IMG/VR virus record: IMGVR_UViG_3300010218_000004
Span: 1-64,000 of that record
Length of the DNA stretch: 64,000 bases
DNA from: a virus
Direction: 5' to 3' (one strand)
In this document: positions 1 to 64,000 of the stretch, one piece after another
Layout: every line of letters begins with the position of its first letter
Position numbering within the stretch: the first letter of the stretch is position 1
Translations under genes and position numbers: made by a program
Notes under the pieces: generated by a model
What the model was told of the DNA's origin: nothing
The model's database searches: none
The model's input: only the letters and a program-made list of their open reading frames with translations

Positions 1-1
1 C

Positions 2-478
2 CTCGACGTCGCCCCCGGCTCCGAGGTGCTGCAACTCGCCGCGCTCGCCGCCGCCGACTACGTCCTGATCCCCTCGAAGTCCGACCCGTCGTCCCGCAAG
101 GGACTGCGCGCCGTCGCAAAGCGCTTCGCCGTCGCTTCGGAGATGAACGAGGTACTCCAGCTCCTCGGCGTCGTCCTCTTCGCGACGAACAGCAGCGCAA
201 CGAACGTCCACAAGAAGATCCGCGAGCACCTGGAGGCCGACCTCAACGGGTCCGCCCCGCTGTTCGAGCAGGCCATCCGCCACGTCGAGGCCGCGGCCGT
301 CGAGGCACGTCTACGCGGGAAGGTACCGCAGGAGTTGCGCACGGCCAGCGACCTCCCGTCCGGCATGCTCAAGTCCATGAAGGGCCTCGCCGGGGACTAC
401 CAGTCCCTCACGGTGGAGATCTTGCAGGAGATGACCGCCCGGATCGCCGCCGCACAGGAGGCGGGTGACGAGGCGTGA
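2..478 (+). CDS. parA: ParA/Soj-family partition ATPase, C-terminal part (5' end outside the window)
   Basis: The frame is open to the window edge. LDVAPGSEVLQLAALAAADYVLIPSKSDPSSRKGL matches the ParA/MinD core. The stop overlaps the next start (GTGA). Confidence 0.75.
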   Translation, partial: LDVAPGSEVLQLAALAAADYVLIPSKSDPSSRKGLRAVAKRFAVASEMNEVLQLLGVVLFATNSSATNVHKKIREHLEADLNGSAPLFEQAIRHVEAAAVEARLRGKVPQELRTASDLPSGMLKSMKGLAGDYQSLTVEILQEMTARIAAAQEAGDEA

Positions 479-1419
479 GCGACGTCAACAGCACACTTCC
501 CGACGACGACGCCCTCAAGGCGTTCGCGAACTCCGCCCTCGGCCGCGGCAGCCGCCGACGCCGCGGCCAGGGCGCCAGCGGCACAGAGGCGCCCGCCGAG
601 ACCCAGGCGACGACCCCGGCCGCAGACGACGCCCCTCCGGTCGACGAACCGCCGGCGACCGCCGACGCGGCACCCGCCGCCGAGGAGGCCGCACCGGCCC
701 GGGCGGCCGCTCCCGAGCCCGCACCGGCGCAGGAGCCCGCGCCGACGGTCGCCGAGCCGGTAGGGGAGGAGACGGCGACCGTGCCCGCCCCGGCCCCGAC
801 TCCGGCCCCGGAGACTGCGCCCGCGCCGGCTCCCGCCCCGGCTGTCGAGTCCCCGGCCGCGCCCGCGCCGGCCGCGGAGGTCGCGGTGCGTGCCGTCGCC
901 GTGCCCCACGTCCGCACGTCCCCGCTGCCCGCCGGGCTCCAGGACGGCGCGGTCATCGAGGTCCGTGTGCCTCAGCTCGGCCCGGCCGGTACCCGTGGCG
1001 TGCAGTGCACGGTGATGATCCGGCAGGAGGTTCGGGACCGGTTCGCCCGTTACCAGCTGGAGAAGAAGTTGCAGGGGGAGGACGAGCCGTCGAACTCGAT
1101 GGTGGTCCGCCGCGCATTCCTGCACGCCCAACGGAACGACCTCTTCGGGGAGATCCTGCGGGACGTCTACCATGCGGCGAACGCCCTCGGCGAGGAGGAC
1201 TACGACGAGGGCGGCCTGCTCGGTGACGTGGTCGGCCGGCGCACGACCCGCGGCCGCACCCGGCACACCACACAGCAGTCGTTCCGGCCGTCCGAGCAGG
1301 AACTGGCGGCCTACGACGCGTTCCAGACGGCGTACGGGTTCCCCGACCGGTCGGCGTTCATCGACGGCCTCCTCGACCGGTTCCTGCCGCCGCTGCCCCC
1401 GCCGGGGAGGCGCCGCTGA
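475..1419 (+). CDS. Putative partition partner protein with a Pro/Ala-rich linker and an RHH-like C-terminus
   Basis: Translationally coupled to parA. The C-terminal ...SFRPSEQELAAYDAFQTAYGFPDRSAFIDGLLDRFL resembles CopG/ParG-type ribbon-helix-helix. No classical ParB N-domain was seen. Confidence 0.4.
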   Translation: MSDVNSTLPDDDALKAFANSALGRGSRRRRGQGASGTEAPAETQATTPAADDAPPVDEPPATADAAPAAEEAAPARAAAPEPAPAQEPAPTVAEPVGEETATVPAPAPTPAPETAPAPAPAPAVESPAAPAPAAEVAVRAVAVPHVRTSPLPAGLQDGAVIEVRVPQLGPAGTRGVQCTVMIRQEVRDRFARYQLEKKLQGEDEPSNSMVVRRAFLHAQRNDLFGEILRDVYHAANALGEEDYDEGGLLGDVVGRRTTRGRTRHTTQQSFRPSEQELAAYDAFQTAYGFPDRSAFIDGLLDRFLPPLPPPGRRR

Positions 1420-1571
1420 CCGAACCCTACGGGCGGGGGTAGCGGTTTGCCGCGGCACCGATCTACAATCGCCCGCATGCCGGGTGTGTCTCGGCCCCCT
1501 TGCGGGACTCGCCGTCTCCACCGTTCGCGATCATGTCGGCAAACCTGGGCGTGAACGGCGGAGGCGGCTCA

Positions 1572-1599
1572 TTTATGGCCGGATAACGGTGGGTAGAGT
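1572..1599 (+). promoter_or_regulatory. Sigma-70-like promoter TTTATG-N16-TAGAGT
   Basis: Read directly from the sequence, upstream of the 1751 gene. The -10 matches the Streptomyces TAGAPuT type. Confidence 0.4.
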
Positions 1600-1750
1600 G
1601 ACGGACCGCGCATTATGTAGGGGTTAAGCGTTCGACGAAACGGTGGCGGTTCCGGGTACTTGTCTGCCACCCTGCCGGTATATGACCCGCGACGGCAGCA
1701 CCTCGTCTCCGTGCCGACGCCCGCCATTACCCCGTACGAAGAGAGACACC

Positions 1751-2146
1751 ATGCCGTCCGTGGCCCATCAAGCTCCCGACGAGGAGCCCACCTCTCTTGC
1801 ACCGGTCGTCGACCTCACCAGCCGGCGCGGGGGTAAGGCAGTCTCCGTCGAGGACGCCATGCGGAACGTGACGGACGCTGACCTCCAGGAGCGGGCCGCC
1901 GAGCACTGGCGGCGCGTCTTCGAGGACGCCGGCATGAACCTCAGCGACCGAGACACCGCCGCCACCGCCGTACTCCTCGCCCGCGAGCTGGAGCGCCTCG
2001 TCGGCGGCCTCCTCGTCATCCGCGAGGGCCGCGAAGACCTGCCCGCCAACCCGGACGCCGGCGTCGACTTCACGTCCGCCGTCGAGGTGACCGGCGTCCT
2101 CCGCGACCTCGCCCGCGCCGCGCAGCCGGGCACCAAGCGCGACTGA
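1751..2146 (+). CDS. Hypothetical protein
   Basis: Internal ATG of ORF 1643..2146 in a GC3-rich frame. The start is uncertain (GTG 1643 is the alternative). Confidence 0.55.
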   Translation: MPSVAHQAPDEEPTSLAPVVDLTSRRGGKAVSVEDAMRNVTDADLQERAAEHWRRVFEDAGMNLSDRDTAATAVLLARELERLVGGLLVIREGREDLPANPDAGVDFTSAVEVTGVLRDLARAAQPGTKRD

Positions 2147-2209
2147 CGACGTCCCTCCGGTCGCCATCGCCTCACCCGAACATCTGGCAAACCGTCAAAA
2201 ACGGGCACG

Positions 2210-2243
2210 CCGGGCATGGTTGTACGCGATGCCCGGTTTTTTT
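2210..2243 (+). terminator. Rho-independent terminator
   Basis: Stem CCGGGCAT/ATGCCCGG followed by TTTTTTT. Confidence 0.8.
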
Positions 2244-2452
2244 GATGCCATGCGTCAAAGGTTCGTCAAGGAATCGGTAAAGGCTTTTCGACTGCTTGAG
2301 CATTCCCTCACCTCACCTCCACACATGACGGTCCCGCCTGGCAGTATGTGAGCGCCCGGCTACAACCGGAATAGATCCCACCGGTCGCCGACGGCCCGTC
2401 AGGCCGACGCAGGGCAACCCGCCCGGGCACGAACCACAAGGGGGCGCCTCGA

Positions 2453-3013
2453 ATGAGTCAACCGCAGCAAGCACACCGGCGAACCGCCCTCGCCTACGGC
2501 ATCGCCGCCGACCCCCACTGGGCGACCGCCGGAGCAACGCGCATCGCCGGCGCCCTCGCCCTCCCCGAACGCCGGGCCACCCGCACCAACGCGGGCACCC
2601 CGTACAACCTCAGCGTCTACGACCTCGCCCTCGAACACGACCGCGCCCTCGAGGACTTCGCCCGCCGACACGGCCACCCCCTCGAGATCCCCGCCGGCCG
2701 GACCGCGCTCGCCGACTACGCCGCGAACCTCGCCGACACCAACGACGCCGCCCGCATCGACTACGCGCAACTGCGCCTCATCCACGACCTGCGGGCCGCA
2801 CTCACCATCGGCGACGCCGACGACCTCATGGGCAAACTCGCCTGCCCCGGCTGCCTCTGCTGGTCCCTCGTCGGCACCCGCACCCCCTCCGGCGCATGGG
2901 GCGCAACCTGCCGCATGCTCCGCTGCGCAACCGCACCCGGCGAACCCCGCGTCTTCACCCTCGCCCAGGTGGCCCTCCACCACATCAACCACAGCGACGA
3001 CGCCGCCGCCTGA
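2453..3013 (+). CDS. Hypothetical protein (C-terminal Cys cluster)
   Basis: ORF track entry with high GC3. Contains CPGCLCW...C...C. No family was recognised. Confidence 0.6.
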   Translation: MSQPQQAHRRTALAYGIAADPHWATAGATRIAGALALPERRATRTNAGTPYNLSVYDLALEHDRALEDFARRHGHPLEIPAGRTALADYAANLADTNDAARIDYAQLRLIHDLRAALTIGDADDLMGKLACPGCLCWSLVGTRTPSGAWGATCRMLRCATAPGEPRVFTLAQVALHHINHSDDAAA

Positions 3014-3029
3014 CCCACCGACGGACCGC

Positions 3030-3311
3030 ATGCCCACCATCGCAACCCGACGCGCCCCGAGCTGCGTCACCGCCGCGTTCTTCCGCACGCCGCCCCCCGA
3101 CCTGATCAACTGGAACCAGGCCGAGGCCGCCGTCGCGACGAGCCCGCACCCGATGAGCGCCCGCGACCTGCGCCGCAAGTACAAGGCCGCCGACCGCCCC
3201 CTCTACAAGATCCCCGGCCGGCGCGGCGAGCACGTCAGCCGGTCGGCGCTCCTCGAGTTCCACCGCGACCTCGTCCACGGCTGGCTCACCGCCAGCGGCC
3301 GGCGCGCATAA
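3030..3311 (+). CDS. Putative small DNA-binding protein (excisionase/AlpA-like HTH)
   Basis: 93 aa. MSARDLRRKYKAADRPLYKIPGRRGEHVSRSALLEF resembles the Xis/AlpA pattern. A terminator follows. Confidence 0.4.
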   Translation: MPTIATRRAPSCVTAAFFRTPPPDLINWNQAEAAVATSPHPMSARDLRRKYKAADRPLYKIPGRRGEHVSRSALLEFHRDLVHGWLTASGRRA

Positions 3312-3326
3312 CCGCACACCCCGCAA

Positions 3327-3355
3327 GGCCCCGCCCCGAGTCCCCGGGCGGGGCC
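3327..3355 (+). terminator. Rho-independent terminator
   Basis: Stem GGCCCCGCCCC / GGGCGGGGCC followed by TTTGT. Confidence 0.7.
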
Positions 3356-3424
3356 TTTGTCATGCCCCGAGTGACGACCGGCACTTACCTCACCTGGGAA
3401 AACAGCCTCAAAGGGCTACGCGCG

Positions 3425-3445
3425 CGCATGACTTTTGTGTAAGGT
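3425..3445 (+). promoter_or_regulatory. Promoter-like element GCGCATGACTT..TAAGGT (weak third copy of the ATGAC motif)
   Basis: Shares GCGcATGACtT-N-TA(A/G)GGT with the 9006-9038 and 11226-11258 elements. Confidence 0.35.
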
Positions 3446-3504
3446 GGTTCACGCCGACAGGGCAGCAGGGCCCAACCAGCCCACGCTGCTCGATCACTCC
3501 ACAC

Positions 3505-3852
3505 GTGGAGGACCCAGTGACCACCTGCACCATGGCCCCGACCATCGGACGCCACCGCATCCCCCGCGCCGAACTCACCGCGCCCCAGGTCCGGTTCGTC
3601 ATCGGACACGTCCTCGACCGCCTGGGCACCACCCACGGCATCGTCGACCCCGCCCCGGAGATCCCGCACACGGAGACCGCGGAACGCCTCTCCCTCTCCG
3701 TCCTCGCCGCCTGGCAGCTCGGCCTCGACCTCACCCCGGGCCACGAGATCACCCAGTGCGCCGACTGCGCGGACATCGTCGACGGCGCCCTCACCGTCGA
3801 GGCCGGCGGCCGCATCACCTGCGACCGCTGCACCGGCCCCCAGACCACCTGA
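3505..3852 (+). CDS. Hypothetical protein with a C-terminal zinc-ribbon (CxxC...CxxC)
   Basis: ORF track entry. Contains CADCADIV...CDRC. The start is either GTG 3505 or GTG 3517. Confidence 0.6.
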   Translation: MEDPVTTCTMAPTIGRHRIPRAELTAPQVRFVIGHVLDRLGTTHGIVDPAPEIPHTETAERLSLSVLAAWQLGLDLTPGHEITQCADCADIVDGALTVEAGGRITCDRCTGPQTT

Positions 3853-3854
3853 CG

Positions 3855-3896
3855 GCCCGGCCCTCCCCACCCCCTCCCCCCGGGGGAGGGCCGGGC
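3855..3896 (+). terminator. GC-rich hairpin, terminator-like
   Basis: 14-bp stem GCCCGGCCCTCCCC / GGGGAGGGCCGGGC. Confidence 0.5.
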
Positions 3897-3982
3897 ACCC
3901 CCAAGCAGGTCGGGGCGGCGTGACCACACCGCCGCCCCGGCCGGCCAACCACCGAGACACCCCGCACACGGGAGACCCAGAC

Positions 3983-4417
3983 ATGCCCGAAAACAGCACG
4001 CCCGACGTCGCCATCGCCGACCACCTCCTGACCATGGCCGCCGACATCGACCGCTACGGCCTGTGGACCGGCGGCCCCAGCTTCATCGACCCCAACAGCG
4101 AACGCCTCGACGTCCCGGCCGCCGCCTACAAGGCCACCGCCGGCTCCGTGCCGTTCCACTTCGCCCTCCCCACCGAGGACGCCGCCGCCGTCGCCCGCTC
4201 CTACATCGAGCACACCCCGGCCGCGATGGCCGTCCTCAACGCCATCGCAGCCCACATGGCCGCCACCTGGCCCGACCTCGACTGGACCGACGACCCCATC
4301 GACCGCCTGTCCGCCTGGCCCGACCTCCTCGGCGTCCAGCCGGGCGAGATCCCGCAGACCCTCCGCGACCTCGCCCACCGCATCACCACCGGCGCCACCG
4401 CCCCGGCCGCCGCCTAA
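3983..4417 (+). CDS. Hypothetical protein
   Basis: ATG preceded by a GGAGA RBS, inside ORF 3920..4417. Confidence 0.6.
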   Translation: MPENSTPDVAIADHLLTMAADIDRYGLWTGGPSFIDPNSERLDVPAAAYKATAGSVPFHFALPTEDAAAVARSYIEHTPAAMAVLNAIAAHMAATWPDLDWTDDPIDRLSAWPDLLGVQPGEIPQTLRDLAHRITTGATAPAAA

Positions 4418-4491
4418 CCCACGCCGACCATGGGCCGCCGCCCCTCGACCGGCGGCGGCCCGACCCCGACACACGCCAAGGAGCCCAGCAC

Positions 4492-5013
4492 GTGAGCAGC
4501 AACTTCCCCACCCGGGTCCTCCAGGAGGTCGCGATGACCGCCCTCCACAAGGAACTCGGCGACACCCTCGGCACCCTGCGCGCCGACATGCAGACCGCCC
4601 TCGAGGAGATGGGCGCCGAGCGGATCGCCGCGAAGCTGCCCGACGGCACGAAGGTCGGCGCGCTCACCGTCTCCAACCCCACCCCGAAGCCCGCCATCAC
4701 CGACGAGCAGGCATTCATCCGCTTCGTCGAGGACATCGCCCCCGGCGAGATCATGACCGTGAAGGTGGTCCGCCCCTCCTACGCGAAGAAGCTCCTCGAC
4801 GACATGGAGCAGCGCGGCGCCGCCGAGATCATCGACCCCGGCAACGGGGAGATCGTCGAGGTCGACGGCGTCGAGATGAAGACGGCCCGCGCCGCCTCCC
4901 ACTCCGTCACCTTCAGCGAGGACGGCCGCGCCGCGATCGCCGCCGCCTGGCGCGCCGGCCACCTCGCCCACATCGACGGCCTGCCCCAGCTGCCCGCCGG
5001 GAGCGACGGATGA
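4492..5013 (+). CDS. Hypothetical protein
   Basis: GTG preceded by an AAGGAG RBS, in the tail of ORF 4063..5013. The upstream part of that ORF is Arg/Pro-rich and looks non-coding. Confidence 0.65.
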   Translation: MSSNFPTRVLQEVAMTALHKELGDTLGTLRADMQTALEEMGAERIAAKLPDGTKVGALTVSNPTPKPAITDEQAFIRFVEDIAPGEIMTVKVVRPSYAKKLLDDMEQRGAAEIIDPGNGEIVEVDGVEMKTARAASHSVTFSEDGRAAIAAAWRAGHLAHIDGLPQLPAGSDG

Positions 5014-5453
5014 CCGCCGACACCCCGAAACCGCGGCCCACCCCGGCGGAGGAGGCCCAGGCCCGCGCCTACATGTACGGCGTCATCTACGGCTTCGGCA
5101 TCCTCATCGAGGAGTGGTTCGGCTGGCCCAACGGCACCGCCTCCCACTCCGACGGCGAGGGCAACCGGCTCATCTACACCGGCGACGAACTCCACCTCTT
5201 CGACGCCGTCATCCCCTGCCGCGTCCACGGCAAGCACCGCGTCGGCGTCACCTACGCCCACGACTTCGCCAAGGCCCGCGCCGACACCGCCGCATGCAGC
5301 GCGAAGGCGCCCGCGCCGCCGAAGCCGGCCGGGGACACGCCGACCATGCAGATCAACGCCCCCACCCTCAAGCCGCCGGTGAAGCCGACCCCGCTGTGGC
5401 TCATCACCCGCGCCGCCGACACCCCCGGCAAAGACCGCCAGAAGCCCGCCTAA
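5010..5453 (+). CDS. Hypothetical protein
   Basis: ATGA start/stop overlap with the preceding gene. Confidence 0.65.
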   Translation: MTADTPKPRPTPAEEAQARAYMYGVIYGFGILIEEWFGWPNGTASHSDGEGNRLIYTGDELHLFDAVIPCRVHGKHRVGVTYAHDFAKARADTAACSAKAPAPPKPAGDTPTMQINAPTLKPPVKPTPLWLITRAADTPGKDRQKPA

Positions 5454-5470
5454 ACCTCCGGAGGAACCCC

Positions 5471-5656
5471 GTGACCCGCAACGCCCTCGCCGCCAGCAGT
5501 GGCCTGCCCCTCACCCGCGACGAACTCGTGGCGTCCGTCATCGCCGGCCTCGGCGACGCCGAGGACGTCCTGTCGACCGAGAACCTCGGCGACGGCGACA
5601 TCGGCGTGGAGACCACCGGCGGCCGCTTCTTCATCACCGTCACCGCCCACGACTGA
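5471..5656 (+). CDS. Hypothetical small protein (61 aa)
   Basis: GTG preceded by a GGAGGA RBS, in the tail of ORF 5114..5656. Confidence 0.5.
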   Translation: MTRNALAASSGLPLTRDELVASVIAGLGDAEDVLSTENLGDGDIGVETTGGRFFITVTAHD

Positions 5657-5733
5657 CCCTCGCCCCCCATGCCCGGGCCGCCGCCCCTCGACCTGGCGGC
5701 GCCCCGGGCCCCGCACCCCACCGGAGTTGCCCC

Positions 5734-6237
5734 GTGTCCACCCCCGCCTCCGCATGCGCCGCCCCGGCCGTCGACAAGCCGCTGTTCTCCCTCACCGTGT
5801 ACGGCATCCCCGCCCCGCAGGGCAGCAAGAAGACCGCCGGCAAGCGCCGCACCAGCACCGGCAAACTCGTCCCCCGCCTCGTCGAGTCGTCGAAGAAGGT
5901 CAAGCCGTGGCGGGAGGCCGTCCACGACGCCGCCATCGCCGAACTCCTCCGCATTCGGCGGACGTTCGTGAAGCTCGACGGCCCCCTCGAGGCCACCATG
6001 TACTTCACCCTCCCCGCCCCACAGAACATGCCGAAGGACCGCGTCGCCGCGACCGTCTACCCCGACCTGTCGAAACTCCTCCGCTCCACCGAGGACTCCC
6101 TCACCACGGCCGGCGTGTGGGCCGACGACGCCCGCGTCATCCGCTACCGCGACCTCCGCAAGACCTACCCCGGCCTCGGCCCGTACGCCCTCACCCGGCC
6201 CGGCGTGACCCTCCACATCTGGAAGGCCCAGCCGTGA
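5734..6237 (+). CDS. rusA: RusA-family Holliday junction resolvase
   Basis: Carries the RusA hallmarks: GIPAPQGSKK...KPWREAV...GPLEATMYFTLPAP...PDLSKLLRSTEDSLTTAGVWADDARV. Confidence 0.85.
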   Translation: MSTPASACAAPAVDKPLFSLTVYGIPAPQGSKKTAGKRRTSTGKLVPRLVESSKKVKPWREAVHDAAIAELLRIRRTFVKLDGPLEATMYFTLPAPQNMPKDRVAATVYPDLSKLLRSTEDSLTTAGVWADDARVIRYRDLRKTYPGLGPYALTRPGVTLHIWKAQP

Positions 6238-6710
6238 CCGGCCGCCGCCTGGTCCGGACCGCGCCCGTCATCCCGGGCGCGGTCCCCATCGCCGCCATCT
6301 GGGCATTCCGCGACCGCCTCGACCGGGTCGGACAGCACCGCATCTGGAACGGCATGACGTCCAAGGGCACCACGCCCGTCCTGTTCCACGACGACACCCT
6401 GTACCCCGCCCGGCACATCGCCTGGGTCCTCCACCACGGCACCGCCCCCGTCGGCCTCGTCAAGGCCGACTGCGGCGTCCGCCTGTGCATGCACGCCCCG
6501 CACCTCACCGACGCCGCCAGCCGGCAGCGCGAACGCGTCCTGTACGCCGCCCTCCTCGGCGTCACCCTCGCCGGCCCCTGCCCCGCCGGCCACCACGACC
6601 TCGCCGAGTACGGGTACGCCCGCCCGACCGGCTTCATCGAATGCCGCGGCTGCGACAACGCCCGCCGCCGCAACGCAGCCACGTCCCCGGAAGGAGCTGT
6701 TGCAGCATGA
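6234..6710 (+). CDS. HNH-like (HNH_3-type) endonuclease or DNA-binding protein
   Basis: GTGA coupling to rusA. RIWNG...YPARHIAWVLHHG...VKADCGVRLCMHAPHL resembles the actinophage HNH_3 pattern, but the His before the Cys is missing. Confidence 0.5.
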   Translation: MTGRRLVRTAPVIPGAVPIAAIWAFRDRLDRVGQHRIWNGMTSKGTTPVLFHDDTLYPARHIAWVLHHGTAPVGLVKADCGVRLCMHAPHLTDAASRQRERVLYAALLGVTLAGPCPAGHHDLAEYGYARPTGFIECRGCDNARRRNAATSPEGAVAA

Positions 6711-7282
6711 GCAGCACGGCCGAAGCCCGCGGCGACCTCGTCGAGGAACTCCTCCCCCTGGCCGCCCACCTCGCCTGCATCGTGCGCGGTGACGGCGGCC
6801 CGGAGGACATCGCCGAGGCCCTCGACGCCCTCACCCCGTACGAGCAGACGGCCCTCATCGTCAGCCTCGCCGGCCTCGTCAACCCCGACACCCACCTCCA
6901 CGAGGCCCTCGGCTACCTCACCTGGGACGAACACGGCAATGAGACGCCGCCGGTACGGGCCGACCACCGCACCATCCGGACCCTCGCCACCCGCTACCGC
7001 ATCCGCTACTCGAACATCGACATGGCCCGCGTCATCCGCTGCCTCCACGGCGAGCCGTTCGCCCTCACCGCACCCGAGCGACGGGCCGCGATCGAGTACG
7101 GGGCGCGCCGTATGGACCTCCCCTTCGACATCATCGCCGCCCGCCTCGACATGGAACTCCCCGCGGTCAAGCGGTCGTGGGAGCGCATCAAGCGGAGGGC
7201 CCGGAAGTCCGGGGAGACGTGGCCGAACCAGCCGCGGTTCACCACCGAGGCCGCGGTCCTGGGCAAGGCGAGGACGGCATGA
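6707..7282 (+). CDS. Putative HTH DNA-binding protein (sigma-70 region-4-like C-terminus)
   Basis: ATGA coupling to the preceding gene. The C-terminus reads DIIAARLDMELPAVKRSWERIKRRARK. Confidence 0.45.
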   Translation: MSSTAEARGDLVEELLPLAAHLACIVRGDGGPEDIAEALDALTPYEQTALIVSLAGLVNPDTHLHEALGYLTWDEHGNETPPVRADHRTIRTLATRYRIRYSNIDMARVIRCLHGEPFALTAPERRAAIEYGARRMDLPFDIIAARLDMELPAVKRSWERIKRRARKSGETWPNQPRFTTEAAVLGKARTA

Positions 7283-7527
7283 GCCGCCTCGAGGACATCG
7301 TCTGCACGACGAAGGTCACGTACTACAGCCGGTCGCAGGCGAAACGCGCCTGGAAACGGCTACGCCGGCAGCCCGGCCGCCGCCACCTCGAACGCTACCG
7401 GTGCTCCTTCTGCCACTTCTGGCACCTCGGCAACCCGCCCGGCCACCAGACCTACATCCGCAAGGGCTTGCCGACCCTCACCCCGCACCGCCCTCCCGCC
7501 CCGGCCCGTCACCTCAACGCGGCCTGA
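7279..7527 (+). CDS. Hypothetical small basic protein (C..CxxC)
   Basis: Internal ATG of ORF 7177..7527, overlapping the upstream stop. Confidence 0.5.
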
Positions 7528-7549
7528 ACACACAGGAGCAGAACAGCCC

Positions 7550-8131
7550 ATGGCAGGCGAGACCATCATCACCGTCGTCGGGAACCTCGTCGACGACCCC
7601 GAACTCCGCTTCACCCCCTCCGGCGCGGCCGTCGCGAAGTTCCGCGTCGCATCCACCCCCCGCGTCTTCGACCGGCCCACCAACGAGTGGAAGGACGGCG
7701 ACAGCCTGTTCCTCACCTGCTCCGTGTGGAGGCAGGCCGCGGAGAACGTCGCCGAGTCGTTGCAGCGCGGCATGCGCGTCATCATCCAGGGCCGCCTCAA
7801 GCAGCGCTCGTACGAGGACAACGAGGGCGTGCGACGGACCGTGTACGAACTCGACGTCGAGGAGGTCGGCGCGTCCCTGCGGAACGCGACCGCGAAGGTG
7901 GAGAAGGTCCGCCGCAACAGCGACGGCTACGGCAACGGCAGCGGCAGCGGCAGCGCGCCGGCCTCGTCCGGCGGGGGCGGCTGGAACGGCGGCGGACAGC
8001 AGCAGTCGGGCGGCGGCGACCCGTGGGCGGGGGGCCCGCCGGCCGGCGGCGGCTGGTCCAACGGCGGCAACAACAGCGGCAGCTGGTCCGGCGGCGATGC
8101 CGGCGGCTACTCCGATGAGCCCCCGTTCTGA
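7550..8131 (+). CDS. ssb: Single-stranded DNA-binding protein
   Basis: N-terminal OB fold ([29 protein letters not shown]), a Gly-rich linker and the acidic tail DEPPF. Confidence 0.95.
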
Positions 8132-8289
8132 TGCCCGCCGACACCATCCGCACGGGGCGGTGCGATACCGGCCGCCCCCTCTGCGGGAAACCCGCCCGCC
8201 TCTATGCCGCCGGCTGGCGCTGCGACGACCACATCCCCCGCGCCTACACCCGGCCCGCCACCGCCGACACCCGCAAGGAGGACTCGTGA
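8131..8289 (+). CDS. Hypothetical small Cys-containing protein (52 aa)
   Basis: Translated by hand; it is below the ORF-track size cutoff. ATGA overlap with ssb and GTGA overlap with the next gene. Confidence 0.45.
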   Translation: MPADTIRTGRCDTGRPLCGKPARLYAAGWRCDDHIPRAYTRPATADTRKEDS

Positions 8290-8582
8290 ACGCCACCCCT
8301 CGCCCGTCCGGCGCGACACTCCGCCGGGCCGGCGCGGCCGCCGCCGTCGCCGTCATGCTCGCCGCCGCCCTCACCGACTACGACCGGACCCGGCACGACG
8401 ACACACCCCGTACCGGGGTCGTCGACACCGGGCCCGCGGACGGCATCCGCATGCCCGACGGCTACTCCACCGCCGACACGAAGTGCTTCCACGGCGACCG
8501 CGTGTACGCCCGCTACCACGGCGAGACCCGCTACGACGACAACGTCCTCGTCCCCGCCGACCCCACCTGCAAGCAGCACTAG
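8286..8582 (+). CDS. Secreted or membrane-anchored protein, paralogue of 8605..8910
   Basis: GTG start in the tail of ORF 6789..8582. Has an N-terminal hydrophobic segment. Shares G(V)V..(G)PAD.IRMPDG(Y/F)S.A.TKC.HG.R.Y..YHG...Y......PADPTC with the next gene. Confidence 0.6.
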   Translation: MNATPRPSGATLRRAGAAAAVAVMLAAALTDYDRTRHDDTPRTGVVDTGPADGIRMPDGYSTADTKCFHGDRVYARYHGETRYDDNVLVPADPTCKQH

Positions 8583-8604
8583 CCCACACCACACGGGAGA
8601 ACAC

Positions 8605-8910
8605 ATGAAGCACACCGACCAGCCGACCACCCCGCGCCGGATCAAGAAGGCGTACATCGCCGCCGGAGGCGCCGCCGTCCTCGCCCTCCTCCTCGGCGCC
8701 TGCGACAAGTACACCGAGCCCTTCAAGGACTCGCCGCGCTCGGGTGTCGTGAACAACCAGCCCGCCGACATCATCCGCATGCCCGACGGGTTCTCCGCCG
8801 CGGCAACCAAGTGCGACCACGGAAACCGGATCTACACCCTGTACCACGGCGACTCGAAGTACGGCGCCATCTGGGGTGTCCCCGCCGACCCCACCTGTCG
8901 CGGCAAGTGA
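8605..8910 (+). CDS. Putative lipoprotein
   Basis: Signal peptide with a lipobox (LLLGAC). Paralogous to 8286..8582. Confidence 0.7.
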   Translation: MKHTDQPTTPRRIKKAYIAAGGAAVLALLLGACDKYTEPFKDSPRSGVVNNQPADIIRMPDGFSAAATKCDHGNRIYTLYHGDSKYGAIWGVPADPTCRGK

Positions 8911-8921
8911 CGTCCCCTTAG

Positions 8922-8951
8922 GGCGCCCCGGCACTCGACCGCCGGGGCGCC
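8922..8951 (+). terminator. Hairpin with the conserved loop ACUCGACC
   Basis: GGCGCCCCGGC-ACTCGACC-GCCGGGGCGCC. Confidence 0.65.
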
Positions 8952-9005
8952 GAATACCGCCGGCCGCCACCTCTGGCGCCCGGCCCCTCATACATAGCCC
9001 GATAA

Positions 9006-9038
9006 AGTCATGCGCGTGCGTATGACTTACGATAGGGT
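9006..9038 (+). promoter_or_regulatory. Promoter/operator AGTCAT-N10-ATGAC-N6-TAGGGT
   Basis: Inverted repeat AAGTCAT...ATGACTT overlapping a -10-like TAGGGT, 12 nt before the ATG at 9051. The same architecture occurs at 11226-11258. Confidence 0.5.
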
Positions 9039-9050
9039 TGTGAAGCCGAC

Positions 9051-9623
9051 ATGACCCACCCAGACACAAAGGACACGCGCACCATGACCCTCCGCCGCCC
9101 GAAGATCACACGCCGAGACTGCTACGCCACCGCCGCCCTCATCGCCTACATCGCCACCATCCCTGGCGCGAACTGGCTCGTGACCCACCTCGGCCCCGTC
9201 AGTGTCGGCTTCGGCTACAGCGCCCCGGCTGGCGTATACCTCGTCGGCCTCACCCTCGTCCTGCGTGACGCCGTGCAGCAGCTCCTCGGCCGCCGCGCCG
9301 CCCTCCTGGCCGTCGCCCTCGGCGTCGCCGTCTCATACGCCCTCGCTGACCCAACCCTGGCCCTCGCGTCCGTCGTCGGGTTCGCCGTCTCCGAACTCGC
9401 CGATACCGCCGTCTACACCTCACTCCGCGACCGCGGCCTCATCGGCGCCGTCCTCGCCGCGAACGCCGTCGGTCTCGTCCTCGACAGCGTGCTGTTCCTC
9501 GGGATCGCCTTCCACAGCCAGGAGTACCTGCCCGGCCAGATCCTCGCGAAGACGTACATGACGCTCGCCGCCGTCGTCGTCATAGCCGCCTACCGGCGCC
9601 CGGCCCGGAGGCTCGTCGCGTGA
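9051..9623 (+). CDS. yhhQ: YhhQ/VUT-family queuosine-precursor (preQ0/preQ1) transporter
   Basis: Multi-pass membrane protein. Carries ANWLV...LRDAVQ...SELADTAVYTSLR...ANAVGLVLDSVLF, typical of the YhhQ/DUF165 family. Confidence 0.8.
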   Translation: MTHPDTKDTRTMTLRRPKITRRDCYATAALIAYIATIPGANWLVTHLGPVSVGFGYSAPAGVYLVGLTLVLRDAVQQLLGRRAALLAVALGVAVSYALADPTLALASVVGFAVSELADTAVYTSLRDRGLIGAVLAANAVGLVLDSVLFLGIAFHSQEYLPGQILAKTYMTLAAVVVIAAYRRPARRLVA

Positions 9624-10531
9624 GAGCCAAGCTCATGCTTGGTACCTGCGAGGATCACTGGCTCTGGTCGGATGACCCCCGTTTCGACGGCATCACCTTC
9701 TTCGTCTCCCGTAACCGCTTCGCGCGGCGCAAGAAGGAGATGCCGCGGGCCCTCCACCCCTTCGCCATGGATTCCGGCGGATACACGGAGCTCCAGCGGC
9801 ACGGCCGCTGGCGCTCCACCCCGCAGGAATACGTCGACGAGGTACGCCGCTACATCAGCGAACTCGGCGAGGACATGGTCCTGTGGATCGCCCCGCAGGA
9901 CTGGATGACCGAGCCCTGGACGATCTTCGGCGGATGGCACGACGGCCAGCACTTCGTCGGTACCCGCGAGGCCCGCGGCCTCGCCCCCGGCGACCCCGAG
10001 CAGGACCTCACCACCGCCGCCCGTATCCACATCCGTTACACCGTCGACAACTTCCTCGAGCTGAGGCGAATCGCCCCCGACCTCAAAATCATCCCGGTAC
10101 TCCAGGGCCAGAAGCTCGACGACTACAAGTACTGCGCCAGCCTCTACGAGGCAGCCGGTATCGACCTCGCCGCCGAACCCGTCGTCGGCCTCGGCAGTGT
10201 CTGCCGCCGTGAGGCCACCCTCGAAATCGCCGAACTCGTCGCCCACTTCACCGACCTCGGCCTCAACCTCCACGGCTTCGGAGTCAAGTCGAGCGGCCTC
10301 AGCCTCTACGGAGACGACCTCGTCTCCGCCGACTCCCAAGCCTGGTCCTTCGGGATGCGCCGTCGCAAGAAGGGCCCCGACGGCAGCCGCCGCCTCCCCG
10401 GATGCACACACCGCGCCCAGACATGCGCGCACTGCCCGGAGGCCGCAGTCCGCTGGTACCGCCGTGCTCTCAACAGCGCGCACCCCGAGAACGGCTGGCA
10501 AATGACGCTGGACATGGCCGTCGTCGCGTGA
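9620..10531 (+). CDS. dpdA: DpdA-like (tRNA-guanine transglycosylase superfamily) 7-deazaguanine DNA transglycosylase
   Basis: Has the TGT catalytic motif AMDSGGYTELQ, a second Asp region (DDLVSADSQAWSF) and a C-terminal Cys cluster (C..C..C). Coupled to yhhQ. Confidence 0.8.
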   Translation: MRAKLMLGTCEDHWLWSDDPRFDGITFFVSRNRFARRKKEMPRALHPFAMDSGGYTELQRHGRWRSTPQEYVDEVRRYISELGEDMVLWIAPQDWMTEPWTIFGGWHDGQHFVGTREARGLAPGDPEQDLTTAARIHIRYTVDNFLELRRIAPDLKIIPVLQGQKLDDYKYCASLYEAAGIDLAAEPVVGLGSVCRREATLEIAELVAHFTDLGLNLHGFGVKSSGLSLYGDDLVSADSQAWSFGMRRRKKGPDGSRRLPGCTHRAQTCAHCPEAAVRWYRRALNSAHPENGWQMTLDMAVVA

Positions 10532-11154
10532 ACGCGCCCGCCCCGCCACGAGATAGGAACCGACCGGTGACCGTAGCCCTCATCCCGCCCATCACCGGGT
10601 ACCCGGGCCGTATCGAGGCGACCGCTCTGACCGAGGGCCCCCGCTTCGTCCGCACCGAGGCCATGACCCGCTGGCACCGGCCCCGCTCCGCGTTCCTCCG
10701 GCACCGCGACTCGGTCACCGTCTTCGACCTGTGGTGCGGGCAGATCACGTTCAGCTACAAGGCCCTCACCGCCGACACCGTCCCGGCTGGCGACCGGGTG
10801 TGCGCCACCTGCGACGGTCGCGCGGTCGGCGCCGGCCAGGAGACGGACGGCCCGGCCGGCCGCACCCTCACCTTCCAGCCCCGCCACCTCAACCCGCCCC
10901 GCAACTGCCCCGGTTCCCGGACCGGCATGTTCGAGGAGCTCCCCGGCGGCCGCGCCGGCCGATGCCTCGTCTGCGGCGACTGCCAGCCGCTGCGCGCCAT
11001 GGGAGGCCCGTACGCCTCCCGCTACGCGATCGTCCAGCACGACCCCGGCAAGGCCCTCGTCGCACCGTGCCCGTTCCACCGCTGGCGCGCCCTGTCCGCC
11101 CGTGACGGCCGCATCTACTGCCCGTGCGGCACCGAGTTGAGGCCCGTCACGTAG
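10528..11154 (+). CDS. Hypothetical Cys-rich protein
   Basis: GTGA coupling to dpdA (GTG 10567 is the alternative start). Contains several CxxC pairs. Confidence 0.55.
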   Translation: MNAPAPPRDRNRPVTVALIPPITGYPGRIEATALTEGPRFVRTEAMTRWHRPRSAFLRHRDSVTVFDLWCGQITFSYKALTADTVPAGDRVCATCDGRAVGAGQETDGPAGRTLTFQPRHLNPPRNCPGSRTGMFEELPGGRAGRCLVCGDCQPLRAMGGPYASRYAIVQHDPGKALVAPCPFHRWRALSARDGRIYCPCGTELRPVT

Positions 11155-11225
11155 GCCCGCCCATCCCGCCGTTCCCCCCGGCCCGCCCGACGGGTGCGGG
11201 GTAGTGGCGCATCACACCAAACAAA

Positions 11226-11258
11226 AGTCATATGCACGCGCATGACATACGCTAGTGT
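11226..11258 (+). promoter_or_regulatory. Promoter/operator AGTCAT-N10-ATGAC-N6-TAGTGT
   Basis: Same spacing and flanks as the 9006-9038 element. Confidence 0.5.
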
Positions 11259-11290
11259 CGTGCCACCGCACCCCACCCCGGAGTCGCCGC

Positions 11291-11425
11291 ATGCCCGCAC
11301 ACCGCCATGACGTCGACGTGCCGTTCACCATCACCGGCACCGTCGCGGCCGTCGTCCTCGTCGCCCTCGCCGTCACCGTCGGCACCGCCGCCGTCCTCGC
11401 CCACGCCGCCCGCACCGTCCGATAG
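11291..11425 (+). CDS. Hypothetical small membrane protein (44 aa)
   Basis: Translated by hand. GGAG RBS and a single TM segment (GTVAAVVLVALAVTVGTAAVLA). Confidence 0.4.
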   Translation: MPAHRHDVDVPFTITGTVAAVVLVALAVTVGTAAVLAHAARTVR

Positions 11426-11441
11426 GCCCGGGACCCACCGC

Positions 11442-11876
11442 ATGCCCACCGACACCTCGACACCCACCCTCGAGCAGCTCCTCAACCTCGCCGACCGCGC
11501 CGAGTACAACGGCGGCCTCACCCACGCCGAGGCGAACCGGCTCCGCGCCGGCCTCCGCACCTACGGCCTGCCCATCGAGGCCCACGTCGCGGAACTCCGC
11601 CGAAGCAACTGGGATCTCGGCAACCGCCTCGGGCGCGTCACCACCGCCCACAAGTCGATCTCGGCCCGGTTCGCCGCCCTCCGCCAGAACAACCGCAGCC
11701 TCAGTAACCGCCTCTGGCGCGCCACCACCGCCCACCGAACGACCGTCGACGCGGAGGCGCACGCCGCCGTCCACCGCGTCACCGCCCTCGCGCAGCGCTG
11801 GTCGTTCATCCCCGCCAAGCGGCAGGCCGCCGCCGCCATCCTCGCCGCCCTCCACAACAAGGACACCGATGACTGA
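11442..11876 (+). CDS. Hypothetical coiled-coil protein
   Basis: Internal ATG of ORF 11307..11876. The upstream part of that ORF is Ser/Pro-rich and looks non-coding. Confidence 0.6.
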   Translation: MPTDTSTPTLEQLLNLADRAEYNGGLTHAEANRLRAGLRTYGLPIEAHVAELRRSNWDLGNRLGRVTTAHKSISARFAALRQNNRSLSNRLWRATTAHRTTVDAEAHAAVHRVTALAQRWSFIPAKRQAAAAILAALHNKDTDD

Positions 11877-12243
11877 CAACCCCTCCACGCCCGGCCCCGC
11901 CCCGAAACCGCCCGTGCCGGCCGTGAAGTTCCTCCCCTGGCCGCGCATCCCCGTCGACACCGCCGACGGCAGCATCCACTACCAGCTCACGAACATCGGC
12001 CGTCGCGTCGCCTACGACTGGATCATGGGCCCCGACGGCCCGTACGAGCACCCCGAGCAGTCCATGTCCGCGACCGTCCGCGGCCTCGTCGGCGTCACCC
12101 TCCTCCACCTCCTGGAGCTCGGCCTCATCGACGTCGACACCGACCGCATGGCGGCCGCCGACGGCATCCCCTGGGGCCTCACCGACTGCCGCCCCAACCC
12201 CACGGAGCAGCCGGCCGGCCGCACGGAGGCCACCGATGCGTGA
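11869..12243 (+). CDS. Hypothetical protein, paralogue A
   Basis: Shares WPRI(P/D)VDTA...GPDGP(Y/F)..P.QS......RG.....LLHL.ELGLIDVDTDR with 12236..12565. Confidence 0.65.
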   Translation: MTDNPSTPGPAPKPPVPAVKFLPWPRIPVDTADGSIHYQLTNIGRRVAYDWIMGPDGPYEHPEQSMSATVRGLVGVTLLHLLELGLIDVDTDRMAAADGIPWGLTDCRPNPTEQPAGRTEATDA

Positions 12244-12565
12244 CGCCAAGCCGCCCGTACCCGCGCGCACGTTCGACGACTGGCCGCGCATCGACGTCGA
12301 CACCGCCCGCGGCGGCCCGTACCACCACGTCGAACGCCTCGCCGTCTCCGCCGCCAACCACTGGGCCCTCGGCCCCGACGGCCCGTTCAAACAGCCCGGC
12401 CAGTCCCTCGCCGAGATCGTCCGCGGCGCCGTCCACGAGGGACTCCTCCACCTCGCCGAACTCGGCCTCATCGACGTCGACACCGACCGCCTCAACGCCG
12501 CCCACGGCTACCCCACCGACCGCACCGGCCTCCGCCCCAACACCGAGGACTCCGCCCGTGGCTGA
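12236..12565 (+). CDS. Hypothetical protein, paralogue B
   Basis: Tandem paralogue of 11869..12243 with overlapping start and stop. Confidence 0.65.
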   Translation: MRDAKPPVPARTFDDWPRIDVDTARGGPYHHVERLAVSAANHWALGPDGPFKQPGQSLAEIVRGAVHEGLLHLAELGLIDVDTDRLNAAHGYPTDRTGLRPNTEDSARG

Positions 12566-12908
12566 CACGCCCACACCCCGCCGTGCCTTCATCGAGGAAG
12601 TCACCCGCGTCGTCGCACGGATCGGGGAGCAGCACCACCCCGCCCTCTCCGGCCCCACCCCCGTCCAGGCGGAGGCCCGCGCGCTGTTCGCCCGCTACGC
12701 CCGCAACTACGGCCGTATCAACCGCGGCCTCTACGACCCGCGCGACCAGGACCCCGTACCGGACTGGACCGGCCTCCTCCTCGAGCCCGTCTACGACGCG
12801 CTCGCCCAACCTGACCCCGCCCGGCAGCGCGACCACCTCGTCAACGTCGCCGCTACCGCCATCGCCTGGGCCGCCGACATCGACCGACAGGAGCCCACCC
12901 GTGGCTGA
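12558..12908 (+). CDS. Hypothetical protein
   Basis: GTG in the junction CCCGTGGCTGACAC. The N-terminus is VADTP. Confidence 0.6.
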   Translation: MADTPTPRRAFIEEVTRVVARIGEQHHPALSGPTPVQAEARALFARYARNYGRINRGLYDPRDQDPVPDWTGLLLEPVYDALAQPDPARQRDHLVNVAATAIAWAADIDRQEPTRG

Positions 12909-14343
12909 CACCCCCTGCATCGCGCACCCGAACGCACCCGTTATCGGTGGTGTATGCGGAGGATGCACCCAATACCCCGCCGACCTCGCGGACGCAGACA
13001 ACGGCGTGTGCTCGCGCCACCCGAGGGCCTCCCTCGCCGACGGGGCAGCGTGCACGGCCTGCTTCCTCGACCCGCTCGTCAACCGCGACCTCCTCGGCCA
13101 CACCGCACGGCACGGCGAGGCCGCCGACGAATTCGGGCCGACCCTCCAGCCCGGCGACACCCCCGGCACCACCACCGTCGAGATCACCGCCGACCTCAGC
13201 AAGTGGTACACGGCCCTCGCCGGCCGGCGTCAACGGCCGCCCCGCCACGCCGACAAAGCGCGCCGCAGCCGGTACGCGGCCGCGATCCGTGACCACCTCA
13301 AGGCGTTCACCCTCGCGCCCCTCACCCCCGGCGGGCCGCCCGCCCTCGGCGAGACCGAGTACGACATCGCCGACGTCGTCCTGGCCGAACGCGACACTGA
13401 CCTCGAACGCCTCCGCGCCGAACGCGACCAGGCCCGCGCCGAACGCGACGCCGCCCTCCGTCTCGCCGGCGTGTGGGCCGACGCCCCCGACCCCCTCGTC
13501 CGCCACTCCGCCGCCGACCTCCGCTCCGCCATCTACGGCGCCCTCCCGGCAGCGACGGAAGCGACCGACGCCCCCATGTGCGGCGCTGCAACGCCCGGCG
13601 CGTTCCTGCGCCTCATCGGCCCATGCGTCAAGGGCCCGGGCCATGCCAGCCAGTGGCACCGCGACGCCCGTGGAACCGAGTTCACGAACCACACCACCGA
13701 GACGGAGCCCGGTCCCGACCCGTGCTCCGGATGCCGCATCGTGCCCTGCGGTGCCTGCACCACGCCCGCGCCCCGGCTCCTCGACTGCGGCCTCTGCTAC
13801 GAGGAGAACGGCGAGGAGGTACACCCGCACCCCGAGTGCCGCATGGGAGGCCGCGCCCCACGCAACCTCCGGAAAGCGCTTGCCCGCGCTCTCCGCCGCG
13901 GCGAGCGTGGCGACGCCGCCCTCCACTGGGTCAGCGCCGAACGGGACCGCCTCCAGCGCGCCGTCGACGGCCTCCGCCGCCTCAACGAGGTCACCGCCGA
14001 CGCCTCCTGCCGTGTCCAGGCCCGCGAGCACGCACGCGACAACCTCGCCCTCCTCAACGGCATCCTCGGCGAACCCGTCACCGTGCCCGACGTGAGCAAG
14101 GCGTCCAGCGCCCGCGAAGACCTCCTCAACCTCATGGCCCTGTGGGGACTCACAACCGGCCGCGGGTCCCGCGAGCACGCCGACCGCATCCTCAACCGGC
14201 GCGCCCACGAGGCCGCCGAAGACCTCCGCGCCTGGGCAGCCACCGGAGACGCAGGCGCCGACGAATACGGGTCGGCGGACAACGTCCTCGAGGGCGCCGA
14301 CCGCATCGACCCCCACTCCGACCGCTACGTGCCGCGCCCCTGA
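12901..14343 (+). CDS. Hypothetical large protein (480 aa) with Cys clusters and coiled-coil segments
   Basis: GTG in a second copy of CCCGTGGCTGACAC. The N-terminus is again VADTP. It is the tail of ORF 12583..14343. Confidence 0.65.
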   Translation: MADTPCIAHPNAPVIGGVCGGCTQYPADLADADNGVCSRHPRASLADGAACTACFLDPLVNRDLLGHTARHGEAADEFGPTLQPGDTPGTTTVEITADLSKWYTALAGRRQRPPRHADKARRSRYAAAIRDHLKAFTLAPLTPGGPPALGETEYDIADVVLAERDTDLERLRAERDQARAERDAALRLAGVWADAPDPLVRHSAADLRSAIYGALPAATEATDAPMCGAATPGAFLRLIGPCVKGPGHASQWHRDARGTEFTNHTTETEPGPDPCSGCRIVPCGACTTPAPRLLDCGLCYEENGEEVHPHPECRMGGRAPRNLRKALARALRRGERGDAALHWVSAERDRLQRAVDGLRRLNEVTADASCRVQAREHARDNLALLNGILGEPVTVPDVSKASSAREDLLNLMALWGLTTGRGSREHADRILNRRAHEAAEDLRAWAATGDAGADEYGSADNVLEGADRIDPHSDRYVPRP

Positions 14344-14475
14344 ACCCGGCGCGCCCCACTGGACACGGCCGAACGGGTCAACAAGCTTGCAAGCCTGGCG
14401 AGTTGCCGCGTTCGGCCTGGTCACCGGGCCCACGGCACTCCCGGCACCGTCCACACCGATCGGAAGGGAACCACC

Positions 14476-14655
14476 GTGCTCAACAGTGTCGAGGCATCCG
14501 CCGTGTTCGTGCTCGCCGTCACCCTCTACGCCGCCGGCCCCCTCACCGCCCCCCGCCCGGCCCCCGCACCGTCCTCCCGGCCCCGCCCGTCCTGGGCGCG
14601 CGGCCCCATCACCGCGACCCGCTACACCCGCACCCACACCCGGAGACACCGATGA
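14476..14655 (+). CDS. Hypothetical small protein (59 aa)
   Basis: Translated by hand. GGAAGGGA RBS and an ATGA overlap with the next gene. Confidence 0.4.
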   Translation: MLNSVEASAVFVLAVTLYAAGPLTAPRPAPAPSSRPRPSWARGPITATRYTRTHTRRHR

Positions 14656-14942
14656 CGTCCACGCTGCCCGTCCTCCTCCTCCACGCCGCCCTCAGCCTGC
14701 TCGGTCTCGCCGCCTTCGCCCTCTGGGCCGCGCACCGCATCACCTACCGCACGTGCGCCGGCCTCGTCGCCGTCCCCTTCGCCGTCGCCAGCATCGAATC
14801 CTTCGCCGTCGGCGACACCCTCGGCGGCCTCCTCCAACTCGCCGTCACCCTCGGCCTCATCCTCGTCTGGCGGACCCGCATCGTCATCACCCGCACCGGG
14901 CCCGGGCAGCCGTCCCGTCCGGACACCACGAAGGTGTCGTGA
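14652..14942 (+). CDS. Hypothetical membrane protein (3 TM segments)
   Basis: Tail of ORF 13473..14942, hydrophobic throughout. Confidence 0.6.
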   Translation: MTSTLPVLLLHAALSLLGLAAFALWAAHRITYRTCAGLVAVPFAVASIESFAVGDTLGGLLQLAVTLGLILVWRTRIVITRTGPGQPSRPDTTKVS

Positions 14943-15283
14943 CCCTCTACGTGAGCCCGGGGCGCCCCTGCTACTGGATCATCCAGGGCGCCCCGTGCGG
15001 CCTCCTCCACGACCACGACGGCGACCACACCCCGCACGAGGTCGGCGGATACCTCCCCGCCCCCCTCCTCCACCCCCTCGCCATCCTCGCGCTCCACCGC
15101 CCCGCCTGGCCCAAGCGCTGCCCCCTGTGCCGGGCCGTCATCGACACCGCCAGCTGGAGCAGCGAAACCCTCATCTACCCCGCCGACGACTTCCACCCAG
15201 CCGTCACGCAAACCGTCTGGGAGTTCGGGCCATGCGGATGCGAGGGCCGAACCCTCCTCACCCCGCCCACGGAGCACACATGA
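14939..15283 (+). CDS. Hypothetical protein
   Basis: GTGA coupling to the preceding gene. Tail of ORF 14387..15283. Confidence 0.55.
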   Translation: MTLYVSPGRPCYWIIQGAPCGLLHDHDGDHTPHEVGGYLPAPLLHPLAILALHRPAWPKRCPLCRAVIDTASWSSETLIYPADDFHPAVTQTVWEFGPCGCEGRTLLTPPTEHT

Positions 15284-15792
15284 CCGACCTGCGGCACACC
15301 CTCGACGCCCTCAACGCCCTCGACCTCCAGCGCGTCCGCTACGAACTCGAAACCCTCGAGGCCATCCGCGACTGGGCCATGCAGCAACTCCACATCGACT
15401 ACCGGCCCGGGGACCGCATCGTCATCGTCGACGACCGCCCCTCATCCGTCGGCCGCGAACACGGCTGGTACACGTACCGCGAGGCCCTCGCCCCCGGACA
15501 GACCGGCACCGCCGGCCCCATCCGCTTCAACACCGCGAGCAAGACCTGGAACGTCGAGGTCTGCATGTCCCGCACCTGGACAGTCGAGGAACGCGACACC
15601 CACGGCCCGAACGGCGTCGACCGGACCCTCATCCGCCACTGGAACGGCCCCGCCTCCGAAACCCCCGACGGCTACCAGCCGCCCAGCCCGTACCGGCAGG
15701 AGCAGCACCCCGACGGCCGCACCGTCTCCTTCTGCATGGACGTCACCTACGTCGCCAAGGCCCCCGACACCCCCGGAGACACACCGTGCTGA
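15280..15792 (+). CDS. Hypothetical protein
   Basis: ATGA coupling to the preceding gene. Tail of ORF 14995..15792. Confidence 0.6.
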   Translation: MTDLRHTLDALNALDLQRVRYELETLEAIRDWAMQQLHIDYRPGDRIVIVDDRPSSVGREHGWYTYREALAPGQTGTAGPIRFNTASKTWNVEVCMSRTWTVEERDTHGPNGVDRTLIRHWNGPASETPDGYQPPSPYRQEQHPDGRTVSFCMDVTYVAKAPDTPGDTPC

Positions 15793-15936
15793 CCTGGCTC
15801 CTACGACGCCTCCGCGTCCACCACCGCTCCACGCGAGCACAACGCCGACGCCCCCACTGCGGATGCGGCCGCTACCACCCCGGCCCACGCCGCCGATAAC
15901 CCCCGTCCCTCACCACCTTTCCGGAGCCACCACCGC

Positions 15937-16722
15937 ATGCGCACCGTCCAGCCCCAGGTACACCTCATCGGCCGCCCCACCCTCGACTACGACGCCATCG
16001 CCGCATACCTCCACGACGTCGGCGGCCACACATGGCTCGAACGCCTCGACCGCGGCGAACTCGACGGCGCCCAGAACCTCGCAGAGCTCGCCGGCCGCAT
16101 CTGCTACCGATCATGGGAGCCCGGACTCAACCCCAACGTGACCCGGGTACGCACCGATCAGGACGACTACCTCGGCAACATCCTCGCCGCCACCCACGGC
16201 TCCGTAGTCGAACACGCCACCTTCAACTTCATCCTCCACAACGTCAGCCGCGTCGTCACCCACGAACTCGTGCGCCACCGCGTCGGCGTCGCCGTCTCTC
16301 AGGAATCCCTCCGCTACGTACGCCTCACCGACCTCCCGTTCTGGTTCCCCGACTGGGCACACGACGACGACGAACTCACCACCCGCGCAACCACCCTCCT
16401 CGAGCAGATGGAGGCGTTCCAGCAGTGGATGGCCGACCACTTCGCCCTCGACGACCCCGGCGTCCCCTTCACAGAGAAGAAGGCCAAGACCTCATTCATG
16501 CGCCGCTTCGCCCCGGAGGGCCTGGCCACCGGCCTCGTCTGGTCCGCGAACATCCGCACCCTCCGACACGTCATCGAGACCCGCACCGCACCCGGAGCCG
16601 AAGAGGAGATACGCCTCGTCATCGGCAAGGTCGCCGAACTCGTACAACGGGAGGCCCCGGCCCTGTTCGGCGACTACACCATCGAAGACGGCGCATGGGT
16701 CCCCGGCTGGCGCAAGGTGTGA
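15937..16722 (+). CDS. thyX: FAD-dependent thymidylate synthase ThyX
   Basis: ThyX signature RHRVGVAVSQESLRYV (RHR-x7-S-x-R type), and the length fits. Confidence 0.92.
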   Translation: MRTVQPQVHLIGRPTLDYDAIAAYLHDVGGHTWLERLDRGELDGAQNLAELAGRICYRSWEPGLNPNVTRVRTDQDDYLGNILAATHGSVVEHATFNFILHNVSRVVTHELVRHRVGVAVSQESLRYVRLTDLPFWFPDWAHDDDELTTRATTLLEQMEAFQQWMADHFALDDPGVPFTEKKAKTSFMRRFAPEGLATGLVWSANIRTLRHVIETRTAPGAEEEIRLVIGKVAELVQREAPALFGDYTIEDGAWVPGWRKV

Positions 16723-16766
16723 CCACAGCCGCGTAGCTACACCCGTAGCGACACACCCCACCCCAT

Positions 16767-16811
16767 GGTCATGACGGTCACCGTTCCCGCCGCAGGTCAT
16801 GACGGTTCACA
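16767..16811. repeat. Direct repeat GGTCATGACGGT x2 (palindromic core GTCATGAC)
   Basis: Copies start at about 16767 and 16794, in the gap between the convergent blocks. Confidence 0.5.
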
Positions 16812-16818
16812 CGCGTAA

Positions 16819-16844
16819 GCCCCCGAGCCTCGATGCTCGGGGGC
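16819..16844. terminator. Hairpin between the convergent blocks, loop CTCGAT
   Basis: GCCCCCGAGC-CTCGAT-GCTCGGGGGC. Confidence 0.65.
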
Positions 16845-16866
16845 CTTCGTGTGTTTCCGGGGCTGG

Positions 16867-17034
16867 TCAGCCGATGACGGTCAGCAGGGCGGCCGGCAGT
16901 TCGTACGCCTGGCCGCTGTCCTCGGCGGTGACTGTCCAGATGTCGCCGCAATAGGCGTCCTGCTCGCCGACGATGGCGGTGCGCAGCGTGCCCTGGATCA
17001 GGACTCGGGCGCCGTTGCGGATGTTCTGCTCCAT
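16867..17034 (-). CDS. Hypothetical small protein (55 aa)
   Basis: Internal ATG with an AAGGAG RBS. Downstream of promoter cassette P1. Confidence 0.55.
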   Translation of the reverse strand: MEQNIRNGARVLIQGTLRTAIVGEQDAYCGDIWTVTAEDSGQAYELPAALLTVIG

Positions 17035-17072
17035 GGTGTTCTCCTTCGTCGGGGGGCTTGTTGCCCCGTCCT

Positions 17073-17110
17073 TGTAGCTACAGCTTGGCATGCCGTGTAG
17101 CTACACGCAA
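17073..17110 (-). promoter_or_regulatory. Promoter cassette P1: TTGCGT(-35)-TGTAGCTACA...-10-TGTAGCTACA
   Basis: Perfect palindromes at 17073-17082 and 17096-17105. The -35 TTGCGT is the complement of 17105-17110. Confidence 0.7.
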
Positions 17111-17176
17111 GGGGGTCGGGGGAGGATGACCATGCCGACCGTCACCCCTCGACCGGGTGGCGGCCGGCGCAGCACG

Positions 17177-17776
17177 TCAGTGGTCCGGCGCGCCGTACAT
17201 GTCGGGGGTTTCGTCGAGGCAGCCGGGGCACATGCAGCGGCACGACTCCTCGTAGCCCGTGCACGGTCCCGGCCGTCCCGGCTCCCCGTCCTCGTGCGCG
17301 AGGACGCCCGGGCACGGCGGCCCCGGGTTCGGGCAGTCGGCGACGGCCATCTCATGCCGGGCGCACCAGGTGCGCATGCCGACGTCCAGCTGTGCGTCAC
17401 CCCAGGCGTGGTCGTACCGTCGGGCGTCCGGCTCCCACGGGCACAACGCCTCCACCGTCGGGAGCGGGCAGGCCGGCGGCCCCATGTGGTCGCCGGGCGC
17501 CGTGTGCCAGGTACGGCCGTCGGGGCCGACCCAGTCCACCCACTCCAGCTCCTCGACGCCGAACCGGGACCGCTGCCGCCACCAGCGGGTAGCGGCGACA
17601 CCGCAGTCCAGGCAACGCCGGTACTCCCTACCGACCGCCTCGTCCCGGTGCCCCAGCTCCCACCGGTGCTCTCCCCACACTGCCCGGGCCCGCTCGGTGA
17701 GCTGCGCACGGAAGGCGTCAACCACGGCCCGGTCGCCGGGCGTCAGGCGGGCGCGCGGGTCGTTACCGCAGCGCAT
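17177..17776 (-). CDS. Hypothetical Cys-rich protein
   Basis: Internal ATG of ORF 17177..17884 that overlaps the upstream stop (TGATG). Confidence 0.6.
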   Translation of the reverse strand: MRCGNDPRARLTPGDRAVVDAFRAQLTERARAVWGEHRWELGHRDEAVGREYRRCLDCGVAATRWWRQRSRFGVEELEWVDWVGPDGRTWHTAPGDHMGPPACPLPTVEALCPWEPDARRYDHAWGDAQLDVGMRTWCARHEMAVADCPNPGPPCPGVLAHEDGEPGRPGPCTGYEESCRCMCPGCLDETPDMYGAPDH

Positions 17777-18051
17777 CACCGGGCCACCGCCGCGAGGCAC
17801 GCCGCGATGATGACCACCGACGGGGTGTCGCTCGGGAAGTCGACGACGGCGCCGTTCGGGCAGGTGAGGCCGGAGTCGTTGCACTCGTTGGTGACCGCGA
17901 ACACGGCACCGTCACGGCGCACCATGCTGAGCGGGTACTCGGGGTCGGCGGTCCAGCCGGCGGCCTCGAGGGCCTCGACGACGTCGACGCGGTCGAGCCA
18001 CCCCGGCTCGGGCCGGTCGAAGGCGATACGGACCCGCCCCGCGGTGCTCAC
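17776..18051 (-). CDS. Hypothetical protein (91 aa)
   Basis: GTGA coupling to the 18048..19037 gene. Tail of ORF 17776..18609. Confidence 0.55.
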   Translation of the reverse strand: MSTAGRVRIAFDRPEPGWLDRVDVVEALEAAGWTADPEYPLSMVRRDGAVFAVTNECNDSGLTCPNGAVVDFPSDTPSVVIIAACLAAVAR

Positions 18052-19037
18052 CGGCCCGCCTCGATGCCGAGGGCCTTCCGGCAGCCGGGGCACGTGACGG
18101 CCCTGCCACGGCCCGCGGGCACCGTCGCCTTCGGGATCTCGCCGCACGCCGTCGCCTGCTTCCCGTATCCGTTCACCGGCACCATGCGGGTCGCGTGGAC
18201 GTTCCGGCCGCCCTTCACCCGGTGACGGCCCTGGTAGTCGTCCGCGCCGGCCGCCTCCGTCTCGCCGGGGCACGGGCACGGCGGGTGTTCGGTGCGAGTC
18301 TCCCGCGTGCCGGAGGCGATGACGCCGCAGGGACCGCGCCCCGTGCACGTGCGATGCCCACACCGGGCGCACGCGTCGGCGGGCGGGGCGGCGAGGAGGA
18401 TCGCTCCGGTCGTCACGGTCTTCCGTTCGACGGTCCAGCCGGCCGCCTCCAGCGTGGCCGCGTACGCGTTGGCCTGACGGCGCGCCTCCGTCCAGCGCTG
18501 AGCGTTGCTCATGCGGGCGGGGTCGAGGACGTTGAGGTTGGGGAACCGGTGGTGCACACGGGCCCGGCCGTCGGTGCCGGCGGTGACGGCGTACCCGGCG
18601 GCCGTGCACGACCCGTAGGCGTTACGGACGGCCGCGGTGTGGGCGGGGGCGAGGAGCAGCGCGGCGGCCCGTACGACCGCGGGGACGGACGGCCCGCAGT
18701 AGTCGTGGTCGTCGCAGCGGCAGGACCCGCAGGTGAGGCAGCGCTCGCCCTTCACCGTGTCGCAGGCGGGGCAGCATCCGCACGCGGCCGCGTCCGGCCC
18801 GTCGCAGTTGTCGCACGGCTCCGGGGCGGGGGTGTCGTCGGCGGTGTCGATGCCGGCGAACAGGTCGAGGGTGCCGCAGCCGTCGTCGGCGGGGGCGTCC
18901 ATGAACGGGAACAGGGACGCCTGTACGGGGCGCACGGGCCGCCCGAAGTCGTCCGGGGTCATCTTGTTCCACGGGCGGCCCTGCGGGCCGTGTGCGGCCG
19001 CCTGGCGGCCGGCGGTGGGCGTCTCGGGGGTGTTCAT
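18048..19037 (-). CDS. Hypothetical Cys-rich protein (329 aa)
   Basis: ORF track entry. Contains many CxxC motifs. Confidence 0.65.
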   Translation of the reverse strand: MNTPETPTAGRQAAAHGPQGRPWNKMTPDDFGRPVRPVQASLFPFMDAPADDGCGTLDLFAGIDTADDTPAPEPCDNCDGPDAAACGCCPACDTVKGERCLTCGSCRCDDHDYCGPSVPAVVRAAALLLAPAHTAAVRNAYGSCTAAGYAVTAGTDGRARVHHRFPNLNVLDPARMSNAQRWTEARRQANAYAATLEAAGWTVERKTVTTGAILLAAPPADACARCGHRTCTGRGPCGVIASGTRETRTEHPPCPCPGETEAAGADDYQGRHRVKGGRNVHATRMVPVNGYGKQATACGEIPKATVPAGRGRAVTCPGCRKALGIEAGR

Positions 19038-19058
19038 CGGTGGGTGTCCCTTCCGGGG

Positions 19059-19466
19059 TCAGGCGGCGGCGCGGTCGGCGCGACGGGCGGCGGCGAGGAG
19101 GTCGTCGTACTGGGTGCGGGTGATGCGGGGGTGGCGCTCCCAGAACTCGCGGAGTTCCTCGGAGGCGTAGCGGGCGGCGCGGGCGAGGGGGCCGGCCCAC
19201 AGGTCGTAGGGGTTGATCCCGGCGGCGCGGCCGGCCTTCGACAGGAGGTAGCCGTTGCAGGCGAGTTCGGCGGCCTGCACCTGCGCCGCGGTGTGCTCGG
19301 CCCACAGGGCGGAGACGGCGTCGTACCGGGCCTTCGTGTCGGCGCGCTTGCGGTCGAGGGCGTCACGGCGGTCGCACTCGCGACGGATGGCGTCCTGCGT
19401 CTTCTCGTCGGCGGTGCCGTACAGCTCGCACAGCTTCTCGTCGGTGAGGTTCCGCAGGCGCTTCAT
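19059..19466 (-). CDS. Hypothetical protein
   Basis: ORF track entry. First gene downstream of P2. Confidence 0.65.
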   Translation of the reverse strand: MKRLRNLTDEKLCELYGTADEKTQDAIRRECDRRDALDRKRADTKARYDAVSALWAEHTAAQVQAAELACNGYLLSKAGRAAGINPYDLWAGPLARAARYASEELREFWERHPRITRTQYDDLLAAARRADRAAA

Positions 19467-19488
19467 CGGGGCTCCCTTCTCCGTGGTG

Positions 19489-19527
19489 TGTAGCTACATC
19501 ATATGCGTGTCGTGTAGCTACACGCAA
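19489..19527 (-). promoter_or_regulatory. Promoter cassette P2
   Basis: TGTAGCTACA at 19489-19498 and 19513-19522. On the minus strand: -35 TTGCGT, -10 TATGAT. Confidence 0.7.
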
Positions 19528-19547
19528 GAGGGTTGGGGGAAACGACT

Positions 19548-19580
19548 TCACCCCCGGCCAGGTCGAGTGGCCGGGGGTGA
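19548..19580 (-). terminator. Hairpin, RNA loop CUCGACC
   Basis: 13-bp stem TCACCCCCGGCCA/TGGCCGGGGGTGA. The plus-strand loop is GGTCGAG. Confidence 0.65.
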
Positions 19581-19593
19581 AGTGCGGGGGACG

Positions 19594-20001
19594 TCAGGGG
19601 CGGGCGGCGAGAATCGCGCGGGCGGAGGCGAGCAGGCCGGCGACCGCCTGCGTCACCGTCTCGCCCGGGCGGACGGTGTTGTTGCGCTCCAGGCAGAACA
19701 CCCGGAACTTCTCCCGCGTCGACCCGAACTCCACCGGCTCGTACGCGGCCAGCCACTCCCGGGCGCGCTCCGCGTCCTGCTCCCACTTCGCCTGCGCCCC
19801 GGCCGCCTGGTTGGCGACCCAGGTGGACTTGCGGCCGAGGGCGCGGGCGGCGCACGCGGTGCCGTAGTAGACGACCTCGCCCTCCTCGTTCCCGTCGACA
19901 TCCAGGGGCATGAGGGCGACGACCCGCTTGAGGCCGCGCCGGGTGCAGCAGCCGCAGGTGTCGGTGTCGTCGTTGATGCCCTTGATGATGAAGCCGGCCA
20001 T
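19594..20001 (-). CDS. Hypothetical protein
   Basis: ORF track entry. Monocistronic between P3 and the hairpin. Confidence 0.65.
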   Translation of the reverse strand: MAGFIIKGINDDTDTCGCCTRRGLKRVVALMPLDVDGNEEGEVVYYGTACAARALGRKSTWVANQAAGAQAKWEQDAERAREWLAAYEPVEFGSTREKFRVFCLERNNTVRPGETVTQAVAGLLASARAILAARP

Positions 20002-20030
20002 GGTGTCCTCCGCGTGTTCCGCGCCGTCCG

Positions 20031-20069
20031 TGTAGCTACAGACTAAGTGCCGTGTGTAGCTACACGCAA
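20031..20069 (-). promoter_or_regulatory. Promoter cassette P3
   Basis: TGTAGCTACA at 20031-20040 and 20055-20064. TTGCGT-N18-TAGTCT. Confidence 0.7.
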
Positions 20070-20140
20070 GCGGGTGGGTGAGCGAAACCGCCCCACCCGG
20101 GAGGGTGCGGCGGACTGGCGAGGAGTGAACGACCGGCGAG

Positions 20141-20173
20141 GCGCACCCCGGCCCGGTCGAGTGGCCGGGGCGC
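20141..20173 (-). terminator. Hairpin, RNA loop ACUCGACCG
   Basis: Stem CCCCGGCC/GGCCGGGG with extensions. The plus-strand loop is CGGTCGAGT. Confidence 0.6.
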
Positions 20174-20186
20174 CGCAGGGGGTGGG

Positions 20187-20525
20187 TCAGGCGGCGAGCG
20201 CCATGCGGGCGACGGCCGCCTTGTACTCGTCCTTCCGCGGTCGGTAGTTGGCGCGCAGCACGGCGACCTGGGCCGGCGTGTACCGGTAGGAGGGGCGCAG
20301 CCGGTCGGCGTCCCGGTGGGTGCGCGCCACCTTCACCGGCTGCACGTTGAGGCGCTTCGCGACGGAGCGCAGGCCGGAGGCGACGCCGTCGGCGGTCTTC
20401 GCGTCGACCCCGGCGGCGAGGGCGTGCGTCTTGAGGGAGCGGCCCCGGCGGAGGGAGGTGACGAGGCGGGTGGCGGCGGAGCGCTCGCGGATGATGCGGC
20501 GGGCGGTGCGTGAGTTCTGGTTCAT
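20187..20525 (-). CDS. Hypothetical basic protein
   Basis: ORF track entry. Lies between P4 and the hairpin. Confidence 0.65.
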   Translation of the reverse strand: MNQNSRTARRIIRERSAATRLVTSLRRGRSLKTHALAAGVDAKTADGVASGLRSVAKRLNVQPVKVARTHRDADRLRPSYRYTPAQVAVLRANYRPRKDEYKAAVARMALAA

Positions 20526-20566
20526 CGGTGCCTCCTGTGCTGTCCGGCCGGGCCGTCCCCGTTCCG

Positions 20567-20604
20567 TGTAGCTACAGACTAAGTGCTGTGTAGCTACACA
20601 CCAA
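20567..20604 (-). promoter_or_regulatory. Promoter cassette P4
   Basis: TGTAGCTACA at 20567-20576 and 20589-20598. TTGGTG-N17-TAGTCT. Confidence 0.65.
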
Positions 20605-20640
20605 GGGGGTTTTGCCTGGTCAAGCCACCGAAAAACGCGG

Positions 20641-20671
20641 CCGCCCCCGTCAGGTCGAGTGACGGGGGCGG
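20641..20671 (-). terminator. Hairpin, RNA loop CUCGACC
   Basis: CCGCCCCCGTCA-GGTCGAG-TGACGGGGGCGG. Confidence 0.65.
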
Positions 20672-20687
20672 CCGGCGCGCGCAGGGG

Positions 20688-21056
20688 TTAGGCGGCCTGG
20701 CGACGCAGGCGCCGGGTGTTGCGGAGGAAGTTGCGGGCGGCGTCACGCCGCATGCGCTCGAGGTCGTTCGTGATCGCGCACGTGCTCTGCGACTCGCTGC
20801 GCTCCAGCAGGAGTTCGGTGCACTCCTCGCGGACGCTGTCCAGGGCCTCGAGGGCGCCGGCCTTCTCTAGGCGGTTGAGCACCTGCCGCCACGGCAGGGC
20901 CTCCGCCTGGGCCGTCATGACGGGCTTGAGGGTGTGGGCGTCGATGTAGCCGCCGGTGGAGACGACGTCGGCGAGCGCCTTGCGGGCCCGGCCCTCGGTG
21001 TCGATGGCGCAGCCGGCGTTGAAGCGGATCGTCTCGGCGAGGTCGGTGTTCGTCAT
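20688..21056 (-). CDS. Hypothetical protein
   Basis: ORF track entry. Downstream of P5. Confidence 0.65.
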   Translation of the reverse strand: MTNTDLAETIRFNAGCAIDTEGRARKALADVVSTGGYIDAHTLKPVMTAQAEALPWRQVLNRLEKAGALEALDSVREECTELLLERSESQSTCAITNDLERMRRDAARNFLRNTRRLRRQAA

Positions 21057-21100
21057 GTCGGGCTCCCTGTCGGGGTGGTGGGGCGGTCCGTCCCGCTCCG

Positions 21101-21138
21101 TGTAGCTACAGACTAGAGGTGCGTGTAGCTACACGCAA
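21101..21138 (-). promoter_or_regulatory. Promoter cassette P5
   Basis: TGTAGCTACA at 21101-21110 and 21124-21133. TTGCGT-N17-TAGTCT. Confidence 0.7.
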
Positions 21139-21206
21139 GGGGGTTGGGGGAGATGGCTGCGCCCCGACGGGACTACCTCCCGCCGGGGCGCAGCGCACGC
21201 GGCACG

Positions 21207-21650
21207 TCACACGGCCACCGGCTGCAACTCCTCCCGAGTTACCGCGTCGTCGGCCGGGGGCACGTGGTGGACGATGCACGTGCCGGAGTTGCAGGGCCGG
21301 CCCACCTCTCCGTCCCAGTAGGCGCGGTGCGCGTCGATGGCGGCGGCCTCCCAGTCGTCGCCATCGGTGAACTCCGGGCGCCGCTCGGCCCACTTGGCGA
21401 ACGCGCGGGCCAGGTCGGGGCGGGTGTAGAACTCGGACAGGCCGTGGTACTTCACCAGGTTGACCCAGGAGGCCCGGACGGAGTCGTAGGAGCGGCGGGA
21501 GTAGTCGTGGCCGCTGCTGGGGTCGATGTCCTCAAGGGCGGTACCCGACTCGATACAGAGGGCGGTACGGGCGTCCGCCATCGATGTGCGGTTGTCGGCC
21601 ATCCCGTGACAGTTGGCGTAGCGCATGATCAGGAACGTGGAGCGCTTCAT
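21207..21650 (-). CDS. Hypothetical protein
   Basis: ORF track entry with a GAGGAGG RBS. It has no promoter cassette of its own and lies behind the hairpin at 21691-21727. Confidence 0.65.
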   Translation of the reverse strand: MKRSTFLIMRYANCHGMADNRTSMADARTALCIESGTALEDIDPSSGHDYSRRSYDSVRASWVNLVKYHGLSEFYTRPDLARAFAKWAERRPEFTDGDDWEAAAIDAHRAYWDGEVGRPCNSGTCIVHHVPPADDAVTREELQPVAV

Positions 21651-21690
21651 GCGGCCCCTCCTCGATGGTTGTGCGGCGTGTGGTCGGGGT

Positions 21691-21727
21691 GGGCCGCCCC
21701 TGCCCGGTCGAGTGGCGGGGGCGGCCC
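21691..21727 (-). terminator. Intra-operon hairpin, RNA loop ACUCGACCG
   Basis: 14-bp stem with one mismatch. The plus-strand loop is CGGTCGAGT. Confidence 0.55.
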
Positions 21728-21743
21728 GTGGTGGTGCCGGGTG

Positions 21744-22088
21744 TCAGGCGAGCGTGTTGAGCGGGATACGGAGCGGGGCGCCGGTGAACGGGATCTCCGC
21801 GAGGAGGTCGCGGAGCCGTTCGGCGCCCGCGATCCGCCTCCGGGCCTGCTCGGCGAACGGGTTGCCCTCCTCCGGGGCGTGCGCGAGGAGCGGCACGAAC
21901 AGGAACCCGCCGGAGGCGTTGCGCAGGACGCCCTCGGTGAGGGACCAGCGCCGGCGGTCGAAGTTCACGAGAATCGTGAGCGACTCGAAGGTGCCGATGC
22001 GCTCCTCCACCGCGGCCGCCTGACGGGCGGCCCGGATGAGGTCCGGCGAGATGTAGTCGACGGAGAGTTCAGCGGCAGTGTTGTGCAA
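21744..22088 (-). CDS. Hypothetical protein
   Basis: TTG start six nt after a GGGAGGA RBS, inside ORF 21744..22166. The upstream part of that ORF is the promoter cassette. Confidence 0.55.
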   Translation of the reverse strand: MHNTAAELSVDYISPDLIRAARQAAAVEERIGTFESLTILVNFDRRRWSLTEGVLRNASGGFLFVPLLAHAPEEGNPFAEQARRRIAGAERLRDLLAEIPFTGAPLRIPLNTLA

Positions 22089-22129
22089 GGGGAATCCTCC
22101 CTGGTGGGCCGGGGCCCTGCGCCCTGGCG

Positions 22130-22168
22130 TGTAGCTACAAGCTAAGTGGCCTATGTAGCTACACACAA
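22130..22168 (-). promoter_or_regulatory. Promoter cassette P6
   Basis: TGTAGCTACA at 22130-22139 and 22154-22163. TTGTGT-N18-TAGCTT. Confidence 0.65.
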
Positions 22169-22180
22169 GGGGTCGGGTGA

Positions 22181-23092
22181 TCAGAAGAACGCGACCTGAC
22201 CAGGCTCTACCGGCTCCTCCGGCGCGTCATCGACGACGTCGACGGGCACGGCCGCACGGAACGCGGCCGCCACCTCCGCCGTGCTCCGGCCCGGCACGTT
22301 CCCCCACATCAGGACCGTCCCCCGAAGCTGCCGCGCCGCCTCCCAGTCGTCGCCGCTGAGGTTCAGCGGGCCACCCGTCAGGTGTTCGACGAGCAGCCGG
22401 GGAACGGCCGGCCGCACCGCCCAGTAGGCGCGCCACGCATCACTCTCGGCCGAAGACGGCTTCGCCGCGACGAGTGCCCGGTCCAGGGCGTGGAGCATCG
22501 TGCACGGCGCCGAGTCGACGTACCCGGCCGGGTCGTGCGTCTCCCCGCCCGGCCGGTGCCCGACGTCCTCGATGTGCGCGGCCGCCCACTCCAGCACGCC
22601 CGCCACGGTCACCGGGCGCAGCGCACGCGCAGGCCGGCCCGGCCGTACAGCGGCCGCCAGGACGTCGTCCGCGACCCCGGCGGCCTCCCGGAACAGGGCG
22701 GCCACGTCGGCGCCCGTACGCCCCTCCTGCATGCCCCAGTGGTGCACGACGAACCGGCGGTGCCGCTCCTCGTCGGCCCATTCCATGTCGTGCACCATCG
22801 CGCCGCCGGCGGCGAGGTCGGAGACGACGTCGAGGGCCAGGCGCGCCGCGGCCCGGATCGCCGGATAGTCGTAGGTGCGGGCGCTGGCCATTCGGCCGTC
22901 GCCGCCGGCGACGTCGAGGGCGCCGAGGATGCCCGGGCGCAGGAGCCGTGTCGTGGTGGTGGAGCCGTCCCGGCCGAACCGTTCGCCGTCGCGGCCGTCG
23001 TGGAACCCGCGGGCCTCGATGTGCGCGGCCGCCCACTCGAGCAGGTCGGGCGCCGTGGTCGGCAGGACGGTGGACTCGACGCTGTAACGCAT
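22181..23092 (-). CDS. Hypothetical protein with an internal tandem domain duplication
   Basis: LLEWAAAHIEARGFHDG... and VLEWAAAHIEDVGHRPGG... each begin a ~130-aa repeat that ends in ...GR(T/S).A(D/E)VAA.FR.AA.V. Confidence 0.65.
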   Translation of the reverse strand: MRYSVESTVLPTTAPDLLEWAAAHIEARGFHDGRDGERFGRDGSTTTTRLLRPGILGALDVAGGDGRMASARTYDYPAIRAAARLALDVVSDLAAGGAMVHDMEWADEERHRRFVVHHWGMQEGRTGADVAALFREAAGVADDVLAAAVRPGRPARALRPVTVAGVLEWAAAHIEDVGHRPGGETHDPAGYVDSAPCTMLHALDRALVAAKPSSAESDAWRAYWAVRPAVPRLLVEHLTGGPLNLSGDDWEAARQLRGTVLMWGNVPGRSTAEVAAAFRAAVPVDVVDDAPEEPVEPGQVAFF

Positions 23093-23119
23093 GATGCCTC
23101 CGTAGGGGCGTGCAGGGGT

Positions 23120-23150
23120 GCGCCCGGGCGCGGTCGAGGGGCCCGGGCGC
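23120..23150 (-). terminator. Intra-operon hairpin, loop contains GGTCGAG
   Basis: GCGCCCGGGC-GCGGTCGAGGG-GCCCGGGCGC. Confidence 0.55.
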
Positions 23151-23164
23151 GGAGATCGGGTGGG

Positions 23165-23368
23165 TCAGGCGGTGGCGGTGGCGGCGATGGCCTCGCGGCG
23201 CAGCGCGTAGCCGTAGCCGAGGAAGCCGTTCGCGGTGTCCTCGACGGGCCGGCCGTTCGCGTCGAAGGCGCGGAAGGTGCCGAGGTGGCCGGTGACGTAG
23301 CCCTTGCGGACGCCGTTGCGGTAGACGTCGAGGCGGCCGTGTCCGGCGCGGCGGGTGGTGACGTGCAT
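23165..23368 (-). CDS. Hypothetical small protein (67 aa)
   Basis: ORF track entry, flanked by two conserved-loop hairpins. Confidence 0.55.
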   Translation of the reverse strand: MHVTTRRAGHGRLDVYRNGVRKGYVTGHLGTFRAFDANGRPVEDTANGFLGYGYALRREAIAATATA

Positions 23369-23401
23369 GGGTGACTCCTCGAGAGTGTCGGAACGGGTGA
23401 T

Positions 23402-23436
23402 GCGGGCTCCGGCGCGGTCGAGGTGCCGGAGCCCGC
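23402..23436 (-). terminator. Intra-operon hairpin, loop contains GGTCGAG
   Basis: GCGGGCTCCGGC-GCGGTCGAGGT-GCCGGAGCCCGC. Confidence 0.55.
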
Positions 23437-23447
23437 CCGGGCGGGGA

Positions 23448-24128
23448 CTACGCCCGCAACGTGGTCAGGATGTTCACGGCGCCCTCGACGGCCGTGACCG
23501 AGTCGCGGCCGACGTGCACGGCCGCCGCGTACCAGCCGCCCCCCGTGCAGGGCGCCATCAGCTGGTATCCCTCGCAGTCGCCGTAGCAGTCGCGCGCCTC
23601 GCACTCCATCACCCAGAAACGGCCGCCCGACAGCTGCTTGAGGGAGCCGTGGTAGGTGACCTGGGTACCGTCGCGCAGCGGCACGGGGCGCACCGGGCGC
23701 ACCGGCGCGGGAGCCTGGTACGGCTCCGGCTCGACGTCGACGGCGAGGCCCTGCCCGGCCGCCTGGCGGGCGTTGACGACCTGCGCCGCGCCCTGGCGGA
23801 GGTTGCGGGTCGTACCGGCGGCGAAGAAGTCGCCGTTGACGACGTCGAACCACTCGACGTGCACGCGGGTGCCCGCGCCCTGGAGGAGGACGCCGACGAC
23901 GTCGCCGCCCTGCACGACCTTCCAGCCGCGCACGGTGAGGAGGAACTGCGCCTCGTCCCAGCCGCGGGTGTTGAGGCCGGCGGCCGCCCACTCCCAGTCC
24001 GCGAGCTCGGCGGGCAGCATGCCCTCCAGGGTGACGGTGACGTCGCCGACGGTGCGGAGGACCAGGGCGCCCGCCGCGTCGCGCTCGCCGGCGAGGACGT
24101 TGCGGGTGGTGAAGGTGATCGCCTTCAT
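23448..24128 (-). CDS. Hypothetical protein
   Basis: ORF track entry. First gene downstream of P7. Confidence 0.65.
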   Translation of the reverse strand: MKAITFTTRNVLAGERDAAGALVLRTVGDVTVTLEGMLPAELADWEWAAAGLNTRGWDEAQFLLTVRGWKVVQGGDVVGVLLQGAGTRVHVEWFDVVNGDFFAAGTTRNLRQGAAQVVNARQAAGQGLAVDVEPEPYQAPAPVRPVRPVPLRDGTQVTYHGSLKQLSGGRFWVMECEARDCYGDCEGYQLMAPCTGGGWYAAAVHVGRDSVTAVEGAVNILTTLRA

Positions 24129-24172
24129 GGTGGCCTCCGTGGAGGTTGGTGGTGCGGGTCCGTCCCGCTCCG

Positions 24173-24211
24173 TGTAGCTACACTCTAAGGAGTTTGTGTA
24201 GCTACACGCAA
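24173..24211 (-). promoter_or_regulatory. Promoter cassette P7
   Basis: TGTAGCTACA at 24173-24182 and 24197-24206. TTGCGT-N18-TAGAGT. Confidence 0.7.
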
Positions 24212-24239
24212 GCCTGGTTCGGCCAGGAATCTCAACCCA

Positions 24240-25349
24240 TCACGCGGAGGCGCACAGTTCCCCCACCTCGTCCCGCAACGCGGCCACCACATCCGCGTCG
24301 AGGGAGTACCGGGCGACCTCCTCATCAGTCGGCACCCAGCCGGTCGGCCGCTTCCGCCACGTGTGCGTGAACGGCACGCCCTCCACGCAAGCCCACGCCT
24401 GCCGCATCCGCTCCTGCAACTCCTCCGCCGCGGCCCGCTTCTCCCACTCCGCCAACCACCGCGCACGCTCGACGCACCGCCGCTCCTCCTCGGCCCAGAA
24501 CGCCCGGGAGCGGCGGGCCTGCTCCTCACCGCCGCGCAGTGGCCGCAGAGGCTCCCGCCACCGGTTACGCGGCAACTCGACCGGAGTGGGGCGCACACGC
24601 TCCCACGCCGCCAGCGCGCGGCGTCCGTCGACGGTCGGCGTGATGTGGCGGCGGCCGCCGTCGTCGGGATCGCCGACCGTCAGGAACCAGGCGTCGGTGA
24701 GGGCATCGAGCGGGGTGGCGGCGACGCGGCGCCCAACGCGGCCCGGTGCGGTGACGCGGCGCAGCACGCCAGCGGCGTCGATGAGGAGTTGCCCGGCGGC
24801 GGCCCACGTCACGAGGTCGGCATGCCGGGTGGACCAGTGCAGGGCGGCGGCCTGCTCCTCCAGGCGGTGCTCATCGTGCACGTCTACGGCCGGCTCCTCC
24901 ACCACCGTCTCGACGGCCGACTCCTCAACAGCCGGCTCCTCGAGGGCCGTCTCGGCGGCCGGCTCCTCGATGGCCGCGGCCGGCTGCTCAACGACAGGCT
25001 CGGCTACGGGAGCGACAGGGGCGGCCTCGACCGCCACCGGGGCGGTCTCACGGACGCGGGGGCCCGAGTTCATGATCGACGTGAACGGGCGGCCGCTGTC
25101 GCTGTACCGGACGGAGACGCGGAACGGGAAACCGCTAGCGTCCGTCCTTTCCTCGATCTCGTCGGCGTTGGCGGCGATGACCTCCTCGGCGTGCCGGCTG
25201 TAGACGACGACGTACGTGTAGAGGCGCTCGCCGTTGCGGTACTCGCCGGTGACCCGGAAGTCTCCGCCGCGCCCCTGAGTCAGGCCGAGGCGGCGCAGCT
25301 CGCGGGCGAGTCCGACGGTGGGGGTGGTGGGCGGGGCGATGAGGGTCAT
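24240..25349 (-). CDS. Hypothetical protein with an acidic EEPA(V/A)E repeat linker
   Basis: Internal ATG with an AAGGAG RBS. The upstream part of ORF 24240..25451 is promoter sequence. Confidence 0.65.
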   Translation of the reverse strand: MTLIAPPTTPTVGLARELRRLGLTQGRGGDFRVTGEYRNGERLYTYVVVYSRHAEEVIAANADEIEERTDASGFPFRVSVRYSDSGRPFTSIMNSGPRVRETAPVAVEAAPVAPVAEPVVEQPAAAIEEPAAETALEEPAVEESAVETVVEEPAVDVHDEHRLEEQAAALHWSTRHADLVTWAAAGQLLIDAAGVLRRVTAPGRVGRRVAATPLDALTDAWFLTVGDPDDGGRRHITPTVDGRRALAAWERVRPTPVELPRNRWREPLRPLRGGEEQARRSRAFWAEEERRCVERARWLAEWEKRAAAEELQERMRQAWACVEGVPFTHTWRKRPTGWVPTDEEVARYSLDADVVAALRDEVGELCASA

Positions 25350-25385
25350 GATGGCTGCTCCTTCCGGGGGCCGATCGCCCCGTTG

Positions 25386-25423
25386 TGTAGCTACAGCTTG
25401 CCTGATCGTGTAGCTACACGCAA
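25386..25423 (-). promoter_or_regulatory. Promoter cassette P8
   Basis: TGTAGCTACA at 25386-25395 and 25409-25418. -35 TTGCGT. Confidence 0.65.
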
Positions 25424-25451
25424 GGAATGTTGTGCCAGATCGGCGAGACAA

Positions 25452-25931
25452 TCACAGTCGGGGCAGAAACTCATCGAACGCGGCCTCCGCGGCCTCCGCG
25501 TGCGTGACCGGCGTGAGGGTGACGAAGGGCTCCGTGTCGCCCCACGTCACGCTGGCGCCCGTCGAGGGGTTCAGGAACGTCCCCTCCCACGGTCCGCGGG
25601 AGCGTTCGCCGACGGTGCCGCCCTCAACGAGGGAGACCTCGGCGCGCACGGTGCTACTCCCGGGGACTGCTCCGGACCACTCGGGCCCGGCGGCCTGGTC
25701 CCTCACCTGCTCGGGGAACACCGGCCGGTAGTAGGCACGGATGATGTCGGCGGCGTCCGGGGCGAGGTCGGCGTCGCCGGCGTGGATGAGGGTCCGGAAG
25801 ACGCTCCGGTGCCCCTTCCCCCACTCCTCGGCCCTGAGGGCGAGTTCCGTTGCGGCGTCGATGATGGCGTCGGGCATGACGTCCAGTTCGGCGGCGAGCG
25901 CGAGGGCGCTGACGTTGACACGGGTGCGCAT
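25452..25931 (-). CDS. Hypothetical protein
   Basis: ORF track entry. Confidence 0.6.
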   Translation of the reverse strand: MRTRVNVSALALAAELDVMPDAIIDAATELALRAEEWGKGHRSVFRTLIHAGDADLAPDAADIIRAYYRPVFPEQVRDQAAGPEWSGAVPGSSTVRAEVSLVEGGTVGERSRGPWEGTFLNPSTGASVTWGDTEPFVTLTPVTHAEAAEAAFDEFLPRL

Positions 25932-26027
25932 GACGATCGGTCCTTCCAGGGGTGGGATGGCGGGGCGCCCCGACGGGGGATGTCGGGGCGGTTGCGGCGC
26001 TGGGTATGGGGCAGGGGGGTTGCGGGG

Positions 26028-26270
26028 TCAGCGGTTGCCCGTCGCCGGCGGGGTGTCGGCGTCGGCGTCGGGGAGGGCGTTGCGGAGGCCCCTGTCGCAC
26101 CCCGTCCCGTCGGCGGTTCGCGATGCGGTCTCGTAGGCGCGTCGGGCTTCGGTGGCCCCAGCGGTGAGCCGCTCCGCGGCGGCGCGAGCGTCGGCGGCGG
26201 CCTTCTCCATCTGTAGTGCTGCGACGTACAGGGCGCTGATCAGTTCGGGCGCAGGCTCCGGGGTGGCCAC
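26028..26270 (-). CDS. Hypothetical protein
   Basis: ORF track entry. Confidence 0.5.
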   Translation of the reverse strand: MATPEPAPELISALYVAALQMEKAAADARAAAERLTAGATEARRAYETASRTADGTGCDRGLRNALPDADADTPPATGNR

Positions 26271-26274
26271 CGAC

Positions 26275-26463
26275 TTAGCCCCTGCCCGCGACGATCACCG
26301 GCTGATGCTTCGGGTAGGTGACCTGATCTCCGTTGGAGTAGGTGATCGTCACGGTGTCTGCCTCTTCCTCGACTCGGTCGACGAGGTACGGGAACGGGTC
26401 GTCCTCGCGGATCACTCGGTCGTTGCGAGTGAGGCTGTCGGCGGTGGTGATGCTGGCCTTCAT
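26275..26463 (-). CDS. Hypothetical small protein
   Basis: ORF track entry with a GGAGGA RBS. First gene downstream of P9. Confidence 0.55.
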   Translation of the reverse strand: MKASITTADSLTRNDRVIREDDPFPYLVDRVEEEADTVTITYSNGDQVTYPKHQPVIVAGRG

Positions 26464-26506
26464 GGGAGTCCTCCGTGGAGATTAGTGGGGCGACTTGCCT
26501 GCTGCG

Positions 26507-26545
26507 TGTAGCTACACTTTAAAGGTAATGTGTAGCTACACGCAA
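26507..26545 (-). promoter_or_regulatory. Promoter cassette P9
   Basis: TGTAGCTACA at 26507-26516 and 26531-26540. TTGCGT-N18-TAAAGT. Confidence 0.7.
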
Positions 26546-26557
26546 GGGGTGGTGGGC

Positions 26558-26935
26558 TCAAAGGCCGATCGCGCCCCGCGCCCCTTCCGGGGCGGTCTCC
26601 GGGTTCCCGTCCCACGGGTTCTCGGGGTCCTCGCCGTCCAGGAGGATCGGGTCGGGGTCGGGGGCGTCGACGTCGCACCAGCACGGGCGGCGCGTCTTGC
26701 AGTCCGCGCACCACGTCGGCGACGGCGCGCACCCGGGCCGGTAGCAGCCCTCGTCCCAACACAGCGGGCAGACGTCCCGGTTGTCGCGGGTGCGGTGCCA
26801 GCCACGGGAGCGGAGGAGCCGGCGGATCTTCTCTGCCGTGGTGTGCCACGGGTACAGGCCGCGCCCCTCGGCCGGGCACGCGGTGCCGGGCCCTCCGGGT
26901 GTGCCGTCGCAGCCGATGACGAGTCGAATGGTCAC
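26558..26935 (-). CDS. Hypothetical Cys-rich protein
   Basis: ORF track entry. Contains CPLCWDEGC...CADCKTRRPCWC. Confidence 0.6.
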   Translation of the reverse strand: MTIRLVIGCDGTPGGPGTACPAEGRGLYPWHTTAEKIRRLLRSRGWHRTRDNRDVCPLCWDEGCYRPGCAPSPTWCADCKTRRPCWCDVDAPDPDPILLDGEDPENPWDGNPETAPEGARGAIGL

Positions 26936-27225
26936 GACGTCTCACCCCCGCGCGGCGCCCAGGCGGGGCAGTGGACGCGCAGGCCGGCGTCCAGGTCGCG
27001 CCCGGCGTTGCAGCCCTCCGGCCAGCCGGGGTGCTGCTCGTACGGGCCCTCCTCCGCCGGCTCGTAGTGCACGCACGTCTTGCAGGCCCGGACGGCCGGG
27101 TTCTGCCAGCAGCGGCCGATGTGCGCCGTGGCGGCCGCCTTCTTCGCCCGGGTGATGCGGCAGAACGGGCACTGATGCCGGACGACGACGACGGGGATGG
27201 GCAGGGTGACGAGTGTGGGCTTCAA
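26932..27225 (-). CDS. Hypothetical zinc-finger-like protein
   Basis: Contains CPFC...CKTC...C..C. The stop overlaps the next start. Confidence 0.6.
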   Translation of the reverse strand: MKPTLVTLPIPVVVVRHQCPFCRITRAKKAAATAHIGRCWQNPAVRACKTCVHYEPAEEGPYEQHPGWPEGCNAGRDLDAGLRVHCPAWAPRGGETS

Positions 27226-27290
27226 TGCAGCCTCCTCCTCGCATGGTTGGGCCCGGCCGCCGGGGTGGGCGGCCGGGCGTACGGGCAGGG

Positions 27291-27983
27291 TCAGGGGCGG
27301 CTGACGTTGCGGGCGATGTTGTCCAGGGAGGCCCGGATCTCGTCGAGGACGGCGATGAGGGCCTGGGTCTCCGCGGACGGGCGCGGCGCCGGCTCCGGCA
27401 TCCGCTTCGGGCCCTGACGGCGGGCGAGGAGGACGTCATACGCCCGGTTGAATCGGTCGTCGGCGAGCTTGAGCCCGGTGAACGCCCCCGACGCGTAGAC
27501 CCGGAAGTCACCGACGAGCAGCACGTGTCCCTCCTCCTCGTCGAAGGAGGCGTGCACGCTGTAGAGGCTGCGCTGCGGGTCGGCGTGCGCCAGCAGGGCG
27601 GGGACGAGGCGGCCGTCGCGCGCGGTGGCCGGCTCGATGGGGGTGATGCCGAGTTCGGCGAGGTGCGTGTTGACGTCCTTCGCGAGGTCGGCGACCCACT
27701 CCGCGCTGTAGCGCTCGGCCTCGGCCTCCCGGGCGGCGTACTTCGCCTCCTCCACGGCGAGCCAGTCCGGGGTGACGTCACCGGTCGCCCAGGAGTCCTC
27801 GACGGCCGCCTCCGACAGCCCGTACTGCGTGGCGTACGAGAGGGCGCGGTCGCGGACGCGGAAGCGGGCCGGGTTCGTCTCCTGCGGGCTGAGCCGCACC
27901 ACGTAGCGGGCGGGCTGCTCCTCCATGACGTCCGCCTCTACGGTGCTCTCCGGCTCGCGAGCGGCGTTGGTGTCGGTGCTCAT
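27291..27983 (-). CDS. Hypothetical protein
   Basis: ORF track entry. Confidence 0.65.
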   Translation of the reverse strand: MSTDTNAAREPESTVEADVMEEQPARYVVRLSPQETNPARFRVRDRALSYATQYGLSEAAVEDSWATGDVTPDWLAVEEAKYAAREAEAERYSAEWVADLAKDVNTHLAELGITPIEPATARDGRLVPALLAHADPQRSLYSVHASFDEEEGHVLLVGDFRVYASGAFTGLKLADDRFNRAYDVLLARRQGPKRMPEPAPRPSAETQALIAVLDEIRASLDNIARNVSRP

Positions 27984-28009
27984 GGTGTTCCCTTCAATCG
28001 GTGGGTGCC

Positions 28010-28038
28010 GCGCCCCGGTAGGTCGAGGACCGGGGCGC
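28010..28038 (-). terminator. Intra-operon hairpin, loop contains GGTCGAG
   Basis: GCGCCCCGGT-AGGTCGAGG-ACCGGGGCGC. Confidence 0.55.
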
Positions 28039-28052
28039 AGCGTGACGGGCGG

Positions 28053-28463
28053 TCAGTGCTGGTCGAAGAGGTGGACGTCGACGGACTCCTCGCCGACGCT
28101 GATGCGGTACGCGAGGTAGTCGTCCGCGGTGTCCGTGTGGACGATGCGGACGGGGAACTCCGCGCCCGCCCAGGTGCGCACCCTCGGGTCGAGGGTGGCG
28201 TCGATGTAGTGCGTGGCGACCCAGGCGGCGGCGTAGTCGTCGAGGGTGCCGGCGTGCATGACGCCGTCGATGAGGAACACGTACCGGGTCGGGGCCTCGC
28301 CGGTGCGGACGGGCTCCCATTCGCCGCCCGGCTCGCGGTACACGGCGGTGAGGTGGGACGCCTCGGCGGCGACCTCCTCGGCCGTCACGCGGTCGGCGGC
28401 GGGCAGGAGCGTGCTGGTCACGGCGAGGGTGGCCCAGTCGCGTTCGGTGTCGGTGGCGAGCAT
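28053..28463 (-). CDS. Hypothetical protein
   Basis: Internal ATG after a GGAGAAAGGA RBS. First gene downstream of P10. Confidence 0.6.
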   Translation of the reverse strand: MLATDTERDWATLAVTSTLLPAADRVTAEEVAAEASHLTAVYREPGGEWEPVRTGEAPTRYVFLIDGVMHAGTLDDYAAAWVATHYIDATLDPRVRTWAGAEFPVRIVHTDTADDYLAYRISVGEESVDVHLFDQH

Positions 28464-28499
28464 GCGGTGTCCTTTCTCCGGCCGCCCCATGCGGTCCGG

Positions 28500-28538
28500 T
28501 GTAGCTACACGCTATGGGGGCGTGTAGCTACGCGTCAA
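28500..28538 (-). promoter_or_regulatory. Promoter cassette P10
   Basis: TGTAGCTACA at 28500-28509 and TGTAGCTACg at 28523-28532. TTGACG-N18-TAGCGT. Confidence 0.65.
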
Positions 28539-28556
28539 GCGGTTGATGAGGATTCG

Positions 28557-28614
28557 TGTACCTACACGGCGACGCACACGATCACTTGCGCATGTAGCTA
28601 CATGGCTGTACGGT
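28557..28614 (+). promoter_or_regulatory. Divergent rightward promoter with the same operator (P11)
   Basis: TGTAcCTACA at 28557-28566 and TGTAGCTACA at 28593-28602, lying inside TTGCGC(28586)-N17-TACGGT(28609). The ATG at 28622 lies 8 nt after the -10, so the mRNA is probably leaderless. Confidence 0.55.
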
Positions 28615-28621
28615 GACCGGC

Positions 28622-28921
28622 ATGATGACCCCCGGATACCTCCCCGAGACCCACACCCCGCCCCGTCAGGTACGCATCGGCGACGAGTGGTACGAGTTGC
28701 AGGCCGCCCTCGAGCTGATGGGAGGCAGCGCCATCGGCGGCGGTTCCGAGCGCGCGGAGAACCTGCGCGACTACATCGCCTGGTTTACGCGCCAGCCCGG
28801 GGCGACCATGCCGAAGCGGCCGCCGGCCGAGATGCGGGACCAGATCGTCAAGCGCGGCGCCGAGTTGAAGGCGGAGGCGGAGGCCAAGGCCAAGGCCCGC
28901 ACCCGGAAGAGGAGCGCGTGA
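28622..28921 (+). CDS. Hypothetical small protein with a Lys/Ala/Glu-rich basic tail
   Basis: ORF 28613..28921. ATG 28622 is preferred because of the promoter geometry. Confidence 0.55.
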   Translation: MMTPGYLPETHTPPRQVRIGDEWYELQAALELMGGSAIGGGSERAENLRDYIAWFTRQPGATMPKRPPAEMRDQIVKRGAELKAEAEAKAKARTRKRSA

Positions 28922-28947
28922 ACGGCGCGCCGTGAAGGGAGTAGCAG

Positions 28948-29124
28948 ATGGCGAAGAACGTCCCGCCGCGGGTGGTGTGTCACCTCTACGGCATGCTCAA
29001 CCACCATCGGCACGCCTACCGTCGTGGCGACCAAGAGGCGCATTGCCCTGGCCGGCACGCGCCGGGCGTGCAGTACGTCAGCACGAAGCGCAAGGCGCAA
29101 GTCGTCCCGGACGGCGGCGAGTAG
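28948..29124 (+). CDS. Hypothetical small His/Cys-rich protein (58 aa)
   Basis: Translated by hand. GGGAG RBS and high GC3, followed by a strong terminator. Confidence 0.45.
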   Translation: MAKNVPPRVVCHLYGMLNHHRHAYRRGDQEAHCPGRHAPGVQYVSTKRKAQVVPDGGE

Positions 29125-29139
29125 CCTCCGCGCACACGT

Positions 29140-29177
29140 AGGGCCCCGACGAGGGAATCGGTCGGGGCCCATCGTTT
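29140..29177. terminator. Rho-independent terminator between convergent genes
   Basis: GGGCCCCGAC / GTCGGGGCCC followed by ATCGTTTTCTC. Confidence 0.75.
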
Positions 29178-29223
29178 TCTCTACGCAGCGTTACGAAAGT
29201 GGTGGAGCTCCACGGGCCGGAGC

Positions 29224-30072
29224 CTACGCTCCGTCACCCGGCCCGATTGAGGGCGCCGTCGCGGAGGCGACAGGGCGGAGGCGGGCGGGACCGCCAGGGT
29301 AGCCCGAACTCGCGGCAGAAGGGGAGGGAACGGACACAGGCCCTCCGGAGTCCTCACGCCACCAGCGCAGACCCTCCGGCTCCGGCCGCCCCTGCTCACC
29401 GTCGACGTCGGCGAGGCCCTGGTCCCATCGCGCGACCGCGTCCGCCGCATGCTCCCGCTGCTCGGTCGTCATGTTCTGCGTGAGCCACCGCCAATTGCCG
29501 TGGAGCCACACCGACCCCCACGCCCCGTCCGCCATCCCAGCCGGGGCGTCCGTGGTGACACCGCCGCTCGCCGGACAGTCGGGCGCGCAATCACATGTCT
29601 CCTCCCACGACGGGCGGCGCGGGCCGGCCGCCCGGGTCGTGCCGCACGGGTGCGGGTCCCCGCACGTGCACCGGCCGGTGGGCAGGCCCCCGCCGTCCAT
29701 GGCCGGTCGGTGCCGCTCGAGGGCGCGGCCGAGGCGCGCGCCCACGTTGATCGCGCGGCGCTTCCAATGCCCCCACCACGCCCGCGCCTTCTCCAGGTCG
29801 CCGCCGAGCGCGTTGATCGAGGTTCGGGCGGCGGCGACGTCACGCGCCCACTCGACCGGGGTGTGCCGGCCCACGTGCTCGGTGACGAGTTCCTCCAGCG
29901 CCCGGAGGCTCTTGGGTGAGGCCGTGTCGGCGGCGGCCGACAGGAAGTCGTCGAGGGAGCGGGGGGCAGCCAGGTGCGGGTCGATGACGCGCATCGTGGC
30001 GGGGCCGGCCGACGCGTAGTCGACGGTCCAGCCGCACGTCGACAGGGGGCAGGTGTAGCGGACGACGGGCAT
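29224..30072 (-). CDS. Hypothetical Cys-containing protein
   Basis: Internal ATG two nt after the upstream stop. Part of ORF 29224..30288. Confidence 0.55.
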   Translation of the reverse strand: MPVVRYTCPLSTCGWTVDYASAGPATMRVIDPHLAAPRSLDDFLSAAADTASPKSLRALEELVTEHVGRHTPVEWARDVAAARTSINALGGDLEKARAWWGHWKRRAINVGARLGRALERHRPAMDGGGLPTGRCTCGDPHPCGTTRAAGPRRPSWEETCDCAPDCPASGGVTTDAPAGMADGAWGSVWLHGNWRWLTQNMTTEQREHAADAVARWDQGLADVDGEQGRPEPEGLRWWREDSGGPVSVPSPSAASSGYPGGPARLRPVASATAPSIGPGDGA

Positions 30073-30074
30073 GG

Positions 30075-30938
30075 TCAGGTCCCCAGCGTGGTCGATGCGG
30101 CGTCCGGTGCGGTGCAGTCGATGCGGGAGCAAGTGACATATCCGCCGTCGCCGAGGAACAGGCTCGCCGAGCCGCACGCCGGGCACTTGCCCTTCACGAG
30201 GGGCAGGCCGGCCGCGAGCGGCGCCGTCGATGCCTGGGGGGTGGGGTGCGCACACGGGCCGCCGGCGCAGGCTCCCGTTCCTCCGCACCCGGTGCAGTCG
30301 GCGGTCTCAGCCTCCGCGGCCAGGCGCAGCAACTCATCCGCCGCCGCCTGCGTGTTGGGGTCGGTGTCCATGCCGCGGACGACCGCGGATGCCTCGCGGA
30401 AGAGGGGCCCGCGGAACGGCTGCCGTGCCCGGTGCTGGTCCGGGGGGACGCCGCAGCCGGCCAGGCGGTGCAGCTCGGTCATGACGTCGAGGGCGCCGGT
30501 GCTCCGCTCGAACTCCTGCTGCTCCCGCAGGCCCTCGGCGACGTTCTCCGCGACCGTCGAGGCGTCGCACAGGATGGCGTCGACGACCGTCCCTGGGATA
30601 CCGGCCTGCGCCTGCTGTTCCCGGAGGACGAGGACGGCGGAGGCGAGCGCGGACTGGTGGACGTCGGAGAAGAACGCTTGCCAGCCGGGACCGATCTGAT
30701 CGCGGACGTGGTTGAGGGTGGCGTAGTAGGCGGCCCACGCCACCCGGAACGCCTCGTCGTCGGCGCCGCGGAGCGCCATGACGGCCTCCACGTGCTCGGG
30801 GCCGGTGAGGCGGATGCACTCACGGCACGTCAGGCCCTTCTCGTGGCCGATGCTTCGGCACGGGCGGGAGCCGTCGGGCAGGGTCTCGTGCTCGTCCTCG
30901 CGGTGCGAGCAGAGGGAGCAGCGGGTGGAGGGGTCCAT
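30075..30938 (-). CDS. Hypothetical protein with N- and C-terminal zinc-ribbon-like motifs
   Basis: The second ATG follows a GGAAAGGG RBS. Contains CSLCSH...CRECI and KCPACGSASLFLGDGGYVTCSRIDC. Confidence 0.6.
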   Translation of the reverse strand: MDPSTRCSLCSHREDEHETLPDGSRPCRSIGHEKGLTCRECIRLTGPEHVEAVMALRGADDEAFRVAWAAYYATLNHVRDQIGPGWQAFFSDVHQSALASAVLVLREQQAQAGIPGTVVDAILCDASTVAENVAEGLREQQEFERSTGALDVMTELHRLAGCGVPPDQHRARQPFRGPLFREASAVVRGMDTDPNTQAAADELLRLAAEAETADCTGCGGTGACAGGPCAHPTPQASTAPLAAGLPLVKGKCPACGSASLFLGDGGYVTCSRIDCTAPDAASTTLGT

Positions 30939-31004
30939 GGTCACCCTTTCCATGGTGCGCAGGGGTACGACAGCGGGCGGGGCCGCCGGCGTGGCGTCTG
31001 GTCG

Positions 31005-31033
31005 TTTACGGGGTGGGGGCCCGCCTGTAGTAT
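31005..31033 (+). promoter_or_regulatory. Sigma-70-like promoter TTTACG-N17-TAGTAT
   Basis: Read directly from the sequence, in the divergent gap upstream of the 31147 gene. Confidence 0.5.
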
Positions 31034-31146
31034 GCCCCCGTTATGGGGGCAAACTCGATAGGATGCCAGGCCGGAAAGGGGGTGAGACCCGATTGATCGG
31101 CACTCTTTCGCTACCGTGGTCCCCGCCACGACGACAGGGAGTAGAT

Positions 31147-31404
31147 GTGCCGCCGGACGATGACGACCCCTACCTCGACACCGCGCAGGTGGGAGAGCGA
31201 ATCGGCGTCACCCCGGCGACTGTCCGCCTGTACCTCAAGCGCACCCGGAAACGGCTCTCCGACGGGTTGAAGGTGCGCCCGCAGGATCTCCCGTTGCCCG
31301 ACGGCCAGTTCCGTCGGTCCCCGGTGTGGCATGAGTCGACGATCACCGCATGGGTCGCGCGCCGTCCCGGCCGCGGGCACCGCGCGCCGGAGGAGCAGCC
31401 GTAA
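31147..31404 (+). CDS. HTH DNA-binding protein (excisionase/MerR-like)
   Basis: YLDTAQVGERIGVTPATVRLYLKR is a helix-turn-helix. GTG start after a GGGAG RBS. Confidence 0.55.
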   Translation: MPPDDDDPYLDTAQVGERIGVTPATVRLYLKRTRKRLSDGLKVRPQDLPLPDGQFRRSPVWHESTITAWVARRPGRGHRAPEEQP

Positions 31405-31441
31405 AACGCAACCGTCTTGACCCTCGGCTTTTTTCGCCCTA

Positions 31442-31468
31442 AGTTTGACCCTGTCACAGGGTCAAACT
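31442..31468. repeat. 27-bp perfect inverted repeat AGTTTGACCCTGT-C-ACAGGGTCAAACT
   Basis: Read directly from the sequence. An extra TTGACCCT half-site lies at 31417-31424. Confidence 0.85.
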
Positions 31469-31489
31469 GATTCTGAGGCGGCCTCACCT

Positions 31490-31574
31490 GGTGTTGGAGC
31501 ACCTCGTGAAGTCGAACGGCCCCGGCCGGTGTTGGAGCACCGACCGGGGCCGGGCCCGACGGTGTTGGAGCACC
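31490..31574 (+). repeat. Three direct iterons GGTGTTGGAGCACC
   Basis: Copies at 31490-31503, 31528-31541 and 31561-31574. The last two extend to GGTGTTGGAGCACCGACCGGG. Confidence 0.85.
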
Positions 31575-31612
31575 GACCGGGCCTGATCACACCACCTGCC
31601 GCAACAGGAGGA

Positions 31613-31813
31613 ATGACCGTGCCCAACGGTACCGGTAAACCCGCGCCCAACCAGATCATGGCCACCCCGGCGACCCCCGCCGCCTGCGCCAACGACCGCG
31701 CCGGACACCTCGAGCGCACCGACAACGGCCGCTCCAACGCGGCGGGTCCGCAGAGCGGCAACGTCTACACCTCGGCGCAGAACGGCATCCCGAGCACCAC
31801 CGGAGGCCGCTGA
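31613..31813 (+). CDS. Hypothetical small protein
   Basis: ATG after an AGGAGGA RBS. The upstream part of ORF 31445..31813 is iteron DNA. Confidence 0.5.
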   Translation: MTVPNGTGKPAPNQIMATPATPAACANDRAGHLERTDNGRSNAAGPQSGNVYTSAQNGIPSTTGGR

Positions 31814-32073
31814 TGGGCGCCTTCGGCAACTTCGTTCGCAGTCTCGTCGGCGGTAACGACCACGAACTCGCCGCCACCCAGTACGCGGGCCGTGAGTCCG
31901 CCTCCGCGGCCGCCGCCCGCAAGACGGCCGAGCGGGAGCAGCGGGCGGCCGAGCGCCGCCGTCAGCAGCACCGTTCCAGCGGCATCCGTGAGGCGTCCCG
32001 GGCCAGCGAGCGGTGGGAGGCCGGCGACCGTCGCAGGCAGCGCACCGGCGCCAGCTGGAACCGCACCGCCTAA
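31813..32073 (+). CDS. Hypothetical highly charged protein
   Basis: TGATG coupling to the preceding gene. ORF track entry. Confidence 0.5.
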   Translation: MGAFGNFVRSLVGGNDHELAATQYAGRESASAAAARKTAEREQRAAERRRQQHRSSGIREASRASERWEAGDRRRQRTGASWNRTA

Positions 32074-32085
32074 CCCCCGCAGACC

Positions 32086-32121
32086 GGCAGCCCCCGCGAA
32101 CCTCCCCCCGCGGGGGCTGCC
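32086..32121 (+). terminator. 13-bp-stem hairpin without a U-tract
   Basis: GGCAGCCCCCGCG / CGCGGGGGCTGCC. Confidence 0.4.
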
Positions 32122-32143
32122 ACGCTTCCAGGAGGAACCTCCC

Positions 32144-33502
32144 ATGCCGACGCCCCCCGCAGGGGTCCCGCTCACCAGCCTGCAACGCAAGGTCATTGGT
32201 GCTGTCGCCGTCGGAGCCGCCGTCATCGCCGCCATCGGCTTCGTAGGCTCCTACGCGGCCGTCCGGAGCCTCGCCGTGGCCAAGGGTTTCGGCGCGTTCG
32301 CCCTGGCCTTCCCGATCGGGCTCGATGCCGGAATCCTCGTACTCCTCGCCCTCGACCTCCTCCTCACGTGGCTGCGCATGCCGCTCGGCATCCTCCGCCA
32401 CACGGCGTGGCTCCTCACCGCCGCCACCATCGCCTTCAACGCGGCCGCCGCCTGGCCCGACCCTGTCGGTACGGGCATGCACGCCGTCATCCCGGTCCTG
32501 TTCGTCGTCGTCATCGAGGCGGCCCGGCACGCGGTCGGGCAGGCCGCGGACATCGTCGCCGGCCGCCGCATGGAGTCGGTGCGCGTCTCCCGCTGGCTCC
32601 TCGACCCGATCTCGACGTTCCGCCTGTGGCGGCGCATGAAGATGTGGGAGCTGCGTTCCTACGACGACGTCATCGCCCTCGAGCAGCAGCGCCTCATCGA
32701 ACGGGCGCGCCTCCGGGCCCGCTTCGGCCCTCGGTGGCGGTCGAAGGCCCCCGTCGACGCCGTCCTCGCGCTGCGCCTCACCCGGTACGGCCGCGCACTC
32801 GACGCCCCGATCGTCAGCGTCCTCGACGCCGCACCCGTCCCGGCCGCATCCGTGCCGGCGGTCGCCGCAAGTTCGCCAGTGGTTCCTTCCAGGCCCGAAG
32901 CGGAACCGGCCATCGTGGTTCCCCGAACGGATGCGCAGCCGTCGCACACGGATGCGCCCGACGACTTCGACACCCGTGCCGCATCCGCAATCGCCGTCAC
33001 CCGGCAGGCAGATGCGCACCTGGACCCGTGGCCGGAGAAGGAGCCGGAGCCGAGTGCGCAACCGGATGCGGATGCGCAGCCGGACGGCGGCGAGTGCGCA
33101 GCCGACACCCCCGACCCCGCCGAGGAGGATGCGCAACCGGATGCACTCGTACTCGACCTCGCACGGATGCGGCCGCCGCATCCCGACGTGTGCGCACCCG
33201 CACCCGGTACAGATGCGCAACCGCCCGCCCGCCGTAGCCGGCGCACGTCGGCGGCCCGGCGGTCCGGGGCCCGTCGCGGCGCCGTGACCGTGCAGCTTGC
33301 CGACGGGGACGCGGCCTACCTCGAAAAGGCCCGCGCGCTGAACGTGCAGTCGCTCCGCGACGACGGCCGCAGGGCCCCGCTCCGGCTGCTCCAGACCGAA
33401 CTCGGTATCGGCCAGGCGCGCGCCCAGCGCATCCAGGCCGCCCTCCCCGACACCCTCGCCGCCGCCCTCGCGGAGGCGCAGCCCCACGCCAAGGAGGCGT
33501 GA
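32144..33502 (+). CDS. DUF2637-like polytopic membrane protein with a long DAQP-repeat linker (plasmid Spd-like)
   Basis: ATG after an AGGAGG RBS. The N-terminal 4 TM segments (SYAAVRSLAVAKGFG..AFPIGLDAGILVLLALDL..) resemble actinobacterial DUF2637/Spd proteins. This family call is from memory. Confidence 0.5.
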   Translation: MPTPPAGVPLTSLQRKVIGAVAVGAAVIAAIGFVGSYAAVRSLAVAKGFGAFALAFPIGLDAGILVLLALDLLLTWLRMPLGILRHTAWLLTAATIAFNAAAAWPDPVGTGMHAVIPVLFVVVIEAARHAVGQAADIVAGRRMESVRVSRWLLDPISTFRLWRRMKMWELRSYDDVIALEQQRLIERARLRARFGPRWRSKAPVDAVLALRLTRYGRALDAPIVSVLDAAPVPAASVPAVAASSPVVPSRPEAEPAIVVPRTDAQPSHTDAPDDFDTRAASAIAVTRQADAHLDPWPEKEPEPSAQPDADAQPDGGECAADTPDPAEEDAQPDALVLDLARMRPPHPDVCAPAPGTDAQPPARRSRRTSAARRSGARRGAVTVQLADGDAAYLEKARALNVQSLRDDGRRAPLRLLQTELGIGQARAQRIQAALPDTLAAALAEAQPHAKEA

Positions 33503-34330
33503 CGTGACCGACCACAAGAACCCGACCACACCCGGCGCCCCCGACGACGATGAGCTGAGCATCCGGGCCATCCTCCGCCTGCGCGGCGTCAACTACGGTG
33601 ACGCGGCACCGCATCCGGACCCGATCGGCACCGCGGCCGCGGCCGCGGTCGCAACCATGCATCCGCATCCGGTCCCCGCGTCGAGTGCGCAACCGGATGC
33701 GGATGCGGATGCGCAGCCGTCCGCCGGCGACTGGTGGGATGCGCTCTACGCGGCCGCCGCAACCGACACCCACGACACGGATGCGCAGTCGAGTGCGCAA
33801 CCGGGTGCGGATGCGCAGCCGTCCGCTACGGAGGAGCCCGTCGAGAAGACGGATGCGGATGCGCAACCGGACCGCACCCGCACCCCCTGGTGGGCCCGCC
33901 GCACTCCGGTACCGGCCCCCGTCGACGACGACGCCGACGAGGACGACGACCCCACCGTCCCCATCGACGACGACGAGGACGACGCCGGCGACGAGGGGAG
34001 TGCGGATGCGCAGCCGCGCCGCACCCCGAGTGCGCATCCGAAGCGCACCCGCATCCGTGCCGGAGGTCGCAAGGGCGGCGGGAACCGCAATCGCGGCCGC
34101 GGACCCGCATCCGGCCCGAACGTGGCCGCCTACGCACCCGCACCCCGGATGTCGCTCCTCGACGCCGTCGCCAACGTCCCCCCGCGCATCCGCTGGTTGA
34201 TCCTCCACGGCAGCGCGGCCGGAGTCGGATACGCACTCGGCTGGGTGCGCTACTCCACCCGCACCGCCGCGTGGATCGCCGACCACGGCCTCCTCACCGT
34301 CAGCGGCATCTTCTGGTGCGGATGCGCAAT
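32929..34330. repeat. Dense field of (G/A)(A/G)TGCGCA(A/G)CC repeats
   Basis: About 18 TGCGCA hexamers in 1.4 kb by my count, spread across two genes. A 19-bp perfect palindrome GGATGCGGCCGCCGCATCC lies at 33165-33183. Confidence 0.8.
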
Positions 34331-34469
34331 CGGCGCCGAGGCCCTCCGCAACCGGTTCAGCACCTACCGCCTCCCCGTCCGCCTCCTCGCGGCCGTCCCT
34401 ATCGCGTCCATCGTCCTCGGCTCCCTCCTCTACGGAACCGGCTGGCAGAACCTGGAGCTTCCCCTGTGA
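33504..34469 (+). CDS. Membrane protein with an acidic DAQP-repeat N-terminal half
   Basis: GTG after an AAGGAGG RBS. The TM segments are C-terminal. Confidence 0.6.
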   Translation: MTDHKNPTTPGAPDDDELSIRAILRLRGVNYGDAAPHPDPIGTAAAAAVATMHPHPVPASSAQPDADADAQPSAGDWWDALYAAAATDTHDTDAQSSAQPGADAQPSATEEPVEKTDADAQPDRTRTPWWARRTPVPAPVDDDADEDDDPTVPIDDDEDDAGDEGSADAQPRRTPSAHPKRTRIRAGGRKGGGNRNRGRGPASGPNVAAYAPAPRMSLLDAVANVPPRIRWLILHGSAAGVGYALGWVRYSTRTAAWIADHGLLTVSGIFWCGCAIGAEALRNRFSTYRLPVRLLAAVPIASIVLGSLLYGTGWQNLELPL

Positions 34470-34870
34470 ACAGCATCTTCGGCAACCTCGGCACCGTGGG
34501 CCTGGCCCTCGCCCTCACCGTGCTGTTGTTCGTCGGCATCCCCGGCGGCGGCAAGCTCAAGCCGCTCGGCTGGTGGACCACGGTCTTCGTCTCGATGCTC
34601 GCGGGCAGCGCCTACAAGGCCGCGGGCGGAATGTTCAAAGTCGTCCCCGACTTCGTCGGCTGGCTGGTCTCCTTCGCTCAGGGCTTCTGGCGGGGTGCGA
34701 CCATGCCCAGCCTCGCCGTCTGCCTGCTCATCATCATGTTGTGGAAGAAGATGACGACGAAGCAGGTCGCGATCGTCTCCCTGATCTTCTTCTACGTCGC
34801 CGCCGGCGCCGGCGGTAACTGGTCGTACATCAGCGACGCCATCCAGAACGCCCGGATGGGCCTGCAATGA
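34466..34870 (+). CDS. Polytopic membrane protein
   Basis: GTGA coupling to the preceding gene. Tail of ORF 33734..34870. Confidence 0.6.
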   Translation: MNSIFGNLGTVGLALALTVLLFVGIPGGGKLKPLGWWTTVFVSMLAGSAYKAAGGMFKVVPDFVGWLVSFAQGFWRGATMPSLAVCLLIIMLWKKMTTKQVAIVSLIFFYVAAGAGGNWSYISDAIQNARMGLQ

Positions 34871-35586
34871 CGTACTTCTCCCTGCGGAAGCAGGACCCCG
34901 AGACCGAGCCGGACGAGGCGGCGGAGGACGTCGTCGAGGCGCAGGACGAGGGCGACGAGCAGGGAACGGAGGAGGCGCCGGCCGTGGAGACGGTCGGCGC
35001 CATCGCCGCGTTCCGTCAGGGCGTCGCCGGCTATTTCACCTGGTGGGCGGCCCGCATCGGCTACTGGGCGTACCTCATCCACTTCATCGCCGTGTGGGCC
35101 GTGTTCCACTACGCCAACCGCTGGGTGCCCGTCGGCGTCTGCGGCGCCCTGGCGTTCGGGATCTCCCTGTTCATGCCCCGTGAGTGGTTCGAAGGGGTCG
35201 CCGCCCGCCTGGACGCCCGCAGCGCCCGTTTCGGCGGCCGCCGGAAGGGTTCCGTCGAGGCGGAGACGGACGGCCCGCAGGAGGCCACGCAGGAGGCCCC
35301 CGGCGACCCCCTGGCGGCCCTCATGCGGAGCCTGATCGGAGAGGCCCCCGGGGTGCACCTCAAGACCCTCACCGAGGCCCTCGCGAAGGGGGCCGCGGAG
35401 GCCGGCAGTCCCGCCCCCTCCAAGGCCGATGTGGAGAGGGCCCTCGAGGCCCGGCAGATACCCCTCCGGGACTCCGTCCGGGACACCCGCAGGAAGGTCA
35501 ACCGGGGGGTGCACCGGGAGGACCTGGAGGCATACGAAAAGGGCCTCTCCCCGGCCCCAACCGCGCCCCCCGCTACAGGGGTGTAG
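34867..35586 (+). CDS. Membrane protein with a charged C-terminal domain
   Basis: ATGA coupling to the preceding gene. ORF track entry. Confidence 0.6.
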   Translation: MTYFSLRKQDPETEPDEAAEDVVEAQDEGDEQGTEEAPAVETVGAIAAFRQGVAGYFTWWAARIGYWAYLIHFIAVWAVFHYANRWVPVGVCGALAFGISLFMPREWFEGVAARLDARSARFGGRRKGSVEAETDGPQEATQEAPGDPLAALMRSLIGEAPGVHLKTLTEALAKGAAEAGSPAPSKADVERALEARQIPLRDSVRDTRRKVNRGVHREDLEAYEKGLSPAPTAPPATGV

Positions 35587-35662
35587 CAAACCATGTAGTA
35601 GCCCTCTGACCTGCGGTGTAGTAAACCTGCTACAGCCGTAGCGGCCGTGTAGTAGCGGTCCC
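35571..35662. repeat. Cluster of TGTAG/CTACA half-sites
   Basis: Contains GCTACAGGGGTGTAGC, ATGTAGTAGC, TGTAGTAAACCTGCTACA and GTGTAGTAGC. Confidence 0.7.
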
Positions 35663-35684
35663 CGCACCACCCACGGAGCACCCT

Positions 35685-35933
35685 GTGCCACACCTCTACG
35701 AGTGCCTTCAATGCCGCACCCAGTCGCCCGAAACGCGCGACACGTACGCGGCCGCCGAGGACGACCAGCAGCGCCATCGGGACGCCGCCCACGGGGGCGA
35801 CGCCCCGATGGACGGCGACCGCATCCGGAGGGTGCACGCGGACGCCCGCGGTGACGGCATCCTGCCCCGGCACACGTTCCTCGCGGTGCTCGTACTCCTC
35901 GCGCTGGTCCTCGCGAACTGCTGGGGGCGATGA
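35685..35933 (+). CDS. Hypothetical small protein (N-terminal CxxC, C-terminal TM segment)
   Basis: ORF track entry. Confidence 0.5.
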   Translation: MPHLYECLQCRTQSPETRDTYAAAEDDQQRHRDAAHGGDAPMDGDRIRRVHADARGDGILPRHTFLAVLVLLALVLANCWGR

Positions 35934-35950
35934 CCCCGGCGTCGGGTCGT

Positions 35951-36451
35951 CTACGAGCGGGGCGCCGACAGTGCGGGGAGCGGCGTCCTCGGCCGTGGCG
36001 GTCCGTCGTTGTGCCAGTCCTGCACCCATAGGCCGTCGCCGGCGAGGCGACGGCACATCTCGTTGTGGGCGTCCCGGAGGGCTGCGGTGCAGTAGCCGGA
36101 GCGGATGAGCCAGATCGAGCGCCCGCGGGTCTCCAGGCAGAACGCGTAACGCCCGGCCGGCATGCTGGAGGCGGGCACGATCTTCCAGACCGCTTCGGCG
36201 AGGTTGAGGCCCTCGGCGGGCTCCTGCATCCGCCCCTCATGCGTCCAGTGCTGACGCCAGAACTCCATGCCGACCATGTGGCGGGTGGCCCAGTTCAGGT
36301 CCCACACGGCCGGTTCGCGGATGTGGAGCGGGTGTACGTAGATGTCCGCCTGGCCGCCCGGGTGGTCTTCCACGTGGAGTACCTGACCCCGGGGGACGCG
36401 GCCATCGAAGTCGATGTGGTACACCGCGGATGGCGTCAGCTCGTCTCGCAC
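35951..36451 (-). CDS. Hypothetical protein
   Basis: GTG after an AGGAGG RBS, inside ORF 35951..36544. Confidence 0.55.
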   Translation of the reverse strand: MRDELTPSAVYHIDFDGRVPRGQVLHVEDHPGGQADIYVHPLHIREPAVWDLNWATRHMVGMEFWRQHWTHEGRMQEPAEGLNLAEAVWKIVPASSMPAGRYAFCLETRGRSIWLIRSGYCTAALRDAHNEMCRRLAGDGLWVQDWHNDGPPRPRTPLPALSAPRS

Positions 36452-36641
36452 GTGGCCTCCTGTCACTCCGGTAGGCGTCGCGCAGCAGCGGCGGACAGGC
36501 ATGCGTCGCCGTTCGGCTCCGCTCCGCAGACGGGCGCCCATCATGCACCGGCCGGTGACTATCAGCCAATACTCCTTGGACGTCCTGTAATCGCCGTATG
36601 TGAACTGTCCACGCTGGTAGGGCCGTTGACTTGAAAAAAAG

Positions 36642-37043
36642 TCAGGAGTCGCGGACCGGTCGGTTCGCCTCCATGTGGGCCCACACCTTCGCCTGGTCCT
36701 CCGGGCTCAACTCCTCCCAGCCGCGGATGAAGGCGCGTACCTGCCCGTCGTCGGTGTGGAGGGTGTCGATGCCGAAGAACTGTTGACTCGCGGCAATCTT
36801 CACCTCGTTCTCCGGCAGCTGGAGCGCGACGGCGAGGGCGCGGAGCCTTGCGGGGTTCGGCGGCATGATGCGCCGGCCCTTGAGGAGGTTGTCCAGGGTG
36901 CCGCGTTTCCAGAGCGGTGCCGCGCCCTCGCCCGGTGGGGTGGTGAGTTCCTCGAGTCGGCGCAGGCTGAGACCGAGTGCGGTCATGCGGGTGCGGACGA
37001 GGTCGGAGAGTTCGGTGCGCTGCCGCGGCTGGTCTGCCGCCAT
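36642..37043 (-). CDS. XRE-family HTH regulator (candidate immunity repressor)
   Basis: The HTH reads LSDLVRTRMTALGLSLRRLEELT...GTLDNLLKGRR. Alternative starts lie at 37079 and 37115. Three operators lie just upstream. Confidence 0.7.
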   Translation of the reverse strand: MAADQPRQRTELSDLVRTRMTALGLSLRRLEELTTPPGEGAAPLWKRGTLDNLLKGRRIMPPNPARLRALAVALQLPENEVKIAASQQFFGIDTLHTDDGQVRAFIRGWEELSPEDQAKVWAHMEANRPVRDS

Positions 37044-37144
37044 GACTGTCGTCCCCTCGTCCTCGTCGTGGGTGCTCATACCCGGTGGTACGTCTCGGTG
37101 ATCGTTGTTGCTCATTGTGCAATGCCCGGGCGTGCTCGCCTCAG

Positions 37145-37271
37145 TGTCCATGTTTCTGGACAGGCGGCAATAGCCGGGTGGTCTTTTCGGGGTGGGGGAG
37201 GGAGGTTGTCCAAAATCATGGACATGGGGGCCGTGGGGTGGCAGATTCGGGAGTGTCCATACCTTTGGACG
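37145..37271. promoter_or_regulatory. Three operators TGTCCA-N6-TGGAC(A/G)
   Basis: O1 at 37145-37162, O2 at 37207-37224 and O3 at 37254-37271. Confidence 0.75.
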
Positions 37272-37866
37272 CGGACGAGTGAGGGCGGGTTCTGCTCGGG
37301 TACTCGGTCTGCGGCCGCCCTGCCCCACGGGGCCACGGTCTCGGAGGACGTGGCGCGTGCACTCCTGTAGTGGGGGGTCGCCGGGCGGGGAGCCGGCCCG
37401 TAGAAATACTCGACGGTAACTCTCGCATTGGAGATCGTCGTGGATGGTCGGGCTTTTACCTATAACCGGCCGGGCGCCCCGGAAAAACCTGAACGGCGGT
37501 GCGTATGTGTATCCGGCACCTATAGAGAAGGTCACGGTTCCCTAATCGCCGCTTGGCCGTCCGCAAATGATCATCGCGGGTGACGCATATGCCCGGAACG
37601 CGGGATTCCGGTGACTCTGCGACGTTCGGTCAAACGCGGAGAGTTAGCGTCGAGATGCCCCTCCCGTCACCCTTGGCCAAAGCTGCCACGGGTTACCGCA
37701 GGTAGCAGTATCAGTGGTGCGTCTGCGTAGTCACCACGACGGCGACCGACGCGGTCCAGTCACGACCGCGCCGAGACCGGGCGGCTATTTCCCTGCAAAT
37801 CTCGCAGGCAAATGAGATCGGAAAGTAGTCCATGATGTGTGTCGTTCACGGTTCAACTCGGGGGGC

Positions 37867-38721
37867 ATGGAAGTGATACAGGGGGCGTTGAAGGAGGCGT
37901 TGCAGCACCTCCTCCAGAATCGCCGGGCGGAACTCGACCCGGCTGACTTCGGCATCACCCGCGGCGCCCGACAGGGGCGACGCGCAGCCGGCGGGGGTCT
38001 CTCCCAGACGCAGGTCGACGACCTCCTCGGCTTCGGCCGGGGCACGTACGAGCGCCTCGAAAACGGCCGCTACCGGGAGGCTCCCGAGCACGTCCTCAAG
38101 GCGGTGGGGGAGCTGTTCGACCTCAACGCACACGAGTGGGTATGGCTGTGGCGCATGACCTGGCGCCGCGACCCCCCGTACCCGCTCCGCCCGGAGACCG
38201 AGGAGGTCATCCCCGCCTCATGGCACCGGGTCCTCGACGGCCAGCCCCACCCGGCCTACCTCACCAACCACCGCTGGGAGGTCGTCGCCTACAACCAGCA
38301 CTTCCCGCGCATCTTCCCCGACCGTCGTGTCCCCCCGAACACGATGGAGTGGATGCTGCTGTCGCCCGACGCCCGCTGGGTTCTCGGCGACTGGAAAAAC
38401 GCCTGGGCGCCGTTCATCGCACCCCACGTCTGGGCCGCCCGGGCCGCGCACCCGAAGGACGAGTACCTCGCCGACTTCGAGCGGCGCATCCTCGCCGACG
38501 AGGAGGCCGGCCCGATCTACCAGGACTTCGGGCCGATCTTCGTTCACCCCGACGGGGCGTGCCGCCCCTTCAACCACCCCGAACTCGGGCCCGGCTGGAT
38601 CACCCTCCACACGTCGGTCCCCAGGTCGTCATCCAGCTTCACCACCATGCTCATGATCTTCGATCCGGGCCCGGAGCGTCCCCAAGTCCTCCCACCGCTC
38701 CACGCCCGCTACGGCGGCTGA
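37867..38721 (+). CDS. MmyB-like transcriptional regulator (XRE HTH plus a C-terminal ligand-binding-type domain)
   Basis: LQNRRAELDPADFGI...GLSQTQVDDLLGFGRGTYERLENGR is followed by a ~190-aa domain with ...AYLTNHRWEVVAYNQ..., as in MmyB-family proteins. Confidence 0.65.
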   Translation: MEVIQGALKEALQHLLQNRRAELDPADFGITRGARQGRRAAGGGLSQTQVDDLLGFGRGTYERLENGRYREAPEHVLKAVGELFDLNAHEWVWLWRMTWRRDPPYPLRPETEEVIPASWHRVLDGQPHPAYLTNHRWEVVAYNQHFPRIFPDRRVPPNTMEWMLLSPDARWVLGDWKNAWAPFIAPHVWAARAAHPKDEYLADFERRILADEEAGPIYQDFGPIFVHPDGACRPFNHPELGPGWITLHTSVPRSSSSFTTMLMIFDPGPERPQVLPPLHARYGG

Positions 38722-38812
38722 CACCCGCCCCATGACCGGGGTGGCGGGCAACACGCCCCCGATGCCCGCCACCCCGTCACCGCACCACCGTTCACCCATC
38801 CCGGAGGCACCC

Positions 38813-39868
38813 ATGCCCGCACACATCAGACGGCCCGTCATACGGCTCGCTGAACATCCCGTCACCACCGACGCCCTCCTCACGCACGTCCGCGACACGC
38901 ACTCCGCCGACCACCCCCGCATGCCGCTGTGGGAGCGCCTCATCCGCAACACCGGCGTCCGGGAGCGGCGTTGGGCCCGGCCGCTCCCGGAGGCGACCGT
39001 GCGTACCGGTGTCGCCCACCGCGCCAAGACGGCGTTCGGCGATGCTCTCGACCTCGCCGAAACCGCCGCCCGCGAGGCCCTCGACGTCGCCGGACTCGAC
39101 CCCGGCGACGTCGACGCCCTCGTCACCAGCCACACCACCAGCTGGACCGTGCCCGGCATCGACGTCCACCTCGTCGAACGCCTCGGCCTCCGCCCCACCC
39201 TGGCCCGCATGCCACTGTCCACCCTCGCCTGCGCCGGCGGCGCCACCGCCCTCATCCGCGCCCTCGACTACACCCGAGCCTGGCCCGGCGCCCGCGTCCT
39301 CGTCGTCGTCGCCGAAACCCTCTCGACCATCTACCACGACACGGAGACCACCCCGGAGTCGATGATCTACCGGGGCCTCTTCGGGGACAGTGCCGGAGCG
39401 TGCATCGTCACCGGCATCCACCCCGGCCACCCGGCCCCTGACGGCGGCGGGTTCCTCGTCGAACGCCCCTACGAACTGACGATGCCGGGCACCCGCGACC
39501 GCTACTGGGGCGCCATCGACGGCGACGGCCTCCACTTCCTCTCCACCCGCGCCGCCGCCCGCGCGGCCGCCGACGCCATCCCGTACATCGCCGACTGGCT
39601 CGGCGATCGCCCCGTCGAGTGGACGGTCGCGCACCCCGGCGGGCCCCGCATCATCGACGACTTCGTCAACGGCCTCGGCCTCGACGCGGAGAAGGACGGC
39701 CGGCACTCCCACGCCTCCCTCGCCGAGAACGGCAACCTCGGCGGCGTCGCCGTCCTCGACGTCCTCCGCCGCACCCACGACGACCCACCCGCACCCGGCG
39801 CCTCCGGTGTGCTCGCCGGGTTCGGCCCGGGCTTCAACGTCGCCGCCCTACACGGCTCCTGGACCTGA
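38813..39868 (+). CDS. Type III polyketide synthase (chalcone/stilbene synthase superfamily, RppA-like)
   Basis: Cys-His-Asn triad contexts are present: STLACAGGATAL, FGDSAGACIV, AHPGGPRIID, NGNLGGVAVLDVL and GFGPGFNV. ATG 38813 follows a GGAGG RBS (ATG 38732 is the alternative). Confidence 0.85.
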   Translation: MPAHIRRPVIRLAEHPVTTDALLTHVRDTHSADHPRMPLWERLIRNTGVRERRWARPLPEATVRTGVAHRAKTAFGDALDLAETAAREALDVAGLDPGDVDALVTSHTTSWTVPGIDVHLVERLGLRPTLARMPLSTLACAGGATALIRALDYTRAWPGARVLVVVAETLSTIYHDTETTPESMIYRGLFGDSAGACIVTGIHPGHPAPDGGGFLVERPYELTMPGTRDRYWGAIDGDGLHFLSTRAAARAAADAIPYIADWLGDRPVEWTVAHPGGPRIIDDFVNGLGLDAEKDGRHSHASLAENGNLGGVAVLDVLRRTHDDPPAPGASGVLAGFGPGFNVAALHGSWT

Positions 39869-39924
39869 CACTCACCAATCGCGCGACCCCCACCGCGCCC
39901 GGCCAAGCGAGGAACCCCCTACCG

Positions 39925-40524
39925 ATGACTCCCGATGCAGCACGTCCCCGCTCCGTCCGTGGTGGTACCGCCCGCCTCACGCTCGTCCCCAGCCCGGGGG
40001 AGGACACAGACACCAAGACGACGGACACCCAGCCGCCGGTCACGGACGCCGTCCGGCACCGCAGACTCAGCGTCGCCGGCAGCGCGACCGTCCGCGCCCT
40101 CATCGCCCTCGGCGCCCTCTCCGGCGCCGTCGGTATCCCGGTGAGCCGGGCGGACGCCGTCTACAAGTCGCACGAGGAACCGGACCGCGTCGAGGCCGAC
40201 CCCGGCAGCGCCTCCCTCGTCGACACCGCCCCGCCCGCCCGTGCGGCCGCCCACACGGTGACGGCGAGCGCAGGCTCATGGGCCCCGGCCCACACCACCA
40301 CGGTCGCCTACCGGACGACGCCGAAGGTCACCGCCGGCACGGGCCGTCACCGCAAGGCCCACTCATCCGGTGACCACAAGCCGGTGAGGGTCGGGAGCGG
40401 CCGCCACCGCCGGCCCGGACCGCCGACCGTGACCGCGCACCGGCCCGTGACCGCTGCCGTGGCGTCCCTCAAGGTCACCCTGTCCGGTCCCGGCGTACGC
40501 CTCGCCGCGAGCGCCCACCTGTGA
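39925..40524 (+). CDS. Putative secreted protein
   Basis: HRRLSVAGSATVRALIALGALSGAVGIPVSRA-DA resembles a Sec/Tat signal peptide. The remainder is basic and low-complexity. Confidence 0.5.
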   Translation: MTPDAARPRSVRGGTARLTLVPSPGEDTDTKTTDTQPPVTDAVRHRRLSVAGSATVRALIALGALSGAVGIPVSRADAVYKSHEEPDRVEADPGSASLVDTAPPARAAAHTVTASAGSWAPAHTTTVAYRTTPKVTAGTGRHRKAHSSGDHKPVRVGSGRHRRPGPPTVTAHRPVTAAVASLKVTLSGPGVRLAASAHL

Positions 40525-40634
40525 CGATTTGACTTCGTGGGCAAAATGAGCCCACTATTTGATCAGCTGGAACATCTGCCACCAAGGGCCGCCCATAGAG
40601 GCGGCCTTCGGCGTTTCTGGGGAGGCCCCACGCG

Positions 40635-40832
40635 ATGTCCTATCGCCCCGTTCTGATGGCCCCCTCCGACATCGCCCACCTCATCGGCCGCCCCGTCGGC
40701 ACCGTGAAGCGCTGGGCGAGCGAGGGACGGATCACCTCCCACGACGGCCGGTACGACTACCTCGAACTACGCGACGTCGCGACCGGCGCCCTCAAGCGGC
40801 CGCCGAAGAAGGCGCTCGTTCCCGCGGCCTGA
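40635..40832 (+). CDS. Excisionase-family HTH DNA-binding protein
   Basis: LMAPSDIAHLIGRPVGTVKRWASEGRI is an HTH_17/Xis-type motif. Confidence 0.6.
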   Translation: MSYRPVLMAPSDIAHLIGRPVGTVKRWASEGRITSHDGRYDYLELRDVATGALKRPPKKALVPAA

Positions 40833-40849
40833 CCCGCCGCCACATAGAC

Positions 40850-40889
40850 CGGCCCCGCGCGGATCAATGGATTCCGGCGGGGCCGTTTG
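40850..40889 (+). terminator. Terminator hairpin
   Basis: CGGCCCCGC / GCGGGGCCG followed by TTTGA. Confidence 0.55.
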
Positions 40890-40961
40890 ACGTCGGCCGC
40901 CACGCATTGAGGGGTGCGCGGCGGCCGACACCCTCACCCCTCACCCCCCTCCGGAGTCCCC

Positions 40962-41153
40962 ATGCAGACGCTGCCCCCCGGCTACCGCCCGCGCGCACCC
41001 CGCTCCGAGCGGCGTGCCGTGTCCCGACGCACCGCCCGTGACCAGACCCGGGCCATGCACACGTTCCTCGGCACCACGCCCCGGTACGAGCCCGCCCGGG
41101 ACACCTCCTGCGCGGTCCATTACCGCCGGAACCCCTGCAAGCGCTGCGCGTAG
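40962..41153 (+). CDS. Hypothetical small basic protein (63 aa)
   Basis: Internal ATG after a GGAG RBS, with very high GC3. Confidence 0.5.
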   Translation: MQTLPPGYRPRAPRSERRAVSRRTARDQTRAMHTFLGTTPRYEPARDTSCAVHYRRNPCKRCA

Positions 41154-41211
41154 AGCGCCCCCGCCGCCCCACAGAAACCCGACACCCACCCCGCCACGGA
41201 AGGCGCTCACC

Positions 41212-41589
41212 ATGTCTGTCCTCGACGAACTCCACGACATCATCACCGACCTCGAGGGCGAGGGTCACCAACTCGCCGGCCGGTTCCGCGACTTCTACGA
41301 CCGCGTCAAGCACGAGGTCGGTGACCTCCTCGACGGCGGCAAGAGCGAACTCGAACAGTTCCTGGGCGGCCTCGTCAGCACCCTCCGCCCCGAGCTGGAC
41401 AAGCTCAAGGCGGACATCGTCGCCGAGGTCGTCGCCGAACTCGGCAAGGTGACCGGCGCCGTACAGGACGTCGTCCACGAGGTCCAGGTCGTCGTCGGCG
41501 GCAAGGCCGTCAGCGAGAGCACCGTCGCCGAGGTCGCGGGCCGGGTCGCCGAGCAGGCCGGCCGCGACGGCCGCGCCGCCCGCCGCTGA
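41212..41589 (+). CDS. Hypothetical helical or coiled-coil protein
   Basis: Tail of ORF 41014..41589. Confidence 0.6.
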   Translation: MSVLDELHDIITDLEGEGHQLAGRFRDFYDRVKHEVGDLLDGGKSELEQFLGGLVSTLRPELDKLKADIVAEVVAELGKVTGAVQDVVHEVQVVVGGKAVSESTVAEVAGRVAEQAGRDGRAARR

Positions 41590-41660
41590 CGAACCGCCAC
41601 CCCGGCCCCGGGCCCGGTCGAGCCGCCTGCACCGGCTCCCGCCCACGGGCCAACCCCACC

Positions 41661-41698
41661 GCGGGGCCCCGGCCGACGACTCCCGGCCGGGGCCCCGC
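41661..41698 (+). terminator. 14-bp-stem hairpin
   Basis: GCGGGGCCCCGGCC / GGCCGGGGCCCCGC. Confidence 0.5.
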
Positions 41699-41725
41699 GC
41701 CCCCCACCTCGCACGAGGAGACACC

Positions 41726-41833
41726 GTGCTGCGCTTCCATCGCGCCGTGTACGTCGTCGACGGCGTCCGCAAGCAGACCACCTGGTGGCAGTTGGGCGAC
41801 CGCATCCTCCGGCACCGCACCCGGGCCGTCTGA
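41726..41833 (+). CDS. Hypothetical micro-protein (35 aa)
   Basis: Translated by hand. GTG six nt after a GAGGAG RBS. Confidence 0.35.
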   Translation: MLRFHRAVYVVDGVRKQTTWWQLGDRILRHRTRAV

Positions 41834-41872
41834 CCCGCCCCACGTCCCCCCGACCCTCACGGGAGACCCCGC

Positions 41873-43435
41873 ATGCCCGCCGTCTACATCGACACCCGTG
41901 ACGTCCCCCTCGACGAGCTGACGCCGTTCCCCGGGAACGCCAAGCGGGGCCGCCCGGACGAGATCCTCGTCAGCCTCCGCCGTAACGGCCAATACCGCGG
42001 CCTCGTCGTCCGGCAGACCGGCGGCGCGCTCATCGTCCTCGCCGGCAACCACACGTTGCAGGCCCTCAAGGCCCACGGGCCGGGCCGCTGCGAGTACGCC
42101 GACCACGAGGACGCGCCGTGTGGCATGTGCGCGGACGGCACGTGGGACGGCACCACCGCCCGCTGCGAGATCATCGACTGCGACGACCAGGACGCGCGCC
42201 GTATCAACCTCGCCGACAACCGGCTGGCCGAGCTCGGCGGGTACGACAATGATGACCTCGCCGAACTCCTCTCCTACATGGACGGGGACTACGCCGGTAC
42301 CGGTTACAGCGAGGCCGACGTCATGCGGCTGATCACGCCGCCGGACGTCGACGACCTCCTCGACGGCGACGGCGAGGACGCGGAGCCTGCGGAGGCGCCG
42401 TCGCTCGCGGAACGGTTCCTCATCCCGCCGTTCGACGTCCTCGACGCCCGACAGGGATGGTGGCGCACCCGGAAGCGGCAGTGGCTGTCCCTCGGCATCG
42501 TGTCGGAGGTCGGCCGCGACGGGAACCTCGCCTTCGCCGACGTGTCGATGGCGGACCCGGACTACTACCGGAAGAAGGAAGAGGCGCAGCAGCAGGCAGG
42601 CCGCGCCCTGACGAACGCCGAGTTCGAGGCCGACTACTACACGCCGCTCGATACGTCATGGAGTGGCGGAACGTCGGTGTTCGACCCCGTCATGTGCGAA
42701 CTGGCCTACCGCTGGTTCTCCCCGCAGGGCGGCACGGTCCTCGACCCGTTCGCGGGCGGTTCCGTCCGCGGCCTCGTCGCCGGCATCCTCGGCCGCCCCT
42801 ACCGTGGAAACGACCTGCGGCCGGAGCAGGTGGAGTCGAACCGGGAGCAGCGCGACGCGTTCGCCCGGCGCGGCCTCCTCGCCGCCGACCCGGAATGGAC
42901 GATCGGGGACTCCGCGGACTGGGTCACCACCCTGGAGCCGGAGAGCGCCGACATGGTGTTCACCTGCCCGCCCTACTACGACCTCGAGGAGTATTCCTCG
43001 AACCCGGCCGACCTGTCGGCCATGTCATACGACGACTTCGACGCCGCGTACGCCCGGATCATCGCCGGTGCCGCCCGCGCGTTGAAGGCGAACCGGTGGG
43101 CAGTGTTCGTCGTCGGTGACGCCCGCGACAGCAAGGGTGCGCTGCACGACCTGCGCGGCTCCACGGTCCGCGCCGCGACGGCTGCGGGACTCACCTACGC
43201 CTCCGGTGGCGTCCTCGTCACCCCGGTCGGGTCCACGGCCATCATGGCCGGGAAGGTGTTCACCGCGACCCGAGGTCTCGGCCGCGTCCACCAGGACGTG
43301 CTCGTGTTCTGCAAGGGCAGCCGCTCCCTCGCCGCGCAGGCATGCGGCGACGTCGACGTCCACCTCCCCGACGGCGCCGCCGACGCGTTCGCCGATGCTG
43401 AGGACGACGACGAGAACCTTCCCGAAGCGGCTTGA
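41873..43435 (+). CDS. ParB-like nuclease domain fused to a DNA methyltransferase
   Basis: The N-terminus (LTPFPGNAKRG...VLAGNHTLQA) is ParB/Srx-like. The AdoMet motif VLDPFAGGS is followed about 75 aa later by the catalytic motif FTCPPYY. Confidence 0.8.
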   Translation: MPAVYIDTRDVPLDELTPFPGNAKRGRPDEILVSLRRNGQYRGLVVRQTGGALIVLAGNHTLQALKAHGPGRCEYADHEDAPCGMCADGTWDGTTARCEIIDCDDQDARRINLADNRLAELGGYDNDDLAELLSYMDGDYAGTGYSEADVMRLITPPDVDDLLDGDGEDAEPAEAPSLAERFLIPPFDVLDARQGWWRTRKRQWLSLGIVSEVGRDGNLAFADVSMADPDYYRKKEEAQQQAGRALTNAEFEADYYTPLDTSWSGGTSVFDPVMCELAYRWFSPQGGTVLDPFAGGSVRGLVAGILGRPYRGNDLRPEQVESNREQRDAFARRGLLAADPEWTIGDSADWVTTLEPESADMVFTCPPYYDLEEYSSNPADLSAMSYDDFDAAYARIIAGAARALKANRWAVFVVGDARDSKGALHDLRGSTVRAATAAGLTYASGGVLVTPVGSTAIMAGKVFTATRGLGRVHQDVLVFCKGSRSLAAQACGDVDVHLPDGAADAFADAEDDDENLPEAA

Positions 43436-43460
43436 AGAAGCCCCCACACCTTCCGCATCA

Positions 43461-43476
43461 TGTAGCTACACGCAAG
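43461..43476. promoter_or_regulatory. Single TGTAGCTACA operator copy (with the CGCAAG flank) upstream of the late genes
   Basis: TGTAGCTACACGCAAG is identical to the -35-proximal half of cassettes P1-P9. Confidence 0.6.
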
Positions 43477-43497
43477 CTACTGACCTGGGAGAACGTG

Positions 43498-43758
43498 ATG
43501 GGACTTGCCCGCGACCTGACCATGGGAAGCCGTCGCCCCCGCCGGAACGGGATCGCCGCAAACCCCGACTACGCCGCCCTGCGTCGCCTCACCCAGGCTG
43601 CCGCCCCGGACACCGACCTCATGCGCAGCATCCTCGAACGCGTCGGGGCCAGCCCGGCCCGGATGCGTTTCAAGGAGGGCGCCATCTACATCGAGGCGTG
43701 CAAGCGGTACCGGGAGATCACCGGCGAGGACTTCGGGCCCCGCCTCGGCACCTACTGA
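43498..43758 (+). CDS. Hypothetical protein
   Basis: ATG after a GGGAGA RBS, inside ORF 43432..43758. Confidence 0.55.
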   Translation: MGLARDLTMGSRRPRRNGIAANPDYAALRRLTQAAAPDTDLMRSILERVGASPARMRFKEGAIYIEACKRYREITGEDFGPRLGTY

Positions 43759-43775
43759 CCCACCTCACTGCATCG

Positions 43776-43818
43776 CGGCTGCGGCCCGCACCCCGTCACC
43801 GGGTGCGGGCCGCAGCCG
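43776..43818 (+). terminator. 18-bp perfect-stem hairpin
   Basis: CGGCTGCGGCCCGCACCC-CGTCACC-GGGTGCGGGCCGCAGCCG. Confidence 0.6.
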
Positions 43819-43843
43819 TGTTCCCCTCACGAGGAGGCCGGCC

Positions 43844-44170
43844 GTGTCCGACGAGCCTCACGACGACCCGACGGCCGGGCAGGCCCTCGCCCTGGCCCTC
43901 GCCGGCGTCGACTGGCACACCATCGCCGACCGCCTGAACTACGCCGACCCCGCCGACGCCCTCGACGCCGCTATGGCGGTCGCCGAGACGCAGTACGACG
44001 GCCCCCCGGCCGACCCGCAGCGCATCCTCGAGGTACTCCGCCTCAACCGGTTGCAGGCCGCCGTGTGGAAGGACGCCATGAAGGGCGACCTCAACGCCGT
44101 CTCCACCGTCCTGAACATCCAGGACCGGCGCGTGCGCACCCTGCGCCTCAACCAGAGGAGCCGGGATTGA
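43844..44170 (+). CDS. Putative small DNA-binding or terminase accessory protein
   Basis: ILEVLRLNRLQAAVWKDAMKGDLNAVSTVLNIQDRRVRTLRL is typical of actinophage small-terminase-type proteins. It sits immediately upstream of the packaging genes. Confidence 0.45.
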   Translation: MSDEPHDDPTAGQALALALAGVDWHTIADRLNYADPADALDAAMAVAETQYDGPPADPQRILEVLRLNRLQAAVWKDAMKGDLNAVSTVLNIQDRRVRTLRLNQRSRD

Positions 44171-44754
44171 GCCTGCGTCCCGAGCACGCCGAGGACGGCA
44201 AGCCGAAGTGCGGCGCGCAGAAACGGCAGGGCGCCAAGGGGGAGACGTGCACGTTCGTCGCCGGCTGGGGCACCGACCACGTCGGCGTCGGCCACTGCCG
44301 CCTCCACGGTGGTAACACCCGCACGCAGCGGACGGCCGCCCGGGCGGCGCAGGCCGAGAGCGAGGCCCGGCAGGTACTCGCGAACCTCAACGTCCCCGCC
44401 GTCGACGACCCGTTCGCCGCGCTCTCCCGCCTCGCCGGGCAAGTCCTCGCCTGGCAGGAGGCCATCAGCGGCATCGTCAACAACCTCGGCGACCGCGTCC
44501 GCTACGAGGGCGCCTCCGGGTCCGAGCAGCTCCGCGCCGAGATCGCCCTGTACGAGCGGGCGATGGACCGCACCGGCCACGTCCTCGGCATGATCGCCAA
44601 GCTGAACATTGAGGACCGCATGGCGCGGGTGACCGAACGCCAGGCCGACGCCCTCGTATCCGCGCTTGAGGCGGCACTCGCCGCAGCCGGCGTGACCGGC
44701 ACCGCCGCCGACGACGCACGGCAGGCCGCGGCCCGCCACCTCCGCGCCGTGTAA
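44167..44754 (+). CDS. Putative terminase small subunit (N-terminal zinc-ribbon type)
   Basis: TTG start overlapping the upstream stop. KCGAQKRQGAKGETCTFVAGWGTDHVGVGHCRLHGG matches a motif I recall from actinophage small terminases. It precedes the large terminase. Confidence 0.5.
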   Translation: MSLRPEHAEDGKPKCGAQKRQGAKGETCTFVAGWGTDHVGVGHCRLHGGNTRTQRTAARAAQAESEARQVLANLNVPAVDDPFAALSRLAGQVLAWQEAISGIVNNLGDRVRYEGASGSEQLRAEIALYERAMDRTGHVLGMIAKLNIEDRMARVTERQADALVSALEAALAAAGVTGTAADDARQAAARHLRAV

Positions 44755-44775
44755 CCCCCTCATGGAGGCGCCGAC

Positions 44776-46403
44776 GTGTCCAGCGACATGGACGCGCTCG
44801 CGCTCGCCGCCGACCGTCTGGAAGGCCGCAGCGCGGCCGCCGACCGCTACCCCACCCCCCACGACCTCGCCAAGGCCCTCGATCCCAAGGTGGTTCGGAC
44901 CCCGGCCCTGGCCCTCCTCGATCAGAACCTCATCGACGTCGCCGAGGGCCGCTGTAAGCGCCTCATCTGGACCATGCCTCCCCAGGAGGGAAAAGCCAGA
45001 GGGTCAGCCGCACGTTCCCGGCGTGGCTGCTGGCCCGCGACCCCGACAAGCGCATCGCGATTGCCTCCTACGAGTTGGGCACCGCCCGACGGTGGGGCCG
45101 CGCGATCCGTAACGACATCAAGGCGAACCGGGACAAGTTCGGGCTGGCCATCCGCACCGACACCTCGTCGGCGCAGGAGTGGCAGATCCAGGACCACGCC
45201 GGCGGCGTGTACTCGGTCGGTGTGCAGGGCGCCCTCACCGGCCGCCCCGTCGACGTCCTCATCATCGACGACCCGATCAAGGACCGTGCGCAGGCCGAGT
45301 CGCTGGTGTTCCGCGAGCGCGTCTGGGACTTCTGGACCGACACCGCCCGCACGCGATTCGGCCCGGACACCTGCGTGATCGTCGTCCTCACCCGCTGGCA
45401 TGAGGACGACCTCGCCGGCCGGCTCCTCGCGCAGGACGTGCGCGGCGAGTGGCGGCACATCAACATCCCCGCGGAGGCCGACCACAAGCCGGAGGAGGGG
45501 CAGACCGACCCGCTCGGTCGGGCGCCCGGCGAGTTCCTCAAGTCGGCGCGTGGCCGCACCCCGCAGGACTGGCAGGACACCCGGCACGACGTCGGCTCCC
45601 GCACGTGGACGAGCCTCTACCAGGGCCGTCCGTCCCCGGAGTCCGGCGACGTGTGGAAACGCCCCTGGTGGCGCCGCTATCAGACGCCGCTGTGGTCGCA
45701 GCATCCCGAGCACCCCGACGCGTACACGGTCGAGGAGTTCGACCAGCTCATCATGTCGTGGGACATGGCTTTCAAGGACACGAAGTCGTCCGACTATGTG
45801 GTGGGTCAGGTGTGGGGGCGGCGCGGCGCGAACGTCTACCTCCTCGACCACATCCGTAAGCGCCTGTCGTTCACGGACACCCTCGCCGCGTTCCAGGCGA
45901 TGGTGAGGCGGTGGCCGCAGGCGACGGGGAAGCTCGTCGAGGACAAGGCGAACGGCACGGCCGTCATCTCCACCCTCAAATCGAAGATCCCCGGCATCAT
46001 CGCGGTCACCCCGACCGAGTCGAAGTACGCCCGCGCGAACGCCGTTGCCCCCGTCATCGAGGCCGGCAACGCGTTCCTCCCGGAGAAGGGCATCGCCCTG
46101 TTCGACCCGGAGGAACTGATCGAAGAGGCCGCGTCGTTCCCGAACGCCACGCATGACGACCAGGTCGACGCCACCAGCCAGGCCCTGGCCTACCTCCTCC
46201 TCGACCAGACCGGCGCGCACGCGTGGATCAACCACTACCGCGCCAAGGCCGCGGCCGCCGCCGCGGACCCCGACGACACCACGGACGGCGAGGAAGGCGT
46301 GCCGGACAAACCGGCCGACCCGACCCCGCCGGCCGTACCCGTCGAGGACGCGGCCGCCGCCCGGAAACGCCTACGCGACTCCCAAGTCCGCAACCAACGA
46401 TGA
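44776..46403 (+). CDS. terL: Terminase large subunit, reading frame broken at 44988-44994 (needs a -1 shift or a 1-nt correction)
   Basis: Frame 1 gives ...RLIWTMPPQEGK. Frame 0 continues SQRVSRTFPAWLLARDPDKRIAIASYE...DVLIIDDPIKD...LTRWHEDDL (Walker-B-like and nuclease regions). The frame-0 stop at 44955-44957 prevents an upstream start in that frame. Confidence 0.85.
44777..44794. promoter_or_regulatory. Fourth TGTCCA-N6-TGGACG site, overlapping the terL start codon
   Basis: TGTCCAGCGACATGGACG has the same half-sites and spacing as O3. Confidence 0.45.
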
Positions 46404-46594
46404 GCGGAGGCTCAATGGCGTCCCTCGGCTCCAGCGTGCCCGTGGACTGCCCCGTGTGCGACACCCCGGTACGGCTGCCGGTAAGGGACCTCGGCCGGGC
46501 GGGAAGCGTCCTGTCGGTCACCATCGACACCGGCCCCCTCCACGCACACGTCGCCGACGCACACCCGCCGTCGACGGCGGGGGCCGAGCGGTGA
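46400..46594 (+). CDS. Hypothetical small protein (CxxC)
   Basis: ATGA coupling to terL. An alternative ATG at 46415 follows a GGAGG RBS. Confidence 0.5.
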   Translation: MSGGSMASLGSSVPVDCPVCDTPVRLPVRDLGRAGSVLSVTIDTGPLHAHVADAHPPSTAGAER

Positions 46595-46947
46595 GCGGCC
46601 TCCCGAGCACCGCGAACTTCGTCACCGGCGCGGGCAGCCAGTGGACGCAGACGTTCCAGCTCCAGGGCGTGGACATCACCGGCCTCACCTGGGAGTTCGT
46701 GATCCGCCCCAACAGCCTCGACACGGCGCAACCGCCGCTGATCAAGGTCACCGGGACGCAGTCCGCGCAGGGGCAGGTCATCGCCGACCCGGTGGCGCGC
46801 ACCGTGCAGGTCGTCCTCACCCCGGCCGCTACCGCCCTCCTCGGACGTGGCTCCCGCCCCTATGCCCTGTGGTCCAACCCGGGCACCACGTCCGCCACCT
46901 CATGGTGCGCGGGCGTCTTCAACAGCGTGCTGATCCCCGCACCGTAG
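46591..46947 (+). CDS. Hypothetical protein
   Basis: GTGA coupling to the preceding gene. Tail of ORF 46153..46947. Confidence 0.55.
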   Translation: MSGLPSTANFVTGAGSQWTQTFQLQGVDITGLTWEFVIRPNSLDTAQPPLIKVTGTQSAQGQVIADPVARTVQVVLTPAATALLGRGSRPYALWSNPGTTSATSWCAGVFNSVLIPAP

Positions 46948-46956
46948 GAGGTCGGC

Positions 46957-48978
46957 GTGACGACTCCCGTGACGCTCGCGCTACCGCCGGCCGTCGTCAT
47001 CGCCCCGACCGGCGTGCAGGGCCTCCGCGGCAACGCCGTCCTCACCGGCAGCGGCACGCCGAGCGCGTCGACCGGCATGGACGGCGACTACTACATCGAC
47101 GTCGCCAACTACCCGACCACCGCGACCCTCTACGGGCCGCGGACGGCCGGCACCTGGCCGTCGACGGGAGTCACCGTCGGCGGAGGCGGGTCGACGGCCG
47201 GCGCGCTCCTCGCGATCAACAACCTCAGCGACCTCGGTGACGCGGCGATCGCCCGCGGCCACCTCGGCCTCGGTACGGCCGCCACCGCCGCCACCACCGA
47301 CTTCGACGCCGCCGGCGCCGCCGGGAACGCCTACAGCGGCGCCGTCTCGGACGCGGCAGGGAAGTACCGGCGCCTCCAGCCGTGGGTCTTCGACATCACC
47401 GACCACGGGGCGGTCGCGGACGGTGTCGTCGTCCACGACGGGCAGATATCCGTCGGCGTCGCAACGCTCACCTGCTCCACGAGCAGCCCGTTCCACCCCG
47501 ACCTGGTCGGCAAGCCGGTCCTCGTCCAAGGCGCGGGCACGTTCGGCGTCACCGCGTGGAAGACGACGTTCGCCTCCTACGGCGGCCCGACCAGCATGGG
47601 TCTGACCGACACCCCGCCCACGAGCATCACCGGCGCGGTCGTCGCCTTCGGAACGAACAACTACGACGCCGTCCGCGCCGCGACGGCCGCCGCCGACGCC
47701 TACCTGACGGCCGGGCACACCGTGGCGGAGGTCTACACCCCGCCGGGGGCGTTCGTCATCGACGGCCCGCTCGACACCAGCAAGGCGGGCAACGGGCAGG
47801 CCGTGTTCGGCCCGTACGTGACGACCGACGTCAAGAAGATCCTCCGGTTCCGGGGGGCCGCGTCCGGCGCCGCCGTCCGGCACTGGGACCAGTTGGTGCC
47901 GCAGTACGGCGGCTCCTGCTGGCTCTCCTTCGGGTTCTACTCGTCGACGTCGGCGCAGCTCAACGACCTCAACCTCAACGGCAACCCGGGGATCATCAGC
48001 GGTCCGAACGAGGGCACCAGCAACGGCCTCGCCTACGGTGCCAGCGCCCGGTACAGCAACGTCATGCCGGTGATCAAAAACATGACGTTCCTCGTCCCGC
48101 ACACCGCCTACGGCATCACCTACGGCGCGTTCAACCTGTACGGCTGCGCCAACGCCCACATCCAGAACGTGTCGATAGCGACCCTCGGTGTCGTCGGCGG
48201 CTCCGACTACACCACCCCCGGCACCTTCGCGACGGGCCTGTCCATCGCCTGCCTCATGCCGGCACCCGGCAACAACGACCTCAGCATCGTCGACAACCTG
48301 TCGATTCAGGGCGGCTTCACCTACGGCATCTTCTTCTCCGAACACACCCTGATCAGCCGAATCATGATCCTGTACTGCTGGTCGGCGCTCTGCGCCGTCG
48401 GCTCGTACGCGGGCAGCGTCGGCGCCGCCCACTCCATGCGGGTGCTGTCCGCGTCGGTGGAGGCGTGCACCCACGAGGTCTACATCATCGGCGTCGGATC
48501 GAACGGTGAGGGACCCCTCATCGACATCGAACTGTCGACGGAGTCCAGCACACCGAACATCGACGGGAACTCCGTGGGCGGCCTCATGGGCGCGGCCGGC
48601 CCGCTACGCCTCACCGGCCTGTTCAACACGGCCGGCGTCAGCGTCGCACACCCCACCGGAATCGAGATCATCAACGGGCAGTCTCCGCGGGCCATCGCCC
48701 GCAAGACGGCCTCGTTCACGTGCTCGCCCATCGACCGGACCCTCCTGTGCGACACCACCGGGGGCGCGATCACCGCGACCCTGCCGGACGCCGACGTCAA
48801 CCCCGTCGAGTACGTCCTGCGGAACACCGGGCCCGGCACCCTCACCGTCGCCGCGACGAACAGTCAGCTCATCTACGTCGGCACCTCCGGGGCCGTCACG
48901 GCGACCGTGGCGCCCGGCGCCGTCCTGCGCGTCGAGGCGTCCTACGACGGCACCGCGTGGGCCTGGTACGCCCTCTAA
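46957..48978 (+). CDS. Tail-fibre/tailspike-like protein with a pectate-lyase-type beta-helix (putative depolymerase)
   Basis: N-terminus GMDGDYYIDVAN...TLYGPRTAG and NLSDLGDAAIARGHLGLGTAA are actinophage minor-tail motifs. VFDITDHGAVADGVVVHDG matches the pectate_lyase_3 N-cap. Confidence 0.65.
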   Translation: MTTPVTLALPPAVVIAPTGVQGLRGNAVLTGSGTPSASTGMDGDYYIDVANYPTTATLYGPRTAGTWPSTGVTVGGGGSTAGALLAINNLSDLGDAAIARGHLGLGTAATAATTDFDAAGAAGNAYSGAVSDAAGKYRRLQPWVFDITDHGAVADGVVVHDGQISVGVATLTCSTSSPFHPDLVGKPVLVQGAGTFGVTAWKTTFASYGGPTSMGLTDTPPTSITGAVVAFGTNNYDAVRAATAAADAYLTAGHTVAEVYTPPGAFVIDGPLDTSKAGNGQAVFGPYVTTDVKKILRFRGAASGAAVRHWDQLVPQYGGSCWLSFGFYSSTSAQLNDLNLNGNPGIISGPNEGTSNGLAYGASARYSNVMPVIKNMTFLVPHTAYGITYGAFNLYGCANAHIQNVSIATLGVVGGSDYTTPGTFATGLSIACLMPAPGNNDLSIVDNLSIQGGFTYGIFFSEHTLISRIMILYCWSALCAVGSYAGSVGAAHSMRVLSASVEACTHEVYIIGVGSNGEGPLIDIELSTESSTPNIDGNSVGGLMGAAGPLRLTGLFNTAGVSVAHPTGIEIINGQSPRAIARKTASFTCSPIDRTLLCDTTGGAITATLPDADVNPVEYVLRNTGPGTLTVAATNSQLIYVGTSGAVTATVAPGAVLRVEASYDGTAWAWYAL

Positions 48979-48994
48979 CCCCTCGGGAGTAGGC

Positions 48995-49474
48995 ATGCTC
49001 GTCCCCCAGCCGATAGAGGCGCTCGCACCGGAGCCGGCCGAGGAGCTGCCCGCCGAGCTGCGGATGTTCGCCGCCGCCCGGGCCATGGCCGTCGACGGCC
49101 TCGTCACCTCCGCCCCCGAATGCGGGGCCTGCGGGGCCGACGCCGTCGTCAACTGGATGCGCCGCCCCACGGACGACGAGGTCGCCGAGGTCATCGCGAC
49201 CGAGGAGGAACGGCGCGCCCAGCTCCTCCTCCTCGCCGACCCGCAGGCCCCGGCCCCCGACTTCGGGCCCCTGCCGACCGGCGACGGCATGACGCGCACC
49301 GTGTACGCGTGCGTCACGCACGCCATCCCACTCGACGCCGCGTCCCGCGTCCACGCCAAGGAGTGCACGGCGCCGGCCACGGCCTGCACGTGCACCCCGG
49401 AACCCCCGCCCCACGCGCCGCTCGACGGTGGCACGACGGGCCCGCAGCTCCCCGACACCTGGATCAGCGGTTGA
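48995..49474 (+). CDS. Hypothetical protein
   Basis: ATG after a GGGAG RBS. Tail of ORF 48506..49474. Confidence 0.55.
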   Translation: MLVPQPIEALAPEPAEELPAELRMFAAARAMAVDGLVTSAPECGACGADAVVNWMRRPTDDEVAEVIATEEERRAQLLLLADPQAPAPDFGPLPTGDGMTRTVYACVTHAIPLDAASRVHAKECTAPATACTCTPEPPPHAPLDGGTTGPQLPDTWISG

Positions 49475-49507
49475 TGACCGCCTACCGCCGATAGGAGGCA
49501 TGACCGT

Positions 49508-52500
49508 ATGGGCCTCCTCGACCGCGTCAGCAAGGTGTTCGGGAACCGTCCGCCGGCCGACGTGCAGGCCGCTACGGACGTCGCGCAGATGGGGCCGACG
49601 AGCCCGTTCTCCCCGGGCGAGCCGATCAGCCCGTACGACGGGTACAGCCGCACGCCGCGGAGCAAGGACTACGTCACCGGGTACAACATCTCGGCGCGGC
49701 CGAAGGCGCATGAGCGGGTCAGCTACGAAACGCTGCGCGGCCTCATCGAGGCGTACGACGTCGCCCAGATGTGCATTTGGCACCGCATCGACTCCATCCG
49801 CGCCCTCGACTGGTCCCTCGTCCCGGCGCGCGGGTTCAGCGGCGACGCGGATGCAGCGATCGCGCAGGGCATGGCCGTCCTCGCGAAGCCGGACCGTAAG
49901 ACCCCGTTCGGGTCGTGGCTCGCCACCTGGCTGTACGACATCCTGGCGTACGACGCCGGCGCCCTCTACCGGCTCCGCAACCGCGGCGGCCGCGCGATCG
50001 GCCTCCGCGTCGTCGACGGCACGACGATTGCGCCGCTGCTCGACTACTGGGGCGACTCCCCGGCCGACCCGGCGCCGGCGTACGTGCAGTACGCGCAGGG
50101 CCTGCCCTGGTCGTGGCTCACCCGGAAAGACCTCATCTACGTCCCGTTCCGGCCCCGCTCCAACTCGCCGTATGGGTACGCCCCGCTTGAGTCGATCTTG
50201 CTCAATGCGAATACAGACTTGCGGTTTCAGGCGTACTTCCTCCAGCGGTTCACCGACGGGAACATCCCGGAGGCGTTCGCGTCGGCGCCGGAGACATGGA
50301 CGCCGCAGCAGATCGAGGAGTTTCAGGGCTACTGGGACGCCGCCATGTACGGCGACCAGGCCGCGAAGCACCAGATCCGATGGATGCCGGGCGGCGGCAA
50401 GATCGAATGGAGCAATGAGAAGGAGTTCTCCGACGCCTTCTCCCTGTTCCTGATGAGGAAGACGTGCGCGGCCTACCACATCGTGCCCGCCGACCTCGGG
50501 TTCACGGAGTCCGTCAACCGGTCCTCCGGTGAGACGCAGGCGGACGTGCAGCACCGCGTCGGCGACCTGCCCCTCGTCACCCACGTGCAGGACGTCCTCA
50601 CCGACTTCCTCCAGCACGACATGGGCCTCCCGGTCGAGTTCAGTTTCGACACCGGGCAGGAGAAAGAGGACCGGCTCACCCTCGCGCAGGCGTGGCAGAT
50701 CTACATTGAGTCCGGCATGGCCAGCCCCGACGAGGGCCGCGAGGAACTCCTCGGCCTGCCCGCCGACCCGCGGCAGCCCACGCCCCGCTTCTTCAACACC
50801 AGCCGGTCCGGGCCGGTTCCACTGCTGTCCATCATGGGCCTCGGCGGCCGCATCGACCCGGAGACGTACGCGCCGGCCGACGACCAGCCCATCCCCGCGC
50901 AGCCCGCGGTCCCGGCCCCCGGCACCGTCCCGGCGTCCGGCACCACGGACGCAGCATCGGCCGCGGCCGCTGAGGACGCCTACCGGTCCAGCGTGCACGA
51001 CGCCGTCCTCGCCAAGGAGGCGGCGGCCGCGGAGGGCATCACCACCGGCACCGGCCTCCACGGCTACGACCTCGACGAGGGGGAGGACGCCGACGATGTG
51101 GCCGAGCTGACCAAGGAGATGGCCGCGTTCCGGTCGTTCCGCAAGGCCCGCCGCCGCAACGGCGTGTGGCGCGACTTCGAGTTCCGGCACGTCGACGCCC
51201 GCACCGGCCGCCGCCTCAACCAGGCCGGCCGCGCGCGGCTACGGAAGGACGCCGGTGAGATCGCCTGTGCGGGCCTCGCCGTGCAGGCCCTCGACACCGG
51301 CCGCGTCCTCATGCTCCAGCGCGCCCTCGACCCGGACGACCCGGCCGGCGGAATGTGGGAGTTCCCCGGCGGACACCTCGAGGGTGAGGAGTCCGCGATC
51401 GCGGCCGCCGCCCGCGAATGGTCGGAGGAGACCGGGCTGATCCTGCCCTTCGACCCCGAGGCCATGGCCGCCCTGGCCTTCGGCAACGGCCGCGGGTGGA
51501 CGTCCGGCATCTACGCCGGGTACGTCTACCCGATCCGTTCCGAGTCGCTCCTCGACCTCGGCCGCCGCGACCAGGTGACCAACCCCGACGACCCCGACGG
51601 AGACATCGTCGAGGCCGTCGCCTGGTGGGAGCCCGCGCAACTGCGCGGCAACCCGGCCGTCCGCCCCGAACTCCTCGACGCGCTCGACGACGTCCTCACC
51701 GCCCTCGGCAGCGAGCCGGCAGGCCCGGAGGACGGCACGGAGGCCATGTGCCCGTGCGGGATGCCCGCACGGTTCGACGCCATGGACGGCTGGCAGCACC
51801 TCGACGGCTCCCACGGACACGACGACGACGAGTCGGTGGCGGAGAAGCTGGGGTTCGCGAAGGCGGCCCACCCAAAAGGTGACGGCGGCTCCGACCGGTG
51901 GCCCGGCTGGGCGATGGACCTCAAGGCCATCGCCCACTGGACGCCCCGGATCGTCGCCGCCCTCCGCGGCTCCGTCGCCGCACGCCGCCTCGTCGACGCC
52001 TGGCTCGCCCTCAACCCCCGCTCCACCGCCTCCCGTAAGGCGGACCGGCTGCGGGAGCTGAACGGGCAGGCGCAGAAGTGGCTGGAGAAGTACGCGCCCG
52101 ACGTCGAGGCGGCCCTCACCGACGTCCTCGGCGGTGTCTACGCCGACGGCTACCTCATCGGCCTCCTGTGCGCGGAGAACGTCACCGCAGGCGCGGCCAC
52201 CGCCATCGACTGGGGGGCCTGGACGCCGGGCGACACCGCCGCCGCCCGACTCCTCGCCGGCAGCCTCGGCGACGGCCGGGGCCTCGAGGCCCTGCTCCGC
52301 GACAGCGGCGTCACCATCCGCTCTATCGCCGCGAACCGGCTCAAGGCCCTCGGCATGATCCTCGCCGACGGCGCCGAACGCGGCGACAGCGTGGACACGA
52401 TCGCCTCCGCAATCCAAGGTCTGCTGTCCAACCCGTCCCGCGCCGAGATGATCGCGACGACGGAACTCAACCGGGCCGTATCGCGGGCGAGTCTCGGCTC

Positions 52501-52690
52501 CTACATCCGCAACGGCATCGACGCCGTCGAGTGGATCAGCGCCGGAGACGGCCGCGTCTGCAACATCTGCGCCGACAACGCCGACGGCGGCCCCCGCCCG
52601 CCCGGCGACTTCTTCCCCTCCGGTGTGACCGCACCGCCCGGGCACCCCTGGTGCCGCTGCGCCCTCGTGCCCGTGATCGGAGGCCCGTGA
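49508..52690 (+). CDS. Portal protein fused to a Nudix hydrolase domain and a MuF/SPP1-gp7-like head morphogenesis domain
   Basis: 1060 aa. The N-terminal ~470 aa are portal-like by position and size. A perfect Nudix box GGHLEGEESAIAAAAREWSEETGL lies at about 51.37-51.44 kb. The C-terminus MIATTELNRA...GDGRVCNICADN...PPGHPWCRCALVPV is the MuF motif. Confidence 0.8.
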   Translation: MGLLDRVSKVFGNRPPADVQAATDVAQMGPTSPFSPGEPISPYDGYSRTPRSKDYVTGYNISARPKAHERVSYETLRGLIEAYDVAQMCIWHRIDSIRALDWSLVPARGFSGDADAAIAQGMAVLAKPDRKTPFGSWLATWLYDILAYDAGALYRLRNRGGRAIGLRVVDGTTIAPLLDYWGDSPADPAPAYVQYAQGLPWSWLTRKDLIYVPFRPRSNSPYGYAPLESILLNANTDLRFQAYFLQRFTDGNIPEAFASAPETWTPQQIEEFQGYWDAAMYGDQAAKHQIRWMPGGGKIEWSNEKEFSDAFSLFLMRKTCAAYHIVPADLGFTESVNRSSGETQADVQHRVGDLPLVTHVQDVLTDFLQHDMGLPVEFSFDTGQEKEDRLTLAQAWQIYIESGMASPDEGREELLGLPADPRQPTPRFFNTSRSGPVPLLSIMGLGGRIDPETYAPADDQPIPAQPAVPAPGTVPASGTTDAASAAAAEDAYRSSVHDAVLAKEAAAAEGITTGTGLHGYDLDEGEDADDVAELTKEMAAFRSFRKARRRNGVWRDFEFRHVDARTGRRLNQAGRARLRKDAGEIACAGLAVQALDTGRVLMLQRALDPDDPAGGMWEFPGGHLEGEESAIAAAAREWSEETGLILPFDPEAMAALAFGNGRGWTSGIYAGYVYPIRSESLLDLGRRDQVTNPDDPDGDIVEAVAWWEPAQLRGNPAVRPELLDALDDVLTALGSEPAGPEDGTEAMCPCGMPARFDAMDGWQHLDGSHGHDDDESVAEKLGFAKAAHPKGDGGSDRWPGWAMDLKAIAHWTPRIVAALRGSVAARRLVDAWLALNPRSTASRKADRLRELNGQAQKWLEKYAPDVEAALTDVLGGVYADGYLIGLLCAENVTAGAATAIDWGAWTPGDTAAARLLAGSLGDGRGLEALLRDSGVTIRSIAANRLKALGMILADGAERGDSVDTIASAIQGLLSNPSRAEMIATTELNRAVSRASLGSYIRNGIDAVEWISAGDGRVCNICADNADGGPRPPGDFFPSGVTAPPGHPWCRCALVPVIGGP

Positions 52691-53067
52691 TGTCCGACGA
52701 ACAGCGTTACGTCCTCGGTGTCGCCTACCAGGCCGGCCCCGACCCCATGATCAAGCGGGGTGCGGACGGCGGCCGCGACTACTTCTCCCCGGAGGAGTTG
52801 GAGAAGGCCGCGTGGCGGTTCCTGCAAAACGGGCCCGAGAGCGGCCTGTTCCACGCCGACGGCACCGAGGGCGCCGCCACGGTCGTCGAGTCGTACATCT
52901 ACCGCGGCCCCGACTGGGACATCGGTAACGGCGTCGTCGTCAAGGCGGGGGACTGGCTCGTCGGCGCGATCCTCGACGAACACGCCTGGCAGCTCTACAA
53001 GTCCGGGCGCGTCACCGGCTGGTCCCCGCAGGGCTCGGCGCGCCGTATCACCCCACGGAGTAGCTGA
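52690..53067 (+). CDS. XkdF-like putative prohead serine protease domain protein
   Basis: VLGVAYQAG.PD......FSPEELEKAAWRFL....GLFHADGTEGAATVVESYIY...W..G.W..G...D...W......G...G.S..G fits the XkdF (S78-like) pattern. Confidence 0.55.
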   Translation: MSDEQRYVLGVAYQAGPDPMIKRGADGGRDYFSPEELEKAAWRFLQNGPESGLFHADGTEGAATVVESYIYRGPDWDIGNGVVVKAGDWLVGAILDEHAWQLYKSGRVTGWSPQGSARRITPRSS

Positions 53068-54683
53068 TGCCCCAGACCCCCGACGCCGACCCGTTCACCG
53101 AACTCGTCGACGCCAACATCGACCGCGTCGACCTCGTCGACAAGGCCGCGAACGGCCTGCCGTTCCTCATGGCCAAGTCCGCCGAGGACGGCGGCCCGGC
53201 CGGCCTCATCGACCCGGACCTCGTCCGCGGCCTCATCGGGAAGACCGCGGCACCCGAACCGGCGGCCGCCGCCGACACGGTGACGATGACCGGCAGCCCG
53301 GGCGCGATCGCCCGACTCATCCACGAGGCCGCCGTCCGTAAGGACGCCGAGACGGCCGACCCCATCGCGAAGGACGCGGACGCCATGCCCGACACCGAGC
53401 TGGACCCCACCACGGTCCTCGCCGAGCCCACCGAGTCGGCCCCGGGCGACGCCAACACCCCCGGCAGCCCGGCGTGGGAGGCCGTCGACGCGGCCACCGC
53501 CCGCAAGTGGACGTCCATCCTGTCCCGGGCGAAGGCCGCACTCGGCGTCATGGCCGACCGTGAGGCCCTGGAGGCCGCCGCCGGCGACGACTGCGACCTC
53601 GACAACGCGTTCGAGCTCGACGACGCCGCCTGCGCCATCGACTACGCGATCAGCGTCCTCGCACCTTTCGCGGTCGATGAGGAGGCCGAGGTCGTACGCG
53701 GCACCGCCGAACTCGGCGCCGTCGGCAAGGCCCTCGCCGACCTGCCCGGGCCGCTGGAGGTCATCGAGTCCCTCGGCCAGGTGCAGAAGGCCGGCCGTGC
53801 CCTGTCCGCCGCGAACGAGCAGGCCATCCGCACGGCCGTCGAGTCCCTCCAGAAGGTGCTCGCCTCCCTCCCGGCCGCCCCCGACACCCAGGAGAGCGGC
53901 CGCCCGGTCGCCAAGAAGGAGCGCGACATGCAGCCGGAGACCGGCACCGCATCCGAGACCACCATCGAGACCCCGGCTGCGGCCGTCGTCGACCCGGTCG
54001 GCAAGGCCGACGGCGAGGGCGAGGGCAAGCCGGCGATGGTCGCCGTCTACGACGCCAAGGGCAAGCTCGTCGGCATCGTCTCCCCGGACGAGATCACCCC
54101 GATCTCCGGGGCCGACGCCGCCGAGGAGAAGCCGGAGGAGCCGGAGACGCCCGCGGCCGCGGACCTCGAGCCCGCACCGGCCGCCGCCGTCGGCACGCCC
54201 TCCGGTGAGGGCGTGGCCAAGGAGGCCGACACCCCCGCCGACCCCGACGCCGCCGCCGGCGACGTCACCAAGAGCACCACCGACACCGACACCGACTCGG
54301 ACGACGTACTCAAGAGCAGCGACCTCCGTGAGCTGGTCAAGGGCCTGCTCGACGAACACAGCGCCACTCAGGCGGCACAGCTCACCAAGACCGGTGAGGC
54401 CGTCCTGGAACTGGCGGGCGTCGTCGAGACCCTCAAGGGCCGACTCACCGCGGTCGAGGAGCAGCCCGCCGAGCCCAAGGTGTTCGCCAACGGAGCCGTA
54501 CCGCCCGCGCACATGCTGCGCGGTCAGGACCACGGCGCCGCCCCCGTCGACATGGCCAAGGCCGCCGAACTGCGCAAGGGGCTCTACAGCCACAGCGCGG
54601 GCGAGCAGAACGAGGCCGCCGTGGCCATGCAGGGCGCCGCCATCGAGGCCCTCGCGGCGATCCACCGCGGCGGCGCGCGCTAG
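53067..54683 (+). CDS. Scaffolding-like acidic protein
   Basis: ATGA coupling to the preceding gene. N-terminal VDLVDKAANGLPFL motif, very acidic and Ala/Pro/Glu-rich, lying just upstream of the capsid gene. Confidence 0.6.
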   Translation: MPQTPDADPFTELVDANIDRVDLVDKAANGLPFLMAKSAEDGGPAGLIDPDLVRGLIGKTAAPEPAAAADTVTMTGSPGAIARLIHEAAVRKDAETADPIAKDADAMPDTELDPTTVLAEPTESAPGDANTPGSPAWEAVDAATARKWTSILSRAKAALGVMADREALEAAAGDDCDLDNAFELDDAACAIDYAISVLAPFAVDEEAEVVRGTAELGAVGKALADLPGPLEVIESLGQVQKAGRALSAANEQAIRTAVESLQKVLASLPAAPDTQESGRPVAKKERDMQPETGTASETTIETPAAAVVDPVGKADGEGEGKPAMVAVYDAKGKLVGIVSPDEITPISGADAAEEKPEEPETPAAADLEPAPAAAVGTPSGEGVAKEADTPADPDAAAGDVTKSTTDTDTDSDDVLKSSDLRELVKGLLDEHSATQAAQLTKTGEAVLELAGVVETLKGRLTAVEEQPAEPKVFANGAVPPAHMLRGQDHGAAPVDMAKAAELRKGLYSHSAGEQNEAAVAMQGAAIEALAAIHRGGAR

Positions 54684-54720
54684 GCGCCCCGCCCGCTCCT
54701 CCCCACACAAGACCCCCGAA

Positions 54721-54750
54721 CCCCCGGACGCGTGACGCGCCGGGGGTTTT
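54721..54750 (+). terminator. Hairpin plus TTTT upstream of the capsid gene
   Basis: CCCCCGG(A)CGCG-TGA-CGCGCCGGGGG followed by TTTT. Confidence 0.55.
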
Positions 54751-54771
54751 CGCATGCCCAGGAGGCACCCC

Positions 54772-56268
54772 TTGAGCGCTGCGCTCGAAAACGTCACCGA
54801 GGAGACCCTGGCGAACATCGCCAAGGCCCAGACCACCGGCATCATGGAGTCGACGGGTTTCTACTCGTACGACCTCTCCGGGCTGGTCTCCCTCATCCCG
54901 GTCGTCACCCCGTTCCGCGACCGGGTCGCCCGCGTCCGGAGCAAGGACGGTAACCCGTACGCGGTGTGGAGGGCGATCCTCGACACCACGGCCTCGCAGC
55001 CCGACCCGTCCATGGGCTTCGACTACGCGGCCAACGAGGTCATCTTCTCCGAGCAGGACTTCCAGGCGAAGTACAAGCCGACGGGCCTGGCCGGTATGGC
55101 CACGCAGGACGCGTTCGACATGGCCACCGGCTACGCCGACCCGTTCCAGGTCGCCACCTTCCAGACCCTCAACCAGGTTCTGATCGGCGACGACCGCAAG
55201 CTGATCGGCGCGCAGTCGTTCGCGCTGGCCCGGCCGGCCGCGCCGACCATCGTGCAGGCCGCGACCGGAGGCACCATCGGTGCCGCCACCGTGTACGTCG
55301 GTGTCGCCGCCCGTACCGGCTCCGGCTACTACTACGGCTCGGGCAACTCCCAGGGCAACAGCGCGTCGACCACGTTCGCGTCGGGCTCGACGAACAGCCT
55401 GACCGCGACCGTCGGCGCGGTCCGCGGCGCCGTCTGCTACGACTGGTTCCAGTCGGCGAACGGCACGACCTGGTACTACTACACGACCACCACGGTCAAC
55501 ACCGTGTCGATGACCAAGGTCATCGGCGCTGACCAGGCCCTGCCGTCGGGCATCGCGGTCCCGGACCTCACCAGCAACTGGAAGGGCGTCCTCGGCGCCA
55601 AGCCCACGTTCAACGCGGCCGCCGACAACGGCAGTGCGAACGCCAACGACTACGACGGCTTCCTGTCGACGTTGTCGGGCGACTACAACGGCAACGGCCA
55701 GTGGGTGCAGCCCGGCACCGGCACCGCGAACCCGTCGGTCTTCAAGTCGCTGGACGGCGCCGCTCTGACGCTGACCGGCGGCACCGTGGCGGAGATCGAG
55801 AACTACGTGTTCCTGCCGCTGTGGAACCAGATCAAGGCGTCTCCGACCGCGCTCATGATGAACGCGGCGCAGGCGCAGGAGATCGCGAACCTGGTCCTGT
55901 CGTCGTCGTCCGCGACTACGTTCCTCAACACCGACTCCAGCGGTCGCATCAGTGTGACCGCGGGCGGCCGGGTCGGGGAGATCGTCAACGCCCCGGCGGG
56001 CGGCGTCACCGTCCCGATCGAGGTTCACACCTCCCTGCCCCCGGGCACGATCATCGCCCGCACCGACCGGGTGCCCTTCCCCAACGCAAACATCTCCAAC
56101 GTCCTGGAGTACCGGAACCTGCGTGACTGCGCGCAGTTCGACTACGGCATCAACCGCAACGCCGGCGTTGCCGGCGGCGGTCCGCGCCGGGAGTTCGAGA
56201 TCCGGTCCGTGGGTGCGTTCGTGAACCGCGCTCCGGTCGCCATGGCGACCCTGTCCAACGTCGGCTAG
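54772..56268 (+). CDS. Major capsid protein
   Basis: TTG six nt after a GGAGG RBS (ATG 54754 is the alternative). The call rests on its position after the scaffold and on its size. Confidence 0.7.
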   Translation: MSAALENVTEETLANIAKAQTTGIMESTGFYSYDLSGLVSLIPVVTPFRDRVARVRSKDGNPYAVWRAILDTTASQPDPSMGFDYAANEVIFSEQDFQAKYKPTGLAGMATQDAFDMATGYADPFQVATFQTLNQVLIGDDRKLIGAQSFALARPAAPTIVQAATGGTIGAATVYVGVAARTGSGYYYGSGNSQGNSASTTFASGSTNSLTATVGAVRGAVCYDWFQSANGTTWYYYTTTTVNTVSMTKVIGADQALPSGIAVPDLTSNWKGVLGAKPTFNAAADNGSANANDYDGFLSTLSGDYNGNGQWVQPGTGTANPSVFKSLDGAALTLTGGTVAEIENYVFLPLWNQIKASPTALMMNAAQAQEIANLVLSSSSATTFLNTDSSGRISVTAGGRVGEIVNAPAGGVTVPIEVHTSLPPGTIIARTDRVPFPNANISNVLEYRNLRDCAQFDYGINRNAGVAGGGPRREFEIRSVGAFVNRAPVAMATLSNVG

Positions 56269-56280
56269 ACCGCGCCCGTC

Positions 56281-56308
56281 GGGGCCCCGCAGCGTGCTGC
56301 GGGGCCCC
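56281..56308 (+). terminator. Hairpin after the capsid gene
   Basis: GGGGCCCCGC / GCGGGGCCCC. Confidence 0.5.
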
Positions 56309-56346
56309 ACCCCGGACCGACCCCCTCACCCCTGATTGGAGCAGGC

Positions 56347-56763
56347 ATGCGCCTGTACTCACGAACCGGCGCGACGCGTCTCGACGACCCCGAGTACGGC
56401 ACCTTCGACGCCGACGACGCGGGCGGGTTCGACTTCCCCGACGACGTCTCCGACCGGCTCATCGGCTTCCACGTGGCCGGCAAGCCGATGTGGGAGAACG
56501 ACATCCAGCGGCAGCAGCGCCTCATCAGCGAGGAGCTGGAGCGGCGCAAGGACCCGGCGACGCTCCTCGGCGCGGTCGAGGCCCTCGTCAAGGCGGCCGG
56601 TGCCGCCGGCGCGCTCACCGCCGCGGCCGCGAACGCCCAGACCGGCGCCCAGGCGCTCGCCGACACCCTCCAGACCGCGCCTCCGGCCGCCCCCGCTGCC
56701 GAGCCCGCTCCGGCCGCGGCGAAGACGCCCCGGAAGCGCGCCCCCAAGACGCCCGCCCAGTAA
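56347..56763 (+). CDS. Hypothetical head-region protein
   Basis: ORF track entry. Confidence 0.6.
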   Translation: MRLYSRTGATRLDDPEYGTFDADDAGGFDFPDDVSDRLIGFHVAGKPMWENDIQRQQRLISEELERRKDPATLLGAVEALVKAAGAAGALTAAAANAQTGAQALADTLQTAPPAAPAAEPAPAAAKTPRKRAPKTPAQ

Positions 56764-56789
56764 CCCGGCAGTGGAGGAGGTGACCGCTC

Positions 56790-57635
56790 ATGCCTGTCAC
56801 CCCGTACGTGACCGCCGCCGAGTTCACCGCCCACCCCACCTACCTCGACCTCGACGACCTCCGGTCGGGCATCCCGAGCACGGACGCGCAGACGGCTGAG
56901 CTGACGAACATCCTGCTCATGTCGTCCGCGTTCGCCGACGAGCACTGCAACCAGCCGCTCGGCGCGCACCAGGTGCGGCACCGCACCACGGGGTACATCG
57001 ACCGGGCCGGGAACCTCGTCGTCTTCCCGGGCGACCGGCCCGTCCGCAGCGTTGAGGCGGTCTCCTACGGCCTGTTCCCCAACCTGACGACGGTGTCCGC
57101 GCCGACGTACCGGGTCGATGCGAACCAGACGATCCGTGTGCACGTCGGGCAGGGCGCGGTGCGCGGCCGCGTCGACGTCGACCTGACGTACACCGCCGGC
57201 TGGGTGTCCACGTTGCTCACGGAGGACGCCGTCGACGGGGTGACGTCGTTGACCGTCGCCGACCCCACTGGCATCCTGCCCGGCGACTCCTACCGCCTGT
57301 GGGAGCCCGGCAGTGAGGAGACGGTGACCGTCGCCGCCTCCTACGCGCCGCCTCCGGTCACCGCCCCGCCGACAGTGACCGCGGTCCCGCTCGCCGCCCC
57401 GACGCGGTTCGCCCACACGGCCGGGTCCGGCTGGTCCGGCATGCCCGGGGATATGCGCCTGGCCGTCGTCAACTACACGATCAGTCAGTTGATGCGGCCC
57501 GACACGGCAGCCGAGGACTCCTACCCGGACACGTCGCTCGCCTCCGGCACCCGGGAGCAGGACAGCCGCAAGGACGGATCGGGTCTCGTCCGGGAGGCCG
57601 AGCGTCTCCTCAACCCGTTCGCGAGGCGCATGTGA
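56790..57635 (+). CDS. Head-tail connector/adaptor (gp6-like N-terminus)
   Basis: YVTAAEFTAHPTYLDLDDL resembles the gp6-like connector N-terminus, and the position fits. Confidence 0.5.
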   Translation: MPVTPYVTAAEFTAHPTYLDLDDLRSGIPSTDAQTAELTNILLMSSAFADEHCNQPLGAHQVRHRTTGYIDRAGNLVVFPGDRPVRSVEAVSYGLFPNLTTVSAPTYRVDANQTIRVHVGQGAVRGRVDVDLTYTAGWVSTLLTEDAVDGVTSLTVADPTGILPGDSYRLWEPGSEETVTVAASYAPPPVTAPPTVTAVPLAAPTRFAHTAGSGWSGMPGDMRLAVVNYTISQLMRPDTAAEDSYPDTSLASGTREQDSRKDGSGLVREAERLLNPFARRM

Positions 57636-58168
57636 GCGTACAGACCGCCCTCGACGGCATGTGCCGCTACTTCGGCGGCCCGTACGACGAGGTGACCCGC
57701 ACCTACCGGTCCTCGCCTCTCGTGCAGTACGGCGTCGGTGTCGTCCGTCGCGCCTGGCCGAAGAGGGACGACCACAACGACTACTTCAACGGGCAGGAGC
57801 CGGGCGCCCGCACCGGCTGCCAGATGGTGGTCTGGATTCCCCGGCACAGCGAACGCCGGGTCGCGCTCGGCGGCGAGCACGGCGGCATGAAGCAGATCAC
57901 GTATGAGGTCGTCCTCAACCTCTACATCCGCTCCCGCTGCGAATACGCCGAGGACGCCCAGGACGACGTCTACGCCCTCCGTGACGCGGTCATCGCGCAT
58001 ATGCGTGAGGACCGGACCCTCGGCGGCGCGGTGTTCCAGGCGGGCGAGCACACCTCCGACGGCATGGACGGCATCGACTTCCGGCAGGCGCAGCCGGAGA
58101 CGAAGGCTGAGATCACCAAGTCGTTCCTAGAGATCACCTTCGCGGCCATCGAGTTCGTCAGCGCCTGA
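57632..58168 (+). CDS. Neck or tail-terminator-like protein
   Basis: GTGA coupling to the preceding gene. The call rests on position only. Confidence 0.4.
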   Translation: MSVQTALDGMCRYFGGPYDEVTRTYRSSPLVQYGVGVVRRAWPKRDDHNDYFNGQEPGARTGCQMVVWIPRHSERRVALGGEHGGMKQITYEVVLNLYIRSRCEYAEDAQDDVYALRDAVIAHMREDRTLGGAVFQAGEHTSDGMDGIDFRQAQPETKAEITKSFLEITFAAIEFVSA

Positions 58169-58230
58169 CCGGCCACGCCGCCGCGCCCCCTCGCCACCTG
58201 TCCCCCCTTTCCTCTGCCTGCGGAGTCCGC

Positions 58231-58590
58231 ATGCCTACTGCCAAGTCCCCCCGGGACGCCGAGCCGACCCCGCAGCCGACGGAGGCCGCGGGGTCGGTCG
58301 TTGAGACCCCCGTCGAGGCGCCCGTCGAGGAGCCCGCCGCGGTCGAGCCGTCCGGGCCGCCGCCCGGTGTGTACGAGTACACGTACTTCGCCGACTGCAC
58401 GTACCCGCACGTGCCGCTCACCGCGCGCGCTGCCTGCTCGGCCGTCTCCGGTCCCGACGGCCACCCCGCCATCGCCGCGACCGTCTTCGACTGGCCGTTC
58501 GGGCCGCCCGACGACGGCCGCTGGGCGCCCACGAAGAAGAAGCCGAACCAGGCCGCGGACAACTGCCCGGCTCTCAGCAGCGAGGAGTAA
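58231..58590 (+). CDS. Hypothetical protein
   Basis: ORF track entry. Confidence 0.55.
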   Translation: MPTAKSPRDAEPTPQPTEAAGSVVETPVEAPVEEPAAVEPSGPPPGVYEYTYFADCTYPHVPLTARAACSAVSGPDGHPAIAATVFDWPFGPPDDGRWAPTKKKPNQAADNCPALSSEE

Positions 58591-58593
58591 CCG

Positions 58594-59847
58594 GTGCCGT
58601 CTACGCCCACAACCTTTGCGCCCGCCAAGCAGTTCGTTGGCATCGCCAACGAAACCGTGCAGGGTACGCCGGTCGCGATGACGGCCACGGTCCTCGTCGA
58701 CGAGGTCAAGCCCAAGGACAACCCGACCTTCCTCGAGGACAAGTCGTGGCGCGGGTCCATGGGTACCGACGTCTTCGCGAAGATCGCCGGAGTGAAGACG
58801 GCCGAGGTTGAACTCGGCGGCCCCGCCTACGGCGACGGCATCGGCTACTTCCTGCGGAACATCCTCGGTGACCTGTCCATCGTCGGCACCTCCACCGGGT
58901 CCGGCGGCACCACGCTGTCGGCCTCGGTGGCCGCCGGCGCGACGTCGTTCACGACCACCGCGACGATCGCTGCCGGCACGGCCGTGCAGATCGGTTCGGG
59001 GGCGAAGGCCGAGGTCGTCATCACCGGCACGCCGACCGGCTCGGGCCCGTACACCATCCCCATCACCACCCCGGCGACGGGTGGCCTGATGTTCGCGCAC
59101 GCCTCCGCGGAGGCGGTGCAGCCGGTCACCGGCCCGTACACGCAGGCCCACAGCCTCCTCAACTCGGGCAGCGGCCAGCCCATTTCGCACACGCTGACGC
59201 ACTTCCTCGGCCCCACCGGGACGTCTGGCGCCCGCCAGTACCCGGGCCTGTGCATCAGCGAGTTGGGCCTCAAGTTCAACGCCGAGTCGGAACTCCTGAC
59301 GTGGTCGGCGAAGGGCACCAGCTTCCCGTCCGTGCCGCTCGGAACGGCACCGGTCGCCGCCCCGTCGACGTCGCTGCCCGTCGCCTCCTGGCGCATGCTC
59401 GTCGGCATCGGCGGCCCCGCCTCCGGCGGCACGCTCCTCGGTACCGTCACCGACGGCGAACTCACCATCAAGCGTGAGCTGTCGCCGTACTTCACGGTCA
59501 ACGGCACTCAGGCGCCGTACATCATCCAGCGCGGCGGCCTGTCCGTCGAGGGCAAGCTCAACTTCGTCGCCGCCGACGAGTCGCCCTTGCTCTACATGCT
59601 GAACAACAGTCAGCCGCAGCTCCAGCTCCTCCTCGACAACGGCCTCTCCGGCACGAACAAGGTCACCTTCCAGGTCGACTGCCAGATCGCCGCGTTCACG
59701 GAGAGCGAGGCCGACGGATCGAAGTCCGCCGTCGAGTACGGCAACTCCTTCCAGGCCGTGTTCAACACGACCAACTCGGGCGGGTCGGGCGGCTACAGCC
59801 CGATCAAGGTGTCGATCACCAACAACGTCCCGGCCGGCACCTACTAA
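58594..59847 (+). CDS. Major tail protein
   Basis: Lies immediately upstream of the tail assembly chaperone pair. 417 aa. Confidence 0.65.
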   Translation: MPSTPTTFAPAKQFVGIANETVQGTPVAMTATVLVDEVKPKDNPTFLEDKSWRGSMGTDVFAKIAGVKTAEVELGGPAYGDGIGYFLRNILGDLSIVGTSTGSGGTTLSASVAAGATSFTTTATIAAGTAVQIGSGAKAEVVITGTPTGSGPYTIPITTPATGGLMFAHASAEAVQPVTGPYTQAHSLLNSGSGQPISHTLTHFLGPTGTSGARQYPGLCISELGLKFNAESELLTWSAKGTSFPSVPLGTAPVAAPSTSLPVASWRMLVGIGGPASGGTLLGTVTDGELTIKRELSPYFTVNGTQAPYIIQRGGLSVEGKLNFVAADESPLLYMLNNSQPQLQLLLDNGLSGTNKVTFQVDCQIAAFTESEADGSKSAVEYGNSFQAVFNTTNSGGSGGYSPIKVSITNNVPAGTY

Positions 59848-59882
59848 GCACCCTCACCCCCTCAACACCCCTCGGGAGAGAC

Positions 59883-60242
59883 ATGTCCACAACCGAACGC
59901 GTTCCGCTGCCCTCCGGCGCCTGGGTCCAGCTCCGCGACCCGCACACGCTGCGACGCGGCGACAAGCAGCGCGCCCTCCGCGCGGTCAAGGACACCGAGG
60001 GCGGCGACGTCGGCGCCGCCCTCGACCTCGTCAACGGCCTCCTCAGCGTCCTCATCATCGACTGGAGCTATCCGTTCCCCGTCCCGGCGGAGACGCCGGC
60101 GTCGCTCGACCTCATCCCCCTCGAGGACGACGACGCCCTGTCGGAGGCCGTCGAGCCCGCCCGGGCGCTCCTCTTCCCGGGCAAGCCCGACCCGAAGGAC
60201 GCCAAGGACGAGGCGTCCCCTACCGAGCCCTCCGCCGCCTAA
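59883..60242 (+). CDS. Tail assembly chaperone (G)
   Basis: Acidic 119-aa protein between the major tail protein and the tape measure. Confidence 0.75.
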   Translation: MSTTERVPLPSGAWVQLRDPHTLRRGDKQRALRAVKDTEGGDVGAALDLVNGLLSVLIIDWSYPFPVPAETPASLDLIPLEDDDALSEAVEPARALLFPGKPDPKDAKDEASPTEPSAA

Positions 60243-60466
60243 GGGCGCGGCTGGAGGGGCACGACGTCCCGGCCGGGCACCCGATCACCCCCGTCGACGA
60301 GGCGTACGACTACCTCTGGTACGCCGAGCGGTGGGGGTGGACCCCGGCCCAGGTCGATGAGATCCCGGCATGGCTGGACGTGTGGCTGCCGCAGATGGCC
60401 AACGTCGTCGACGACGCGAAGGAAGCCGCGCACGAGAAGGCCATGCGGGACGCCGAACGGGGGTGA
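59883..60466 (+). CDS. Tail assembly chaperone G-T fusion made by -1 frameshifting
   Basis: The -1 frame is open across the G stop and encodes ...LEGHDVPAGHPITPVDEAYDYLWYAERWGWTPAQVDEIPAWLDVWLPQMANVVDDAKEAAHEKAMRDAERG with no start codon of its own. The candidate slip site is C_CCG_GGC at 60176-60182. Confidence 0.6.
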
Positions 60467-60469
60467 GCC

Positions 60470-60928
60470 ATGGCCGGCGCCGTCGAGGTCGTGGGCGTCA
60501 ACCAACTGTCACTGGCCCTCGAGGGACTCCTCAAGTCGCTCAACGTGGCCACCCGGACCGCGACCGCCCACGCCTCGCATCTCCTTGAGCGGGAGATCAA
60601 GCAGACGTTGTCGACGTCCAGTCACCCGCGGGGCACCCCGACACCGTCCGCGCCGGGGGAGCCTCCGTCGCTCATCAGCGGCACCCTGCGCCGGTCCATC
60701 AGCATCACCGGGCCCATCCCGCTCGGGTCCGGCCGGTGGGAGGCGCAGATCGGGCCGACGGCCGTGTACGGCCGGATTCAGGAACTCGGCGGGCCCACGG
60801 GGCGGGGTGGTGCCACCGAGCTACCGCCCCGCCCGTTCGTGCGGCCGGCCTACGAGAAGTTGGCGGCGACCGGCGCCCTCACCTCCCTCTACCACTCCGC
60901 ATGGCGTGCCGCGCTGAGCCGCCACTGA
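60470..60928 (+). CDS. HK97 gp10-family neck/tail-completion protein
   Basis: PGEPPSLISGTLRRSI...GPTAVYGRIQELG...LPPRPFVRPA matches the gp10-like pattern. Confidence 0.7.
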   Translation: MAGAVEVVGVNQLSLALEGLLKSLNVATRTATAHASHLLEREIKQTLSTSSHPRGTPTPSAPGEPPSLISGTLRRSISITGPIPLGSGRWEAQIGPTAVYGRIQELGGPTGRGGATELPPRPFVRPAYEKLAATGALTSLYHSAWRAALSRH

Positions 60929-60974
60929 TCTACGCGTAGCGCCCGCCGGCGCCCGACCCGGAAAGGGGGGCGCC

Positions 60975-63900
60975 GTGTCCGAGGGCACCCTGTTGCCGCC
61001 CGTCGTCGTCCGCCTCCTCGGCGACATGACCCAGCTCAAGGGGACCTTGGCGGCGGCACGCACGCAGGTCAACGGGACCGCCGCGGGCATGAAGCAGGCC
61101 GGGGCGACCGCGTACGCGGGCCTGGCGAAGATGGGCCGTTCGGTCACCCTCATCGGGGCCGGTGTCGCCGTCGCCTCGACGAAGATGGCGGCCGACTTCC
61201 AGTCCGAGACGATGGTGCTGCACACCGCGGCCGGCGAGTCCCTCAAGGGCCTCCAGACGGTCCGGCAGGGCATCAAGGACATCGCCGGCGACACCGGCAC
61301 CGACTGGCGTGGCCTCACCGACGGCATGTACCAGGTCGAGAAGGCCGGGTATCGGGCGGGCGACGGCCTCAAGGTGCTCCGGGCGGCGGCGCAGGGCGCC
61401 CGTGAGGAGAACGCGCGCCTCGACACCGTCACGAACGCCATGACGTCGGTCATGGCTAGCTATCACCTGGGCGCGGATCAGTCGGTGCGGGTCATGAATG
61501 GCCTTAAAACCGCAGCCGGTGAAGGCAAGATGACCATGGAAGAGTTTGCGGGCTCTCTCTCCACGGTCCTCCCTATCGCCTCCGCGAACAAGGTGAGTTT
61601 CGAGCAGGTGGCGGGTGCGCTCGCCACGCTCACCCAGCACGGCACGTCGGCGCGCGAGGGCACGCAGGAACTCGCCTCCACCATCCGCAACCTGGCCTCC
61701 CCGAACAACGTCGCCGTACAGACCATGCAGCGGTTCGGGCTGTCCGCGACCGACGTGCAGACGAAGCTCGGCAAGCGCGGCCTGACCGGCACGCTCGACC
61801 TGCTCTCGCAGACCGTGCTGTCCAAGATGGGCAAGTCCGGCACGGTGCTGATGTCCGCGTTCAACACGTCGAAGCAGGCGGCATCCGACGCCTACACGAT
61901 GATCAAGCAGATGCCCAAGGGCATCCAAGGTCTCGCGAACTCCTACTCCGCCGGGAAGATCAGCCTCGCCGACTGGCGCAAGGAGTTGAAGGGGCTCCCG
62001 CCGCTCCAGGCGAACATGCTCCAGCAGTACGGGACCCTGCTCAACAAGTCCCGCGGGTTCTCCGACGCCCTCAAGCGGGGCGGGCCGGCCGCGACCACGT
62101 ACACCGACGCCATCAAGAAGATGACCGGCGGCGCCATCGGCCTCAACACCACCCTCCAGCTCACCGGCGAGTCCAGCGAGGGCTTCAAGGACCGGGTCAA
62201 GAAGGTCGGCGACAGCTTCAACCACAGCTCCAAGGACGTCGAGGGCTGGAAGGAGACCTCAAAGCTCCTCAACGTCCAGCTCGCGCAGATGAAGCAGAAG
62301 GCCGAAGTCCTCGCCATCGAGATCGGTTCGAAGCTCATCCCGGTCGTCTCCGCCGTCATCAGCTTCTTCGCCGAGCACAAGAGCGCAGCCGTCGCCCTCG
62401 CGTCGATCATCGGCGGCGTCCTCGCCCTGTCGGTAGTCGCCTACGCGGCGAAGTTGACGATGTCCGCGGCCAAGACGGTCGTCTCCTTCGGGCGCATGGG
62501 CGTCTCCGCCATCAAGGCGGGCGGCCGTGTCGTGCAGGGGTTCCGGTCGGCGCAGGTCGCGTCGTCCGCGTTCTCCGGGAAGGCGGGCAGCTTCGGCGGG
62601 GCCCTCCGTAAGGGCTTCGACGCCGCGGCGCAGGGCGCGAAGACGGCCGGCGGCGCGGTGAAGAACTTCGCGCTCTCCGTGGGCCGGGTGTCGGCGCAGG
62701 CCGGTAAGGCCGCATGGTCCGGCCTGGTGTCCGGGCTCAAGGGCGTCGGCATGGCGATGAAGACCGCCAGCCTCAACGCCCTCCAATTCCTCCGGACCAT
62801 GGCCATGTCGGCCCTGTCCGCGGCCCGGGCCGCGGTCGCGTACACGGCGCAGAAGGTCGCGCTGGTGGCGTCGGCGATCGCGGAGAAGGCGGCCGCGCTC
62901 GCCCAGTGGGCGCTGAACGTGGCGATGGACGCCAACCCGATCATGCTCATCGTTCTCGCGTTGGCGGCCCTCATCGGCGGCCTGATCTTGGCCTACAACA
63001 AGGTCGGCTGGTTCCGCGCGTTCGTGAACGGCGCCTTCCACGGGATCGCCGTCGTCATCGACTGGGTGGTCTCGTTCGTCAAGGCGCACTGGCCGCTGCT
63101 GCTCATCATCCTGACCGGGCCCATCGGTATCGCGGTCGCGCTGATCGTCAAGTACTGGAACAAGATCAGTTCCGGTTTCAAGTCGGCGTACCACACCACG
63201 GTCAACATCGGAAAGAGCCTGGTCAGCTGGGTCGCCGGCCTGCCGGGGTGGGTGAAGGGCGCCCTCAGCTCACTCGCCACGAAGATCGTTACGACGGCGC
63301 TCGACGCGTGGTTCCGCTTCAAGGCGGCCACGATCTCGAAGGCCGGTGAACTCCTCGTCTGGCTGCACGGCCTCCCGTCCAAGATCAAGTCGGGGTTGGG
63401 TGCGCTCGGCTCGCTCCTCGTCTCCGCCGGCAAGGATCTCATCCGCGGCCTCATCCACGGCGTGGAGTCGCTGGGCGCGTCGGCTATCTCGACGGTCAAG
63501 CACATCGGCTCGTCGATGGTGTCGGGGATGAAGTCGGTCCTCGGCATCGCCTCCCCGTCGAGGGTGTTCCGGCAGCTCGGCATCTACGTCAACGAGGGCC
63601 TCGTCGACGGCCTCACCGGGTCCACGGCGCGGGTGAAGGCGGCGACGCGGCGTATCGAGTCGCTGCTGATGCAGACCTACAACCGGGTCGCCGACCTCAA
63701 GGGGCATGGCGCCAGCACGGCGTGGGTGAAGTCCCACGAGCGGACACTCAAACGGCTTGAGGCGTACGCGAAGAAGGAGGACAAGGTCCTCCGCGGGCTG
63801 GCCGCCCGACGGGACTCCGTCGCCAAGGAGATCAAGGCGACGCAGAAGAAGCTCGCCGACCTCCAGAAGGCGTGGAAGGACGAGGTCAAGAACGTCGCGT

Positions 63901-64000
63901 CGGGCATCATGCAGGGCTTTTCCATCGTCACGGAGGCCCCGCAGGAGGGGTTCGCGCTGACCGCGCAGGACGTGGTCAACAAGATGCGCGACCAGATGGC
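60975..64000 (+). CDS. Tail tape measure protein (3' end outside the window)
   Basis: GTG after a GAAAGGGGGG RBS. The frame is open to the window edge (over 1000 aa). It has a TP901-type core (TVTNAMTSVMASY..., MEEFAGSLSTVLPIAS) and hydrophobic central helices. Confidence 0.9.
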   Translation, partial: MSEGTLLPPVVVRLLGDMTQLKGTLAAARTQVNGTAAGMKQAGATAYAGLAKMGRSVTLIGAGVAVASTKMAADFQSETMVLHTAAGESLKGLQTVRQGIKDIAGDTGTDWRGLTDGMYQVEKAGYRAGDGLKVLRAAAQGAREENARLDTVTNAMTSVMASYHLGADQSVRVMNGLKTAAGEGKMTMEEFAGSLSTVLPIASANKVSFEQVAGALATLTQHGTSAREGTQELASTIRNLASPNNVAVQTMQRFGLSATDVQTKLGKRGLTGTLDLLSQTVLSKMGKSGTVLMSAFNTSKQAASDAYTMIKQMPKGIQGLANSYSAGKISLADWRKELKGLPPLQANMLQQYGTLLNKSRGFSDALKRGGPAATTYTDAIKKMTGGAIGLNTTLQLTGESSEGFKDRVKKVGDSFNHSSKDVEGWKETSKLLNVQLAQMKQKAEVLAIEIGSKLIPVVSAVISFFAEHKSAAVALASIIGGVLALSVVAYAAKLTMSAAKTVVSFGRMGVSAIKAGGRVVQGFRSAQVASSAFSGKAGSFGGALRKGFDAAAQGAKTAGGAVKNFALSVGRVSAQAGKAAWSGLVSGLKGVGMAMKTASLNALQFLRTMAMSALSAARAAVAYTAQKVALVASAIAEKAAALAQWALNVAMDANPIMLIVLALAALIGGLILAYNKVGWFRAFVNGAFHGIAVVIDWVVSFVKAHWPLLLIILTGPIGIAVALIVKYWNKISSGFKSAYHTTVNIGKSLVSWVAGLPGWVKGALSSLATKIVTTALDAWFRFKAATISKAGELLVWLHGLPSKIKSGLGALGSLLVSAGKDLIRGLIHGVESLGASAISTVKHIGSSMVSGMKSVLGIASPSRVFRQLGIYVNEGLVDGLTGSTARVKAATRRIESLLMQTYNRVADLKGHGASTAWVKSHERTLKRLEAYAKKEDKVLRGLAARRDSVAKEIKATQKKLADLQKAWKDEVKNVASGIMQGFSIVTEAPQEGFALTAQDVVNKMRDQM

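What the first reader, a model, noticed from the sequence alone, without database searches (positions are those of the whole stretch)
37867..40524. Phage-borne type III polyketide synthase with an adjacent MmyB-like regulator and a secreted protein
A three-gene rightward unit lies between the immunity region and the late genes. It has longer, less GC-rich intergenic DNA than the rest of the element. The genes are an MmyB-family regulator (37867..38721), a full-length type III PKS with an intact Cys-His-Asn triad context (38813..39868) and a signal-peptide protein (39925..40524). Type III PKSs of the RppA type make small aromatic polyketides in actinomycetes, and MmyB-like proteins are ligand-responsive regulators of specialised metabolism. 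I know of no characterised phage or prophage that carries such a biosynthetic cassette, so it may be a lysogenic-conversion or signalling function. The product cannot be inferred from the sequence.
Basis: partly seen in the sequence, partly recalled or inferred. Interest (0 to 1): 0.8.

Follow-up and report, generated by a model that had tools for sequence, protein, structure and literature searches.

The report
Phage-plasmid copy of violapyrone (vioAB) cassette
A large Streptomyces phage (probably a phage-plasmid) carries a regulator plus a small polyketide synthase that are relatives of the already characterised two-gene "vio" cluster for alkyl-pyrone antibiotics, so the genes are real, but neither the enzyme type nor its presence on a phage is new.

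Summary
37867-38721 encodes an HTH + MmyB-like ligand-binding regulator. 38813-39868 encodes a full-length type III PKS with Cys140/His274/Asn308. 39925-40524 encodes a small membrane-anchored orphan protein. The unit lies between a repressor/operator region and the packaging genes of a phage element; an identical PKS sits on a 97.8-kb contig.

The interpretation needs correcting. The PKS is not RppA-type, and the cassette is not unprecedented. The regulator and PKS are homologues (43% and 53% identity to near-identical proxies) of vioB-vioA. That two-gene cluster, on an ~85-kb Streptomyces plasmid, was shown experimentally to make violapyrones (3-methyl-4-hydroxy-6-alkyl-alpha-pyrones), with VioB as repressor. 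The plasmids carrying close homologues (pCQ3, pCQ4, pZL12, pSLE1) are pZL12-type plasmid-phages, and 26 of 34 in PLSDB carry the PKS.

The window belongs to a second, unrelated lineage of ~97-99 kb. There the pair plus the third gene is syntenic in every close member that could be checked. The pair also occurs in many chromosomal contexts.

Three points appear new:
- the link between the vio cluster and phage-plasmids;
- this second carrier lineage;
- a lineage-invariant 27-bp palindrome over the likely -35 of the regulator's promoter.

What the pyrone does for the phage is unknown.

The parts
37787..37836 (+). Candidate operator and promoter of the cassette. It comprises a 27-bp palindrome ATTTCCCTGCAAATCTCGCAGGCAAAT (37787-37813), whose right arm supplies a -35-like GGCAAA/GCAAAT, then a 17-nt spacer, then a -10-like CATGAT (37831-37836). 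It lies 30-80 nt upstream of the regulator's ATG.
   Evidence: The motif is nearly invariant in all 7 window-like loci, within DNA that is otherwise about 50% identical. It occurs once in the window, with 0 expected by chance. It is the only part of the 787-nt gap that blastn finds conserved in relatives. Coordinates were checked. Binding by the regulator is inferred, not shown.
37867..38721 (+). MmyB-like transcription regulator and VioB homologue. The XRE-type HTH is at about 37972-38139 and the MLTR ligand-binding domain at about 38212-38670.
   Evidence: Pfam HTH_31 1.1e-7 and MLTR_LBD 3.9e-15. It is 43% identical over its full length to pCQ4.19c, which is 95% identical to VioB. pCQ4.19c and pZL12.99 have the same two domains. 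A homologue lies directly upstream of the PKS in 93 of about 108 related loci.
38738..38775 (+). GC-rich stem-loop between regulator and PKS (13-bp arms GGGGTGGCGGGCA / TGCCCGCCACCCC, 12-nt loop, no U-tract). It may be a partial terminator, an attenuator or an RNA-stability element.
   Evidence: The region folds at -40.2 kcal/mol, z = -3.0 against shuffles. Comparable hairpins with different sequences appear at the same place in 4 of 6 related loci; L004 and L085 lack one. Function not tested.
38813..39868 (+). Type III polyketide synthase of 351 aa, in the VioA/Cpz6-like alkyl-alpha-pyrone synthase clade. Catalytic residues are Cys140 (39230-39232), His274 (39632-39634) and Asn308 (39734-39736).
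   Evidence: It is 52.8% identical to pCQ3.110c, which is 95% identical to VioA. It keeps I173, L189, Y231 and S244, which correspond to VioA I174, L190, Y229 and S242.
39925..40524 (+). Fast-evolving orphan protein of 199 aa. It has a conserved N-terminal RR..HLxLV segment, a single hydrophobic helix at about residues 55-77 followed by AxA, and two G(R/K)HR(K/R) motifs. It is specific to this phage lineage.
   Evidence: Alignment with 9 relatives and hydropathy analysis. No hit in Pfam, NCBIfam, PHROGs or PADLOC. Only 3 database relatives were found. It always follows the PKS in window-like loci and is absent elsewhere.
40537..40555 (+). Terminator-like hairpin (GTGGGC-AAAATGA-GCCCAC, then a T-rich tail) 13 nt after the stop codon of the third gene. 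It is the likely 3' end of the unit.
   Evidence: The scan as a whole found no more sites than shuffled sequence, so this is weak evidence. The position fits a three-gene transcript.

Best explanation
The unit is a phage-carried copy of the vioB-vioA type of two-gene alkyl-alpha-pyrone cluster, with one lineage-specific membrane protein attached.

Proposed mechanism, with the status of each step:
1. The MmyB-like regulator binds as a dimer to the 27-bp palindrome over the -35 of its own promoter and keeps the regulator-PKS-third gene transcript low. This is inferred from the operator's position and from VioB being a repressor.
2. A lipid-like ligand bound by the MLTR domain relieves repression. 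This is inferred from the domain family only.
3. The PKS takes beta-ketoacyl or acyl thioesters from host fatty-acid metabolism and condenses them with methylmalonyl- or ethylmalonyl-CoA on Cys140. It then lactonises the product to 3-alkyl-4-hydroxy-6-alkyl-2-pyrones of the violapyrone/presulficidin type. The chemistry is shown for VioA and Cpz6. It is inferred here from 52-53% identity, conserved residues and phylogenetic bracketing.
4. The element is a roughly 98-kb temperate Streptomyces phage, probably maintained as a plasmid. The cassette is accessory cargo (lysogenic conversion) that gives the carrier strain a mildly antibacterial lipophilic pyrone.

Homology to the characterised pair:
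- The PKS is 52.8% identical to pCQ3.110c, which is 95% identical to VioA. All four VioA residues probed by mutagenesis are kept, including Y229 (severely impaired when mutated) and S242 (essential).
- The regulator is 43% identical to pCQ4.19c, which is 95% identical to VioB, and has the same domain pair.
- Deleting vioB raised violapyrone B eightfold, and the genes flanking vioAB were dispensable (PMC4924298).

Phylogenetic bracketing:
- The VioA-like protein and the SN-1061M type III PKS (presumed LpmD, the Cpz6 orthologue) are only 53% identical to each other, yet VioA and Cpz6 make the same compound.
- Their common ancestor in the NJ tree includes the window's clade and excludes Gcs.

Coupling of the pair:
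- The regulator lies directly upstream in 93 of about 108 loci, across very different genomic contexts.

Phage context:
- Terminase, portal-MuF and tape-measure genes lie downstream.
- The same gene order occurs in 9 or more relatives on contigs of 97-99 kb, one of them labelled a plasmid.
- pZL12-type plasmid-phages carry the PKS in 26 of 34 PLSDB records.

Operator:
-.
Against: - No experiment exists on this lineage. At about 50% identity, starter and extender choice could differ.
- The window's clade is a separate, 100%-bootstrap branch. Deep nodes of the tree are weak: family monophyly has 74/100 support.
- The promoter-like CAGGG-N14-26-TAnnTT element found between regulator and PKS in many pZL12-like and chromosomal loci is absent from this lineage. 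Here a hairpin sits in that position, so regulation may differ.
- Binding of the regulator to the palindrome is untested.
- Extrachromosomal maintenance cannot be seen in the window. One relative lies inside a 365-kb contig (L006).
- The identification of P0065 as the Cpz6 orthologue rests on its name and source strain only.
Confidence: 0.7

Rival explanations
1. The pair is a small-molecule communication circuit of the phage-plasmid. The PKS makes a diffusible pyrone, and the MmyB-like protein senses it (or a host lipid) and feeds into the lysis-lysogeny, transfer or germination decision. This would be analogous in logic to arbitrium or to pyrone signalling in Photorhabdus.
For: - A synthase and a ligand-binding regulator are inherited together in 93 of about 108 loci.
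- Two unrelated phage-plasmid lineages retain the pair: 26 of 34 pZL12-type plasmids, and every close window-like locus that could be checked.
- In the window the unit sits next to the repressor/operator region and just upstream of the late genes.
- Related pyrones, the germicidins made by Gcs, are autoregulators of spore germination (my own knowledge; Gcs is the nearest structural relative).
Against: - The palindrome occurs only once in the window, so there is no sign that the regulator controls other phage operons.
- The same pair sits in ordinary chromosomal neighbourhoods with no phage genes.
- Deleting vioB had a simple derepression phenotype.
- No data link the pyrones to the regulator's ligand pocket.
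Confidence: 0.12
2. It is an RppA/THN-synthase type pigment gene, making tetrahydroxynaphthalene and flaviolin-type products.
For: THNS (1u0m) is the top sequence and structure hit in the PDB. The pZL12 GenBank note says 'similar to RppA'.
Against: - Identity to THNS is only 32-34%, the same as to Gcs.
- The position of THNS Tyr224 is Gly233 here.
- The cavity positions that are Cys168 and Cys171 in THNS are Leu and Ile here, resembling the ALSTTY motif of Gcs.
- No P450 or MomA partner gene is nearby.
- Characterised relatives at 52-53% identity make alkyl-pyrones.
Confidence: 0.04
3. The segment is host chromosomal DNA next to a prophage end, or a recent chance insertion with no relation to the phage.
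For: Homologous pairs exist in chromosomes. The unit is flanked by atypically AT-rich gaps.
Against: - Element genes lie on both sides within the window.
- The order DUF2637 ... regulator-PKS-third gene-BldC-like-ParB/methylase-terminase is conserved in relatives whose proteins are only about 70-80% identical. The cassette has therefore been inherited with the lineage.
- The window-like PKSs form a 100%-bootstrap clade.
Confidence: 0.03
4. It is a chemical anti-phage or superinfection-exclusion function: the pyrone or the membrane protein blocks competing phages.
For: - Prophages often carry defence cargo at such positions.
- The third gene encodes a membrane protein specific to the lineage.
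- Violapyrones showed activity against influenza virus in cell culture (PMC5898002), which is weakly relevant at best.
Against: - No PADLOC match for any of the ten genes tested.
- The 2023 survey found no clusters for known anti-phage molecules in actinobacterial prophages.
- No data connect alkyl-pyrones to phage inhibition.
Confidence: 0.08

Closest known systems
vioA-vioB violapyrone cluster of Streptomyces somaliensis SCSIO ZH66 (PMC4924298, PMC5898002)
   Same: It is a two-gene unit: a roughly 350-aa type III PKS next to a roughly 275-aa HTH + MmyB-like regulator, on a large plasmid. The residues I174, L190, Y229 and S242 are conserved here. The regulator acts negatively and the flanking genes are dispensable.
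   Different: Identity is only about 53% (PKS) and 43% (regulator), measured against the 95%-identical proxies pCQ3.110c and pCQ4.19c. The window's proteins form a separate clade on an unrelated phage backbone. The candidate operator lies upstream of the regulator rather than between the two genes. A third, lineage-specific gene is attached. The vio papers describe a plasmid and never mention a phage.
pZL12.99-pZL12.100 of Streptomyces plasmid-phage pZL12 (GQ919031), and the equivalents on pSLE1, pCQ3 and pCQ4
   Same: These are phage-plasmids with a full tail and head gene set that carry the same regulator-then-PKS pair in the same orientation.
   Different: The backbone differs: terminase identity is 27%, and only about 10 of about 93 window proteins have any match. 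The elements are 85-94 kb rather than about 98 kb. The cassette there is not next to the packaging genes. The PKS is 49% identical and the regulator 39%.
Cpz6 / LpmD presulficidin synthase of the caprazamycin and liposidomycin clusters
   Same: It belongs to the same PKS clade (the presumed LpmD is 53% identical) and makes the same pyrone scaffold as VioA.
   Different: It is embedded in a large nucleoside-antibiotic cluster, where the pyrone serves as a sulfate carrier. It has no adjacent MmyB-like regulator; loci of that sub-clade lack one.
Germicidin synthase Gcs (SCO7221, PDB 3v7i)
   Same: It has the nearest solved structure (TM 0.92). It shares the ALSTxY and GN(L/R)GG motifs and is an alkyl-pyrone-forming enzyme that uses fatty-acid-derived starters.
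   Different: It is 32-36% identical and about 40 residues longer, it is chromosomal, and it has no paired MmyB-like regulator.
RppA / THNS (SCO1206, PDB 1u0m)
   Same: It shares the type III PKS fold and triad and is the best PDB sequence hit.
   Different: The Tyr224 equivalent is Gly. There is no P450 partner, the clade is different, and the expected chemistry differs (pentaketide naphthalene rather than triketide pyrone).
Biosynthetic clusters carried by phages, such as sublancin on SPbeta (Dragos et al. 2021, seen only in the reference list of PMC10023795)
   Same: The concept is the same: a temperate phage carries a small biosynthetic cluster for an antibacterial product.
   Different: That case is a ribosomal peptide in Bacillus. 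This is a polyketide in a Streptomyces phage-plasmid, and no competitive role has been shown.

Membership tests
Type III polyketide synthase (chalcone/stilbene synthase superfamily) | Thiolase-type fold of a stand-alone protein of about 350-400 aa | tested here: met
   The AlphaFold model has pLDDT 91.5 and pTM 0.92. Foldseek gives TM 0.91 to THNS and 0.92 to Gcs, and all of the top 50 hits are type III PKSs.
Type III polyketide synthase (chalcone/stilbene synthase superfamily) | Cys-His-Asn catalytic triad | tested here: met
   Cys140, His274 and Asn308 align with the triad of THNS and are invariant in 28 relatives.
Type III polyketide synthase (chalcone/stilbene synthase superfamily) | Pfam Chal_sti_synt_N and Chal_sti_synt_C above the gathering score | tested here: inconclusive
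   The N domain scores 75.8 bits against a cut-off of 27. The C domain scores 26.5 bits, just under its cut-off of 27. The precomputed Pfam set for the identical protein P0001 lists both domains.
RppA / THN synthase | Tyr224 (THNS numbering), which selects malonyl-CoA as starter | tested here: not met
   The aligned residue is Gly233, in the sequence RYWGAID. This position is nearly invariant Gly across the family.
RppA / THN synthase | Adjacent P450 or MomA-type tailoring gene, and clade membership | tested here: not met
   No such gene lies in the unit or its flanks. The NJ tree places THNS outside the family.
vioAB-type alkyl-alpha-pyrone cluster | PKS in the VioA/Cpz6 clade with the VioA functional residues I174, L190, Y229 and S242 | tested here: met
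   The window has I173, L189, Y231 and S244. It is 52-53% identical to the VioA proxy and to the presumed LpmD. The common ancestor of those two includes the window's clade. Deep branch support is modest.
vioAB-type alkyl-alpha-pyrone cluster | Adjacent VioB-type regulator (XRE HTH + MmyB-like ligand-binding domain) | tested here: met
   43% full-length identity to pCQ4.19c, with the same two Pfam domains.
vioAB-type alkyl-alpha-pyrone cluster | The product is a 3-methyl-4-hydroxy-6-alkyl-2-pyrone, and the regulator represses the PKS | not testable with these tools
   This needs heterologous expression with LC-MS, and a regulator deletion.
MmyB-like transcription regulators | N-terminal XRE-type HTH plus C-terminal MLTR_LBD | tested here: met
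   HTH_31 1.1e-7 and MLTR_LBD 3.9e-15, both above the curated cut-offs. No solved structure matched by sequence.
pZL12-type Streptomyces plasmid-phages | Shared backbone (terminase, structural and replication genes) | tested here: not met
   The terminase is only 27% identical, and only about 10 window proteins have any match in pZL12. No nucleotide similarity was found to any record in the phage collection.
Phage-plasmid (a temperate phage maintained extrachromosomally) | A complete virion gene set plus autonomous maintenance | tested here: inconclusive
   Virion and packaging genes are present. Relatives sit on stand-alone contigs of 95-99 kb, one labelled a plasmid. No partition or replication gene and no integrase was identified in the 64-kb window. 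One relative lies in a 365-kb contig.

The most novel reading that the evidence does not exclude
The MmyB-like sensor and the pyrone synthase form a self-contained chemical signalling module that Streptomyces phage-plasmids have captured at least twice. They would use it to sense lysogen density or host lipid state and to tune induction, plasmid transfer or spore germination. This would be a polyketide-based counterpart of peptide (arbitrium) or host quorum-sensing control of lysogeny.
Probability: 0.12. Interest if true: 0.8.

Novelty: new member of a known kind. Interest (0 to 1): 0.4.

Why it matters
Two bodies of literature describe the same genes without meeting. Natural-product papers treat vioAB as a plasmid-borne violapyrone cluster. 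Phage and plasmid papers note an orphan 'type III PKS' on pZL12-like plasmid-phages. Joining them shows that a defined, experimentally tractable metabolite class is carried by most members of one Streptomyces phage-plasmid family (26 of 34). A second, unrelated family carries it too.

This turns 'what does a biosynthetic gene do for a phage?' into a testable question, with known compounds, known mutants and a candidate operator. It does not reveal a new enzyme class or a new kind of system.

Tried and rejected
- **Nucleotide search:** megablast of 36000-42000 against the phage collection found nothing. Megablast of 30000-50000 against plasmids gave only short DUF2637 and PKS matches.
- **Related loci from a single protein:** The search for related loci with one PKS sequence found nothing in either collection. 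An alignment query was needed.
- **Source contig:** the exact look-up of the identical protein P0001 was not on record, so the source contig could not be read.
- **RNA and signal scans:** Rfam and tRNA scans of the window were empty. The sigma-70 promoter scan found nothing, and the terminator scan was no better than shuffles.
- **ORF3 and neighbours:** PADLOC, PHROGs, NCBIfam and Pfam gave nothing for the third gene or for most neighbours.
- **Literature:**
  - The pZL12 paper (PMC2897331) is not held.
  - No paper holds both 'MmyB' and 'type III polyketide synthase'.
  - The search for pCQ3/pCQ4 returned no paper on these plasmids other than PMC4924298.
  - SCO7671 was considered as a chromosomal counterpart and rejected, because it is the srsA-type operon.
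- **Operator comparison:** I tried to equate the window-lineage palindrome with the CAGGG...TAnnTT element found between regulator and PKS in other lineages. The half-sites look alike (CCTG/CAGG, CAAT) but the spacing differs, and a strict pattern is lineage-specific. The relation is left open.
- **Hairpin:** consensus folding of the regulator-PKS hairpin across relatives gave only 5 weak pairs. Two loci lack the hairpin, so it is not claimed as a conserved RNA.
Full report
**1. What is at the coordinates**

A codon-bias gene call on this 71.5% GC window places three consecutive + strand genes at 37867-38721, 38732/38813-39868 and 39925-40524.

- **Regulator (37867-38721).** It carries an XRE-type HTH (HTH_31, 1.1e-7) and the MmyB-like ligand-binding domain (MLTR_LBD, 3.9e-15).
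- **PKS (38813-39868).**
  - It matches Chal_sti_synt_N (4.5e-21) and FAE1_CUT1_RppA, and scores just under the cut-off for Chal_sti_synt_C.
  - By sequence, its best solved relatives are THNS/RppA 1u0m (1.3e-50) and germicidin synthase 3v7i (7e-47).
  - An AlphaFold model built on 28 relatives has pLDDT 91.5. It superposes on THNS and Gcs with TM 0.91-0.92.
  - Cys140, His274 and Asn308 are invariant.
  - The real start is the ATG at 38813. It has GGAGG upstream, and a 100%-identical 351-aa protein, P0001, is in the database, on a 97,787-bp JGI contig. The longer ORF from 38732 would begin inside a hairpin.
- **Third gene (39925-40524).** It is conserved in relatives but has no family match.
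  - Its hydrophobic helix sits at residues ~55-77, behind a conserved N-terminal segment.
  - An AxA motif and two G(R/K)HR(K/R) motifs follow.
  - It is a small membrane-anchored or atypically secreted protein, not a classic signal-peptide protein.
- **Flanks.** The 787-nt gap before the unit is the longest in the window and is AT-enriched (62.4% GC against a median of 72%). The 110 nt after the unit are also AT-enriched. The gaps inside the unit are short and GC-rich.

**2. The setting is a phage, not host DNA**

- Downstream lie a ParB-N/DNA-methylase fusion, a large terminase, a portal-MuF fusion, a head-tail adaptor, tail proteins and a tape-measure protein that runs off the window.
- Upstream lie a repressor-like HTH gene (36642-37079, minus strand) and three TGTCCA-N-TGGACA palindromes. 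Further left are DUF2637, ThyX, DpdA, SSB and RusA genes.
- No tRNA or Rfam family was found.
- Proteins about 70% identical to the PKS sit on contigs of 95-99 kb. One of these is a Streptomyces graminifolii record labelled a plasmid.
- In nine or more such loci, from genomes and from IMG/VR, the gene order is the same: regulator, PKS, third gene, BldC-like gene, small gene, ParB/methylase, terminase.

**3. The cassette is not unprecedented on phages**

- A protein search of the phage collection hit Streptomyces plasmid-phage pZL12 (GQ919031). There, pZL12.99 ('transcriptional regulator') and pZL12.100 ('type III polyketide synthase') are adjacent and in the same order, at 39% and 49% identity to the window's proteins.
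- Otherwise the two elements share almost nothing. The terminases are 27% identical and about ten proteins match.
- pSLE1 of S. leeuwenhoekii was reported to carry the same PKS (PMC4487206).
- A 2023 survey remarked that type III PKSs were found only in prophages on plasmids (PMC10023795).
- In PLSDB, a pZL12-type terminase occurs in 34 Streptomyces or Kitasatospora plasmids of 85-94 kb. These include pCQ3, pCQ4 and pSLE1, and 26 of the 34 carry the PKS.

**4. The pair has been characterised, under another name**

  - vioA encodes a 350-aa type III PKS that is 95% identical to pCQ3.110c.
  - vioB encodes a 272-aa 'XRE-family' regulator that is 95% identical to pCQ4.19c.
  - vioA is required for violapyrone B.
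  - Deleting vioB raised violapyrone B eightfold.
  - Deleting the flanking ORFs had no effect.
- PMC5898002 shows that VioA alone gives fourteen violapyrones in heterologous hosts.
  - It places VioA next to Cpz6, and with DpyA and Gcs.
  - It proposes beta-keto acyl-CoA or acyl-ACP starters with methylmalonyl- or ethylmalonyl-CoA extenders.
  - Y229A was severely impaired and S242A was inactive.
- Neither paper mentions a phage. Yet pCQ3 and pCQ4 carry the pZL12-type terminase.
- I retrieved pCQ3.110c and pCQ4.19c as proxies.
  - The window PKS is 52.8% identical to pCQ3.110c and keeps I173, L189, Y231 and S244.
  - The window regulator is 43% identical to pCQ4.19c over its full length.
  - pCQ4.19c, pZL12.99 and a chromosomal homologue all have HTH + MLTR_LBD. 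VioB is therefore an MmyB-like regulator, a point I did not find in the searchable literature.

**5. Family structure**

- An alignment-based scan found 497 relatives among GTDB species representatives and 30 IMG/VR contigs.
- In the roughly 108 loci retrieved, a regulator homologue lies directly upstream of the PKS in 93. No other neighbour is conserved.
- Contexts include the two phage-plasmid lineages. They also include several unrelated chromosomal neighbourhoods with GFO/IDH oxidoreductase, TetR, MFS, GNAT, SDR and other ordinary genes.
- A sub-clade without the regulator contains the type III PKS of the liposidomycin producer SN-1061M, presumably LpmD, the Cpz6 orthologue.
- In NJ trees:
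  - the whole family separates from THNS and Gcs (74/100 bootstrap);
  - the window-like PKSs form one clade (100/100);
  - the pZL12-like PKSs fall in several clades mixed with chromosomal ones, which implies repeated exchange.
- The VioA proxy and the presumed LpmD are only 53% identical to each other, no closer than either is to the window protein. Even so, VioA and Cpz6 make the same compound. Their common ancestor in the tree includes the window's clade and excludes Gcs. This is the basis for predicting an alkyl-alpha-pyrone product here.
- The RppA reading fails. The THNS Tyr224 position is Gly233, the THNS cavity cysteines are Leu and Ile here, and no P450 gene is near.

**6. Regulation**

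- *Candidate operator.*
  - Upstream of the regulator, all seven window-like loci share a nearly invariant ATTTnCCTGCAAATCTCGCAGGCAAAT palindrome, within DNA that is otherwise about 50% identical. A CATGAT box follows 17 nt later.
  - In the window the palindrome is at 37787-37813 and the box at 37831-37836, about 30 nt before the ATG.
  - The motif occurs once in the window, with none expected by chance. It is the only conserved piece of the 787-nt gap.
  - An operator over the -35 fits a repressor, as VioB is. Binding is inferred, not shown.
- *Hairpin between regulator and PKS.* The window has a 13-bp GC stem-loop at 38738-38775 (-40 kcal/mol, z = -3). Four of six relatives have a different hairpin at the same place and two have none.
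- *Other lineages.* A promoter-like CAGGG-N14-26-TAnnTT element sits between regulator and PKS in 19 of 32 pZL12-like loci and 17 of 53 chromosomal loci, against 0.2% of shuffles. It is absent from this lineage.
- *Likely transcript.* In this lineage the three genes are therefore probably one autoregulated transcript that ends at the terminator-like hairpin 40537-40555 (weak evidence).

**7. What it probably does, and what is unknown**

- *Shown elsewhere:* VioA-type enzymes make lipophilic 4-hydroxy-2-pyrones with modest activity against Gram-positive bacteria, and VioB represses them.
- *Inferred here:* the same chemistry and control logic, carried as accessory cargo by a temperate phage-plasmid.
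- *Unknown:* the benefit to the element.
  - The pair is kept in most pZL12-type plasmids and in every close window-like locus that could be checked. That argues for selection.
  - More distant terminase relatives (L128, L132) were not among the PKS hits.
  - A signalling role for the synthase-sensor pair is not excluded. Nothing supports it beyond the pair's architecture and position.
  - No defence-system model matches any of the ten genes tested.

**8. Verdict**

The claim of novelty is not: this is a diverged member of the vioAB alkyl-pyrone cassette, already annotated on plasmid-phages and already characterised chemically. The new elements are modest:
- a second carrier lineage with its own extra gene;
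- a candidate operator;
- recognition of VioB as MmyB-like;
- the explicit link between the vio cluster and phage-plasmids.

Noticed in passing
window 37144-37270, with the gene at 36642-37079 (minus strand): Three copies of an operator-like palindrome TGTCCA-N6-8-TGGACA lie at 37144-37162, 37207-37224 and 37253-37270. They sit just upstream of a 145-aa HTH_31 protein with a weak PHROG 'transcriptional repressor' match. This looks like the immunity switch of the element.
   Followed up: partly
window 9051-10531: A Vut_1/YhhQ-type transporter gene (9051-9623; the family that salvages queuosine precursors) overlaps the start of a DpdA homologue (9620-10531, Pfam 3.8e-56). This suggests 7-deazaguanine modification of the phage DNA using salvaged preQ0.
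   Followed up: no
window 49508-52690: A 1060-aa protein combines a portal domain (residues 50-483), a NUDIX/MutT-like stretch (~585-645) and a MuF-type minor head domain (~930-1059) in one reading frame.
   Followed up: no
window 41873-43435: A ParB-N-like domain is fused to an N6/N4 DNA methyltransferase. It lies directly upstream of the packaging genes and is conserved at that position in all window-like loci.
   Followed up: partly
window 40635-40832: A 65-aa protein has a weak BldC-family (MerR-like small HTH) match. It is conserved at 68-85% identity in all window-like loci, directly after the cassette.
   Followed up: no
PLSDB plasmids NC_013449.1 (pCQ3), NZ_CP032230.1, NZ_CP108353.1, NZ_CP134214.1, NZ_CP109524.1: In several pZL12-type plasmid-phages the terminase match is split in two pieces around an annotated HNH or LAGLIDADG homing endonuclease. 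This points to an intein or mobile intron in the terminase gene.
   Followed up: no
L003 33690-33938 and many other loci (REG-PKS intergenic regions): pZL12-like and chromosomal vioAB loci share a promoter-like element between regulator and PKS. It has a near-palindromic CCCTG-A(N)-CAGGG(G)CAAT, then TA(C/G)(G/T)TT about 18 nt downstream, then CACCCCCAC. It is probably the vioA promoter and operator, and I did not find it described in the papers read.
   Followed up: partly
L012, L015, L021, L022 (genome loci): A sub-clade of the PKS family lacks the MmyB-like regulator and shares other neighbours (gene clusters 122, 123 and 170). It includes the PKS of the liposidomycin producer, so these loci are probably caprazamycin/liposidomycin-type clusters.
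   Followed up: no
window 15937-16722 and 7550-8131: A ThyX thymidylate synthase and an SSB are present. The SSB is 59% identical to pZL12.1c and is one of the few proteins shared with pZL12.
   Followed up: no

What the first reader, a model, noticed from the sequence alone, without database searches (positions are those of the whole stretch)
49508..52690. 1060-aa portal - Nudix - MuF fusion protein
One uninterrupted ORF joins a portal-sized N-terminal region, a domain with a textbook Nudix box (GGHLEGEESAIAAAAREWSEETGL, about 51.25-51.70 kb) and a C-terminal SPP1-gp7/MuF head-morphogenesis domain (...PPGHPWCRCALVPV). Portal-MuF fusions and MuF proteins carrying cargo domains are known. A Nudix pyrophosphohydrolase embedded between the two would be built into, or delivered from, the capsid vertex. 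Possible roles are hydrolysis of a host nucleotide signal or NAD/ADP-ribose on entry, sanitising the nucleotide pool for packaging, or RNA decapping. None of these can be decided from the sequence.
Basis: partly seen in the sequence, partly recalled or inferred. Interest (0 to 1): 0.7.

Follow-up and report, generated by a model that had tools for sequence, protein, structure and literature searches.

The report
Portal protein carrying Nudix enzyme
A Streptomyces phage-like element makes one 1060-residue protein that joins its capsid portal to an intact Nudix hydrolase and a MuF head protein; this design is real but already common in public phage data, and the enzyme is probably carried inside the capsid.

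Summary
ORF 49508-52690 (+) encodes 1060 aa with Phage_portal, NUDIX and Phage_Mu_F domains, all above Pfam cut-offs. It lies in a normal siphovirus head module.

It is not new as an architecture. Cultured Arthrobacter phages Sonali and Mufasa8 have the same three-domain protein (39% identity). More than 500 public proteins and 151 IMG/VR contigs share it. Iyer et al. 2022 already described phage Nudix domains fused to MuF, portal and the prohead protease, and predicted packaging and injection.

The six Nudix-box residues are invariant in 122/122 relatives, so the enzyme is almost certainly active. The substrate cannot be assigned: the fold is generic, the weak best sequence matches are MutT/NudG-like, and every specific-enzyme (equivalog) model scores far below its cut-off.

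New here:
- The Nudix module is flanked by two disordered linkers, each with a 96%-conserved lysine (K503, K785) in a hydrophobic-A-K-[A/D/E/S] tetrad.
- Linker 1 carries a ~25-residue copy of the major capsid protein's N-terminal motif. This pairing recurs in 21/24 genome loci and 34/46 viral loci.
- With the XkdF-type prohead protease gene overlapping the stop codon, this suggests proteolytic release inside the capsid.
- Fusion partners of this Nudix clade elsewhere (an ADP-ribosyltransferase, a 2H/Acb1-like phosphoesterase, a Zeta-toxin-like kinase) suggest an injected effector.

Verdict: new member of a known kind.

The parts
49508..52690 (+). Whole ORF, 1060 aa: portal - linker - basic helices - Nudix - (Cys/His module) - linker - MuF
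49727..50917 (+). Portal domain (aa ~74-470), HK97-type fold
   Evidence: Pfam PF04860 E 2.6e-20; phrog_2662 E 2e-74; Foldseek hits to portals of phage 812, RcGTA, HK97 and T5
50993..51088 (+). Linker 1 (aa 496-527), predicted disordered. It contains K503 (96% conserved) in V-A-K-D/E, followed by G-I-T-x-x-T-G-x-x-G-Y-D-L, a copy of the capsid protein's N-terminal motif. Candidate protease site and/or capsid-targeting peptide
   Evidence: pLDDT <50 for aa 492-528; conservation; HMM pairing with the capsid N-terminus
51089..51250 (+). Two arginine-rich helices (aa 528-581), conserved and leading directly into the Nudix fold. W554, F557, F559 and K580 are invariant. Function unknown
51260..51712 (+). 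Nudix hydrolase domain (aa 585-735); Nudix box at nt 51371-51439
   Evidence: Pfam; box residues invariant 122/122; AF2 pLDDT 86.7, pTM 0.83; Nudix-fold neighbours
51740..51832 (+). Optional small beta module (aa 745-775) with C748-P-C750-G ... H764 ... H771, probably a zinc knuckle. Present in 26 of 76 family representatives
   Evidence: pLDDT 84-87; Cys/His conserved in 24-25 of the 26 members that have it
51833..51904 (+). Linker 2 (aa 776-799) with V/F-A-K785-A-x-x-P-K790-G ... W798-P-G-W801. K785-A786 is invariant even in the Arthrobacter phage proteins. Second candidate cleavage site
51905..52687 (+). MuF / SPP1 gp7-like domain (aa 800-1060), helical, with C1018-x2-C1021 ... H1046-P-W-C1049-R-C1051
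   Evidence: PF04233; TIGR01641 44 bits vs cut-off 39.65; phrog_115; invariant Cys/His; inteins inserted before C1049 in 3 homologues
52690..53067 (+). Prohead protease, XkdF type (125 aa); its start overlaps the stop of the fusion gene
   Evidence: PF14550 Peptidase_S78_2 E 9e-14; phrog_3017; ATGA overlap
53067..54683 (+). Scaffold-like protein (538 aa, Ala/Asp/Glu/Pro-rich), with four hydrophobic-A-K-[ADES] tetrads
   Evidence: position and composition; tetrad count
54754..56268 (+). Major capsid protein (504 aa). Its N-terminal motif (aa 20-43, nt 54811-54882: A-N-I-A-K-A-Q-T-T-G-I-M-E-S-T-G-F-Y-S-Y-D-L-S-G) is what is copied in linker 1
   Evidence: 43% identity, E 4e-115, to Sonali gp7 'major capsid protein'; motif HMM E 0.007 as the only non-self hit among 756 ORF segments
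45075..46403 (+). Terminase large subunit, which marks the start of the packaging and head module
   Evidence: phrog_38 E 1.6e-80; megablast to actinophage terminases

Best explanation
This is the portal protein of a temperate Streptomyces siphovirus or phage-plasmid. Its C-terminus, which in all solved portals faces the capsid interior, is extended by an enzymatically intact Nudix pyrophosphohydrolase and a MuF (SPP1 gp7-like) domain. Fusion to the portal guarantees that up to twelve copies of both are built into every procapsid at the DNA-entry vertex.

Shown: the domains, their order, the invariant catalytic residues, the disordered linkers, the conserved lysines, the capsid-like motif, and the adjoining protease gene.

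Inferred: the XkdF-type prohead protease encoded by the next gene cuts at the conserved hydrophobic-A-K|[A/D/E/S] sites in the two linkers (K503, K785). That would leave a ~55 kDa portal, a ~31 kDa Nudix module that begins with a copy of the capsid protein's N-terminal motif, and a ~29 kDa MuF.

Further inferred: the freed Nudix, alone or with MuF, leaves the capsid with the DNA. It would then act as a first-minute effector in the new host, hydrolysing a nucleoside-diphosphate-X compound. The likeliest candidates are an NAD/ADP-ribose-derived or other nucleotide immune signal, or RNA 5' ends. The substrate cannot be determined from sequence or fold.
For: Architecture and context.

Active enzyme: G622, E628, R636, E637, E640 and E641 are invariant in 122/122 proteins down to 39% overall identity. 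The fold model is confident.

Capsid-interior location: SPP1 gp7 (MuF) is targeted to the procapsid interior by binding the portal and supports initiation of infection (PMC6316719). The same Nudix clade (41-50% identity) is fused to three different procapsid-internal proteins: portal (here, Sonali, Mufasa8), MuF plus a protease-like region in cyanophage Pam4 gp13, and the S78 protease in Streptomyces phage Gilgamesh gp52. It is also fused to a Mu-type portal (P0289). In L007 it is a free gene between the portal gene and an Alt/VIP2-like ADP-ribosyltransferase protein. Of the 150 best 50%-identity representatives of the clade, about half have recognisable portal and/or MuF modules, in several orders.

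Effector character: partners in the same polypeptides are ADPrib_exo_Tox, Zeta_toxin, 2H phosphoesterase (one with a weak, sub-threshold Acb1 match) and Peptidase_S78. These are the domain types that Iyer et al. (PMC5512222, PMC9503650) assign to phage-head-packaged, host-injected proteins.

Cleavage: K503 and K785 are 96% conserved in linkers whose neighbours are 30-36% conserved, in a protein with only 23 Lys against 77 Arg. Both linkers have low pLDDT. The tetrad occurs 7 times in fusion, scaffold and capsid protein against 3 times in 52 other genes. The protease gene overlaps the stop codon.

Motif copy.
Against: No experiment exists for any member: no virion proteomics, no enzymology, no ejection assay were found.

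If the protein is not cleaved, a portal-tethered enzyme cannot be injected.

The tetrad pattern was defined after looking at the data, so its p-value is optimistic.

The capsid residues upstream of the conserved Lys are themselves well conserved. That fits a structural N-arm better than a discarded propeptide, so the shared motif may be a binding element rather than a cleavage site.

The Arthrobacter phage fusions lack the linker-1 motif although their capsid proteins have it.

Nudix sits N-terminal to MuF, unlike the classical MuF-C-terminal-cargo layout.

The nearest sequence matches (MutT/NudG-like) would fit nucleotide-pool housekeeping as well as an effector role.
Confidence: 0.5

Rival explanations
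1. The fusion is never cleaved. The Nudix domain stays tethered to the portal and works in the producing cell, either as free or procapsid-bound portal protein late in infection. It could, for example, destroy a nucleotide signal raised by defence systems that sense late structural proteins, or remove ADP-ribose-type adducts near the packaging vertex. It is not delivered to the next host.
For: A single uninterrupted ORF is kept in most of the closest relatives. Portal-MuF fusions are routinely annotated as one protein. Iyer et al. also raise the idea of countering immune processes aimed at portal or terminase. The Arthrobacter fusions lack the linker-1 motif.
Against: The conserved lysines in disordered linkers and the adjacent protease gene need another explanation. 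The same Nudix clade is fused to the prohead protease and to effector domains that are thought to be injected. A cytoplasmic enzyme gains little from being tied to a 12-copy structural protein.
Confidence: 0.25
2. The domain is a MutT/NudG-like housekeeping enzyme that sanitises (deoxy)nucleoside triphosphates for phage replication. Its fusion to the portal is an accident of gene order with no capsid-related role.
For: The best sequence matches are MutT-like proteins and NudG (3r03, 3hhj, 2rrk; NF007834, TIGR00586), with the WEFPGG signature and a NUDIX_4 hit. The element also encodes ThyX and DpdA, so it does manipulate nucleotides and DNA.
Against: All specific-enzyme (equivalog) scores are far below their cut-offs (26-39 bits against 98-245), and the matches cover only the N-terminal half plus the Nudix box. 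Fold neighbours are spread across RppH, Dcp2, Ap4A hydrolase, NudJ and MutT2. Recurrent, independent fusions to portal, MuF and protease in distant phages, and co-fusion with toxin-type domains, argue against an accident.
Confidence: 0.07
3. The Nudix fold serves a structural or binding role (for example holding the DNA end or a nucleotide) and is not a working hydrolase.
For: It sits next to two arginine-rich helices and a DNA-binding-type MuF domain.
Against: Every catalytic and metal-binding residue of the Nudix box is invariant in 122 sequences. Pseudo-enzymes normally lose these residues.
Confidence: 0.04

Closest known systems
Arthrobacter phage Sonali gp3 (QAY16116.1, 'portal and MuF-like fusion protein') and Mufasa8 gp3 (YP_009885083.1, 'MutT/NUDIX hydrolase')
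   Same: The same three Pfam domains in the same order in one ORF of 995-1000 aa. 39-40% identity over the whole length. The same gene order: terminase, fusion, small prohead protease, scaffold, capsid protein. The Nudix box and K785-A786 are invariant.
   Different: They lack the capsid-like motif in linker 1, the ~60-residue longer linker, and the Cys/His module. They are lytic-type isolates of ~60 kb, whereas this family is on ~97 kb elements and prophages.
Head-protein-fused phage Nudix domains described by Iyer, Burroughs, Anantharaman and Aravind 2022 (PMC9503650, section 3.5.2)
   Same: Nudix fused directly to MuF, portal or the capsid-processing serine peptidase, encoded in the late head module. 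The same inference: packaged in the head and injected.
   Different: That paper assigns such fusions to the T4 NudE clade. Here the match to T4 NudE is no better than generic (hhalign probability 84.6%, 74 columns), and the best matches are MutT/NudG-like. The linker lysines, the capsid-motif copy and the exact portal-Nudix-MuF order are not described in the held text.
MuF polymorphic toxins (Jamet et al. 2017, PMC5576092)
   Same: A MuF domain next to the portal is used to carry an enzymatic domain into the phage head. Temperate phages.
   Different: In those proteins the cargo is C-terminal to MuF, is a toxin, and is followed by an immunity gene. Here the enzyme is N-terminal to MuF and the next gene is the prohead protease. 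Nudix is not mentioned in that paper.
SPP1 gp6 portal and gp7 (MuF) pair
   Same: gp7 is brought into the procapsid interior through the portal and helps start infection (PMC6316719). Here the contact is made covalent.
   Different: SPP1 gp7 is a separate protein present in a few copies, with no enzyme attached.
Phage T4 internal proteins (Alt, IPI-III) with a capsid-targeting sequence removed by the gp21 prohead protease
   Same: The proposed logic is the same: a short peptide directs an effector into the prohead, the head protease trims it, and the protein is injected with the DNA (T4 internal proteins are summarised in PMC9503650; the targeting-sequence and gp21 detail is from general knowledge).
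   Different: Delivery here would be by covalent fusion to the portal rather than by binding the scaffolding core. The phage is a siphovirus, and the cleavage is only predicted.
Polyvalent proteins of phages and conjugative elements (Iyer et al. 2017, PMC5512222)
   Same: Other members of this Nudix clade lie in 1000-4700 aa proteins together with ADP-ribosyltransferase, 2H phosphoesterase and Zeta-toxin-like domains.
   Different: The window protein has a single effector-type domain between two structural domains, so it is at most the simplest case.

Membership tests
Nudix hydrolase superfamily (PF00293) | Nudix box GX5EX7REUXEEXGU with the metal-binding glutamates | tested here: met
   G622-x5-E628-x7-R636-E637-W638-x-E640-E641-x-G643-L644. 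All six key residues are invariant in 122/122 homologues.
Nudix hydrolase superfamily (PF00293) | alpha/beta/alpha sandwich Nudix fold | tested here: met
   AF2 model pLDDT 86.7, pTM 0.83. Foldseek probability 1.00 to many Nudix structures, TM 0.5-0.65.
Nudix hydrolase superfamily (PF00293) | Mg/Mn-dependent hydrolysis of a nucleoside diphosphate linked to X | not testable with these tools
   Needs enzymology.
MutT / NudG / other specific Nudix enzyme families (NCBIfam equivalog models) | Score above the curated equivalog cut-off | tested here: not met
   Best scores are 39.4 bits against a cut-off of 245 (NF006530), 32.7 against 156 (NudG) and 26.3 against 97.9 (MutT).
T4 NudE-like clade (the clade Iyer 2022 says is fused to head proteins) | Closer to T4 NudE than to other Nudix clades | tested here: inconclusive
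   hhalign to T4 NudE: probability 84.6%, E 7e-6, 74 columns. This is no better than generic matches to MutT-like PDB entries. No phylogeny was made.
Phage portal protein, HK97-type (PF04860) | Profile match above cut-off and portal fold | tested here: met
   73.3 bits against 39.1; phrog_2662 E 2e-74; Foldseek E 1e-11 to 1e-6 to the portals of phage 812, RcGTA, HK97 and T5.
Phage portal protein, HK97-type (PF04860) | Located in the packaging module next to terminase and head genes | tested here: met
   Terminase large subunit is at 45075-46403. Protease, scaffold and capsid genes follow directly. Two extra ORFs (673 and 159 aa) lie between terminase and portal.
Phage portal protein, HK97-type (PF04860) | Forms the dodecameric ring at one capsid vertex | not testable with these tools
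   Needs cryo-EM or biochemistry.
MuF / SPP1 gp7 family (PF04233, TIGR01641) | Profile match above cut-off, with the conserved C-terminal Cys/His motif | tested here: met
   40.9 bits against 29.6; TIGR01641 44.4 against 39.65. C1018, C1021, H1046 and C1051 are invariant.
MuF / SPP1 gp7 family (PF04233, TIGR01641) | Encoded immediately downstream of the portal | tested here: met
   Fused to it here. It is a separate short ORF in Kitasatospora prophages.
MuF polymorphic toxins | Variable toxin domain C-terminal to MuF | tested here: not met
   The protein ends 5 residues after the MuF core. The enzyme lies N-terminal to MuF.
MuF polymorphic toxins | Immunity gene immediately downstream | tested here: not met
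   The next gene is Peptidase_S78_2.
Head-packaged, host-injected effector (polyvalent-protein logic) | Physically present in virions and released into the host at infection | not testable with these tools
   Only contextual support is available.

The most novel reading that the evidence does not exclude
The portal extension is a self-loading, self-releasing cargo system. A copy of the capsid protein's N-terminal motif in linker 1 docks the module in the procapsid, to the scaffold or the shell. The XkdF-type protease cuts at K503 and K785. The freed Nudix enzyme is then injected with the DNA and destroys a pyrophosphate-containing immune signal (for example a Thoeris-type ADP-ribose derivative) or strips RNA 5' ends. 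That would make it the first enzymatically defined Nudix counter-defence or host-shutoff effector delivered from a siphovirus capsid.
Probability: 0.25. Interest if true: 0.65.

Novelty: new member of a known kind. Interest (0 to 1): 0.35.

Why it matters
Phage proteins injected with the DNA act before any phage gene is expressed, so they are the earliest possible counter-defence. Few are known outside T4, N4 and the podovirus ejection proteins.

This Nudix clade forms 646 clusters at 50% identity with E ≤ 1e-30. About half of the 150 best representatives are visibly fused to portal and/or MuF, and others are fused to a prohead protease. No member has been tested.

Two cultured, genetically tractable Arthrobacter phages carry the same fusion, so the question can be tested directly. 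The predicted cleavage sites and the capsid-motif copy give concrete, cheap experiments: virion mass spectrometry and K-to-A mutants. If confirmed, the linker motif could also be used to load foreign proteins into actinophage capsids.

Tried and rejected
1. Assigning a substrate. PDB sequence and profile searches, NCBIfam, and Foldseek against PDB and BFVD give only generic Nudix similarity, so no assignment is made.

2. Membership of the T4 NudE clade. hhalign to T4 NudE is weak and generic, so this is left inconclusive.

3. An idea that the basic motif upstream of Nudix (aa 537-560) lies downstream of Nudix in Sonali and Mufasa8, which would imply independent insertion. The pairwise score equals the shuffle mean and the profile gives E ~0.05. 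Not supported.

4. A second copy of the linker-2 motif elsewhere in the window: none was found.

5. PLSDB search for the plasmid relatives. There are no full-length hits, only 13%-coverage Nudix-region matches on 114-130 kb Streptomyces plasmids annotated 'NUDIX domain-containing protein'.

6. Supplementary tables of Iyer 2022, to see whether Sonali or Mufasa8 are listed: these are not held.

7. Literature searches for virion proteomics of Sonali, Mufasa8, Pam4 or portal-MuF fusions: nothing relevant was found.

8. An assembly artefact or frameshift as the explanation of the long ORF: rejected because most of the closest homologues share it.
Full report
OBSERVATION. The ORF is exactly as described: 49508..52690, plus strand, ATG start, 1060 aa, no interruption. 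It has an AGGAGG ribosome-binding site about 8 nt upstream. Its TGA stop overlaps the ATG of the next gene. Codon-position GC (0.70/0.52/0.93) is typical of real genes in this 72% GC window.

Pfam finds three domains, each above its curated cut-off:
- Phage_portal, aa 86-413, E 2.6e-20.
- NUDIX, aa 596-714, E 6e-14.
- Phage_Mu_F, aa 951-1053, E 4e-10.

PHROGs agrees: portal phrog_2662 at E 2e-74, minor head protein phrog_115, and MutT/NUDIX phrog_1198. NCBIfam adds TIGR01641 (SPP1 gp7) above its cut-off. The Nudix box G622-x5-E628-x7-R636-E637-W-x-E640-E641-x-G643-L644 is a perfect match to the consensus.

CONTEXT. The gene lies in an ordinary siphovirus late module:
- terminase large subunit, 45075-46403;
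- a 673-aa tail-fibre-like protein and a 159-aa ORF;
- the fusion;
- a 125-aa XkdF-type prohead protease, 52690-53067 (PF14550, E 9e-14);
- a 538-aa acidic, Ala/Pro-rich scaffold-like protein;
- the capsid protein, 54754-56268;
- adaptor, tail tube and tape measure.

The 504-aa protein is 43% identical (E 4e-115) to Sonali gp7, annotated as major capsid protein.

The rest of the window carries DpdA, a YhhQ-like transporter, ThyX, a ParB/methylase-like gene and a type III polyketide synthase. Close relatives lie on ~95-99 kb contigs. One of these is labelled a plasmid of Streptomyces graminifolii and is syntenic. Other relatives lie inside chromosomes. So the element is a temperate phage, possibly a phage-plasmid.

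IS THE ARCHITECTURE NEW? No.
- tblastn against GenBank phages finds full-length matches in Arthrobacter phages Sonali and Mufasa8.
- Their gp3 proteins (995 and 1000 aa) have the same three Pfam domains in the same order. They align end to end at 39-40% identity with an invariant Nudix box.
- GenBank calls Sonali gp3 'portal and MuF-like fusion protein'. RefSeq calls Mufasa8 gp3 'MutT/NUDIX hydrolase'.
- The protein search returns 515 proteins at E ≤ 1e-10. The best 120 are nearly all PF04860 + PF00293, with or without PF04233. They come from Streptomyces, Kitasatospora, Streptacidiphilus and soil metagenomes.
- Scans found 23 loci in GTDB genomes and 151 in IMG/VR.
- Iyer et al. [quoted passage not shown]
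- I found no experimental work on any member. Nudix is absent from the MuF polymorphic-toxin paper.

ANATOMY. A full-length AlphaFold2 model built on 76 homologues (mean pLDDT 73, pTM 0.41, as expected for beads on a string) gives these segments:
- portal, aa ~74-470;
- a disordered stretch, aa 492-528 (pLDDT < 50);
- two arginine-rich helices, aa 528-581, running straight into the Nudix fold;
- Nudix, aa 585-735;
- a small beta module, aa 745-764;
- a short low-confidence linker, aa 786-793;
- an all-helical MuF domain, aa 800-1060, ending in the C-x2-C ... H-P-x-C-R-C motif.

Foldseek matches the N-terminal part to solved portals: phage 812, RcGTA, HK97 and T5. In those structures the C-terminal crown faces the capsid interior (general knowledge). 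Everything after residue ~470 should therefore be inside the head.

The beta module has C748-P-C750-G ... H764 ... H771. These are conserved in 24-25 of the 26 family representatives that possess it, out of 76 in total. It is probably an optional zinc knuckle.

Inteins in some homologues are inserted just before C89 of the portal and just before C1049 of the MuF motif. This fits with those residues being functionally essential.

THE NUDIX DOMAIN. In an alignment of 120 homologues plus the two Arthrobacter proteins, G622, E628, R636, E637, E640 and E641 are invariant (122/122). So are D596, R599, Q604, R605, D611, G615, E618 and P620. A domain-only model is confident (pLDDT 86.7, pTM 0.83).

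Its structural neighbours are spread over the superfamily at TM 0.5-0.65: an uncharacterised Rhodospirillum Nudix (3r03), BdRppH, the Dcp2 catalytic domain, Ap4A hydrolase, NudJ and MutT2. Viral predicted structures give nothing closer.

Sequence and profile searches rank MutT-like proteins and NudG first. However, they align only the N-terminal half plus the box. All NCBIfam equivalogs are far below their cut-offs. Comparison with T4 NudE is weak: hhalign probability 84.6%, 74 columns. I therefore cannot confirm the NudE-clade assignment made in the literature, and I do not assign a substrate.

WHAT THE CLADE IS ATTACHED TO.
- The nearest phage relatives of the domain (41-50% identity) are themselves head-protein fusions. 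Streptomyces phage Gilgamesh gp52 is Peptidase_S78 + NUDIX + a ~300-aa tail, directly upstream of the capsid gene. Cyanophage Pam4 gp13 is MuF + NUDIX + a protease-like region, directly downstream of the portal.
- An exhaustive profile search of 1.84 billion cluster representatives finds 646 clusters at E ≤ 1e-30. The 150 best have a median length of 924 aa, with the domain at every possible position.
- With HMMs built from this family, about half of those 150 show portal and/or MuF modules. The orders seen are portal-Nudix-MuF, portal-Nudix, MuF-Nudix, portal-MuF-Nudix and Nudix-MuF.
- Pfam on ten of the remainder shows co-fusion with an ADP-ribosyltransferase toxin domain, a Zeta-toxin-like kinase, Peptidase_S78, 2H phosphoesterases (one portal-2H-Nudix protein has a weak, sub-threshold Acb1 match) and a Mu-type portal.
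- In contig L007 the domain is a free 263-aa gene. It sits between a 1584-aa portal and an 1118-aa protein ending in an Alt/VIP2-like ADP-ribosyltransferase.
- Not every free-standing copy is in a head module.
- In six Kitasatospora genomes the ORF stops after Nudix, and only a 129-aa MuF core follows as a separate ORF.

The constant feature is co-assembly with procapsid-internal proteins. The particular fusion partner varies.

NEW DETAIL: THE LINKERS. Lysine is rare in this protein (23 Lys against 77 Arg). Even so, K503 and K785 are each 96% conserved, although their surroundings are only 30-36% conserved. K785-A786 is invariant even in the Arthrobacter proteins. Both lysines lie in low-confidence linkers, on either side of the basic-helix + Nudix (+ Cys/His) unit. 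Both are in a hydrophobic-A-K-[A/D/E] tetrad.

Downstream of K503 is a conserved G-I-T-x-x-T-G-I-x-G-Y-D-L motif. I built an HMM of aa 496-527 and searched all 756 six-frame ORF segments of the window:
- The only non-self hit is the N-terminus of the capsid protein (A-N-I-A-K-A-Q-T-T-G-I-M-E-S-T-G-F-Y-S-Y-D-L-S-G). Its E-value is 0.007, and the next best hit is at 0.6.
- The pairing recurs in 21 of 24 genome loci (1680 segments).
- It recurs in 34 of 46 eligible IMG/VR loci, and two more have the capsid hit just outside my distance window (4065 segments). There are almost no hits elsewhere.
- In Sonali and Mufasa8 the capsid N-termini match (E 2e-3 and 1e-7), but the portal fusions do not.

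So the motif belongs to this capsid family, and the Streptomyces-type portal extension has acquired a copy.

The tetrad occurs twice in the fusion (exactly at K503 and K785), four times in the scaffold-like protein, and once in the capsid motif. It occurs only 3 times in 52 other genes (Fisher p 1.8e-4). That pattern was chosen after inspection, so the p-value is only indicative.

MECHANISM. Shown: a portal with an interior extension that carries an active-site-intact Nudix and a MuF domain; flexible linkers with conserved lysines; a capsid-motif copy; and a translationally coupled prohead protease gene.

From established knowledge, SPP1 gp7 reaches the procapsid interior by binding the portal and promotes the start of infection. 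MuF domains also carry cargo thought to be injected (PMC6316719; PMC5512222).

Inferred: the protease cuts after K503 and K785. The shared motif is either part of the recognition site or a docking peptide for the scaffold or shell. The Nudix fragment is then ejected with the DNA, alone or with MuF, and hydrolyses a nucleotide-type target at the very start of infection.

The partner domains (ADP-ribosyltransferase, 2H/Acb1-like, Zeta-toxin-like) favour a conflict role: an NAD/ADP-ribose-derived or other nucleotide signal, or RNA 5' ends. They favour this over pool sanitation, but that is guilt by association.

Counter-points:
- The capsid residues upstream of the lysine are also conserved, which suits a structural N-arm better than a discarded propeptide.
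- The Arthrobacter fusions lack the motif.
- Without cleavage there can be no injection.

VERDICT. The architecture is a new member of a known and abundant, but experimentally untouched, kind. The added value here is fourfold:
- evidence that the enzyme is under strong constraint;
- evidence that this Nudix clade is systematically tied to procapsid-internal proteins and effector domains;
- two concrete predicted processing sites;
- the capsid-motif copy.

All of these are testable in cultured Arthrobacter phages. Interest is moderate (0.35).

Noticed in passing
window 9051-10531 (+): A Vut_1/YhhQ-family transporter gene (PF02592, E 7.5e-12) lies directly upstream of, and overlaps, a DpdA gene (PF23859, E 4e-56). 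YhhQ is known as a queuosine-precursor transporter (general knowledge). The pair suggests that the element imports preQ0-type bases and puts 7-deazaguanine into its own DNA.
   Followed up: partly
window 37837-39868 (+): An MmyB-like regulator (HTH_31 + MLTR_LBD) is followed by a type III polyketide synthase (chalcone/stilbene synthase N and C domains). This is a biosynthetic cargo gene pair on a phage-like element. GC drops to 0.658 at 36-38 kb just upstream.
   Followed up: partly
window 15937-16722 (+) and 41873-43435 (+): ThyX (PF02511, E 1e-39), and a 520-aa protein with a marginal DNA-methylase hit (PF01555, 26.0 bits against a cut-off of 26.7). The 492-aa counterpart on the S. graminifolii plasmid locus L003 has weak ParB_N and faint methylase hits.
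   Followed up: no
window 46957-48978 (+) and 48995-49474 (+): A 673-aa protein with weak tail-fibre PHROG hits and a 159-aa Cys-rich ORF sit between the terminase and the portal, an unusual place for such genes. L003 has an 880-aa ORF at the same position.
   Followed up: partly
relatives of the window protein; L003: Many close relatives lie on contigs of 95-99 kb in isolate genome assemblies. One is a 99,246-bp record labelled as a plasmid of Streptomyces graminifolii with the same gene order. Others are inside chromosomes. The family may be phage-plasmids as well as integrated prophages.
   Followed up: partly
homologues P0047, P0062, P0093, P0083, P0081, P0111 (mapped to window aa 1048/1049, 88/89, 172, 248/249): Insertions of about 350-410 residues interrupt the portal and MuF domains at invariant sites: before C89, before T249, and before C1049 of the HPxCRC motif. 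Four of these proteins have intein/Hint/LAGLIDADG Pfam hits; P0047 and P0093 are inferred from an identical ~370-aa insertion at the same site. P0046 instead has a 271-aa extension after MuF.
   Followed up: partly
window 51740-51832 (aa 745-775 of the fusion): An optional C-P-C-G ... H ... H mini-module lies between Nudix and MuF. It is confidently predicted as a small beta structure, is present in 26 of 76 family representatives, and has conserved Cys/His residues. It is probably a zinc knuckle of unknown role.
   Followed up: yes
L010 6001-9059 (Kitasatospora sp. prophage): In six Kitasatospora genomes the portal-Nudix ORF ends after Nudix (~780 aa). About 330 bp without a good ORF follow, then a 129-aa MuF core ORF. 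This is either a degenerate prophage lineage or a natural split of the fusion.
   Followed up: partly
L007 193-11152 (ENA contig, 104,660 bp): An uncultured phage has terminase, a 1584-aa portal, a free 263-aa Nudix of this clade, and an 1118-aa protein ending in an Alt/VIP2-like ADP-ribosyltransferase. This is the same order as the fused domains, but as separate genes.
   Followed up: partly
window 53067-54683 and 52690-53067: The PHROG family 'head maturation protease' phrog_3017 is split here. Its profile positions 48-154 match the 125-aa protease, and positions 4-32 match the N-terminus of the next gene, the 538-aa scaffold-like protein. This suggests a rearranged protease-scaffold pair.
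   Followed up: no
L008 1-7612 (JGI contig, 75,933 bp): A free-standing Nudix of this clade lies two genes after a 2057-aa fused RNA polymerase beta/beta'-like protein, so not every member is in a head module.
   Followed up: no
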